A stretch of 63,918 nt of DNA, the filler included, from Streblomastix strix (Eukaryota): assembly GCA_008636045.1 (NCBI GenBank). It is 4 parts of 4 records of this genome, joined end to end, with 100 filler letters (N's around TTAATTAATTAA, not from the genome) between each part and the next. Parts side by side here need not be neighbours in the genome. Positions count along the whole stretch, not along the records: positions 32,019 to 47,918 come from SNRW01000909.1; 3 more parts are not named here. The stretch is one strand, 5' to 3'. Shown piece by piece: positions 1-63,918 of the stretch. Every line of letters starts with the position of its first letter. The stretch's first letter is position 1. Both the position numbers and the translations under genes were made by a program. Under the pieces are notes generated by a model. That model searched no databases and was not told the DNA's origin. It was given only the letters and a program-made list of their open reading frames with translations.

Positions 1-14783: not shown

Positions 14784-15490
14784 AAATAAAAAAAAATAAA
14801 ATGTAATGAATAATCAGTTTCAAAACATAATTGAATTAATAAATAAAACTATGAAATTAATCTTAAACTCATTGAAATTGATTATCGAGTGAGTATTATA
14901 TTTATTTAAATAATTTTCATATCACTTATTTATTTATTTTATTTATATATTTTAATGTATATATAACAATATTTTACTTATTAATAATAAAAATAACATC
15001 TCTTATTAATTATTTTACTGAATAATCTTTTCTTAATAATTGAATTAATTTTATCAATTTAAAGAAATATTGTTCTTTTACTTCCCCAAAGAAAATATCT
15101 TCTTGTGTTAAAAGATAGAAATTATACTTTCCGAGCTAATGAATGGAGATATTTCTTCATACTCAATATATTTCTTCATACTGAATTTGAAGAAATAAAT
15201 GGAACTTTAGGGATTAAAATATTTAAACTAAATCCATAAATGGAATTTGTTATTATTTCTGGACTAATAAATTATTGTTTTACTTTATATGTTAAAATAA
15301 ATATTAAGAGTTCGTATATTTGTATTGTTATATTGTTTTATTAATTAAATAATTTAATAGAAAAAGTTATTATAATTGACTATTTAAAATATAAAAAATA
15401 ATTGATATTATACATTAATTTTAAATTCAGAGTCTATAACCCATAAAATTTATTATTATTTCTTTAAATGAACTTTAATATATAATATAA

Positions 15491-15910
15491 TCAATAACTT
15501 AATTGATACTTTTAGTCCAATATATTCAAAAATTGTATTAATAGCTTCGATTTTTTTGTTTATAAGGTGCTATTATTAAATTGCTAATATTAATTACTCT
15601 ACATTTTACACCATAATGATCTCTACTATCTGAATGAAATAATAAACCATCAATTTCATCATACAGTCCATCTTCTTCCATTTTAATGCAAATTTTAACA
15701 TTTAGTAATTTTATTTTATTTTAATCAGCAAAATGCATAGGTTCATAGATTGCAGATAGATTTAATACACAACTTGAAATAATGTCATCATAATCATTAG
15801 AACATCCACCAGCTTAACTCATCAATCTTGAAATTACTTTCATTTCATTATATCTATTAAGCATTTTCTCAATTCTATATTCTGAATGTTCTCTTTTTAG
15901 ATGATGAATT
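15491..15910 (-). CDS. 3' end of a hypothetical protein truncated by the contig edge
   Basis: Coding-like stretch under table 6 (..MEEDGLYDEIDGLLFH..) ending at TGA 15491-15493; no family recognised. Confidence 0.35.
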
Positions 15911-16010
15911 NNNNNNNNNNNNNNNNNNNNNNNNNNNNNNNNNNNNNNNNNNNNTTAATTAATTAANNNNNNNNNNNNNNNNNNNNNNNNNNNNNNNNNN
16001 NNNNNNNNNN
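15911..16010. other. Artificial contig linker (Ns with TTAATTAATTAA spacer)
   Basis: Same 100-nt N/TTAATTAATTAA/N block occurs three times; flanking genes are cut. Confidence 0.97.
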
Positions 16011-16787
16011 ATTTTGAATTACTAAGCATTTTCTATTCTTTTCTTGAGTATCAACATACTTGCAATGCTTTTCTAAGACCAAATGCCACACTGCTCTCAT
16101 AAAGAGTCTGATATGCAGCAACACGCATTCTAAAAGTGTTCAAAGGGGAATAACCAATAATAAGAAAAGAGTCAGCAATCAAACCTAAGTTCATCGCGCA
16201 CACGCAACAACAAAAACCCTCTTTCAGCACATGAGATTGTGACATGTCTTATAAGTTCATCTGTGTAAAGCGAAATAGAAGTGACAATGTGATAAAATAT
16301 ATATATTGAAATATTTAAATGTACCAAAGCATTCATCATAAAGTTACTCACGGACGGGGCAGATGCCGTTTTCACGCGCTTATCTCTGTACCAAAGCACG
16401 GTCGAGACTTTCCTATTTATGGTAATTTCATCGTAAAGTAAAAATAAAATAATTTATAAATTATTGGATGAAAATTGGATCATACATTTAAGGTCTCAAC
16501 ATCCTGACGTGTTGCTGGTGTTGCACTGACTTTCTGAACCCAACGTTGTCCTTCCTCCTCAAATTCTCTGTGAATATTGGGTAATATATATGGAATTAAA
16601 TTATTTTTATAGTGTAAAAATTACACCTTGGCGGCAGGATCGAATTTAAAATCTCCTAAGTAAAAGCAAGCTCTTTCTTTCCATCAGTGCTGCCCTTTTC
16701 TGCAGCTTTTTTCTCTTTTACATTGCTGACAAGTGTTGGAATGTCATATTTTACGAGCGATGGCAATAACGATGCCGTGACTGACAT
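16011..16787 (-). CDS. DNALI1: Axonemal inner-arm dynein light intermediate chain p28 (3' end cut by contig edge)
   Basis: SLVKYDIPTLVS..EILNSILPPR..WVQKVSATPATRQDV..ARENGICPVREQLYDECFDELIRHVTISCAERGFLLLRVRDELRMRVAAYQTLYESSVAFGLRKALQ matches the p28/IDA4 consensus; several short introns. Confidence 0.93.
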
Positions 16788-16939
16788 TTTAACTAAAAAT
16801 TAAGATCAAAAATAATGATAATGTTCAAAAAAAAAAGGAGTAAGGAAAGAAAGTAGTAAAAATGTGAGTGTTGGTTTGGTGACTCAAAGAGCAAAGTTAG
16901 CGAATTTTGATTTAATGGTTGTCAGGTCATTGAATCGAG

Positions 16940-17010
16940 ATCGGAACCTATCCGATGGGAGGGTCTGGGGTTTTTGCCTCAGACAGCGTGTTTGGGGGGC
17001 GGTAGCCCCA
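16940..17010. other. GC-rich island of three adjacent hairpins (possible small structured RNA, regulatory element or mini-element)
   Basis: ATCGGA-accta-TCCGAT; GTCTGGGG-tttttg-CCTCAGAC; GGGGC-ggta-GCCCC, in AT-rich intergenic DNA upstream of p28. Confidence 0.4.
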
Positions 17011-17551
17011 TATCAAGATTAAAATAAAGGAGTAATGTATTATATTTAAAAGAAAGAGAAAAATAATTGCTGTATATATAATGTACAGTGGGAAAATTTG
17101 TAATTTATTTTGTTATTTTAATTATAGTTCTATTTGTTGTATTTGGTAATATAAAATTGTGTAAATAGTTTGTATGCGAATTTAAATGATATATTTGAAA
17201 CTTAATTACAAAATTATTTCTATTTCGACTAGGAATTGTAATTTTACTAATATTTCAATATATCAAAGGAATGAATAATCTAAGCCATTAATTTTGCAAT
17301 TATGATTGAATTTTCATATATTAGAGTGGAATTATATATGACAAATGCGGATACATCTAAAGAACAACGAATAAAATATTAAACAGCAAGAAATAAATAT
17401 GTGAAAATAAAAATCGTCGTTCATGTACTTTAATTTATTATGACAGTAAATTATATTATAAAATAATAATATTATATCACTGAATTAGTTGGTATTAAGA
17501 ACGATTAAATTAAAACAAATTAATTAAATTAAATAATAATTTATGAAAATC

Positions 17552-20500
17552 TCATTGTTTTTCGCGTGCACCAATAATAACACCAAATAAACCAACCACT
17601 CCTGGTATGTGAGGCGAAACAAGATCAATTGCATGTCTTAAGTTCATCATCTTTGTTCTCATATCCAGCACAAACTGTCTAGCTACCTTGTACAAACGGT
17701 TGTAGCACTCGTCGAAGTTTGGATCGCGAGAGTTCATTACTTTCTTCAATTCAAATACGCATGCTCTTGAAAGTGTCTATGAAAAATATATAATAAATTA
17801 TTTTTAAATTATTTTTAAATTAAATTTAGAATTACATAATAAATGGTCATCAAACCTCTCTATTCTTCTTGCGAATGTAATTTTCATCATTTGGATCCTC
17901 ATTCACTTTCTTATTTTCATTTTATTACTCCATTTATTTCTACTAAGTATTACTGTTACTTTATTATTTATTTATTGATTTTTAATTTATCTGATCTTAA
18001 TTTGTTGAAGCTGGAGTAGATCGATTAGGTTGACGATTTGAAATAACTGAAGGAATGGATTAGATTGAATGAAGCTATGAATAGTTGGATTAAAATGAAG
18101 ATGAACTTTAAGATGATTATATTGGATTAATTTGTTTCTCGCTTTTTATTGAATTTTGTATCAAATTTTAACTGTTTTTAATTGTTTAGACTATTTTCCC
18201 TTTATTCATTTATTAAGTTTCTTTAATTTCAATCTACTAATTCTTCATATAAATATTTTATTGAGCAAAAAATTCCTTTGTATCTGGAATAGCGAATGAA
18301 ATATGTTCCCATCTTCTATGTTTTAATAATTTAATAATATTTGAATAGAATTAAATCTTTTTATTCTATTATTATTTCTATTAACAAATATCTTCATTAC
18401 TTGGATATTAGGAATATAAATCATTTTGAATATTCATAATAGATTAAATAGGAGGGTTTGATAATCTTTATTTATTATATTATTGCATTGATTGTAAAAT
18501 ATTTGTTTAATTTCCAATTGTTAACGAAGAATTAATTTATTAAGAATTTCTTAAGTTTATATTCGATTTTTAATCAACAATATTTTGATTTTAGTTAAAC
18601 TTAATTTCAGTTGTGTTCGTAATTAAAGTAAACATGAATTATCCCATCACTGAAAATTATGTTTATTATTTACTTTGTGTTTGATGTGTAATATTTGACT
18701 ATGTATTAGTTTCTTTTCTTTTCTTTTCAGTGACTTTCTTATTATTTATTTTTTAATTCATAATAAGTACTTCATTTCCATCAGCATCTATATCAACAGT
18801 AATGTTATTCTCTTATTCTTTTCCTTTCTTTAATTTGGTAGTTTTGTTCTTTATTGGCGATTTTTCCTGAAATTTGTTATTATTTTAATTGTGAGTTTCT
18901 TTTTTCACTAATTTTTATATTGGTGATTTAATTTAGTTTGGTTTTAAATTTATTTTTGGTGATTTATTATTGTTAACGAATACCTTTGAGCTTTGATTAC
19001 TTTTCTTATTTATTTCTCTTTATTCTTCTTTCTTATCATTTTCTATATCCATTTCTAATTATTTATCGAAGTCATTCATTTTTAATTTATCTTCAAACAT
19101 TTTCATGTTTTAATATTCAATTGTAATTTTAATTAATATCCACAAAGCTATTCTTTCTTTATAAGTATTCATTAATATGTCTCTTGAATATAATGATGTT
19201 TATACTATATATTATGGCTATGATTAGTGTGAAGTAGATTATGATGAAGACTAATTAGAAGTTGCAGAAGTAGAAGAAGAAGAAGAAGATGTAGAAGTCA
19301 GTACTGTGGGTTATGTATTATTCAGTTTCAATAAAGGAGTAGATCCAATTAAAGGTTGTATTTATTATATATTCTTATCATCATTTACTTTCTCCTCCTT
19401 TTTTTCCTTCAATTTCTCTTTTTCTACAAATAAATCCTCTTTAGCTTCTATTTTTTATAATAATATAGAAGCTAATTTGCAAATATCATTTCCTTATTCA
19501 TTTATTCCTTCTGTTGCATCTTACATAATAGATGAATGAATGAAAGTTTAGTTTTAATTTAATAAGTAATTGTTCTGATAATAATTATTATAATTAAGCT
19601 AAATCTGGTCTATGTTATATTAGTTATTATTATTTTATTAATTATTATTTTATTAATCATTTATTATATCATTATCTCTATCAATAACCATAGGAACATT
19701 TTAATCTTATTATTCATTTTGCTATTCTTTTTCTATGCTCATTTATCTAATTCCATCTTTTTCTTTCAAAATATTTGATTATTATAATTTTCTATTTTCT
19801 TTCTTCTAATGTTTACTATTTTGTTAATTATCTTCATCTGTACCATTTATTATATAATATGGTATATAATCTATATTATTTTCATTGTTATTAATATTCT
19901 TTCCATTTAAATTTCCTTATTACTAATCTAATTAATTATTGATATCATTTTGTATTTACTGATCTTATTCAGATCCACACCACACACCAAAGATAAGAGA
20001 ATTAATTCCATAAAATATATAATTAGATTAATTATTATTATTGATATTTATTTATTATTTAGAAGTTTAGTCTTGATTTGCAATTTACTTTCTATTTTTA
20101 GCTTTTGGAGTTTAATATTGAATATTTAATTATTAATTTTATTTAGCTTCTTTATTTTTCAAATTTTATTAGCTTAAAATTAACTATTCGTGTAATTAAA
20201 TTATTGATTATTTTTTTGGTGTTTATTCTAATAAATTATTTAAATTTTTATTTCCAATTAATTCAGATTATTATAATTTGTTTTAATTTAATAATTGTTA
20301 TGAAGATTATAATTATTAATTCTCTTATTATTTTAAAGAAGAAGAATTAGAAGGAGAAATAATATCAATCTTGGAAGCAGACATAATATTTGGCGTGAAT
20401 AAAGAAGATGATTAAGAAGATGATTGGAATATTGATGTATAAGAGATTGGATTGGATGATTATATATTTGTATTAGTTGGTTATTATGTATGAGAATAAA

Positions 20501-23500
20501 AAGGAGAAAATAGAGAAGATTATGGATTTTATTATATCTTCTATTTTATTGGTGTCATTGCTTCTAATCCTGATGATTGCATTGCATTTAATATCAATTT
20601 ATTACCAATTTATTACTATTATTGTTGTTGCTGTTTTCTTGGAGTTAAAATTGTACTATCTAAATTTATGCTCAAATTATTACTATTATTTTATGCAGGT
20701 GAAATAATAGAAGGTGATATATTTGAAGATATTTAGTTACTTTAAATGTTAATAAAATTTTATTTAGGAGTATTAACATTAACTGCTTTCATTGGAGATT
20801 AAGATAACTATTGAGTAAGAATATCAATTTATTGTTATTATAATTGTGTAGTTGATGAATATTACCGTTAATGTTGAGGAGAAGATTATATAGTTTGTGA
20901 TTTAGAAGAAATTTATTGTTGTTATTGTTAAGATAATTAATAAGAAGATTTTGGTGATTAAGTAAATTGAGTTTAAGGTGATTATAACAGTTGTGAAATT
21001 GGAGAGAATTTATTTCCTTCAATTTGTGAGAGAGGGAGTGGAATTTGAGTTGGTGAAATTGATGATGAAGAATTCAAAGATTGTTTATTTTTATTCATTG
21101 TCTTATTTCTAATATTTTCATCATATTAATCAAATAAATTGTCAAACATTTATTTTTTCTGTACTTTCTTATGATATTTCTTCTCTCTATATTTCTATAT
21201 TTATTCAAATGAAATTATCTCTCTTTTCATATCAATTTATAAATCAAATTCAAAATCAGTTATTTTTGCACCAAACATAATCCACTCATCTCGTTTTATT
21301 GGAATTAACTATTAAAATAATGATTAATTTTCTTCTTATTCATTATTCATTTCATTATTTTGTTATTTATTTATTTCTTCGTCTTCAATATGAGTTTCTT
21401 CTTGGTGACTAATTTTATTTTCTGTCTAAATTTTATATCTTTTCTTTTTCTATAACTTAATAAAATTATTATTTTATATCCATTCCTAATCGATATTATT
21501 CAATTTCTTTTTATTCATCTTATGAATCAAATCTTTTCTTCCCAATGATTCATCTTATTCTCCAATCTTCATCCCACTACTCTGATAATACTCACTTTAA
21601 GAAGGCATTCCAGAGAATGCAATCTTCTCCTTCATTCTTATTTCTTTTTCTTTTAATTTCTTCTCTTTTTCTTATTATTATTATCTTTATTAGTTAGTTA
21701 ACTATTATTGAGGAGAAGGTAAAGATGCAGAAGGAAGCGATTGTGGAGTGAGTGTAGATGGTAATGAATTATTGAACCATGGCTATGAATAACTCCATCC
21801 TGATTATGAATTGGATTATGAATTGAATAATGAATTGGATTATGAATTGAATAATGAATTGGATTATGAACTGAATTGAGATACTGATTAAATACTGTTA
21901 TTAGGAGATATTGATGAATATGATGATTGAGGTAAGTATTAGAATGAATTATTATAATTATTTTGTTATTATACTTGTTGCTTATCACCATATAATTGTT
22001 ATTAATTAGGAAATAAGTTAGCAAAATTAATATTTAATTGTTTCTCATTTAATCTCAATTATGCATTTTTCTTCATTTGTTCATGTTATTCTTATTTCCT
22101 CCTTTTATCTTCAATTCTTTATAATCTATATTCTTCTTCAATATAAGGATTAAATCTAAAGTTACTGATATGAAGAGGAAAGAAATGGAATTGTGGAAGA
22201 CTTATAAATGTATGTGACAAATGTTATTTTGAAATATAATGTATAGGTATTTAAGTAGTTAGGTAAGAAAAAGAATATTATGGTTTAGAAGAAGATTAAT
22301 ATGATTGAATAATTTGTTTCTTTTATTATTTTGGTTAATAATCTCTTTCCATTCTTCTCCCTCTTTATTTTAGATTAATTTATTCTTTTTATTTCTTTTG
22401 CTATTTTACTATTTATCTTTTGTTTTCAATTTTTTTCTTTTTCACATTTTCCCTTTTTATTTGATTATATTTTTTATTTACCTTCTTTTTCTTCGATCTT
22501 TTATTATTATGATTATTTTCAGTTTAATAAGAAGGTTAATCAGATAAAGAAGGAGAAGGAGAAGAATGTGGAGATGAGAGATTGAGTTCTTCATCTGAAA
22601 GGAAAGAATATATTGATGATGAGAATGATGATGAATACGTTTATGAAGTTGATGAAGAAATTGAAGATAGAGATGAAGAGCGTTTGTTTATTTATTGATT
22701 TTATAGGGACTTTTATCCAATTTATGATTTTGTCTTTGATTATGAAGATGATGATGAAGAAGAAGAAGAAGGCAATTAGCTCATCTTTAAATTTATATTC
22801 TCTTTATCTTTCTCCATTTATATTCCTCTTTTCTACATATCAATCTGCATTTCAACTGCCATTTCTTTTCCATATTATTATATTAATGACAAATTTTCTC
22901 CATTTCTTGCTATAATTTAATTAGATAGGTATTCAATAGTATTCTTGCTTTAATTCTTTTATTATTGTTGTTATTATTAGTTTTGTAAAATACTGATTTC
23001 TTCCCCTTTGAATTACATGAATGAAGGAGTGTGTGTTGGAGACAAAGGAAGAAGAAGAGGAGAATATTCAGACAGAGGAAATGAATGAATGAGATCTGGA
23101 GACTGAATTTCAAATGAAGAAAATATGGGACTTGGAGAAGGAATAGAAATATGAGAAGAAGATGAATTAAGATTGAGTTGTGATGATGATTGGTGAATTT
23201 ATTTGTTGGATGAATTTGATAATTGAGAAGTTGTGCGTTAAAATTGTGGCTTTTAATTCTAAATTTATTATTACTACTATTAAATCTATTTCTGATATTA
23301 TTATTTCTAATGCTATTAATATTATTAAATGAATTCTCCAGGATCATATTACTAAAAGAAAGGCAATTTGGTGAAGTTAATATTTGCATGTAATGATAAT
23401 TCAGAAAAAGTGGATAATGAAGCAGTTGGTGAATATGAAGAATCAGAATGAATGGAATGATGAGATGAATTCTGTGATTATTGTTCAGATGAAGATAATT

Positions 23501-26500
23501 GAGATGAAGAAGGAGAAATATCTGTGATTGGAGATGTTGAATTAGATTGAGAATCTTATTGTGTTAGATTGGATGTTTCTGAATGGCTATATGATGAAGA
23601 TGATATTGGGGATTGTGAAGATTAAAAAGATGTTTCAGATGTTACTTATGATGAAGATATATTATCAAATTACTATTAATCTGGATTATTATCTTATGAT
23701 TGAATAAGCTAATTATTTTGACTTTTACTTTCATCAGATGTATTAATATTTATTTAATCTACCAGGCTGTCGTTCTTTCTATCTTCATCTTTATCTATTA
23801 TCATTCCTTCTCTTTCTATTTAACCAACATTTATATTCATATTAGAATCATTTCCAATAGACATTATACTCATTCCCCTGATCCATTCACCATTCATTCC
23901 TTTATGCAATCTTGGTTTATTTCTTTTCTTCTATTTCTATTCCTTCAAGTTTTATTATTCATTCTCTTCATTCTAATCTTTATGCATATTATTATCACTC
24001 TCTTATTCAGTATCAATATCTTTCTCCTTATCAATATCATCTACTTCCTTATTATCCTTAATATCATTAATCTAATTATTCTTCTGTCTTTCCAACTCAA
24101 TTTCCATTTCTTTAGTCACTTTCATCTCCAATGCATACATATTCCTCTTATCTCGTCTCCTTCTTCTGATAAATCTTCTTTTCTTTCTTTTATTTATATT
24201 CATCATTCTTTCTTATTGCTATTCTCCTGTTAAATGCTTTGAATGATTTTTATGGTGAATAATATATTTATATTCATTGGTGTTATTTCTTTACTAATTC
24301 ATTACTGGATTATTAAATGGTTTATCAAATACTTATTTCTCTTTTATTGGTTATTAATTCATTCCTTCCTTTTCTTTTTAATCCAATTAATTTAAATGAA
24401 TTTATTAGATAGCAATTGAAGGAATTAACGGAGGTTTGCCTAAAAATGGAAAATATGACATTTATTCATAATCATCTTATTCTGTTTATTCTTCTTTAAT
24501 TATTTATATTTTTATCTCTTTTTATTTATCTTTCTCTTTAACTTTATCTTTTTCTTTCTCGTTTTCATTTTCATTTTCATTCACATCTCTGTTAATAAAT
24601 CCATAATTTGTTTATTAAATTTAATTTTTAACTTTATTTATCATATTGTTCATCAACATAAATCCTTCACAATTTGCCATCGGAGTAAAGAAATGGCAAA
24701 AATTAATTTCCATTTCATCTTCATCTTCATCATCTTCACTTTCTTCATCCTCATAATCACTATCATCTTATTATTCTAATCTATTTTATATCTTATTATC
24801 AAGTGAATTATGGTCTGAAATTGTTTTACTTAATCCTTATAGAGAATTATTTTATGTTCGAATAATGTGCGATTTTATTAAATATATTTATTGCTGTAAT
24901 TATTATTAGGGTGAATATAAATTAGAAGGCAAAAGCATTGATGATTATTATTATTACTAAGAAGAAGTAGATGAAGACGAATCCGAATTTTAATTTGTTT
25001 AAGATGATGATGTTGGTTCAATGATTGAAACACGCGAATGAGGATTCTATAATGATAGTTAAGTTTGATTTGATCTTTAATTATAATAATTTTGTTCGTT
25101 TGGTTGTATTTATTATATTTCTTATTATTCTAAATTTAATGAATTTTAAATTTATTGATTCTAATGTTATTGTTTTGATTGATTCAATCCAAATCCAAGT
25201 AAATTTAATTGATTAGAATTTGAATTGCTTGATTATTATTAATAAAATTAATTTCCTTTCATTTATTGATTTAAAAAAGCGAATGAATTTGGAATTTATT
25301 ATTATTGATTCTGAATACTCTCTAATCCACGAACTTGAGTGAATGAAACCTTTGGTGTATATAATGGAGAATGTTACTAAGAAGGAAAAAGAGCAGATTA
25401 ATAAGAAGAGAAAGAGAAATTAGACTGTGAAAGTGATAATGGAGATTAAGATGATGAGATTAACGGACTTCTGTCTGAATCATTTGAATTATATTTACTA
25501 TTTTCATTTCTATTACTTTATTCTTCTTTATTAATATTTTGATCTTTATCCATTTTGTTTCCTTATTATTTCTTTTCTTTCCCTCCTTCTTTTAATTACA
25601 ATAATTAATAAGCACTTCTGTTCAAATTAGAATTATTCAATTGATTGTTCTGTTAAGGACTTTGAGATTAGAATTTATTCTATAACTAATTTAATGGAGG
25701 AGGAGATAACAAAGTATGTGAAAGATCGAGTGCAATAAATGTGTCTATTAATTCTTCTCGAAATGGAAATATGCCACCAAGCTAAAAAAAATATAAAATA
25801 TAATTAATAAAAATAAAAAGAGAAAATTCATTAAAAATAGACATCAAACTTTCATTATTAATTTCTTCAAATTGATTTTTGGATATTGTAAAATTTCCAC
25901 TTAATCCAATTATCCAAATTATAAGAACGACAAATTATGAAATTGACCATTCTATTACTCAATATTATATTTCCAAAAAGGAGTATTTGTAAATGAAGGA
26001 AATAGTAATGAAGGTGCAACAGATGAATTAGCAGAAGAAGGAATGATTGAATAAGGTTATATTTATGAAGATATAACTTAAGAAGGTAATTAAGAAGGAA
26101 TCTAAGATGAAGGAATAGATTATAGTAATTGAGGAGTGTTTGACTCTGAATGTGGAAGTGAATCAAATGAATGTGAAACAGATCGTGATGGAGCTGGAGA
26201 ATTAGATTAACTTGTAGAATATATATGAATATCTGATTGCTAATATGATGGAGAAAGTGACCTCTATTAATCCTACAGAGATGATATTGATGATGAAGAA
26301 GAAGATGTATCAGATGGAGATACAGTTGATACTAAGACTGTTTATGATCTAGATGGATCTATAAAGGAATTTGGTGCATATGAAAGTGGGTGAGATTATT
26401 AATATATTTAACCTGAATTAGGATAAGGAGAAGGAGATGATAAAGAAGAAGAAGTTGATGATGAAGATTATGATGAAGAAAATGATGAATTTTGTAAGAA

Positions 26501-28283
26501 AAGTAAACTATTTTAATTTAAGCTACTAATTATTCCTTTATCATTTTCTTTCAAAAAATTATTCAATGTGGTTTTGTTCAAGATATCAATTTTCTTATTT
26601 TCTCTTTCAGCCACAATTAATTTCAATTTATTTATTTCTCTTTCTTTTTATTTCATCCTTATCTCTGGTGGAGTAAAATAATCATATAAAATCTCTTCTC
26701 TTTTAAGTTGGATTCTTATCATTGCAGAGAATATTTCATCAAGTTTGTTCATATAATGATGGTTTTGAGAAGTTAATTATTAAGGATTTGTTAAATTATT
26801 GGTGAGTGAATGATTATTTTCAAATCTTTCTTATATATTTTTATTAACTTTACAATTAATTTAATTATTAATGTTCAAAATCTAGCTCAATTAATTCATC
26901 TTTGAAATCAAATCATTTAAAAATGAATGAGGAAAAGATTGAACAACAATTTCTTCATTTCTATTTGAATATTAATAACCTTAATTATTCTAATTCTCGA
27001 TACTTTGTTATGAAGACATTAATCTTCTTCTCTTTCTCTTCCCAATGATGATTTCTTCACTTTAAACTTTTTTCTATTCATCATCTCGTTCCATTATTTC
27101 TCTTCCTCTTTTTTTAGGTTTCATATTCAACCCATTTAAATATGCAGTTTCACTCTCATTCTCTTCTCCTTCAGAATTACTCATATTTTTACTTTGATTC
27201 ATTTATGGTATTGTTTATTCAATTACGATTTCTCTTTAATTTATATTAATATTATCTTCACTATTAATATCATCTTTAATAACTTAGTTCTAATTTATCT
27301 CACTTTATTAATATGTAATTATTTATTTCCCTTCATTCACATTCATTGTTTCTTTGATTATCTCTTTAATATAAATCATTATAATATTTTCTCCACCAAA
27401 TTCTTATCCTAATTAGATGTTAATCGATTCATCGTTTTTGTCCTTTTCTTTGCTTATTTCATGTACAAAATTGTTAAGTTTTTTAAATAATTTATGTAAA
27501 TATTATTATTTAATTTTAGAATATTACAATTATAATTTCTGTTTACTCTATTTTTTATCATTTTGATGTAAACTTTATAAAGAATTAAGATATTTGATAA
27601 TCAACTCTCATAGATCTTAATTATAAAATATTTTTTTTAACGAGTAAATAGTTGATGATGGATAAGGAATAACTGAAGAATCGTTTAAAGAAGATGATGA
27701 TTAAGAAGAAAAAGAAGATAAAAAATGTGTAAAACGTGTTTTTGGAGATTCTAATGTATTATTCTGCATAAAAACAGATTTATGTTAATCAGATTATGAA
27801 TTATCTTTTATTAATGGAGAAGGAGGATGAATTGAAAATGTTGGTGAAGTTGGAATATTAGAAAGTGATAATTGAGATGATGATGAAGATGATGATGATG
27901 ATGAAGAAGAAGAAGGTAAAAGAAAAGATTATTAATTTTCAAACAGTTATGGAACCTGGACATGTGAATGTATTTATAGAGAAGGTGAATTACTAAATGA
28001 TCTTTGAATAGATGATTGATCTTAAATCAATTAGAATTAACTTGATTGGGGAGATGGAGATAATTAAGAAGGTGAAGAAGGAGGTAATATGGAATAAGGA
28101 GTTGATTTAGATTTATCTTATAAAATATTATGGATTGTTGATGAGACAAGTTATGATATTGAAAAGTTTGATTTTGATTGTGATTTAGTATTTGAAGATG
28201 ATTTGGATGATGATTAGTTCTATGTATGAGTGGTAAGTGTATTTGAAGAAAAGTTTTATTCAAGATTAGATTTTGGTTGAGTA

Positions 28284-28343
<60 letters not shown>

Positions 28344-31150
28344 GATGATGATGATGAAGGGAGAATATTGAAAGTAATTTGATTTTCTATCTTCTCTGAT
28401 TATTTATTTATTCTGTTTCCCAATTAATCCAGACTTTATTTATGTTAATTAGGAGAAATAATTCCTTTATTTGATGAATGAGTTTGATGCTGATGTGAAT
28501 GTTTGAGAAGTGGAGATTATAAACTTGTATAATTTAATCTTCCATTTTTCTCTTCATTATTCTTCATTAACTTTTTCTCCATTTATTTTAGCATGACCTC
28601 AAGTGTGTATTAAGCTGCTCTTTCCAACTCAGATTCAGATTGAGTTGGACGATAAGCGAGATGCCTGAAACCTTATCCACATGTATCAATTAATGATGGT
28701 TGAGGGAATGATTATTATATTGAAGGTAATATTATTTATGATTTGTTTGAATTTAATTTAGATTATTGATCTTTATATTCTTATGATTTGGATTATTTAG
28801 TTTGTGACAAAGGTTAAGATGAAAAATTCTATGATTTTTGTGTTAAACGCGATAAAGAAGAAGATTTCGTTCTTGTTTAATATTCCTTCTTCTTTTCTTT
28901 CTATTCATTATCAACTTTATTATTAGTTAAATCAATAACTTCGATTTCAGAATCAATTTCTATTACTTCTTTAGTTTCTGTTTATACCTCATTTATTTAT
29001 TGTTTGTCTGGTGATTTAATATTTCATCTTTATTTTTGAGTTGATTTTATTTTATTTTATTTTTCTTTAGATTTTTATACAGAATGATTTCCCTTATTAT
29101 CTTTATTCTTTTCTATTTTTTTAATTAATTTTCCTTCTTTATGATCTTCATTTAAATTCTTACTCTCAATTATTTAAGGTCTTTTTTTATTAAATTAAGG
29201 TGAACTTGGTCTCTATGTAAATATACTCAATGCAAGTTAAGTAGAAGCTTCATATGATGATTGAGATTAGGAGATAAGTGAAATCAAGTTTGATTGATTG
29301 TGAAATGGAGATTATGATGAAGTGGGTATAAATTAGTCTGAGTTAATATTTTGGTTATGAAATGAATTCTATGGATTTAGAAACAATTAATGAGATGGAA
29401 TAAAAAGAGAGAAAGAAATTGATCCACTAATTGGAATAATAAGAGCATATGCTGGAATGTTAGTTGGAAAAGGTGGATAAAACATTTGATTGTTCAGAGA
29501 ATTGTTAATTATGTTTGTATATGTTATACAAAGCATTATAAACATCTCACTGCAATTTGTTTCTTATTTTCTACAATTTCCTAAACTTGCTGGTTTTTCA
29601 TTATTTTCTTTATTACGTAATTAATACTCATTAATATCTTCCATTTCTTTTGTTATTTCATCTTCAAATCGTGCAAAATACCCACAAACTTAAATATCCT
29701 TTGTTTCTTATGAATTGAAATCATTCTACTACATGAATGAAGCGAAAAAGAATTATAATGGATTCTCTTTGGTACAAATGTGCGGATAGCTAATAAACAT
29801 TGAAATTAATAATTAAATGTATTATTATTATTATTAATAAACAAAATTTATAACTATCAAACCCAGCTTGTGTCAACAAACTCCATTTTGGGGGTGATAG
29901 AGCCAATGTTGCTGTGAGTTACTGAGGGAGTAATTATCCAACAACTGCTATTCTATTGTATCTAAGAAGTGAAATGAAGCCAGAATTTGTATCGCATTTC
30001 AGTTTTGTGTGATTATTTGATAAAGCTGGATATGGAATATATGCTTTAGATGAGAATGGAAGACAAAGATCATATTCGTATGCAATATGTTTTTATCTCG
30101 TATTGTCAGTGTATTAATTATTATAATTCTATTTCTCTTCATTCATTGTAATTTATTGAGACTTGTAAGTATTTTCTTATTCTAAATGTCTCTATTCTTA
30201 ATCAAATTATGTATCAATATTAAATTGTGTCTAATTTCTTAATTATTTATCAAATTATCCACAATTTATGGGAAATACAGAAAATCCTCTCCATACAACA
30301 CCTGAACAAGTTATACTGCCTCTTTCATCAATCTTATCTCCACAATGAAATGAAAATATGGGTTATGAAACTAAAGTTATCAACGAAATGGCTTATTCTG
30401 TTGTACTTAGAGTAATATTTTCATCTTTATCTTTTCTTTTAGAACGTTTAAGATTTTTTGTTTGTTTACTTTCATTTTCTGAGTAAATAGATGTTTAACT
30501 CATCTATAAACAATCTTTAATTCTTTTTGAATGAGGAAATGAAAGATATGTATAGCTATCAAATTCTATATTACAACAATCATTCTCAATACATTTCATA
30601 GAATCTTACTAGAAAATATAATAATAATATAAAGTCAGTATATTGATTAAAATTGGATAATCATACATTAATTCATTAGTAATCACGTACATAAAAGCAA
30701 TCCAAAAGTTAGACCCACTAAAATATAGATCTCTCGGCTTGAGGTGAAGGTTTTTCATTAAGTGGTGATAATATTGTTATTCGTGTGTTATGGGTGTATT
30801 TTATCCTTGACATTGTTCCAAAAAGTCTTGCACATATATCTTAGAACTGTAATGATTAAGGTGGTGGAATAGCTGTTTAAATAAAAAATAAATTTAATAA
30901 AAGAATCTACAATAAACAATAATACCTTATGTTGCAATCCAAATTACATCAACAAGGCTCGAAGAAGGTATAGTTTCGAAGAATGACAAGGCTTCTTAAG
31001 AAGAAAATTCAGATAGATCCGCTGAGAATGTTTGAGAAAAAAGAACAATGGGCTTGTTATGAACTCGGCAGTGTATTATTGCAGATGGCAATGTTTACTG
31101 TTACGATCGCAAGAAAGTGATAATATGAATGTAATGGTTTCGCCCCTCCA
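17552..31150 (-). CDS. Very large low-complexity (Q/S/N/E/K-rich) protein with a C-terminal MTBP/Sld7-like domain; one in-frame TGA at 29024-29026
   Basis: Starts MEGRNHYIHII, few introns, very long exons. The C-terminus DHL|xTLSRACVFELKKVMNSRDPNFDECYNRLYKVARQFVLDMRT resembles, from memory, the MTBP C-terminal domain (H..L......LKK......F..C..RL......D..T). The frame was not verified along the whole length. Confidence 0.5.
28284..28358 (-). repeat. (GAT)n microsatellite encoding poly-Ser on the minus strand
   Basis: About 25 near-perfect GAT units within the large gene. Confidence 0.85.
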
Positions 31151-31918
31151 TTTTCTGCTAATAAAATAATTAATATAATCAAAATATTTGAGTACAATAA
31201 TAATATTCTTTTGATGGTAAAATGAATGATTTTGTATAAAATTGTTTCTCGGGTTTATGGAGAATTAAAAATAATAATAAATAAAAATTTTGTAAGAGTG
31301 CGTATATTATTGTTTGATAGGACATTTGAATAATAAATTAAAATTTGTGTACGGAAATAAGAGTTAGTGAAAGAAAATGAAACTCGATTGTGATTTTCTT
31401 GTCATTTGTAATGCAATTATGCATATTAAATGAAAAATAAACTAAATATTTTACATACATATTATTTTTGTAATAAATAAACTTTTAATAATCAGAGTGT
31501 TGAGAAGTGAACAAGTTCCGAATAACGAACTATTTTGATTAAGAATAATCTTTATTTTATTTTATTTTATAATAATAATTATTATTAAAGTATTTTACAA
31601 ATTATTGTTATTCGAACATGGAGAAATAAAGGAGCTAAAACTTGCAGACCGCGCAGCTCACTCGTTGATTCTTTATATAGGTTATGATATATGAATTGTT
31701 ATTATCTTTTATTCTTTTAGTCAAAATTTCGATATTTTATTATTATATAATCAGTGTTAACATAATTATTCAAAATCGAAAAACAATTTTCATATTTCGA
31801 ATGCGATAGACTTATTTATTCATTTTTATTTCCATTTTTAATAATAAATATTTATTATTTTAATTTATTTTCTATGAAATGTATTGAGAATGATTGTTGT
31901 AATATAGAATTTGATAGC

Positions 31919-32018
31919 NNNNNNNNNNNNNNNNNNNNNNNNNNNNNNNNNNNNNNNNNNNNTTAATTAATTAANNNNNNNNNNNNNNNNNNNNNNNNNN
32001 NNNNNNNNNNNNNNNNNN
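31919..32018. other. Artificial contig linker
   Basis: N/TTAATTAATTAA/N block. Confidence 0.97.
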
Positions 32019-32590
32019 TTTTTCATTAACTAATTGTTCAGAGTTAACTAATTTGTCTAATTTCATCATGATAGGTAATCTGTCCGATCAAGTTTTCATT
32101 AATGAAATTGAAATAATGGCATCGAATAATTAGTCGATGGCTGAAATACATTATTTGATGAAATTAGTGGCGATGAACAGCTTCAGAATTGATTAAAATA
32201 ATTGTTTTTAGAATCTATGACCTGCATATGACCTTAGGATGGTGTATCAAAGTAATATGAAAAAATTGATTTTTTTATAGAAATTTTGACTTATCATAAA
32301 TTTTTTTTATTATGTAGACTGAAAAATCATGGAAAAATTGAAGTTTTTTGAATGACCTGAGAATTGATATACTAGTCAATGTTGATACGCTGATCACGAA
32401 TATGATGATAAAAATGAGATTTTGGACTACTGATTCTGTCGAATTGTGCAGAACAATGTAATTGATTAATGGAGTGAATAAATGATATGAATTGTTCATA
32501 TGCTTCGAGTGCATTGAGAGCATTGGGTAACAAGCTGACAGGTTGGATTCCCACCATATCAGACATATTGCCATAAAGTTAGAATCACGG
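32019..32590 (+). repeat. Terminal/subterminal repeat of element 1 (direct copy of 39015-39570)
   Basis: tttttcattaactaattgttcagagttaactaatttgtctaatttcatcatgatagg.. is identical for about 120 bp, then progressively diverged. Confidence 0.88.
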
Positions 32591-32911
32591 ATAAACGATA
32601 TGAATTATCTATGTGTGCCAATGTGCCGACTTAGACCCCTCTAAAAAATCCATATTAGCAGAAGTGTGTCGGTCGGTCGCTCGGAATATTAATTATAGCA
32701 GTCCAATTAAGTGATTGATAAAATTTCTGTCCCATTAATATATCGATGTGCTAGCGGAGTGGATAAATGATATGAATTATCTATAAGAGACAAAAGGACG
32801 GGACGGGACAAAAATTTTTAGTCCTGAAGAATTTGTCTGCCATATACTATATGCCATAAATTAAATAAAATTATTTTTAGGAACTATTTGAACTTTTTAT
32901 TCGAAAACAAA

Positions 32912-35743
32912 ATGGCAACAGAAGAATTTCAAATGACAAATCAAACTAACAAACAAACGTGAAATGTGGGACACTTGAGAAAGGACCAAAACGTAAATAT
33001 ACTCGCAAATCAAAAACAGGTGAGAAAGCAAAACAGATGATTGAAGAAATGATTAATGGATAAACTGCTGAGCAGACAAATGAACAGACAAATGAATAAA
33101 TTATTGAACCAAGTAATAGATAAATAATTGAGAAAAAATATGACGAACGCATTCATGATCTAATTAATTCTGAATGTGATCTTGAAACAGGACTTGCAAA
33201 TTAATAATTAGCTTATAGATTAGAAAAAAATAGAGATGACAATATTTTTCTTGAAATGATACAACCGACAGCGGAATTATATATGTAAGAAAAAGATTCA
33301 AGAACAATAATTGAACGCGTTAAAGATAGTATGATTAACACAGTAAATTATACAAAAGTAGGCTAATAAGAAGGTAAAAAATAATAAATAACAGGAAGAT
33401 TTATAGATCTATCATTAATGGATGACGATAAACTATGCGTAATTGATATAGATATTCATAAGGATAAATCAATTGAAGAAATTGATAAAATTGGATAAAA
33501 TCTAATTGATTCACTTCCACCAAATGTAGGTTTAGTTAAGATTGCTCATGGAGGACTACACATTTATTGCAATAGAAATTACTACAGATTATCTTCCAAT
33601 CGTAATGGGAAAGTTACTGCTATAGATAGTTCTGATATTGATGTATTTGCATAAATAAATAAATATAAAATTGAAAATGGATTAGAGACTAAAGAATTGG
33701 TTTAGAATCGAGTAATTGCTCCAAATACATCTATTCGAGAAACTAAAAATAATTAACGAATTACACTCAAATATGAAGCAATTAATGACTGGGAAAATGC
33801 ATCTCATTTAGCGAGCTTGCGACAGATACTTGACAAATGGAATATTGATATTAAGATATCATAAAAAGATTACGCATAATAGTAACATGATAGAATATAT
33901 GGAGTATAAATCGATGATGAAGGTACAATTGAACAAATGAATGATGAACTTGCAAAAGCGTGTGTTGATGGATTGAAATCTTGATATAGATAATTTTCCT
34001 TAACCAATCAATATGGATGTATCTCTTCTAAGTATATTCTGTGGATTATTTTGAATCGCTAATGAATCAATTAGAACTGAAGGAATAGGAAATATACGTA
34101 AATTTAATATGCTAACTGCAAACGCTGATAAGAACTATGAATAACCTTCGTCTAATGGCGAACGTAAGCCTAATCCATGGATCATTACAAAAATCCAAAG
34201 GTATCATAACAAAGACTACTACGAATAGATAATTAAACCATTATTGAAAAAGAATTATGAAGCATAAAAGAAGGAAAAATAAATCATAATTAAAATGACG
34301 TTGATTCCTAATAAGATTGATCTATAAGATGGATTCATATTACTTGATATGTAAGAGAAAACAGCTAATAGAGAATACGAAAATGAAGAATAAATCGTTA
34401 TAGATTTAAAAAGATAATTAATATACTACGACGGTGAAACTTAAGATATATATGCGATTAAAGGGTATGATGCTATTTGCGACACACAAGTTTTATATCA
34501 TAAAATAGAAGGAACAGTCTACAAATAATTAGAGAAAAAAATATAAATTTCAAAAATAAGAAAACTGATGAAAAGATTGATGATAAAAAGGAATCTAAAC
34601 AATTAACTGCAAAACTTATCTTTAAGAGATATGCTTCAAAATTTGCTAAGAAAGGATGTAAATTCATTAGTGAAGATCCAAAAATTCTCACAGTATTCCA
34701 AGGATATAAGTATAAATAATTAGATACAATTGATTATGAATGTTTGCAAAAGTATCTTGATTTGATTAAAGAAGCTATTGCTGCATGTGATGAACGAATC
34801 TATGAATATATTCTTAATTGGATTGCATGAATGATACAAAATCCTGGGAAAAAGTCTAGCGTTGCAATAGTATTATAAAGTAGATAAGGTATAGTTAAAA
34901 TAGATACACTGATGTAATCGCTGAACTAACAAGCAGATATAGCTGTCAATATATAACTAACATGGATGAATTCACAGGAAGATTCAATTCAGTAGTTGAA
35001 AATAAAATTTTTGCAGTACTAAATGAAATGATGAATTATAATGATTGAAAGAAAGGTGTTGCAACAGTAATGAAATCAATTATTTCTGATCTAACTATAA
35101 GAATTAATGAAAAGAATTAACTAAGAAGAACTGTAAAGAATGTAATGAATATAATCTATATAACAAACGCTGATATGCTTGTATAATTGGACTCTGATGA
35201 CAGACGTCATTTAGTATGTGCTTGTAAAATTATTCATTAAGTAATTGAAGAACATAAAGAAGATGCTGATTATTTTAATGAATTAAGCTAAAGTTACACA
35301 TAATAGTTTTATGAAAATTTAATGATATTCTTTCTTGAAAGAAATATTTCATAGTTCAATCCAACATTAATTCCAATGACTGAAGCTAAAAAATAATTGA
35401 TAAATGTTGACCGGGAACCAGTAGATGATGTAATTATGGAACATTATGAGCAATTCAAATATGGAATTCCAATAGCTTTTGTAACTTAATGCAAACCATA
35501 GAATAGGTAATTATAAACATATAAGAATACAATGGTTCACAAATTTGAAGAATAAAGAATATAAATTTTAATGGAATAAGAACTAGAATATATGTATTAA
35601 ATAAGGATTAATAATCGTATTATGATAAAATGATGAATGAAGAAGATTCTGAAACGTCTAAAGTAAACTATTAGAAATGTAAGAAAACAATTGAAGATGA
35701 TGAACTCATTGAATAGGTAGTATAGGAGGCAAAAGATGAATGA
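32912..35743 (+). pseudogene. Prim-Pol (AEP primase-polymerase) fused to SF3 helicase (D5/NrS-1/DUF5906-like), copy 1, disrupted
   Basis: LCVIDIDIH and LVKIAHGGLHIYCNR Prim-Pol motifs; YEYILNWIA*MIQNPGKK, degenerate Walker A, FTGRFNSVVENKIFAVLNEM. Frameshifts near 33980, 34900 and 35570 plus internal TGAs. Confidence 0.85.
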
Positions 35744-36403
35744 AAATGAATTTATTTTTGTTCAGACATTTATGGCAGGCTTATCGATTAATGGGACAAA
35801 ATTATCTGTCCTCATTAGTGTATGCATGCTAGCGGAGTGGGCAAATTGAATAATTATCCATATGGGACAGTTTTTGGGACGGGACAAATCCGTGGACTCC
35901 TGTGAAAAAGTGCTGCCATATTGCCATTCATGCCTTTAATGAAATCAGTGATAAAGTGAATTTGTGATAAAAATTTTTTTTGAAAATGAACGATTCTATG
36001 ATTAATGAAAATCCTAAAATATATTTACGAAAATGAATGTGGGACAAATTTAAAAGTCAATATTTGGAAAGGCTGCCATAAAAATCTCTTTATTATAAAG
36101 TATGGATGTGCAATTTAGATAGAACGTTCAATAGCTATGGAGAATTAGATTCAAAATGAATGATATGGCATTATGGCACGATGGTAGATGATATGCACTA
36201 CCTTCAGAATGCTGTCCAGTCCCGTCCCGTGTCCCACATAATCAAATAATCAATTTACATATATAATAGAAGGATATTCTATAGGATTCTAGTTCATTAA
36301 CATATCTCATAAAAAATAAAGGGACAAATCTGAAAGTCAATCTTTGAATAGCCTGCCATAAAATTTTATAATTATTATTACTATTCATTAGCGCAAAAAC
36401 AAA

Positions 36404-37609
36404 TCATATTTATTGATTATTTTGTTAGTTATATCGATCAATTATCTCACTAATTTAAAGAAAATCCTGTACGTTAGTTATGATAGTTTTCTAAAGACGT
36501 CGAATCAAAAGGAGTTATAAATCGTAAGCAGATGCACGGAATTCCTATCGCTGAATTCTATACTTTTATTGGGCATGGGATCGTTACTCTACGGCAATAC
36601 GTTCAGCTTCGCATGATTACGAACGAATCACATTCAATAATTTAATAATTAATTTACTTGAATTTTCATCTATATCTAATGAATAATATTATAATTTTGT
36701 TCGTTAATTATCGATAATAATCTCATAAAATTTATTCAAATCAATCTCATATAACTCTATTCGATAGATAGCTGCATCACCACTCATAATCTATCGTTTC
36801 TTCATTATTTCTCCAAAACTGATGCGCTTGAAAATTTCATTCACTAATTATTTTATTGATTTATTATATCTTAATGCAGTTGATAGAGGAACATATGATC
36901 CAATCAATTGGTAAATATTTTCTTGAAACAATAGTCTTCCCATTCGTCCATTTCCATCTTCGTACGGATGAATGCGTTCGTATAATAGACGACATGCAAA
37001 CATATCCATAATCTTATTTGGTATATCATACTCATAAACGAAGTCCACTAACTATTATAGTTCATTTGGATCGATATTTTCATGTTATATTCCAACAATA
37101 GCAGCATAGATTATTTTTGAATTATTCTTATCACAAACATATACGCTACAATGTCTAAATGTCTCTCTTTTGAATAGTGCTTAGTATAGTCCTTCGATCA
37201 ATGGCACTTCATTACTCTTAAAGTATTCAATTGCATCATTAATATCATTTTTTGGTAATATATCTTACTCAATACAGTTAAAATCCATAATATTCTTATA
37301 CATTAATCTATCTAAATCAATCGGAGCCAATATCTTACCTATTTAGTCAGATCCATCATCATTGAACGTTATTGTAAATTCATTAATTTTTATAGTTTAT
37401 CTTGGAATCTTTTTAATAATAAATGAAATGCTATTCGACATAGTTGTTGGAACTTCATTAATGTTCATCGCTATTGCAAACATTGGCTTGTTTCTTATTG
37501 ATACATCTGCATATAATACTTTAACGAAAGAAGATGAAAAGACCCCAATAAATTTATCATTTTATTCGTGACTATTAGACCAGTTATTTATAGTAAAAAT
37601 AAATGTCAT
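36404..37609 (-). CDS. Fic-domain protein (AMPylase family), C-terminally fused in frame to the tail of the AT-hook protein
   Basis: 401-codon open frame under table 6 with YERIHPYEDGNGRMGRLL (HPFxDGNGRxxR motif). The last ~68 codons (36404-36610) match 43093-43292. The true start may be downstream of 37609. Confidence 0.85.
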
Positions 37610-38196
37610 TGAAAAGATCAGTATCACCATCTGAAAAAATAAGTTAAAGAGGACCTATCTCCCTACGTTAATCCATACCGACAATTCCAGCCAAAGTTGA
37701 AGTAGATTCACCATTCAAAAAGGAGTAAGATAAAATGTCTGTTTAATCTGTTCGTTCAAGAAGAAGTTCATCAATATTTGAAGAAATAATAATACCTTAT
37801 CCATCAGTACGTCGATGGCTACTTGATTTAATTAGTGAAGATGAACATATGATTAAGGAATCAGCCCATTTCATATTATCAGATCATTATTTAATAAGAG
37901 TTATTATATATACATTTGATGTAGTAGAAAACTAAGTTGTACTTAATACAAAAGATGAAAGATGTTGTGGCAAATTTGTGCACGATAGCACTAGAACATT
38001 AAGAGATATCACAATTAATAATATAAATATACTTACTCTAGATATCGAGAAAGTAAATCTTCTCAGAGATTCATATAAATTATGCTTATAAAATGTTAGA
38101 AAAATAGCTAGTATTCTCGATCTAAGAGATATATCATTTAAACTAATGTCTGCAGCAAGTAAATTGTTAATGGCAGTTCTATCACAAATTCATTGA
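37603..38196 (+). CDS. Hypothetical element protein, 197 aa
   Basis: Intact ATG..TGA frame under table 6 (MSLKRSVSPSEK..PYPSVRRWLLDLI..RCCGKFV..), no introns. Confidence 0.65.
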
Positions 38197-38222
38197 AGGT
38201 TCTATATTATTTTGGTAATTAA

Positions 38223-38716
38223 ATGGCTGATACAGATTTATACTTACTAGATGCGCTTATAAAACATGATGAAACTATATTCGAAACATTAGAAATAATT
38301 CAAATGGTTTTGTTCAATAAGTCGAAAACATTAATAATCAAATCAATATGATAAATAATGCTCATGTACCTGATGTATATACTAGACCTGAAGCAAATGA
38401 AATATTTGAAACAAAATTAGATAAAACCGATACTTATACGAAAACTGAAACCGATGCTCTACTCGATGTTAAAACTGAAAAATCTGAACTAATTGATGCA
38501 TATATTAAGTCCGAAACTGATACAAAGTTGGAAGAGAAGGCTGATAATATTGAACAAATCGATGCATATACTAAAACTGAAAACGATACTATACTCGATG
38601 ATAAAGCAGAAAAAATTGAATCATTTACAAAAATTGAAACTGATACCCTATTCGATGATAAAGCTGAAAAAACTGATACTTAAACTAAAATAGAAACTTA
38701 AACTAGTAGTTAATGA
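38223..38716 (+). pseudogene. Fibre-like repeat protein (xYTKxETDxLLDxKA(D/E)K repeats), frameshifted and truncated by element 2
   Basis: DVYTRPEANEIFETKLDKTDTYTKTETDALLDVKTEK..DAYTKTENDTILDDKAEK. The repeat series stops abruptly at the AGTAGT terminus at 38705. Confidence 0.65.
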
Positions 38717-39570
38717 AAAAGACAAATGGCCCCACATTGATAAATACCGTGATTTGCCCACAGCAGAAATACCTAGTAATATTACGAATTTCTGACGTAT
38801 GAAAAATGAATTGATTATCCAGAACCGAAAATCAATGAATAAATTGATGTTAGTAAAGAAATAAGGATAAAATAATAAATTATAACATTTATGAATATCA
38901 TTAGTAATGAAAAATAATTGATATGATTTATGATATGTTTTAATAAAAAAAAATTGATCTCATTTCTGAGACCCACAAATGAACAGGATTTAGGCACTGT
39001 TTCGGGCATTGGTCTTTTTCATTAACTAATTGTTCAGAGTTAACTAATTTGTCTAATTTCATCATGATAGGTAATCTGTCCGATCAAGTTTTCATTAATG
39101 AAATTGAAATAATGGCATCGAATAATTAGTCGATGAATGAAATACATTATTTGATGAAATTAGTGGTGATGAACAGTATCAGAATCATGAATAAACAATA
39201 TTTTTGGATTCCTCATATGTGATATGACCTTAGTGAAGAATATGAATGAGATATGAAAAATTAAGTTTTTAACGGGAATTTTGAACTATCATAAATTTAT
39301 TTTATTTTTATTATATAAACTGAAAAATCATAGAAAATTTGAAGATTTTTGAATGACCTGAGAATTGATGCCTTAGTCAATGTTCATACGCTGATCTCGA
39401 ATATGAGGTTAAAAGTTAGTGAATGGACTGATGATTCGGTCGAATAAAGCAAACTAATGAAAAAGATTAATGGAGTAGATAAATGAAATGAAATGTCCAA
39501 GTGTCCTGAGTCACAAGCTGAACTCATCGGATTCCCGTCATTAGCCATAATGCCATAAATTTGAATCATG
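38705..39570 (+). repeat. Putative terminal inverted repeat arm of element 2
   Basis: 5'-AGTAGT start; non-coding; distal part shared with element 1. Internal inverted repeat 38707-38723 / 39012-39028. The partner arm is not in the window. Confidence 0.65.
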
Positions 39571-39737
39571 GAGATATCGATTGAATTACATTAAATGGAA
39601 AACAAGACAGATAAGACAAGACAAGATAGAAAAATATAAGACACCAAAAGTTGCAGGACAGATGGACAGATGGAAAGATGAATCAAAAATAAAAACTGTT
39701 TTTCTAAAACTATTTCAATATTTTATTTTTCTGGAAA

Positions 39738-42395
39738 ATGGAATAACTGGCAAACAACATTGAAGACAGTAAACTCATTGAATCAATCTTGAGCTAATCA
39801 ATTGAAAAGAATATTAAATGTATGACACTTGAGAAAGGACCAAAAAGGCAATATAATCGTAAATCAAAAACATATGAGAAAGCTAAAGTATTAATTGATC
39901 AGATGATTAATGAACAGACAAATGAACAGAATAATGAACAGATAAATGAATAAGAATAAATTAAAGAGTAATCTGATCCACAAAGTGATTTTGATTTATT
40001 CTATGAAATATTTTCTGAATGTTTCACTAAAGCTAATGAATAAATATAATCCAAAACAATCAAAGAGAGAATTGATGGAGCTATCATTGATTTATATGAA
40101 TATCGAAAATTCACTGATTTAAAACTTAAAAATAAGTAATAAACAGGACATATTGTTGATTTTAGTTTATGCAAAGACGATAATTTTTGTATTATTGATT
40201 TTGATATTGATCATGCTGGTAAATTGAATGAAGAAGAGAAAGAGAAAATACAATAAAATATAATCAATAATATTCTTCCAAAGAATGTTGTTTTAGTTCT
40301 AACTGCAAGAGGTGGAATACATGCATATTGCAATAGGAATAGGTATAAATTACAAACAAACAGAAATGAGAAAGTGATAGTATATGATGATAATCTTGAA
40401 ATTGATATCTTTGCATAGATGTATACACATAAAGATGGTGAACTAATAGCGAATCGAGTAGTACTACCAAATAGTAAAGTAAGAATCATAGAAAAAGGAG
40501 TCTAGAAAAAAGATATACTTCATTGTAAAGAACTTAACGATTGGTCTAATGCTCTTCGTCTAGCTTCCTTGCATAATATTCTTGGTAGTTGGAATGAAGA
40601 TTTAATAGCAAAAGATGATGACATTTCTAATACAGTTTCATACGATTGTATACTTGAAGCAATGCCAATTGAGATAGCTGATGCATGTATATAATGTTTG
40701 AAAGGACTAACTATTCACATTGATACAAACACATTAGCAAAAAAGATAAGTTTACTTCCATTATTCAAGGGACTAAACGGATTAGAATAAACGAAAGATA
40801 AATATTATAAAGAATATACCTATATAACTGTTTATAGAAATAATATACTCACACCAAAAGCAAATGAACATTGGAGCGATAGAAAAGGAAGATATTCCAG
40901 TAGAGCTAATGCATGGATACTAACGAAAATTATTAAACTTCATAACAAAGAATACTATGAAACAACTCTTAAACCTTTACTCAAAAAGAGATTACAAGAA
41001 AAAAATAATTAAAAGCATGAGATAAAATTGGAGACGATTGAAAAATAAAGAATTGCTATCAATGATCCATTCATATTTGGAAATATAAGTGAAAAAGCAA
41101 CAAGAGGAGAATATAAAGAAGAAGCAGATATTGCAACTGATTTAACTAAGGTAATTAGATACTATGCAGGTGAATCTTGATTAGTGCTTATAATCAAAGA
41201 ATATGATGCCTAATAAGATATTAATGTAATGAGCAATAAAACAAAGACTAACGCCTATGAATAAATGCACATAATTAGATTATGTGGTTATAGTAAAAAA
41301 CATATAAAAGTATAAGATATTTTCGAAAAATATGATGGATAATATGTTGTTGAAGGAGTTAGATTCAATTCAGATAATCCAGATGTATTCAATGTCTTTC
41401 AAGGATTTAAGTATGAAAAATTAGAATAAGTGGATGAATCAAAGATAGATATGTTCATTAATCATCTGACATATGGAACAATTGCAGGAGAAAACTAAGA
41501 GGTTTTTGAATATATTCTTAATTGGATTGCATTCATTGCATAAAACGCAGGATAAAAAACTAGAACAGCTATCGTTCTTCAAGGACTATAGAGAATTGGT
41601 AAAAACAGATTCACTGATGCTATTTCAGAAATGTTCTCACGATATAGTCAACCAAATATATCTACAATCGAAGAATTCACAGGAATATTCAATTCAGTTG
41701 TTGAGAATGTAATGTTTGCAGTTCTGAATGAAATGATAAATTATAATAAATCTAAGAAAGGTATTGCACATGCAATGAAGAAAATAATTACAGATAAAAC
41801 TATAAGAATTAATGAGAAAAATTACTCAAGACGAAGAGCTGAGAATGTAATCAATACAATAATAGTAACTAACAATGATTACCCAATCTAATTAGATAAT
41901 AGAGATGGACGTTATTTAGTGATAAAATGCAAAGCAGTTCATAGAGGAGATCATGAATATTTCAATATGCTGAGCAAAGGAATGGATAAAGATTTTTATG
42001 ATAATTTATTAACATTCTTCCTAAACAGAGATATCTCAAAGTTTGATCCAACTGATTTTCCTTTGTCTGATGCAAAGAAATAACTGCTAAATGTTTGTCG
42101 AACACTAGTTGATGATATTATTATCAAAAACTATTAGAAATTTAAAGATGACATTCCTATATCAGAGGTAAGCTAAATGAAACCAAATAATTGGAATGAA
42201 CGAAGCTTCAAACATTCGATCTTGCAAAAACAAACTGAACAAAGAATATGTATAGATAAAAAATAAGTTAGAGTATTTAAATTACTTGAAGAAAATTATT
42301 CAGTTTATGACGATATGATAAATGATCTAGATAAAGAAGAATAACGTGAAGAATAAGAGAGAATAGAAAATGCAACTGAATATTTTACTGAATGA
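39738..42395 (+). CDS. Prim-Pol plus SF3 helicase, copy 2 (885 codons, one in-frame TGA at 41178-41180)
   Basis: FCIIDFDID, LVLTARGGIHAYCNR, NRVVLPNS. Helicase TAIVLQGLQRIGKNRFTD (Walker A), FAVLNEM (Walker B variant), IIVTNN (motif C). No frameshift. Confidence 0.88.
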
Positions 42396-43092
42396 ATATT
42401 ATTTTTGTTCATAAACTGTGGAGAATTAATGTGAAATCCTTGTTGTGACAGATTCTGTTTTATTCTGTCTTAATTATATTAGTGATGTTCACTAGCCATG
42501 GAATATTAATGTGAAATCCTTGTTGTGACAGAAAAGACAAGACAGAAAAAAGTTTATCGTCTAATGTTGATGTACAGATGGACAGTTGGACTGATTATAA
42601 AAAAATCATGTATGATGTATAGTTGACGTATTAGAATCAATACGTTTTCATATATCTGTACCGATTATGTTGGTTCTAAGCAATAATATTCATTCCAATA
42701 TGTTTGGTGTCGAATAATGGATGGAATCCAAATCTGTCTAACTATCCATCTGTCCATCAACTTTTGGTGTCTCTTATTTTTCTGTCTTGTCTTGTCTTTC
42801 TGTCTTGTATTGAATTTAGATCTAATCCTCCATAGCTAGTGAATATCACATATAAATGTACAAGATAAACAAGATAGAAATAATGAAAGTGGACATTTTG
42901 ATTCAATTACTATGATTATCGCGAATCATTAATGAACACACATCAAAGCAAAAATAAATTCGAGCAACCGACCGACCAACTATTATTTTTGTCAATTTTA
43001 TGGTTTCTATCCTGCACACTTGTATATATGAACAATTCATTTCATTTATCCACTTCGCTAACACACACCACTAATGCAAAAATGAATCATAT

Positions 43093-43500
43093 TCATTGAT
43101 TATTTGGTTAGTTATATCGATCAATTATCTCACTAATTTAAAGAAAATCCTGTACGTTAGTTATGATAGTTTTCTAAAGACGTCGAATAAAAAGGAGTTA
43201 TAAATCGTATGCAGATGCACGGAATTCCTATCGCTGAATTCTATACTTTTATTAGGCACGAGATCGTTACTCTGCGGCAATGCGTTCGGCTTCTTCTTGT
43301 GAGCAATATTTTTTAGGTCTACCTCTTGGTTCTATTTTCTCCTCATTTAATTATGTCTATTGAATAGGATTAAATGATTGATCGATTAGCGGAGCATGAA
43401 GCACTTCATCAGTTGGAATGGATTATGTTTCAATCAATTATAAAACTGGTTTCTTCGATTATCTTTTACGGACTTGTTTTGTTTCACTGATTGCTTGCAT
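43093..43500 (-). CDS. Small AT-hook DNA-binding protein, 135 aa
   Basis: Intact frame MQAISETKQ..EPRGRPKKYCSQEEAERIAAEQR..YNQPNNQ*, with an AT-hook RGRP core followed by a basic helix. Confidence 0.75.
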
Positions 43501-43519
43501 TTCCTTTTAAGAAAAACTC

Positions 43520-44478
43520 TCAATTACTTATATTAAATTAACTTTTATAATTTGCTGGTAATGAATTTATATCATCACTAAAAAATTTACAATAATATAT
43601 AGGTAATTCAATAACATTAATTTTTTCATAAGAATTCAATAATTTACACTCAACATTACCGTTCTTATAAGCAATGAATGTTGCTAACTCATTGAATTAA
43701 CGTCTCTATTTCTAAAATCTTATAAGTAATCTAGAGAAATCAGCGTGGATCATTAATATATTTCCACTTTTGAAAATTATTAAATTCTATTGTTATTGCC
43801 TTTTCATTACTTGTTCCAATTACGCATATCTTTGTCGTATGAATTTACCATCTAGCTCTCTATTTTACTACACTTATTTTGGAGTAAATCTGTTCATAAA
43901 TGCAAGGTGTGGAGTTTTATTGTAAATCAACCATTTATTCCATCTAGCTAGGCGTTGCAAAACCTTATAAATCTTATCAAAATCCGTTTCTGATTGTGCG
44001 AATGACGCTATAAACTACTCTGTTATGTTATATAAATGGAGAACCTGTAAAATATAATGATAACATATTATCATCACAAAATTTTCTAATAAGATTAGCT
44101 TTAAATCCAGTTTCACCATCACCTCTAATATTGGTAACGTATATTTAATTAATGAGCTTCTTTAATGCAGCTAATATAAACGTAGCATTTTTCTCATCTA
44201 CAATTAATGGAATGACAACAAAATATTTTGTATTAATGTTGGTCGCAAGTAAATAATGCTATCTCCTTTGAGTAACTGGATTAACACCGAATACAAGATC
44301 AATCTCCCAAGATCCAAGTTTTGGAGAAAAATATGGGCGTTAGAGTTTGTTTAATGGCTTCACTTTATTATTTTTTATTTAAGTTTATTGTATTATCTTC
44401 ACATTTGTTAATTTTTTCATATTGTTTGATCTTTGATTTGAAAGGAAATAATGAAAGAGGTTTTTGAGGCTAATTTAT
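43520..44478 (-). pseudogene. Retroviral-type (RVE) integrase of Polinton type, disrupted
   Basis: RPYFSPKLGSWEIDLVF (D1, 44298-44309), NIRGDGETGF (D2, about 44112-44123), HNRVVYSVIRTIR (third acidic residue replaced), YNKTPH. TGA at 43977-43979 and frameshifts; ends approximate. Confidence 0.85.
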
Positions 44479-44850
44479 TCACTAGATTTATTCAGTGACA
44501 TATGATCTGTTAGAATCTTGGCTTTTGATAGATCTAGCTCGTCTTAATGGATCATTATATTTTTCTGCTTCTGTTTAATATATTTCGAACCATTCAAGTA
44601 GTGTCTTTCCACTTATCTATATTTCATTTGCATGATTAATTAAAATATTTTATTCTTCTTTACTTGGTGTTATTTGTATATTTGATATAAACTGTACAAA
44701 TTTCATTATTCCAATATTTGAGTTCGCTAATTGTATGAGTTACTGCAACATATTATGTGATTCATATTCTATTTATTCATCTGTTTATGCAAATCTTGCT
44801 AACAATAATCAGTAAATTTTATCTTAATTAGCTTATGAATCTCTGTTCAT
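44479..44850 (-). CDS. Hypothetical element protein (123 codons, in-frame TGA at 44809-44811)
   Basis: ATG..TGA frame MNRDSQANQDKIY*LLLARFAQ..GKTLLEWFEIYQ.. Confidence 0.45.
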
Positions 44851-44875
44851 TTCTATTCAAAAATAATTATAGACA

Positions 44876-45025
44876 TCAGTGACAGATCTTACTCTCACAA
44901 GCATATTTGATAGCGGCTTCCCAAACAAATTTTCAGATAGACTTCCAATCAATATTCAATGATTCTAGAGCATCAATTGCAATAGTAATGTTAGCAGATA
45001 ATGGTTCAAAGATAGGCATTTTCAT
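44876..45025 (-). CDS. Small hypothetical element protein (49 codons, in-frame TGA at 44933-44935)
   Basis: MKMPIFEPLSANITIAIDALESLNIDWKSI*KFVWEAAIKYACESKICH, tightly packed between neighbours. Confidence 0.35.
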
Positions 45026-45044
45026 TAGTGCAAAAATAAATCAA

Positions 45045-45524
45045 TCACTCTAACGTTTTAACGAATCCATCTAATTAATTTATATAATTATCTCGTATTT
45101 CTCTATATTCTTCACAAACATTATGAAGCTTATTTTCGACACTACATTCAGAGCTCATCCATAGAATCTCATCTTTTATTCTATTTTTAAGCGACATTCG
45201 CTTTTCAAATGCAGTATCGCAATATGCCTCATCAAAATATAATTCATCAAAGCATATAAGATCCTTTTTACTATTTATTTTCAGTAATTCACCTGCAAAT
45301 CTTAAATAGGATGCTTAATCGAAACGTACTGGCTTCTTTTTATTAGTTCCACAAGATAATCCATCAGTAATTTTTGCATCTATTTTTCTTTCACAGTTGT
45401 CCAATCCATCAAGTAGCATTTATAATTGCGCAGATAAGTTGCTTAAAGCTCATGTTTATTCTATCGATTGTATACATTATTTTAGTGTATTAACTACTTC
45501 GTTTTGCTTTTTTTATTTACTCAT
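45045..45524 (-). CDS. Hypothetical element protein (159 codons, in-frame TGA at 45450-45452)
   Basis: MSKQKKQNEVV..EQT*ALSNL..PVRFDQASYLRFAGELL..LDGFVKTLE*; no frameshift. Confidence 0.5.
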
Positions 45525-45548
45525 TTCGATTAAGTAAAAATAATATAA

Positions 45549-47918
45549 TCACTATTTAATAAAATAACTATCTGCACTAATATTATTGATAAATGGAATA
45601 TATGATTGATTCGATAATACTATCATCTTAGTATGAGATCCCATGATTGCATTTTTCTCCATTTTCAACCTGCTAATAGTACCTTTCCTCTACGCTAATG
45701 TTGTATTAATAGCTGTTGCAAAAGATCCTTTGTTAATGCAGTCTATAAATGTTTGTTCATTAATCTATGGATTTTAATCCAAAATAACGCCTTTAAAAAT
45801 AATCTCATTATTAATAATATAATTTTTAGGTGATAAAACTATGCAATTATAACCATATTTTTCCATATCAATATGAAGTATTTATTTCTATCCATTCTCC
45901 GAAAACACACAATCTTTGTATCTGTCAAAGAACCCCTAGTTCTTGATGACTTCATCAAATAACTGTTCTGGACCTCTGTTTGGATTACCACTAATTGCCC
46001 AAGTTAATGAATCAGTATCTCCTTGTACAAAGTGCATCCTATTCATATCATACGCTTTGTGCATAAAATTATATATGAAATTAACATACCAAAATTTCGC
46101 AGAATCTAATACAAAATAAGCAACTTATAAACATGTATTACACCTGCAATTTTCTCTATCTACTTATACAGCATATAAATCATTATTTAACTCAGTCGAA
46201 TGAAAGAATTCACCCATCATATGCTATATGAATGTCATATTTGCAGAGAGTAATCTTGTATTTGAATACTTTTCACTATTCAATGCACCACCTCCAAATG
46301 CTGAATTCAATGTTAACTTACAGAATTATGATAATCCTTCATTTTTATCATCTTTCGCTTGCTATCGAAGATTCAAAAATTCTTTCACGAATGAGTTGAA
46401 ATTAGTGTGTTTCGTGAATATTGTAGCACTACAGGGTGGGGAATAATTCCATGGCCGAAGTTCAGAACAGCAAAGGTATATCTATGAATAATTAAATATA
46501 AATATATATATGATACATTGTATTATAGACATTTTTAAACAAAACATAAATTTCATACTCATAGGGGTTGGTATGGATTTTTATGATCTTTAGTTTTATA
46601 CTCATGGAAAAAAAATTTAAAATTATATGCTGCTCCAAATTTTGAGAACTTTTATATCTGATGTATATATATGTACTACATATACATATATATACATAAT
46701 AAAAATATAATACAATGTATCATATATATATTTATATTTAATTATTCATAGATATACCTTTGCTGTTCTGAACTTCGGCCATGGAATTATTCCCCACCCT
46801 GTAATTATCTCATCAATTTCATTATGACATGTATCAATTAGTAGCCATAAATAGTAGTTATTGAATGACATTATTTCATTTTTGGTATTCTATAAATTCG
46901 TTAATTTACGTTCAGTTTTATCATGCGGAAGTTAGTAATTGACTAGATGGTTTTAAAGAAATTCGCCAATTGTCTCTTTATTTGTTGTGATATCAATATT
47001 TTTCAGAATAGAACCTCAATTGATAACTTCATTCAAATATTTCTCATCAACATGACCCTTAATCTCAGCTACAAATATTAACATTTTATCGGCTACTAAT
47101 GGATCTTCAGAATATCTATTTTAATCATATATTAGTGTTTTGCATCTATCTTAATCAGTAATCTTTACAATAATTTATGCAAACATATATATTATATGAT
47201 TTATGTATGGATTTAACGTATTTGGTTCACTGATCATAACATTTGGGTATTAACTATGAAAATCTAACTAAACTACATGAGTAACCACATAATCTGAATC
47301 TATTGAATATATATATTTGTTTTCATAATCAAATTCGAAATGATTAATTCTCGTTTCTCCTGCAATATTGTATCTGTGTATCACATTTGATATACCTCCT
47401 GTAATATCTTTACGCAATAATTGATATCTTTCATCGCTCGTTAATGTCACGGGTAATTGTTTAATTAACGCATATTTCTTTAATTGTACCATTAGTTTCA
47501 TTTAGTTTTCTTCACTATTACTTTTGTATACATTACAGTACAAATAACATGGAATTACATTATCTTTTGAATGTCCATTGTTATTATCTATTCTATCTAA
47601 TGTGGACCAATGTTTCCATGTGAATCGTGCGTTGCACATATGGCATCGTTAATTCTTGAATATTTCTTTAAAATAATCATAATTATCAATCGTTACGTTA
47701 TTGTTTGAATCTTTATTCTCTTTACTATCTTATTCAATATAATTATCCACTTTAGCTCTCCAATAACACTATGTGATTTCGATTGATTTATCTGTGCTTT
47801 CACAATTATAATCTCCATTGATATTAAAACCATTATATGCCATAGAATATTTGATTGCATTAGAGCACTAAGACATAGATAGATTGGCTAACATGTCCAC
47901 TTTAAATTTGAACATTAA
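45549..47918 (-). pseudogene. Protein-primed family B DNA polymerase (5' part missing) with internal HNH domain; interrupted by a MITE and a TGA at 47016-47018
   Basis: LRKDITGGISNV (YxGG), LDFHSQYPN (motif A), CKLTLNSAFG (motif B), FVQGDTDSL (motif C), LSPKNY. The frame is restored when 46432-46803 is removed; stop at 45549-45551. Confidence 0.92.
46432..46801. mobile_element. 370-bp non-autonomous Tc1/mariner-type MITE with perfect 96-bp TIRs and TA target duplication
   Basis: TA|CAGGGTGGGGAATAATTCC..GGAATTATTCCCCACCCTG|TA; arms 46432-46527 and 46706-46801 are exact reverse complements. Confidence 0.93.
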
Positions 47919-48018
47919 NNNNNNNNNNNNNNNNNNNNNNNNNNNNNNNNNNNNNNNNNNNNTTAATTAATTAANNNNNNNNNNNNNNNNNNNNNNNNNN
48001 NNNNNNNNNNNNNNNNNN
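47919..48018. other. Artificial contig linker
   Basis: N/TTAATTAATTAA/N block. Confidence 0.97.
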
Positions 48019-48142
48019 AAGAAAATAATAATAATTAATAAATTAATAAATAATCGGGAAAAAAGAAGAAGAAAGGTAAAAAATATTCAGATATGGAAAA
48101 AGATCCAGATCAAGAAATCAAAAATAATGAATCATAATAAAA

Positions 48143-50936
48143 TCAAAAGAAACAATAAGAATAACAATAAGTAAAACAAACCTCGAAAACAAATTTAAAC
48201 AAAACTAATTCAAATTCAAATTCATCATCCTTATCAAATTCATTATTTTTGATTTCTTGATCTGGATCTTTTTCCATATCTGAATATTTTTTACCTTTCT
48301 TCTTCTTTTTTCCCGATTATTTATTAATTTATTAATTATTATTATTTTCTTATTTATTATTTTCTTACTTCTTTGTTTTGTTTGAGTTGACACTTGGAAT
48401 AAAAATTTATTATGATGATTAATTTCCATTATTTTCAATTTTTTCTTCAATTTGGTTGAATTACCCCAAATTATGATTAGTTTCATTCACATTTTCTTAC
48501 TCATCTTCTTTCCCACATTATTATATTAATCTCCTTTCCATCATTTCCTAATTAAATTTGTCTTCTATTTATTAGAGCTGCTAATTTAATATTTCTTTCT
48601 CATCATCATCATCATTAGTCTTATGAAACAACTTGAAAGGTGTTGTATGTGCAATCGGAGGTGACATGGGTTTATCATCATTTGATTTGGGTTGTGAAAT
48701 ACTCAGTTAAACTGGAAGTGAATAAGGATTATGAATCTGTGATTGTGATTGTTAATTAGTTTGTGTTTGTGTTTGTGATGATGAGAATTAATTCTATTAA
48801 GATGAAGATGATTATATTGATGAAGGAGTAAATGGAGAAGTGATCTCAGAATGCTGTTAATTGAATTATTGTGATGATGTTTGATTTATTGAGATTTATC
48901 CTAATTCTGGTTTAGTGTCATTTTCAACCTGGCTGAAAGATCCAGCATATATAATAGATTGGGAAGGTGCATAATATTTCTATAGTTAGTTGGATTTCTC
49001 AATATCTTACGTTTTTTAGCTATGATCATAGAATTTGTACATCGTGTTCATGGCACATACTAACTAGATAAATCATTAAAAATTATATTATAATAATTGA
49101 GTTTATCAATGAAATAAGAAAATAAATAAATTTATATTCAAATATCTTTTCTTTAATATACATTATATACTTTTTCTTTGTTCCTAACAAACAGTCTAAC
49201 ATAATGCTCTTCAAATACATCAGATATCATCAATGATACATGTGCTTTGCCAATATGAAACTTTTTGGCTTAATTTGAGTAATAATAAAATAAAAGATTA
49301 ATAAAAAACATAATTAAATAAATTTAATATTAATATTAATATTCAAAATTCATTATTTTAATTCTATATATATATATATATATATATAATTACACGGTTT
49401 TCCTCCTTTGCATAGAAGAATGATATATTATCAACAGGATTCTGATCCTTCAAAGCGTAGTTTATTTTTCTTTCCTTCAGAATTAGATCAGATTTGACTA
49501 AATGACCAGAAGATGCATTAACAATATCATCTTCTGTGGGCTGATTGGAATAAATAGAAATTGTTAATATATGATTAAATAATTATGATATAATAATTAA
49601 ATAAATAAAATTAATCACTCATAAATATAAATAGTAATTTCATTCTTTCATATTTTCATACAGTTGGTCTGTTCCATTCTTTAGATATGAGTGCTTCAAG
49701 AGCTAATTTATATAAATCACGTTATCTGATGCGCTTAATTAATTTCTGAGATGAAAATTAAATAAATTAAAAAATTAAAATTTAAGAAATTATTGAATAA
49801 TTAATTAAGAATAAATAAATATAATAAATAATAATGATATAAACCTAAGCTTCTACTAACCTCGGATCTTATGACATCTCTATCAAACTTAGAAGACTAT
49901 CTGAGAAGCGACAATATCTATTAAAATAATTATCAAATAAATAAATAAATAAAATAAATAAATAAGTAAGTAAAATAATTAATTAATTAATTAATTAATT
50001 AATTAACAATTTTAAATTATCTTTAATTAAAAACACATTCTTTCATTTCTTTCTATTAGATATGTCATACTCGGATGGACTATCTATACTCTATGAAATG
50101 TGTAGCACACTATCTGCAAGTATGAATATATCAACTATCATATATTCGAGAGCTTGAGATACTTTATGTGAATAAACCTTGTGAAATAGATGAAAATAAT
50201 AAAAACATATAAAAAATGAAAAATAATTCAGATAAATATTGATAATTTTAGTATCTCATTTAAATATATATTCCTTCACACTTATTTATGCATTGTATAT
50301 CTCATATGAAACATCTCATATAAGGAATATATCTCCTTTGATGGATAACAAATCTCATTGTCTATTACTCGGCTGAACATCATTAATCTGAAAATAATAA
50401 ATTAAATATAATAAATAATAATAAAATAAATAATAATAAATTAAATATCATAATTTGAATATAATAAATTAAATATAATAAATAATAATAAATAATAATA
50501 AATTAATTATAATAATAAATTAATTATAATAATTTGAATATAATAAATTAAATATGAATTCCCACCTTGAACAATCAAATGACATTTTAATTCCACAATA
50601 GTAGCAGTCTCTTTCCAAATAGTCAAATTTATCCACATCGACTGAATTTCTTTTGTTGCTCACAATATCTGATAGAAATGCATATGGAGATGTACTGAAT
50701 AATAGAATAGAATAGAATAAAATAAATATAAATATAAATAAGAAATAATAATTTTATTATTTTCTTACTAATTATTCTATATCTATATATTAATATAATA
50801 TTATCTATTCATTATCTATAAATTAATATCTAATATTAAATTATTCAATCAATACAAATATATAATATATCTAATATTAAATTAATCAATCAATACAAAT
50901 ATAATATATTAAATAATATTAAATAATTCAATCAAT

Positions 50937-50980
<44 letters not shown>

Positions 50981-51719
50981 TAATAAATACATACTCATCT
51001 CTTTCCCCAATTACATATGCCTATACTTATCTTATATCTTCATCACTCATATCAATATTGTTCTCTTTAACTAGCTTCTCAAATAATGCACAGGACATCT
51101 CTTCATGCTCAAAATGGACATTTTCACTGTGGATATAAAAATAAATATAAATAATATTGTTACTAATATAAAATAAAGAGTAATTAAATTAAACCGTGCG
51201 ATGTTGATAAATCCCTCAAAGCAGTGTGAGAATGGACCATGACCTAAGTCATGAACAAGACCCGCTATTTCTACAAGTTCACAGTGATGTTGAGTCAGCT
51301 GTTTAATGAAATGAAATGTAGGGAAAAATAATGTATTTTTTTTAAAAAAAATTACCACAAGTATTAACAAACATTCAATTCGGGCTAGTCTAACATCAGA
51401 CGTTTTGCAAGTTTTCCTGCAAGATGAGCAACCCCTGAAAGAATATAATAATTTAAAACCCAACAATTTGGAATATGAAAACAAAAATAACTACAAACCC
51501 AAACAATGTTCAAAGCGAGTGTGTGTTGCTCCTGGAAACACATATTGAGTAAGTCCTAATTGTTTTAAATCGCGTAGTCTGCAATGATAAATTTAAATAA
51601 ATAGGTGATGAGTTATAAGATTGAGCACACCTTTAAAATTCTTGTGTATCAACTATCCTCATCACTTTTGCTCCAAACATGATGTGTCCATGAACTGGGT
51701 CATTAATAACTTTAGTCAT
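48143..51719 (-). CDS. SAMHD1: SAMHD1-like HD-domain dNTP triphosphohydrolase (no SAM domain), multi-exon, low-complexity tail
   Basis: [88 protein letters not shown]. The 3' end is uncertain because of a fold-back at the contig edge. Confidence 0.92.
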
Positions 51720-52478
51720 CTATTAAAATTGAAATGAATCAAAAATAAATATATAGATTCGAATGCAGTACATCAAACAGTGTTACAAAAAAAGTTCATT
51801 AGCGTTTCATACATTGATTTAGAAATTAAATTGGTGATTAATATAATAATAAGTTAATAAAATATTTTTATTTTAAAATTAATAAATAATTTTGATAATT
51901 AAACAAAATTAGATGAGAAAACAAGACTTTTTATTTAAATTTTTCTTTTGAATGCAATTTGGATAAAAAATATACAAATTTTGAAAAAAAAATATTATCT
52001 CAAATAAAATGAAATTGATAAATCACTTTAGTTATTGTACACTGAATTGCAAGCAGTTATATTTTCAATAAATGATTCGCTTTTCCCACATATCCAGAAA
52101 TCAATTCAACATCAAGTATTTAGATATGCTTCATAATTTATCATTCTTTAATAATTCATATTTAATTTTGCTTTATACATTTTCTATTATGCATATTGAT
52201 CAGAATATATTTTATTCGATGTATTTTGACAATTTAGATCTATTATTTTTTTATTTTTCTGAATTTTTTATGTATTTTTCTTTAATTGCATTATATAATT
52301 TTTCTGGACCCAATATTTTCCAATTAATCCTTTAGTAACTCCATTTTTTGCAATTTAAATTTTTTTTAAAATTATAAATTGCACGCAATCAATACTACTA
52401 ATTTATGCTTTTTATTAATAATATATTATAATATATTTTATTTATTTATATTTATTTTTTATAATTAGAATCTCATCA

Positions 52479-53504
52479 ATGGCTGTTCCAGAAGAATACA
52501 ACGTTATTGGCGGATTACTTGGACTCGGACCAGACATATTGTTAGAGATTCTGTCTGAATTTAGATTGATTCCAAATGTTGCCTAGTTCCTTGGTGTGGG
52601 TAAGAAGACGCATCAATTGATAAAACAATCCAGATTCATCAAAATAATTGAATAAATGAGTATAAATAAAGAATAAAATAATTTATACTTTTATTTTATT
52701 CTATTTCATTTAATTCAGATTATTCTATTGCTATAATCAACAAAGATCCTGATTGCATTGAATTAATTGATATTGATGGTGTCCAGAAGAAGATAAATAA
52801 GAAAAAAGATGGGTGCAACACAATCTCATTAGACCAGGTGCTTGAAAATGGGATTTGGTCACTAGAAACTATGTTATAGAATGCATATGGAAATGCTGGT
52901 TTGAAATTATTATTTTTATATTCTTTTATTTTCATTTTTTTGTTTTTCAGCTATTGGCATTGTTCGTGATTCATATGATATTCCTGCAAATGCCTATTAT
53001 GCTTCTAAACCTCGTTTGTTTATCCATTTTTTGTTATTTATTAAGTTTATTATTTATTATTATATTTAGATAATTAAAATATTGCTGCTTTTAGTGGAGG
53101 GTTTGAATAAATAAATTATTTATTCAATTTAATATAATTTATTAAACCATTGTATAATTTTTAGAGAATTTGATTATCCAGTTTGGTATTAAGGGTAAGG
53201 AACTTATTACAATGATAAATTCAAAGACAATCAGATCTTGAGACTTGAATTTGATTCATTTGAAGGAACATTGATCTTATTCATAGACAATGTTCAACAA
53301 CCAGTCTACTTTTCTGGAATCAAAGAGAAAGTGCGATTTATTGTATGAAAATAAAATTATTTAGTTGACTAATAAAAATTATTATTATTAATTTGTAAGT
53401 TATACATGTACATTACTGGGTCTTGTTGCACAATTCAATCATTAAAGTAATTCAGAAAACCAACTTCAGTACATTTAGAGGACGAAAAGGCTGTTTAATG
53501 GTGA
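52479..53504 (+). CDS. F-box-like N-terminus plus SPRY/B30.2-like beta-sandwich protein
   Basis: MAVPEEYNVIGGLLGLGPDILLEILSE..TISLDQVLENGIWSLE..AIGIVRDSYDIP..FKDNQILRLEFDSFEGTLILFIDNVQQPVYFSGIKEKVRF..; several introns; TGA at 53502-53504. Confidence 0.65.
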
Positions 53505-53970
53505 AATTAGACTAATAAAAGGAATGCAACCCGACATTTCAAATAAATCTTATCAAGATAATTCTATTAAAAAATTTAATTAAATTGCTGTTTGCGGACG
53601 AACAAGTTCATAATATAGCATGCTCATTCTCAATTGTTATTTAAATATAGGTTCTTGTTTAATATACTAAAGAATATTAGTTAGACCTATTTTGTCTGCT
53701 CTATAATTTAATATTTTTTTATATCGGCTGCCAACTTATGAGTATATTTAAAATCAGCATTTTGAATATATAAATCGAATTATAATATTTTTATTTCATT
53801 TAATTGATAATTTTTATATGAAAACTAAGCAAATATATTTTAAAAAACAAGATTATTATTTTTTTTTTATTTATTCACAAAAATCGCGGCAAATTCATGA
53901 TATTTATTTAAATATATTTATTTTCTTATAAATTTATATATATTTCAAAGTAAATTTGTTTTATCAAGCA

Positions 53971-55699
53971 ATGGCACATATAATAAGTCAAGATTTCAAG
54001 TGGTACGAAATGTAAAATAAACCCTGGTCAGCCTATCGTATATCCACACTACATCGCTTCTCAGACGGAGAGAAAGAGCTCAATGAACTTGCGAGCTCAG
54101 TGCAGAAGTTCTTTGCAAATTTAATTTAAAAATCAAAATTGACTATTAAATCAAATATTACAAATATTGTTGCAAACACACTTCGACCTCTGGATTTCGC
54201 TTACGAAGGAAGCGTCGCAATTTGCGCTCGCAATAGCGCTCTTCCTGGCGAGATTCCACTTGCTGTAGTGTTTTGCGGAAGAAAGTCTAGCTCTCGAAAA
54301 ATTTCAAGGTTTGCTCAATGAGTAATATTTTGATGGTTGAGTTATTCATATATTATTTTATATTCATATATTATTTTATATTCATTATTTTTCATACAAC
54401 TCATTCAGTTTATATCCAATCATGTATCTAACCGGAACGCGTTTTTACACGTCATCAATTATAAAGTGGCTTTAGATCCGATTTGATTGCCAGATTGTTC
54501 CATTGCACCCCACCGCGTATGAGATGTCAGTATTGGCTGAGGAATGGCTCTCCTATTCAGATCAGACCGACAGCATTGGATCAGATAACGACCCAACAAG
54601 CGTACAATAAGAAGTAATGGAGGATCTGATACAGGGTGTGCATAGCCCTGCTTCAGAAGTTAGGCCAGATGTGAGAAGAAAGAAAATAAAATTCCAGTTT
54701 GACAAACCTGCTGAACTTCTTTGCGACGACATTAAGGATCTCTCGTCGGAGTTTACCTGGGAAAGTATCAAAGAATCAGCAAAGAAGTTCTTCAAAGCTG
54801 AAAACAAGCGCACCCTCCAGAACATAATCGATGCCAGATCACCCAATTTTGATCTTCGGCCTTTAAGCCCACAATAGATACAACAACAACAATAATAACA
54901 ATCCAATTAATTCCCATAGACACTCATTTCACCTTACACTTCACATACACGAATATTCACTACTCCAAATGTGCATCAAGATTAGGATGAGCAATAATAG
55001 AGGGATGAAAGAGCACTTAAATACATTGGAGGGTTAATTAAAGCTTAGAAAATGATTAATAGACCACTTTTTGATATTGGGAAATAATAATAATAATAGA
55101 AAGATAGATAAAGCCAGAAACGTGGAGATCTGCTTTCAGATAATGAAGATAATGAAACTGAATATACAGATATTGGTGGTATGAATAGAAACGATACAAT
55201 CACTGATAATTAATCTGGTGATGATAATTTATGGTTGGACGAAGATGATGAATTGTATTAAAGAAGCAGATCAATTAAAAGGGATAAAGATAAGCAAGAT
55301 TCAATTAATAGATACGAAGGAGTAGTTCAGTAATTGAAAGATAGAGGTGGAGTAGATAGATTCATTCTTGGATTGGTTGAAGGATCAAATTAATAAGAAT
55401 TGAATGATAAAGAGAAAGAGAAGACTAAAGATAAATAAATGAATAAAGATGAATAAGAAGATGAAGATGAAGAAGATGATGATGATAATACATATGCAGA
55501 TCCACAATTCCTGACTCCATTTGTATCAACAGTTGTTGGGCAGATGACTGTTTCCCTTGGTATCGATGTGTCAAGGTTTCCAATCAGAGCTTTTTCGACT
55601 CCTGATGCTTCATTAGTAAATGATGGTCGCATTCGCATCTTCACGCGGTCAGTGTTGCGTCGCGTGCTCCTTTCAATATAGCAGTGTTTTGCACACTGA
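53971..55699 (+). CDS. CENPL: Centromere protein L (CENP-L/Fta1/Iml3 family) with a low-complexity insertion; one intron at about 54309-54408
   Basis: NKPWSAYRISTLHRF; LYPIMYLTGTRFYTSSIIKWLQIRFDCQIVPL..MSVLAEEW; LGIDVSRFPIRAFSTPDASLVNDGRIRIF. These match, in order, the three conserved CENP-L blocks as recalled. Confidence 0.75.
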
Positions 55700-56452
55700 G
55701 CGTATTTCACTTCATTATTTAATATAAAAAGTTAATTGCTGATTGCAACTCCTAAAAATATAATATTTAAATTCTTTTTCGTTAATTGTGATGGGCAAAC
55801 TGAAAAACGTGGCAAATACGTGTTATAATGAATTAAATCCTAAATATAATTCACTTTTAAATCTTTTTACTAGAAATTTGACAATAGGTTTACTATAAGT
55901 TTTATTTTTATTTTAAGTTTGCTCGTTTTTTGCTAAATTAATTTTTCTTGAAAAAATGTCTTACAACTCCATATCTAATTTTAATATATTAAATTTAGCA
56001 ATTTTCAGCAGGTTTATTTATATTAAAAAAATATATATTTTGCATAAAACTATGGAGAAAATTATTCAAAAATTTGAACCCCGATTTCCTCTCCTATCTA
56101 AAATGAAAATCTAATTTATTATAGTTGAAATTACTAAAAATTATAATGCGAATATATATTAACATAAAACATTGACAATTACCCCAAAATTTTCCAAATA
56201 TGCTCATATAAATTTTTTTCTAAAAAATCACTCATAATTTTGATGTCGGATTATATTTTTATTCAATATTGTATTTAAAAATCTCTATTCACATTTTATT
56301 CATTTTTTAAACTAATTTTTAAATATTAATAATCAGCATTCATCATTAATTTAATCTTTCTATGCAACTAAAATAAAACCACTTTATTTTTGAAAATAAT
56401 TGTATTTTTATTTCAATTTCATTGTTTATTATTCATTACAGTTTCATAAACG

Positions 56453-59400
56453 ATGTTTTAATCAAATTCTCGATATAGTTAAGAGGTATTATCATAGTTT
56501 TCAGAAGAAACAATGAAATTTAATGAACGAGGTGGATTTTTAGAGCCTTTGAATGATGACGAAACTCTCAGTTCTTCAAAACATCTAACATGGATTTCTT
56601 ACGGTACAATACTACATATTAAACCTACATTTTCAAATAAGACAAAATAAATAAATTTAGATGTCGGATAATTGCTTGATTTGTAATAACAATCAAATGT
56701 TTAAGATAATTAATATTGCATTTAAGATGTTTCTCTTTGTAGAAATAATGGCTTATTGATTGCACTTGAAAATGGTATCCTAATCTTTGTAGCAAATTTC
56801 TAATTTGATGATAATCATGAATATTTGGTTCAATAATAAAATATTCTACGAATTGATCTACCTATTTCATCCATAGATAATGATAAGCTTCTATGCATTC
56901 GAGAATGTACCCCCATTGGATTTATAATCTCCTCTCAATATGGTTTCATCTATCTTCTTTCAATTATTTTGAACTCTGAATTCATTTTTGAAGTTAAGAT
57001 TATTTCACTCATTCAACCTATTTTTGAATTAAAATGGGATATATCTAGCATATTTGGATCACAAAGAAAAATAATTAATGAGAATATAGTTTAAGTCATT
57101 ATTTCACAATAAATACCTACTAACTCTAAAGAATAAAAATATAATAATAAATAAAAATACAATTAAAATTTAAATAAAATAAATCTTACTCCAAATATTA
57201 GAAAATAAAGAACATTATTTGTATTAACTGAATCAACTCTTTACAGTTGGAATATATTTTCTGATTGTCTTAACAATTTTTCTTCTTATTCTCAACATAT
57301 TTTAGATAATAATAAAATAGCTTCAATTTCAGCAGAATAAGTAAATAAAATAATACTCAAAACATCACCATAAATATAATTAAAGAAAATCATCAAAAAA
57401 TTGAAAAATTTATAAGAAAAAGAAAAGAAATAAAATATTGAATAGGAATCAAATACATTTTCCCCACCTATTTTATCCAATTCTCGTTTAATACCCACAT
57501 TATAATTAAAATAATTATAATCTCCATTTGATTAATCAATGATTCATTCATCTAAATTATAAAGCAACTCTCCATCATAATCATCAAGAGAAAGAAGTTC
57601 AGATTCAATTGAATAAAGAAATTAAATTCCTTCAATTATGGATCTGAATGAAATAGAATAGAAATAAGAAAATGAATAATAAAATATTAGTAATAGTTAA
57701 ACTCTATCATAAATATCAACACCACAAAGTATACATAATAATATATTAGAAAATAATTAATCTTATACAGCTCAAATATCCACTTAACCATTATTTACAA
57801 AGTCTTAACATGATAAATATTCAAATCCGAAACATAAATCTTCTTCATTTTCTCCTTCAATTATGCGATCTTAATCACAATTTATGATTCCACAGCCATA
57901 AAAATAATTTTTACTGAGACAATAATCATTATAATCGAACTGTCAAAAATAATCACCTTCAATTCTTTCTTCTACTTTTCAAAGCCAATAGTTTAATTCA
58001 TCATTTTCTGTCTAATCTCCACAGTCGTTATAATCATATTAACTGAATGCAGTTGAACAACAATAATAATCTTCATCATCGTTATAATAATTAGATTCCA
58101 ATCAAATATCATTCAATTTTACATTCATTCAACCAACTCATATTGTTAATCTGAAAGAATAACTCATATCTCTGCATTACAAAGAAGAAATGAAAACACT
58201 TCAGAAAAAACAAAAAGAAAGATTAAAACAGTTTGAAATGCGCGAAGAGAACAAATTTGAGAAAAATCGATAAAAATCTGGGAAATTGATAAATAAGAGG
58301 AAAAATAAAGAAGAATAACAGAAAGAATAAGAAAGAGTATTGAATGAAATAAAAGAATAAATGAAATAAGAAGTAATTGATGTGAATGTCGTGTTATGTG
58401 ATGTTACTATGGTTCTGAAGCAGAAATTCTAGCGAATCAAAATAAGCAACAAATTAGATGTATAAAAAGATGAATAAAATATTGATCTTCCATTCTTCCT
58501 TGTTTTACTCTATTCATGTTCAATTGAATTAAGAAATAACAACAAACTTTCCTCTTTATCATCATCATCTTCTTCTTCATCATCTTCTTCTTCATTAACT
58601 TCTTCTTCTTATTCCAAATCATTTTCCTCATAATTTTCACCATTTCATGAAGACACTCTCAGGATGGTCTGTTTATCAGCATCAGAATTCCACTTACCAA
58701 ATCATACAACTCCATTCATTCCAATCGATCCAAGTTTAACTGATGAATTAAATAAGCTGAATTCGAGAGAAAGAAGATTTAATTCTCAACAATCAATGAA
58801 TATAAGTGTGATAAAAAATAAGAAGAAAAATAATAAGAAATAAGTTGAATAAGAAGAAGAAGGTAAAACAAGCAGAGAAAATAGTGGTATAGGTAATGAA
58901 ATTGTGATATTGGATGATAATTAATCAATTGAAAGGCCTAAAATAATTATTCCATCTGCTATTATTGGATTTGATTAATATTATGATGAAGAAATTTAAG
59001 GAAAGAATGAAGATTTTTAATAATTGATAATAGATTAATTAAATTACTCAAACAAACTAGACTAGATTAATGAAGAAGACAAAGACAGAAATGATGATAT
59101 TGAATAAAATGTAAAAGAAAACAGTAAAGAATTAATTTCCAATTAAACATTGGAAGAAGAGTTAAATCCATCTTCAACTCTCACATTTTGGAATAAGAAA
59201 AATAAATAGAATAAAAAAGAAGAAATAATTCAGAAAAATAAATAAATAAATAAATAAAAAAATGAACATTCTGACAATTACACGATTCAGTTCTTCCCTC
59301 TAAACACACATTTGGATGCGTTCATCTACACAAAGAATCAGATTTCACTCACTCGCTGTCCAATTGACACGAGACAACCGCAATCAATTTGTTTTCCTTC

Positions 59401-61816
59401 AAATAATTGCATTTGTTCTTGTGTTGGAATTCCGTATGCTAAAATAAGTAATAAACAAATTGAAAAAGAGATCATTAGTATTGTTAGACAGTAAATTGAT
59501 TAATAATTTGGATTTTCTTATGAATAAGAATAAAATGAAGATAATACAGAAATACGTGAAAATAAAAATAATTAATTAATAGAAAAAGAATTAGATGATT
59601 AAATATAAAATGTTGAAGTGGATAATTTATCATATAACTCTGAAAATAAAATTGAATCAGATAATAATAGTTTTAATGATATTAAAGAAGATTAAATTCC
59701 ACATTCATTATATGATGATTTATAATTAATATCACTTAATAAGAAGAAAATACAAATTTCTGACTTTCGACTTAATATAATAGAGAAATGTTTTGACATT
59801 ATTTAGAAGAGAAACAAATAAATATTAAACTCAATCTACTTAAACTATAATTAAATTGATAACAATAATATATAAACTTCTTATTAAAACAATAACTTAA
59901 ATGAATAAATATTGAATAATCAATAATAATAATTCAGTAATTAAACAAATGAAGAAACATATTCTTTCCTCCGATACTTCAAATCCGAAGTTGCAATGAA
60001 AATAGAAGATGCTAAAAACTATGCAACTGAAGTCCTTCAGAAGTTTTGGAGTCCAATATCTCCATTATTAATTGATCCTTGTTCATTTGCATCTTCTTAA
60101 TCAATTAACACTGATTATTCTTCTTAAAATTAAATCTAACATCCATTAGAGATTCTTCCTTAAATTACACCTACTCATTCGCATGTTACTTCCACCATTG
60201 ATTCTCCTTATTATATACAATAGACAGATTAATTGCAGCCTTTTAATTCAACTCCAATATCACAGTCATTGTTACAGAATTAGTTGGAATTGCAGTAATT
60301 GTCCAATTCTCCTCTGATATACAAATCACCTTCTTCTTCTTTGCTTTCTCAGACTAAACACTTATCTGTTTCAAATATAGATAATAGTTATGATGGAAAA
60401 TAATATATCCTTAATTAAGATGAATTAAATAATAGTCATAAAATTGAACTTTTTTATAATCATCAAAATAATAATCTATAAAATAATTTAATTGAAAGTT
60501 AAAACAATTCATAATAATTTTAATTGTCTCCTTCTTCTTAACTTTCTCAAACAATGTAGTTATCTGTTTCAAATTTGGACAGAAATGATGAAAAATAATA
60601 AATTATTAATAATGATAAAATAATTAATAATACAAATCATGATCATTCTAATAATAATCTAAATAATGATAAATAAAATAATAAAATCAGTAAATAAAGC
60701 AAATCATTACAACTTCCTTTCTCGCTTCTTTTTATTTGCCAATAACAAGATATAATATAATTAACATAATTAGATTAATCTTCACTTCTTCAACAATAAT
60801 TATTGGAGAATGAAATTGCTGAATAAAAAAATGAAATAAAAGAAGATATTTCAAATAATTCAATTAATAATAATTCAAATATTCATCAAAATTTGCTTGA
60901 CGAATATAATTATATTTTAAATAATATAAATAGAAATGATAATAATGAGAATAATCTGATTTTAATAAAAGATCCTATCACTCTTTTTATCCAATCAGTA
61001 ATTGAAATTGAAAGAGATAAATTAAAATAAAAATAAAATGAAGAAAAGGAAAGTGTGGAAAAGAAAGAATAAGAAATAGAATAAGAGAAAGAATAAGAAT
61101 AAGAATACGAATATTTGAAAGAATAAAAGAAAAAATAAGAATAAGAATAATAATAATAAAAAGAATAAGAATAAAAATAAAAGAAAGAATAAGAGAAAGA
61201 ACAAGAATAAGAATAAGAGAAAGAATAATAATAAGAGAAAGAATAAAAGAAAGAAAAAGAATAAGAGAAAAAATAAGAATAAGAATAAGAATAAGATAAA
61301 GAAACCATTGGAGAATGGTAATAAAATACAGATTTAATAAAAGAAAAAGTAATGAAACGTAACAAAGAAGTTAAAATTGAAAGAGAAATAAATCTGAAAA
61401 TAGTTGGCAAATTAAAGTAAAAACAGAATAATAAATAAATTCAGACCGTAAAAAAGGATAATTAGTATTTTGGATTATTTTTAGCGATGAAAAAGTTATA
61501 GTTGTTATAAGACATTGAAACAGATAATTTAGAGGATAATCTTGATTATTAGAATTCTAGAAACAATGCTTTACTTGACATTGACTAATAGCTAGTTGAA
61601 TTTAATATGAGTATTAATTTGACTTAATATAATTGAATTTAATGAGTGTTAATTTGACTAAATAAAACTGAATAAAATGTAATCAATACTTACTATATTG
61701 CAGTATTTTTTATCTTATGGATTTTAAAGTACAATGTAAAAAATATAAGAATTTCATAAAAAATAAAAAAAAGGTCTATTTCTCCATGGAAAAGAGTTTT
61801 TAAATTGCGATATTGA
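56453..61816 (+). CDS. Large Q/E/K-rich protein with a Nup133-like N-terminal beta-propeller
   Basis: Exon of about 5.1 kb under table 6: LTWISYGTILHI..GLLIALENGILIF..PIGFIISSQYGFIYLL..ISSIFGS..LFVLTESTLYSWNI. Putative intron 61611-61703 and stop 61814-61816. Confidence 0.5.
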
Positions 61817-61936
61817 AATAAACTATATAAAATTCAATTTTAATAAACTTTATTTAATTTACTAATTAATTTGCCACAATAAAAATTTCATAAAAATTAA
61901 TAAAATTTCATTACCCTCATTTCTACGATTCAACAG

Positions 61937-63918
61937 ATGGATTGGGAAGATATTATTAGAAAAGCAGAATATACAAATGAACAAACTTATCTCGCTGGGT
62001 TTGACATTTTTATTTTTTATTTATTTCCAAATTATTTTATTTATTTCCAAATTATTTTTATTTATTTCCAAATCATATTTATTTATTTATTATTATAGAA
62101 CAATTCCATACATGGTATGAAATAATATTTCAGTTAAATGTATAAAATTAAATTATTTTTTTAGGCATATGAAATGTTCCAAGAGCCAATAATTGTAACT
62201 CAGAAAGTAGATTTATATGCTCTTGGCATTACATTCTACAAACTTATAACTCACAAATATCCTGTGAATGAAAGAAACTTCAAAGAATAAAGAATGTATT
62301 AATTAATTTCATTTTATTTTAATAATTTTTTTTAATATTTAATTTATTGATTTAAAACAGAAAAATTTGCCAAATGAAGTGTATTGAAAGACCAAAAGAG
62401 ATAAAAGATGACCTTCTTTGGGATCTTCTTTCATAATTATTAGAGTTTGATCCAGACAAAAGAATAACAGCAGCCGAAGCGCTTCAACATCCATATTTTA
62501 CTTTGCAAGAAGCAAAGAATGATATTTCATCAGAGTAGAAAAGACTTGCTCATATGGCAGTTATAGCTGAATTGTATGGAGATTAATATATATCTGATTA
62601 TGATAAGGACCCTTCTTTAATTGTTGCTGAACCAATAATTTAATAATTCTTGAATGAAGAAATAAAATAAAATAAAATTATATTAAATTACATATAAGAA
62701 AATAAAGATAAAAAAGCAAAAGATTTAGAAGAATGGCAGCACAACAGGAAAGAAAAATAAAAAGAAGAAATTGATTAAGAAGATTATATTCCAAATAAAT
62801 CTAATTCATAAGGAGGTATGGAAGATTAAATTAATAAAAATGAAGATAATTAATTTGAATTAAATAACAAAAATTAATAAAAACAATAATAAGATAATAA
62901 TGTTTAAAGTTCAAATTAATAAAAGATAAAAGATTAAAATTCAACAATAAATAAAGATAAATTGAATGATAAATGAATAATAATTGATTAAAAGTAAATA
63001 TTAAAAAACAATAATAAGATGACTGAATAAAGATAAATTTAAGAAATTATTGAGGATGAACAACTTGAATTTGTATTGAAAATTTCTTTAGATTAATAAA
63101 ACAAAAGGAATGAAATAAAAGAAAAAGAAAAAGAATAATATATTGAAAATATATAAAATTTGGAGCATGCAATATAACTCCAGTATAAGGATGATAGTTA
63201 TAAAAGCTATCTTTTGCGTGATAATAATTAACATTTAGATTCTTCAATTGGAATAAAGAATGATTAATAAATAAATTCATAAACAGAAAAAATTCCTATA
63301 ATAGACTAACATCAATAAATATAAATATAATCAAATGATTCATCAGAATATTATAATCCTTATGAAAATATATAATAATCTAATTATTAATAATAATCAA
63401 CTTCATAAAAAATTTCATCAAAATCAATTCCATCTTAAATTATTTTATCAAAACAAACTGAAATTTTATAATAAACATAAGAATAGTAAGAATAAGATAA
63501 ACAATATCAATTTGACAATCCATATGGACAATCATTACCATCATCATAATCTTCTTCTGAGAAAGTTTTAATTAATTTTTCTTAGAATTAAATAATACCT
63601 AAATCTTAAATATAATTTGATTAATAAATATATTAAGATAAATCAAAAATTCATTCTTAATCAGAATTTCTGCCAAATCCAAAATTAAATCATTTTTCAT
63701 TTCCATTAATGGTGACCGTAGAACAATTATTAGCAGAAAGAGATTTAATTGAATTAAATTCGACATTGGAATAAATCAAAGAGAAATTTGAGAAATTTGA
63801 AAATTAATCACTTCTATAAAGGGATATTAATTGCTCAAATCTCATTAAACTTCTTCATGGAAATGAATAAAATTGTATTAAAGCTAAATAACTTGGAATT
63901 ATTGACATTCTCTTTTAT
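61937..63918 (+). pseudogene. Internally deleted Ser/Thr kinase (C-lobe only) followed by a low-complexity region; runs off the window
   Basis: MDWEDIIRKAEYTNEQTYLAG|TIPYM|AYEMF..KVDLYALGITFYKLITHKYP..LLEFDPDKRITAAEALQHPYF. No GxGxxG, VAIK, HRD or DFG; in-frame TGA at 62974-62976. Confidence 0.7.

What the first reader, a model, noticed from the sequence alone, without database searches (positions are those of the whole stretch)
32019..47918. Polinton-like element family combining pPolB, RVE integrase and its own Prim-Pol/SF3 helicase, recoded to the host TAR=Gln code
Seen: an AGTAGT terminus, an RVE integrase, pPolB motifs A/B/C, a Prim-Pol-SF3 helicase fusion next to the terminal repeat in both copies, plus AT-hook, Fic and fibre-like genes. 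All are intron-free and full of in-frame TAA/TAG. Known: pPolB plus integrase plus AG-starting TIRs define Polintons/Mavericks; primase-helicase fusions are more typical of Polinton-like viruses, virophages and phages. Inference: an endogenous DNA virus/transposon lineage of a non-canonical-code protist that carries two priming systems. It is hidden from standard-code annotation. No capsid, packaging ATPase or protease gene is visible in this window.
Basis: partly seen in the sequence, partly recalled or inferred. Interest (0 to 1): 0.85.

Follow-up and report, generated by a model that had tools for sequence, protein, structure and literature searches.

The report
Decayed Maverick-type virus relics in Streblomastix
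This stretch is one contig of the termite-gut protist Streblomastix strix carrying broken copies of a primase-helicase, a retrovirus-type integrase and a protein-primed DNA polymerase from its already reported endogenous Maverick/Polinton-type viruses, which likely travel together as one element much as in mavirus-type virophages, so it is a new example of a known kind rather than a new kind.

Summary
The frame around them needs changing.

- **Window make-up:** the window is four ~15.9-kb pieces joined by N44-TTAATTAATTAA-N44 linkers. The finding is exactly piece 3, so its "ends" are contig ends, not element termini.
- **Organism:** the top protein hits, and nearly all of them, are Streblomastix strix, an oxymonad that reads TAA/TAG as Gln. 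It is not a ciliate.
- **Genes on the piece:**
  - two diverged AEP primase-polymerase/SF3 helicase genes (A frameshifted, B with one TGA);
  - an rve integrase with an AT-hook tail (frameshifted);
  - the last two thirds of a pPolB (one TGA plus a ~370-nt foldback insertion);
  - an intact Fic ORF that carries the integrase's last 66 residues.
- **Not found:** AGTAGT terminus, inverted terminal repeat, capsid, ATPase or protease.
- **Linkage:** integrase–pPolB adjacency recurs on five other contigs, judged by neighbouring locus tags. Primase-helicase adjacency recurs on only one of 37.
- **Prior work:** Bellas et al. 2023 already reported TAR=Gln endogenous viruses in S. strix. Mavirus and EMALEs already combine primase/helicase, rve integrase and pPolB. 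A 2026 preprint describes multi-replicase elements.

Verdict: a new member of a known kind, of moderate to low interest.

The parts
32019..32600 (+). Conserved non-coding region upstream of primase-helicase copy A. It is a direct repeat of 39015-39590.
   Evidence: blastn 32019-32495 vs 39015-39496: 84% over 489 nt. The first 121 nt are identical, starting at the contig's first base.
32941..35740 (+). AEP primase-polymerase / SF3 helicase gene, copy A (A-type), a pseudogene as assembled.
   Evidence: tblastn of intact S. strix homologues P0007 and P0262 runs through frames 2,3,2,1,3 (four frame changes), 47-75% identity. DUF5906 fragment, E 5e-6.
36407..37714 (-). Intact 436-aa Fic-domain ORF (HPYEDGNGRMGR). 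Its last ~66 residues (36431-36622) are the integrase C-terminal tail.
   Evidence: Pfam Fic E 1.1e-5, 26.6 bits, cutoff 24. Tail 94% identical in protein to 43096-43293. 36393-36610 vs 43076-43293: 94.5% in DNA. Integrase proteins align to 36431-36622.
37423..38193 (+). ORF of unknown function (257 aa).
   Evidence: ORF list. No Pfam family at E<=0.1.
38273..38713 (+). Repeat-rich 'fibre-like' ORF (TKTETD..L.D.K.EK repeats). Function unverified.
   Evidence: Translation. No Pfam family at E<=0.1.
39015..39590 (+). Conserved non-coding region upstream of primase-helicase copy B.
39585..39679 (+). Left arm of a ~95-nt inverted repeat bracketing primase-helicase copy B.
   Evidence: blastn 39585-39679 vs 42826-42732: 84% over 96 nt, E 3e-19. 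Alignment.
39678..42395 (+). AEP primase-polymerase / SF3 helicase gene, copy B (B-type), 905 codons with one in-frame TGA at 41178-41180.
   Evidence: Translation. AEP: AF2 pLDDT 88.2; Z 9.2 to pRN1 1rni and 8.0-8.1 to NrS-1 N300; D174, D176, H215 and D243 invariant or near-invariant in 34 sequences. S3H: NrS-1 helicase 6k9c E 5e-16; DUF5906 E 1.2e-12. Copy A has Q where B has TGA.
42732..42836 (-). Right arm of the inverted repeat. A weaker third copy lies at 42524-42595 (+). The same sequence follows the integrase tail on another S. strix contig.
   Evidence: P0047 (EZS28_028765) residues 370-404 match 42836-42732 at 86%.
43108..45019 (-). rve-type integrase with AT hook (RGRPKK) and a conserved 66-aa tail. 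Pseudogene as assembled; the third catalytic residue is Y.
   Evidence: tblastn of P0053, P0055, P0056 and P0081 through frames -2,-3,-1,-2,-3. Family triad D144/D204/D240. rve in 10 of 21 members. Fold match to PFV/HIV IN cores, E 6e-8. Most near-identical run contigs lack one base at 44404, so one frameshift may be copy-specific or an assembly error.
45048..45449 (-). Small ORF (134 aa) between pPolB and the integrase. It is also present in another copy.
   Evidence: Translation. A similar stretch ('LKLDARIAGGLPCRTNK') lies between the pPolB and integrase parts of P0059 (by eye).
45552..47918 (-). [quoted passage not shown] It includes an HNH/EndoVII-like insert and motifs A, B and C. It runs off the contig end and is broken by a TGA at 47016-47018.
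   Evidence: PF03175 E 2.8e-6. 34 S. strix homologues. tblastn map at 77-85% identity. P0015 has W at the TGA position. HNH/endonuclease VII PHROGs on P0015 residues 783-833, E 1.4e-8.
46430..46803 (.). Foldback/MITE-like insertion inside pPolB. Perfect 98-nt inverted arms, 178-nt loop, ends TA-CAGGG...CCCTG-TA. Absent from intact homologues.
   Evidence: 100% over 98 nt; sequence. P0015 aligns up to 46800 and resumes at 46433. P0015 and P0013 read straight across.

Best explanation
This piece is a whole contig of Streblomastix strix holding decayed parts of its Maverick/Polinton-type endogenous viruses, and the primase-helicase likely belongs to the same composite element as the integrase-polymerase module.

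**Shown:**
- Two diverged AEP-primase/SF3-helicase genes, a retrovirus-type (rve) integrase with an AT-hook tail, and an HNH-bearing protein-primed PolB lie in the order primase-helicase -> <- integrase <- small ORF <- pPolB.
- All are read with TAA/TAG = Gln.
- All are broken here, by frameshifts, two TGA codons and a foldback insertion.
- Intact paralogues exist elsewhere in the genome.

**Inferred:**
- In live copies the pPolB would replicate the linear genome by protein priming from its ends.
- The AEP-S3H would unwind DNA and possibly prime internally, as proposed for mavirus S3H.
- The integrase, steered by its AT hook to this AT-rich genome, would insert the copy.
- The two copies on this contig would be tandem or recombined relics. 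In one of them a Fic gene has replaced all of the integrase except its tail.
For: - **Organism and family.** The hits are S. strix EZS28_ proteins: 8 of 10 for the primase-helicase (one more is an unnamed ENA record at 35% identity), all 34 for pPolB, 46 of 62 for the integrase.
- **Domain identities.** AEP fold Z 9.2 and 8.1, with conserved DxD, H and D residues. S3H matches the NrS-1 helicase at E 5e-16, or 3.7e-36 with a profile. Integrase fold E 6e-8. pPolB PF03175 plus motifs.
- **Linkage of integrase and pPolB.** Five neighbouring locus-tag pairs sit on contigs of equal length: 019047/8, 015831/2, 003948/9, 005271/2, 018276/7.
- **Linkage of primase-helicase to that module.**
  - Both diverged copies here (37-50% protein identity) sit in the same flanks: an 84% upstream repeat and a 94% integrase tail downstream.
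  - EZS28_003343 (primase-helicase) neighbours EZS28_003344 (pPolB) on a 20,324-bp contig.
  - The spacer repeat between integrase and primase-helicase B recurs after the integrase tail on a third contig (P0047, 86%).
- **Precedent.** Mavirus and low-GC EMALEs carry primase/helicase + rve-INT + pPolB at one end (PMC8547959, passages). S. strix EVEs using TAR=Gln are reported (PMC10120064, passages).
Against: - Only 1 of 37 tagged S. strix primase-helicase proteins has a listed pPolB or integrase as tag neighbour. Eight other contigs of 10 kb or more with a primase-helicase show none.
  - That test is insensitive. It saw only annotated proteins in set length ranges, and it missed this contig's own three genes.
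- Copy B alone is bracketed by a 95-nt inverted repeat. That pattern fits a separately mobile cassette.
- No TIR, target-site duplication, capsid (DUF4106), ATPase or protease is on this contig, so no element boundary is defined.
- Reads could not bridge any junction. The public-run contigs laid on the piece are 80-350 nt.
- The assembly comes from single-cell data (title seen; use of whole-genome amplification is recalled). Chimeric joins are therefore possible.
Confidence: 0.6

Rival explanations
1. The AEP-S3H gene is a separately mobile replicase cassette, or a small PLV-like element. It inserted or recombined next to the integrase end of a pPolB/integrase Maverick. The contig would then show tandem or nested elements rather than one element with two replicases.
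For: - Copy B is bracketed by ~95-nt inverted repeats that are not element TIRs.
- The gene bodies have diverged to 37-50% identity inside 84-94% identical flanks. That is the pattern of cassette or allele exchange.
- 36 of 37 tagged primase-helicases have no listed pPolB or integrase neighbour.
- Two identical primase-helicase proteins sit two tags apart on one 33-kb contig (EZS28_000690/000692).
- A 2026 preprint proposes exactly such autonomous AEP/PolA replicase mobility. It notes that pPolB is consistently paired with DDE integrases while AEP genes are not (10.64898/2026.10.13.758929, section 13 read).
Against: - Two very different AEP-S3H alleles occupy the same position relative to the integrase tail and the upstream repeat. 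Independent insertions would rarely produce that.
- The integrase-spacer junction recurs on another contig, so the composite was copied as a unit at least for a time.
- Copy A has no bracketing inverted repeat.
- No target-site duplication can be read.
Confidence: 0.3
2. The side-by-side arrangement is an assembly or amplification chimera of unrelated repeat copies.
For: - The family is very high-copy. Summed depth is 200-20,000 in run X1 and uneven along the piece.
- The contig's first 121 nt are identical to an internal stretch, as expected at a collapsed repeat node.
- Perfect palindromes occur at 46430-46803 and at the start of the next contig, 48019-48351.
- Laid contigs show recombinant joints between copies A and B (table 5).
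Against: - The primase-helicase/integrase-tail junction occurs twice on the contig, with different neighbouring sequence.
- The integrase-tail-to-spacer-repeat junction (the stretch that adjoins primase-helicase B) recurs on P0047's contig.
- The pPolB-small ORF-integrase order recurs in P0059.
- A primase-helicase/pPolB tag pair exists on another contig.
- The palindrome inside pPolB keeps the reading frame and has TA flanks, like a real insertion.
Confidence: 0.07
3. A germline-limited ciliate element of the Tlr1 type (ciliate code, AT-rich DNA).
For: TAR=Gln reading and 25-29% G+C.
Against: - The best hits are all S. strix proteins.
- The helicase is SF3 fused to an AEP. It is not the Tlr1-type pPolB-derived SF1 helicase described in PMC11161782.
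Confidence: 0.01

Closest known systems
Metamonada-group Maverick/Polinton endogenous viruses of Trichomonas vaginalis and Streblomastix strix (Bellas et al. 2023, PMC10120064)
   Same: Same host genome. Intron-free viral genes in the host's TAA/TAG=Gln code. Very high copy number (820 MCP hits listed for S. strix). pPolB plus rve integrase.
   Different: For S. strix, the passages and stored supplement I read give only capsid genes found by PSI-BLAST. They do not give the replication/integration module, the AEP-S3H, the HNH-bearing pPolB or the Fic ORF. No capsid gene lies on this contig. Supplement file 2 is cut in storage, so its S. strix rows could not all be read.
Mavirus and low-GC EMALEs of Cafeteria burkhardae (Hackl et al. 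2021, PMC8547959; Krupovic et al. 2024, PMC11161782)
   Same: A replication/integration module of primase/helicase (S3H), rve integrase and pPolB placed together near one end of the element.
   Different: - Mavirus pPolB has only a remnant exonuclease domain. The S. strix pPolB P0015 shows Exo I-III-like motifs (YDIETLE, FNSAKFD, YNILD; read by eye) and an HNH/EndoVII insert.
- The S. strix helicase is fused to a well-supported AEP domain.
- No sequence-level relationship to mavirus proteins was tested.
Multi-replicase and tandem 'polisuvirus' elements (bioRxiv 10.64898/2026.10.13.758929)
   Same: Elements with replicases of two classes, tandem integrations, and repeats other than the TIRs bracketing one replicase. 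pPolB is paired with a DDE integrase while AEP genes are often unpaired.
   Different: Different hosts. The term search of that preprint found no 'Metamonada'; it was not searched for oxymonad or Streblomastix. The S. strix copies are in a variant genetic code and are decayed.
Polinton-like viruses with AEP-S3H replicases; NrS-1 phage primase-polymerase-helicase
   Same: Same AEP + SF3 helicase architecture. The helicase matches NrS-1 by sequence, and the AEP matches pRN1 and NrS-1 by fold.
   Different: Per PMC11161782, PLVs mostly lack pPolB and rve integrase. Here both lie next to the AEP-S3H.

Membership tests
Polinton/Maverick (Polintoviricetes-type element) | [quoted passage not shown] | tested here: met
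   PF03175 E 2.8e-6 on 45552-46601. Motifs A, B and C read. 34 S. strix homologues, several with precomputed PF03175. The profile found no PDB chain by sequence.
Polinton/Maverick (Polintoviricetes-type element) | Retrovirus-like (rve) integrase | tested here: met
   rve in 10 of 21 family members, best E 2.6e-7. Fold match to PFV/HIV integrase cores, E 6e-8, prob 1.0. The window copy is frameshifted and has Y at the third catalytic position.
Polinton/Maverick (Polintoviricetes-type element) | Long terminal inverted repeats and 5-6-bp target-site duplications | tested here: not met
   The contig has no inverted partner of the upstream repeat. Both 'ends' are contig ends beside linkers. The pPolB runs off the end, so the real termini probably lie outside; absence here says little.
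Polinton/Maverick (Polintoviricetes-type element) | Morphogenetic module: DJR major capsid (DUF4106 in Metamonada), penton, packaging ATPase, Ulp1-type protease | tested here: not met
   No such Pfam family among 64 ORFs of the piece at E<=0.01. Capsid genes are reported elsewhere in this genome (PMC10120064).
Mavirus-type replication/integration module | S3H (primase/helicase), rve integrase and pPolB as neighbouring genes | tested here: met
   Gene map 39678-42395 (+), 43108-45019 (-), 45552-47918 (-). Description of the module in PMC8547959.
Mavirus-type replication/integration module | pPolB with degenerate exonuclease domain | tested here: inconclusive
   The exonuclease part lies beyond the contig end. 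The intact paralogue P0015 shows Exo I-III-like motifs by eye, which argues against, but no structure or profile test was run.
AEP primase-polymerase (Prim-Pol) fused to SF3 helicase | AEP fold with DxD, H and D catalytic motifs; Walker A/B SF3 helicase | tested here: met
   AF2 pLDDT 88.2. VIA-align Z 9.2 (rmsd 3.6 A, 155 aa) to 1rni and Z 8.0-8.1 to NrS-1 N300; unrelated rows are <=3.5. D174, D176, H215, D243, G639, G641, K642 and E685 conserved in 34 sequences. DUF5906 in 34 of 34 and VapE-like in 30 of 34. 6k9c E 3.7e-36 with the profile.
Tlr1-type PLV | pPolB-derived palm domain fused to SF1 helicase, no separate pPolB | tested here: not met
   The helicase is SF3 and a separate pPolB is present.
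Fic/DOC | Fic domain with HxFx(D/E)GNGRxxR motif | tested here: met
   Pfam Fic 26.6 bits, cutoff 24. HPYEDGNGRMGR read in the translation. The motif wording is recalled.

The most novel reading that the evidence does not exclude
The AEP-SF3 primase-helicase of S. strix is a self-mobile replicase cassette. It is bracketed by its own short inverted repeats. It moves or swaps alleles between endogenous Mavericks at a fixed slot beside the integrase. This would be a natural, high-copy test case for the recently proposed autonomous mobility of virus replicase genes.
Probability: 0.25. Interest if true: 0.65.

Novelty: new member of a known kind. Interest (0 to 1): 0.35.

Why it matters
It fills in the replication/integration gene set of the variant-code endogenous viruses of an oxymonad. 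In the passages I read, only capsid genes were described for this host.

It also gives one more case where a bona fide pPolB, an rve integrase and an AEP-SF3 helicase lie together. That bears on two current ideas:
- that helicase gain compensates for loss of the pPolB exonuclease;
- that AEP/PolA replicases move between small eukaryotic DNA viruses as independent cassettes.

The copies here are dead, and the assembly is too fragmented to settle either idea.

Tried and rejected
- **No whole genome is held for the window**.
- **Related loci.** Scans with the primase-helicase alignment found no relatives in metagenome contigs or viral contigs. A 23-nt exact pattern from the integrase tail found nothing in metagenome contigs.
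- **Sequencing runs.** No RNA holder was listed. Four DNA runs from three studies hold parts of the stretch. Their contigs are 80-350 nt, so no junction could be bridged and no chimera test was possible.
- **Bellas supplement.** No rows were found for the locus tags or contig lengths of interest. File 2 is cut in storage.
- **Sequence profiles.** The pPolB and integrase alignments hit no PDB chain. The integrase was settled by fold instead.
- **Other repeats.** No bracketing inverted repeat was found around copy A.
- **Other pieces.** The other three pieces hold ordinary intron-bearing host genes and no element genes.
- **Earlier findings.** This scan has no earlier findings on the genome, the sequence or the topic.
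- **Atlas.** The look-up of the unknown ORF 37423-38193 was not accepted because it needs a non-standard code. That ORF and the 'fibre-like' ORF stay unassigned.
- **Ciliate/Tlr reading.** Rejected.

Full report
**What the window is.** It has six runs of 44 N, arranged as three linkers of N44-TTAATTAATTAA-N44 at 15911-16010, 31919-32018 and 47919-48018. It is therefore four pieces of 15,900-15,910 nt joined by an all-frame stop linker. The finding's coordinates (32019-47918) are exactly piece 3. The pieces are probably whole contigs listed by length, because homologues sit on contigs of 15,937 and 15,869 nt. The "ends" of the finding are therefore contig ends. The other three pieces share no genes with piece 3. 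They hold ordinary host-like ORFs: SH3, CENP-L and Q-rich proteins.

**Organism.** The hits are almost all 'MAG: hypothetical protein EZS28_... [Streblomastix strix]'.
- Primase-helicase: 8 of 10 hits. One more is an unnamed ENA record at 35% identity. The other is a Rhizophagus D5-like protein at E 3e-12.
- pPolB: all 34 hits.
- Integrase: 46 of 62 hits, the rest being unnamed JGI/ENA proteins.

S. strix is an oxymonad that reads TAA/TAG as Gln, as stated in PMC10120064 (passages read). The host is not a ciliate.

**Gene map of piece 3** (table 6).
- *Copy A primase-helicase, 32941-35740 (+).* Intact S. strix proteins align through frames 2,3,2,1,3, so it is a pseudogene as assembled.
- *Fic ORF, 36407-37714 (-).* An intact 436-aa ORF with HPYEDGNGRMGR (Pfam 26.6 bits against a cutoff of 24).
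- *Two unassigned ORFs.* 37423-38193 (+), and the repeat-rich 38273-38713 (+).
- *Copy B primase-helicase, 39678-42395 (+).* It has 905 codons, 35 TAA/TAG, and a single in-frame TGA at 41178-41180 where copy A has Gln.
- *Integrase, 45019-43108 (-).* It runs in frames -2,-3,-1,-2,-3.
- *Small ORF, 45048-45449 (-).*
- *pPolB, 47918-45552 (-).* It lies in one frame and equals residues 765-1353 of the intact 1353-aa paralogue P0015, so about 2.3 kb of the gene lie beyond the contig end.

**How the pPolB is broken.** There are two breaks.
- A TGA sits where P0015 has Trp.
- An insertion at 46430-46803 has perfect 98-nt inverted arms, a 178-nt loop and TA-CAGGG...CCCTG-TA ends. Intact paralogues read straight across that site.

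**Domain identities.**
- *AEP domain.* The N-terminal 400 residues of copy B fold with pLDDT 88.2. The 12 best Foldseek hits are all Prim-Pols. VIA-align gives Z 9.2 to pRN1 ORF904 (rmsd 3.6 A over 155 residues) and Z 8.0-8.1 to NrS-1 N300, with unrelated rows at 3.5 or below.
- *Conserved residues.* In a 34-sequence alignment, D174, D176, H215 and D243 are invariant or nearly so. So are the Walker A residues G639, G641 and K642, and E685.
- *Helicase.* It matches the NrS-1 helicase at E 5e-16 with the single sequence and 3.7e-36 with a profile.
- *Breadth of the AEP family.* An exhaustive search with the first 500 residues of copy B found 151 representatives at E<=1e-3 and 72 at E<=1e-10. Several are unnamed metagenome proteins.
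- *Integrase.* The family keeps D144, D204 and D240 in P0053 numbering. Ten of 21 members hit Pfam rve. The model's core matches PFV and HIV-1 integrase cores at E 6e-8. The window copy has Tyr at the third position.
- *Integrase tail.* Intact S. strix integrases end with an AT hook (RGRPKK) and a conserved 66-residue tail.
- *pPolB.* It carries an HNH/endonuclease VII-like insert. The nearest Atlas clusters also combine PF03175 with Endonuclease_7, at scores of 0.85-0.87, which are leads only.

**The repeats.** Copies A and B are direct repeats, and only their flanks are similar.
- The upstream 480-570 nt are 84% identical. The first 121 nt are identical, starting at the contig's first base.
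- The downstream 218 nt are 94.5% identical. This block is the integrase's C-terminal tail. In copy A the Fic ORF carries that tail in frame.
- The two primase-helicase proteins are only 37-50% identical. The spacers between helicase and tail do not align.
- Copy B is bracketed by a ~95-nt inverted repeat, 39585-39679 and 42732-42836, at 84%. A weaker third copy lies at 42524-42595. Copy A has no such bracket.
- No AGTAGT lies at any boundary. No inverted partner of the upstream repeat exists on the contig.

**Do the three genes belong together?**

Evidence for:
- Integrase and pPolB are tag neighbours on five other contigs of matching length. P0059 shows the same pPolB-small ORF-integrase order.
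- Two deeply diverged primase-helicase alleles sit in the same slot on this contig, next to an integrase tail.
- EZS28_003343 (primase-helicase) neighbours EZS28_003344 (pPolB) on a 20,324-nt contig.
- The inverted-repeat sequence between integrase and helicase B follows the integrase tail on P0047's contig at 86%.

Evidence against:
- Of 37 tagged primase-helicase proteins, only that one has a listed pPolB or integrase neighbour.
- Eight other contigs of 10 kb or more show none.

The tag test is weak. It sees only annotated proteins within set length ranges, and it did not recover this contig's own three genes. Reads could not help either. The run contigs laid on the piece are 80-350 nt, depth is very high and uneven, and recombinant A/B joints occur. 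One integrase frameshift, near 44404, is absent from most near-identical run contigs, so "pseudogene" holds only as assembled.

**Comparison with what is known.**
- Bellas et al. 2023 (passages and part of a supplement read) already place S. strix capsid genes (820 listed) in a Metamonada group with T. vaginalis Mavericks. They state that these EVEs use the TAA/TAG=Gln table.
- In four full-text searches, the only paper found that treats S. strix together with these elements was Bellas et al. 2023. I found no paper describing the replication module of the S. strix elements.
- Hackl et al. 2021 (passages) describe primase/helicase + rve-INT + pPolB as the replication/integration module of mavirus and low-GC EMALEs.
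- Krupovic et al. 2024 (passages) note that mavirus is unusual among pPolB viruses in also having an S3H. They add that PLVs use AEP-S3H instead of pPolB.
- A 2026 preprint (section 13 read) reports elements with two replicase classes, tandem integrations, non-terminal repeats bracketing one replicase, and pPolB consistently paired with a DDE integrase while AEP genes are not.

The S. strix contig fits these descriptions. It differs from mavirus because its pPolB family appears to keep exonuclease motifs (read by eye in P0015) and carries an HNH insert.

**Verdict.** I rate it a new member of a known kind, interest 0.35. The boldest reading still open is that the AEP-S3H is a self-mobile cassette occupying a fixed slot beside the integrase (probability about 0.25).

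Noticed in passing
window 15911-16010, 31919-32018, 47919-48018: The window is four ~15.9-kb pieces joined by N44-TTAATTAATTAA-N44 linkers. Anything read across these points, or as a 'terminus' next to them, is an artefact of concatenation.
   Followed up: yes
window 46430-46803: A ~370-nt foldback/MITE-like insertion with perfect 98-nt inverted arms, TA flanks and CAGGG...CCCTG ends interrupts the pPolB in frame. It looks like a Tc1/mariner-style miniature element (the resemblance is recalled). Its family and copy number were not studied.
   Followed up: partly
window 36407-37714 (-): An intact Fic-domain ORF is fused in frame to the last ~66 residues of the element integrase. This stretch has the highest summed depth of the piece in all four runs (about 20,000 in X1). 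It may be a much-amplified chimeric gene.
   Followed up: partly
window 48019-48351 (start of piece 4): A perfect 114-nt inverted repeat with a 105-nt loop lies at the very start of the next contig, inside coding-like sequence. It is probably a hairpin artefact of amplification or assembly.
   Followed up: no
window 1-646 and 13817-14466 (piece 1): A 92% inverted duplication of about 650 nt starts at the contig's first base. It contains coding sequence (94-96% protein identity).
   Followed up: partly
P0015 residues 783-833; window about 47500-47640 (-): The S. strix pPolB family carries an HNH/endonuclease VII-like domain between the exonuclease and polymerase parts (PHROG E 1.4e-8). Atlas neighbours with PF03175 + Endonuclease_7 suggest this also occurs in other eukaryotic elements.
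   Followed up: partly
S. strix proteins EZS28_000690 and EZS28_000692: Two identical primase-helicase proteins lie two locus tags apart on one 33,187-nt contig. This points to tandem duplication of the AEP-S3H unit elsewhere in the genome.
   Followed up: no
window 32019-32139 and 39015-39135: The first 121 nt of the contig are identical to an internal stretch, after which identity falls to about 84%. This is typical of a contig that begins inside a collapsed repeat node.
   Followed up: partly

Follow-up and report, generated by a model that had tools for sequence, protein, structure and literature searches.

Short-repeat modules around two inactivated primase-helicase genes of Streblomastix strix as candidate origin sites

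The alpha protein of bacteriophage P4 binds type-1 8-bp repeats through its C-terminal part. In the P4 record (NC_001609) its gene occupies 4636-6969, flanked by ori on the upstream side and by crr immediately downstream; ori and crr are annotated with one and the same 8-bp repeat, which occurs in either orientation. The locus described here belongs to a stretch of 63,918 nucleotides (filler included) from the oxymonad Streblomastix strix, referred to as the window. It resembles P4 in that a single gene for an initiator uniting primase and helicase is placed between short-repeat arrays, upstream and directly downstream. Unlike P4 it belongs to a eukaryotic host with a non-standard code, its primase is of the AEP type as opposed to the P4 type, and each of its repeat modules combines two array types, one of 5-mers and one of 8-mers. 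Whereas the P4 crr is built of ~120-bp direct repeats, the downstream repeats of S. strix measure ~130 bp and are inverted, and the S. strix copies are endogenous and dead, with a putative role as origins.

Viral initiators with an SF3 helicase and the Rep-iteron pairs offer further parallels. SV40 large T has its GAGGC pentamers, AAV Rep its GAGC repeats in the ITR, and geminivirus Rep its lineage-specific iterons in its own promoter. The S. strix locus shares with these systems the SF3 helicase, tandem repeats of 4-8 nt situated at or in palindromes, repeats that are specific to a lineage and a putative origin overlapping the promoter of the initiator. The likeness is a descriptive one; the SV40, AAV and geminivirus initiators carry an origin-binding or HUH domain whereas the S. 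strix protein carries an AEP primase. The iterons of iteron plasmids are 17-22 bp long and helically phased, and Rep and iteron together determine incompatibility. The idea of private repeats that give replicon specificity is common to these plasmids and the present locus, but the Rep family is different.

Another parallel is found in the Polinton-like viruses, for which a 'replicative end module' has been described that consists of a primase-helicase beside inverted repeats proposed as its origin (Barth et al. 2024, Virus Evol, PMC11296320). In the portion of that paper drawn on here, elements swap replicons as well as sub-genic domains, the model being a mobile helicase that invades a pPolB-bearing element, and no repeat code is named. 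The S. strix locus likewise has a primase-helicase beside inverted repeats, with a pPolB fragment 3 kb off and paralogues that are domain mosaics; by contrast, the inverted repeats of S. strix enclose one gene only and no tyrosine recombinase was seen. Endogenous Polinton-like/Maverick-type viruses have been reported from S. strix itself, with TAA and TAG read as glutamine inside the viral genes, and in the sections used here the primase-helicase counts among the replication genes usually found in these insertions (Bellas et al. 2023, PNAS, PMC10120064). By comparison with those viruses no capsid gene was identified in the window, and the repeat modules are undescribed in the same sections.

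The window is AT-rich eukaryotic DNA, and frame translation supports a reading of TAA and TAG as glutamine. Table 6 gives long frames; tables 11 and 4 were ruled out as the genetic code since they give none. The best protein matches come from S. strix. The region is present in high copy in termite-gut sequencing (8842 contig pieces in run X1), and both gene copies of the window are inactivated fossils within this virus-like repeat region of the oxymonad genome:

32912-35743, plus strand: copy 1 primase-helicase pseudogene, clade B (table-6 reading, protein comparison, tree)
39738-42395, plus strand: copy 2 primase-helicase, 885 codons, clade A1 (ORF, domain and paralogue comparison)

Neither reading frame is intact. 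Copy 1 carries at least five frame changes and at least three in-frame TGA codons, with TAA and TAG taken as glutamine, and shares 66-75% amino-acid identity with S. strix protein P0007. Copy 2 is interrupted by one nonsense codon, a GGA to TGA change at codon 481 (41178-41180) where six of six close paralogues have glycine; its residue 724 is glycine in a column that is arginine in at least 90% of 17 aligned relatives. As both genes are dead, nothing works here now. Between the two genes, nucleotide identity is 66-80% and amino-acid identity 44%. S. strix paralogues, 14 of which are named, split into at least three clades in the tree, and the proteins are mosaics of domains.

The SF3 helicase of the copy 2 protein is recognised by Pfam DUF5906 (1.2e-12) and VapE-like (9.6e-6) and has the Walker A and B motifs of the core at residues 621 (GKN) and 662 (VLNEM). 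PHROG 'DNA primase' families match the protein, as does the NrS-1 helicase by profile (1.2e-28) and by fold (Foldseek probability 1.00). A Pfam search of the copy 2 protein matched no primase family. The AEP motifs DFDID, GGIHAY and IDIF fall in conserved columns of 17 relatives, and D154, D156, G192, G193, H195 and D223 vary little or not at all among these sequences. The structure model aligns with full-length ASFV PrimPol over ~900 columns with an E of 5.6e-7 and a low TM of 0.2. Helicase core and AEP motifs are both found, as in the AEP primase and SF3 helicase fusions of the D5, NrS-1 and ASFV PrimPol type, and the gene product is equipped with the parts of a replication initiator.

The pentamers beside these genes are not free-standing but are parts of six homologous modules of ~130 bp (alignment A2). 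Each gene has three, one upstream on the plus strand, one directly downstream on the plus strand and one inverted 100-200 bp beyond, and these are listed together with smaller related units:

32740-32880, plus strand: copy 1 upstream module (alignment A2; nhmmer E 9e-23), with box A at 32747-32785, GGAC-GGGAC-GGGAC at 32796-32809 and TGCCATA octamers at 32838-32858
35818-35954, plus strand: copy 1 downstream direct module (alignment A2; nhmmer E 8e-21), with GGGAC at 35864, 35876 and 35881 and TGCCATA at 35914
36041-36083, plus strand: extra short unit GGGACAAA...CTGCCATAAAA (family D15, 86%), with a second copy at 36321-36363
36150-36277, minus strand: copy 1 inverted module (alignment A2; nhmmer E 2.5e-17), with octamers at 36164-36180 and GTCC/GTCCC pentamers at 36214-36235
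39570-39699, plus strand: copy 2 upstream module (alignment A2; nhmmer E 9e-13; TRF), with AAGAC at 39604, 39613, 39618 and 39638 (pentamers 39602-39629) and two to three units of GGACAGAT at 39656-39682
42396-42532, plus strand: tandem pair of box-A units (42396-42452 and 42476-42532) leading into the downstream module (family D11, 82%; partial module-HMM match)
42481-42615, plus strand: copy 2 downstream direct module (alignment A2; nhmmer E 4e-21; TRF), with AAGAC at 42534 and 42539 (pentamers 42530-42550), octamers at 42569-42595 and GGACAG(A/T)T at 42572-42595
42713-42850, minus strand: copy 2 inverted module (alignment A2; nhmmer E 1e-23; TRF), with octamers at 42732-42758 and GTCTT pentamers at 42777-42812
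43010-43067, minus strand: inverted box-A copy outside the copy 2 inverted module (pairs I5, I6 and I8; partial module-HMM match)

A partial box A, also a partial match to the module HMM, occurs at 36125-36160. The earlier note on this DNA had described arrays upstream, downstream and inverted around copy 1, and the same layout with AAGAC and a second unit around copy 2. All of these arrays were recovered in place, including the inverted copy of copy 2 (42732-42826), whose identity is 84% over 96 nt and 91% over 65 nt.

All six modules have one order, namely box A followed by three to four pentamers, ~25 nt and two to three octamers. The copy 1 modules use GGGAC and TGCCATA octamers and the copy 2 modules AAGAC and GGACAGAT, the second array of copy 1 occupying the position of the GGACAGAT array of copy 2. 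The GAC columns are invariant across modules while GG is replaced by AA in every pentamer between the lineages, and the octamer change from TGCCATA to GGACAGAT holds in all three modules of a copy. Modules are 47-71% identical within one copy as against 34-48% between copies; likeness among the three modules of a copy would also result from concerted evolution of an element's repeats, with no part played by a protein. The distance to the ATG is 103 nt in copy 1 and 109 nt in copy 2 when measured from the end of the pentamers, and 54 and 56 nt, respectively, from the end of the octamers.

Chance occurrence was assessed with 100 dinucleotide-preserving shuffles per motif. GGACGGGACGGGAC gave three matches at up to three mismatches (0.07 expected), AGACAAGACAAGAC four at up to two (0.23 expected) and GGACAGATGGACAGATGGA four at up to three (0.00 expected). 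Thirteen of the window's 20 occurrences of GGGAC/GTCCC are concentrated in 32729-36321, and TRF independently reports period-5 and period-8 arrays at all three copy 2 sites. The module HMM (nhmmer) found no full modules in the 63.9 kb window beyond these six, and the module is therefore no general promoter of neighbouring genes.

Short-repeat arrays at more than one site near an initiator gene and in both orientations, as found here, are the makings of an iteron-type origin, and by analogy the phage P4-like layout renders an iteron-and-initiator reading plausible. It is proposed, tentatively and with close to an even chance of being correct, that the modules are cis-acting origin or iteron sites for binding by the neighbouring primase-helicase. 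The origin would be the upstream module, probably an autoregulated promoter as well, and the downstream pair, an imperfect palindrome, would form a second cis-replication region comparable to the arrangement of ori and crr around P4 alpha. The protein would bind the arrays, presumably via a predicted winged-helix-like C-terminal part, and this predicted binding would start replication; the sequence differences between lineages may give each variant an origin specificity of its own. A circular-permutation reading of the two direct modules was ruled out, since it would place the inverted module on the upstream side of the gene.

The same arrangement could be one of transcription signals, with a promoter in the upstream module and a hairpin terminator or 3'-end signal for two convergent genes in the downstream direct and inverted pair. 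Such signals would account for the kept spacing between upstream array and ATG in both copies and for the placement of the downstream pair between the primase-helicase and a convergent minus-strand ORF, again in both copies, where a terminator would also sit. As DNA the pair of copy 2 folds strongly, at -64.4 kcal/mol (z -10.8); that of copy 1 gives -53.9 kcal/mol (z -3.2). A promoter and a terminator are, however, not expected to have the same sequence, no other gene of the region carries the module, and the threefold occurrence of tandem 5-mer and 8-mer arrays is more suggestive of multimeric binding sites. We consider transcription signals a rather improbable explanation.

Copy-2-type arrays were compared over 214, 52, 45 and 15 contigs from four runs, with changes scored at the 15% level. 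The 214 related contigs, all of a single termite-gut run, show invariant arrays whose repeats are more regular than those of the window copy. Inside the two upstream arrays of copy 2 the only changes at this level are 39627 T>C and 39675 A>C, and nearly all other copies carry the regularising letter at these positions, so that AAGAC occurs a fourth time and GGACAGAT a third. Five sites are polymorphic in the 26-nt spacer that separates the two arrays. This bears on the suggestion that the arrays are functionless, that is, slippage-prone microsatellite-like repeats in a duplicated non-coding segment that gene conversion has homogenised within each copy. Tandem repeats of five and eight bases arise easily, the greater likeness of modules within a copy is what conversion would give, and both genes are pseudogenes. 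Against this, module order and array positions are kept between lineages at 44% protein identity, and among the other copies no part of the module varies less than the arrays, the family consensus being more regular than the decayed window copy, the opposite of what free slippage predicts. A lack of function in the arrays is in our estimation very improbable.

The two units share their flanks, and a fragment of a pPolB gene lies ~3 kb from the primase-helicase locus:

32019-32607, no strand assigned: shared left flank of copy 1, 79% identical to 39015-39588 (repeat families D3, D4, D7)
36393-36610, no strand assigned: shared right flank of copy 1, 94% identical to 43076-43293
39015-39588, no strand assigned: shared left flank of copy 2, similar to 32019-32607 (repeat families D7, I8)
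43076-43293, no strand assigned: shared right flank of copy 2, its minus strand encoding the C-terminus of ORF 43096-43635
45552-48086, minus strand: pPolB fragment region, split into 45552-46601 and 47019-48086 (PF03175)

The left flank of copy 1 begins at a masked N run and carries a box-A-like copy (32466-32508) and TGCCATAA at 32569; that of copy 2 has box A at 39467-39499 and copy-1-type octamers, AGCCATAATGCCATAAA, at ~39544-39560. A palindrome at 31912-32025 (pair I2) proved to be an artefact of masked N runs, which coincide with the ends of the region. The minus strand of the copy 1 right flank encodes the C-terminal ~68 aa of a convergent Fic-domain ORF (36407-37714). PF03175 matches within 45552-46601 (E 2.8e-6), and a masked N run interrupts 45552-48086. 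A protein-primed PolB or a primase-helicase is expected of a Maverick/Polinton or Polinton-like element, and here the PF03175 match and both primase-helicases are present. Within 36.3-48.1 kb Pfam matched no integrase, capsid protein or packaging ATPase, and no known RNA family was found in 32019-47900. ORF 43980-44702 looks DDE-like on visual inspection alone, a search of PDB sequences giving no match. The view that the proteins have clearly diverged while the terminal repeats are shared is borne out by flanks of 79% and 94% identity around proteins of 44% amino-acid identity, and flanks that are more alike than the interior fit modular exchange.

The common flank context also suits an explanation in which the modules are terminal or subterminal repeats of a mobile unit of ~3.3-3.6 kb, the upstream and inverted modules being its TIRs and a recombinase or integrase acting in trans, for example from a Maverick-like neighbour. 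The repeats would then serve insertion and not replication, though an origin role is also compatible. The upstream and inverted modules do pair as terminal inverted repeats, which a role in transposition or integration fits equally; the pairing in copy 2 extends over 65 nt at 91%, whereas the weaker one in copy 1 reaches 59% across 127 aligned columns. An outer inverted box-A pair (39467-39499 and 43029-43061, pair I8), the high copy number of the whole region in termite-gut runs, a contig of run X3 that matches the copy 2 upstream module from 39576 rightward only and diverges leftward, and a gene-less form with a junction of 32866 to 35973 are all in keeping with such a unit, and mobile helicases that invade element ends are proposed in the portion of the Polinton-like virus study used here (Barth et al. 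2024, PMC11296320). The unit, however, contains no transposase or recombinase, the primase-helicase being the sole long frame between the repeats, and an rve integrase was not detected near copy 2 by Pfam or PDB sequence search. Module edges are fuzzy in both copies and no target-site duplication could be defined, and the similarity of the left flanks stops near the module edge whereas that of the right flanks stops ~226 nt outside the module. The internal direct module and the kept ATG spacing are left unexplained. That the modules serve mobility is on balance unlikely.

Returning to origin sites bound by the adjacent protein, the earlier note had gone further and regarded the units as swappable cassettes in which each helicase variant co-evolves with its own sites. 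The shared three-module layout with a pentamer and octamer of each lineage's own, the conservation of the arrays in copy-2-type copies and the P4 precedent support this in part. The 'helicase C-terminal clade' of that proposal does not hold as a simple label since the proteins are domain mosaics, and a possible mixed contig family is a further complication. This family seems to join copy-1-type octamers to copy-2-type pentamers, with joints from 36176/36178 to 42779 and a short side of only 21 nt; if real, array type would be combinatorial and not one code per lineage.

Relatives from elsewhere are few. A scan of a viral contig collection returned no relative, a metagenome scan one locus (L001) and a genome contig scan two (L002 and L003), of which L003 is a 140-residue bacterial helicase match. 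L001 is 31% identical, uses another non-standard code and has clusters of ATAC[AC] on both sides of its helicase gene, with 12 matches in 1400-1600 and eight in 3700-3899 versus 0-3 per 100 nt elsewhere. L002 has no arrays upstream of its gene, the downstream side being cut off in the sequence; its 9-mer arrays were ruled out as iterons as they encode SESSQSSQS repeats. Further metagenome relatives form clusters 1-8, in which 13 of the 22 listed members lie on contigs of 2.4-3.1 kb; contig sizes vary within clusters and one cluster reaches 7.5 kb. The idea of a free replicon of ~2.5-3 kb arose from these short contigs. The comparison of repeat type with lineage covers the two lineages of the window, each with its own code, L001 with a third motif and L002 with none, but not clade A2. 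A putative co-variation of repeat and protein is based on two lineages and one distant relative, and cassette swapping and incompatibility are likewise conjectural.

A combination of origin and mobility has also been considered, in which the ~3.3-3.6-kb unit would be a minimal self-contained replicon-transposon, comprising a primase-helicase and origin/TIR modules with a lineage-private code, that colonises, as a cassette, a fixed site in endogenous viruses of Maverick-like type. This is a doubtful proposal. If true, it would provide a live example of the step in which a mobile helicase invades a pPolB element, as proposed for replicon replacement, and the differing codes would keep cassette lineages from activating one another, so that several could coexist in a single genome.

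The locus supplies concrete candidate sites in the form of 5-mer and 8-mer arrays, of which two naturally diverged versions are paired with two diverged initiators, so that specificity is directly testable by swapping in vitro. Private-repeat specificity, if true, would explain the coexistence of many related virus-like elements in one protist genome and would give a mechanistic handle on the exchange of replicon modules.

The two primase-helicase genes of the window, copy 1 and copy 2, are each surrounded by three modules of tandem repeats, a layout that the earlier note had claimed from the arrays and that holds for both visible lineages. Every array listed there was recovered, far above chance expectation, and the copy-2 period-5 and period-8 arrays were detected independently by TRF. 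The arrays are in turn components of a longer unit of about 130 bp, six of which align mutually and were delimited by that alignment:

32740-32880, plus strand, upstream module of copy 1
35818-35950, plus strand, downstream direct module of copy 1
36150-36280, minus strand, downstream inverted module of copy 1
39570-39700, plus strand, upstream module of copy 2
42490-42620, plus strand, downstream direct module of copy 2
42715-42850, minus strand, downstream inverted module of copy 2

All six have the same order of box A (CTAGC..GGA..AAT), three to four pentamers, about 25 nt and two to three octamers. The copy-1 modules employ the pentamer GGGAC and the octamer-array unit TGCCATA and the copy-2 modules AAGAC and GGACAGAT, so that the claim of own repeats for each variant stands for the two visible lineages; the GAC columns are invariant across the six. 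Modules are 47-71% identical within one copy as opposed to 34-48% across copies. An HMM of the six found no additional full module in the 63.9-kb window, its extra matches being three box-A fragments beside the two genes. The bracketed-gene structure is real and non-random.

Among well-characterised systems phage P4 comes nearest: its annotated record (NC_001609) places ori upstream of the alpha primase-helicase gene and crr directly downstream, and both are built of one 8-bp repeat that occurs in either orientation. Tandem repeats of 4-8 nt are likewise the recognition sites of SF3-helicase initiators from polyoma-, parvo- and geminiviruses, and the Rep-iteron pairs of geminiviruses are lineage-specific. 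From the P4 layout and this mode of repeat recognition the modules are read as putative origin and iteron sites, which would serve the adjacent primase-helicase; by analogy this is tentatively the most likely reading, held at slightly less than even confidence. Co-evolution of enzyme and repeats, cassette swapping and incompatibility, all proposed in the earlier note, are inferences. The array-to-start-codon spacing agrees within 2-6 nt between the copies, and the downstream direct and inverted modules are able to pair into a long imperfect DNA hairpin (-64.4 kcal/mol, z -10.8 in copy 2; z -3.2 in the decayed copy 1). The modules could alternatively represent a promoter plus a terminator, which is considered quite improbable.

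The window has a G+C content of 20-30% in most 1-kb bins and is devoid of long frames under genetic code tables 11 and 4; reading TAA and TAG as Gln opens them. Copy 2 (39738-42395, plus strand) then comprises 885 codons with a single in-frame TGA. Pfam found an SF3 helicase core and no primase domain in copy 2, which also matches phage 'DNA primase' PHROG families and, by profile search, the NrS-1 helicase (1.2e-28). Its structure model (mean pLDDT 67.7) gives fold matches to NrS-1, ASFV PrimPol and the SaPI5 primase-helicase, and the modelled C-terminus, helices and a beta hairpin at residues about 808-849, looks like a winged helix. DFDID, GGIHAY and IDIF occupy columns that are invariant or almost so across 17 aligned sequences, as would be expected of an AEP primase. 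Codon 481 is the TGA, where all six close paralogues have Gly, and residue 724 is Gly in a column where no fewer than 90% of the 17 relatives in the alignment have Arg. Copy 1 (32912-35743, plus strand) shares 66-75% identity with clade-B paralogues in five frame-changing pieces, and has at least three in-frame TGA codons and an additional frame change directly after its start. Given the TGA of copy 2 and the frame changes and TGA codons of copy 1, both copies are fossils.

The copy-2 product matches 14 S. strix hypothetical proteins best (37-87% identity); unnamed metagenome proteins come next, at 30-36%, in a search that gave 26 hits among 4963 candidates. A quick maximum-likelihood search on 22 rows, with P0009, P0014, P0016, P0020, P0023, P0025-P0027 and most cluster members excluded, placed the S. 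strix sequences in three clades (P numbers denote relatives of the copy-2 product):

Clade A1: copy 2, P0048, P0002, P0043
Clade A2: P0003, P0005, P0008
Clade B: copy 1, P0010, P0011, P0013, P0004, P0007, P0012, P0006

Copy 2 is 66-71% identical to clade A2 in the primase part and 41-50% in the helicase part; the respective values are 47-49% and 59-62% for P0004, P0006 and P0007 of clade B, and 39% and 52% for its more divergent member P0012. The primase part is nearest clade A2 and the helicase part nearest clade B. Judged from these per-domain identities and the P0001-P0008 alignment, the S. strix paralogues are domain mosaics.

Related DNA is present in four sequencing runs, three of them labelled termite gut metagenome. 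Over 32019-43400, 8842 contig pieces of run X1 match at 80% likeness, and this whole stretch is therefore a high-copy repeat. Contigs from the four runs (214, 52, 45 and 15), all at least 80% alike, were compared over 39400-39760, where depth is highest at 39608-39672; mapping of all three module types from many copies to this interval would produce such a peak. A 15% threshold lists 27 differences. The sole one in the pentamer array, 39627 T>C, gives a fourth AAGAC where the window has AAGAT, and the sole one in the octamer array, 39675 A>C, gives a third GGACAGAT in place of GGAAAGAT; at both sites almost all other copies carry the non-window letter. Five polymorphic sites fall in the 26-nt spacer that separates the arrays. 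This difference between arrays and spacer resembles a footprint of constraint on the arrays, evidence that is weakened because of the likeness limit on the contigs and since recent copy bursts would look identical. That the modules are functionless repeats evolving in concert is held to be very unlikely.

The contigs also include a gene-less form with 32866 joined to 35973, as recombination between the two direct modules could produce, and an opposite-strand joint (32668/42987) also occurs among contigs. The modules may instead be TIR or subterminal repeats acting in mobility, an unlikely proposition that is compatible in part with the origin reading. In one contig family copy-1-type inverted octamers pass into a copy-2-like GTCTT array, with 21 nt matched on the GTCTT side, which is only a hint of mixing between copy-1-type octamers and copy-2-like pentamers. 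One contig of run X3 follows the copy-2 leader to 39724 and continues with the copy-1-type start ATGGCAACAGAAGAATT; it may be an inter-lineage recombinant.

Identity between the two copies is 79% in the left flanks (81% closer to the genes, 91% in the far part), 94% over 218 nt in the right flanks and 66-80% in the genes. The right flank contains the C-terminal coding end of a convergent ORF on the minus strand, which is a Fic-domain ORF at copy 1 and a different protein at copy 2. The neighbourhood contains:

36407-37714, minus strand, Fic/DOC-domain ORF (Pfam 1.1e-5), inside the high-copy region
45.5-48.1 kb, protein-primed PolB fragments

The last 68 or so codons of the Fic/DOC ORF are 94% shared with a different ORF at 43096-43635, and nowhere in 32019-43400 is contig depth greater than over 36.2-38.9 kb. 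A perfect 98-nt inverted repeat (46430-46527 and 46706-46803) lies between the two PolB fragments. At 38410-38712 (plus strand) lie four to five tandem 57/66-nt repeats, whose peptide product repeats a TDxYTK(T/S)E(T/N)D-type unit and looks fibre-like; Pfam gave no hit. The ORF at 43980-44702 (minus strand) shows a DDE-integrase-like pattern by eye (WEIDLVF ... IRGDGETGF), an assignment unsupported by Pfam and PDB sequence search. S. strix is described as carrying Maverick/PLV-type endogenous viruses with the same code (Bellas et al. 2023, PMC10120064). Barth et al. (2024, PMC11296320) propose that PLV primase-helicases have their origins in the adjoining inverted repeats and that mobile helicases take the place of pPolB replicons.

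Three pairs of 44-N runs occur 16 kb apart, with 12 bases between the runs of a pair:

15911-16010, 44-N run pair
31919-32018, 44-N run pair
47919-48018, 44-N run pair

A biological origin of these runs was rejected, as they are masking. They give rise to a false palindrome at 31912-32025 and conceal both a portion of the PolB gene and the repeat region's left end. A 650-nt inverted repeat of 91% identity (1-642 and 13820-14466) lies in what is apparently the host part of the window.

Outside the species, bracketing arrays are found in one of two judgeable loci. L001 (1-4011), a 4-kb JGI contig with TAG and TAA as sense codons, encodes a family B polymerase motif (YCDTDS) and, after it, a helicase-only relative (31% identity) that lacks the primase part and has plus-strand ATAC[AC] clusters on both sides. 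L002 (1-9384), a sheep-colon contig assigned to a Bacilli bin, looks like a compact eukaryote-virus-like genome and is probably wrongly binned; it shows a weak A32/Zot-like ATPase match and a single AT-rich motif, 'TTTTACAAAAATAAAAA..', ahead of each gene. Its primase-helicase lies at the cut end of the contig and has no arrays upstream; 9-mer repeats considered as arrays were rejected as coding. The standard-code metagenome relatives (P0015-P0022 and cluster members) mostly sit on contigs of 2.4-3.1 kb holding the gene plus 100-500 nt, with one cluster reaching a 7.5-kb contig.

Overall, the sequence describes a putative initiator gene bracketed by candidate iterons, in dead copies of an oxymonad virus-like element. 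For one group of eukaryotic virus-like elements, it supplies candidate origin sequences that can be tested, along with a natural specificity pair.
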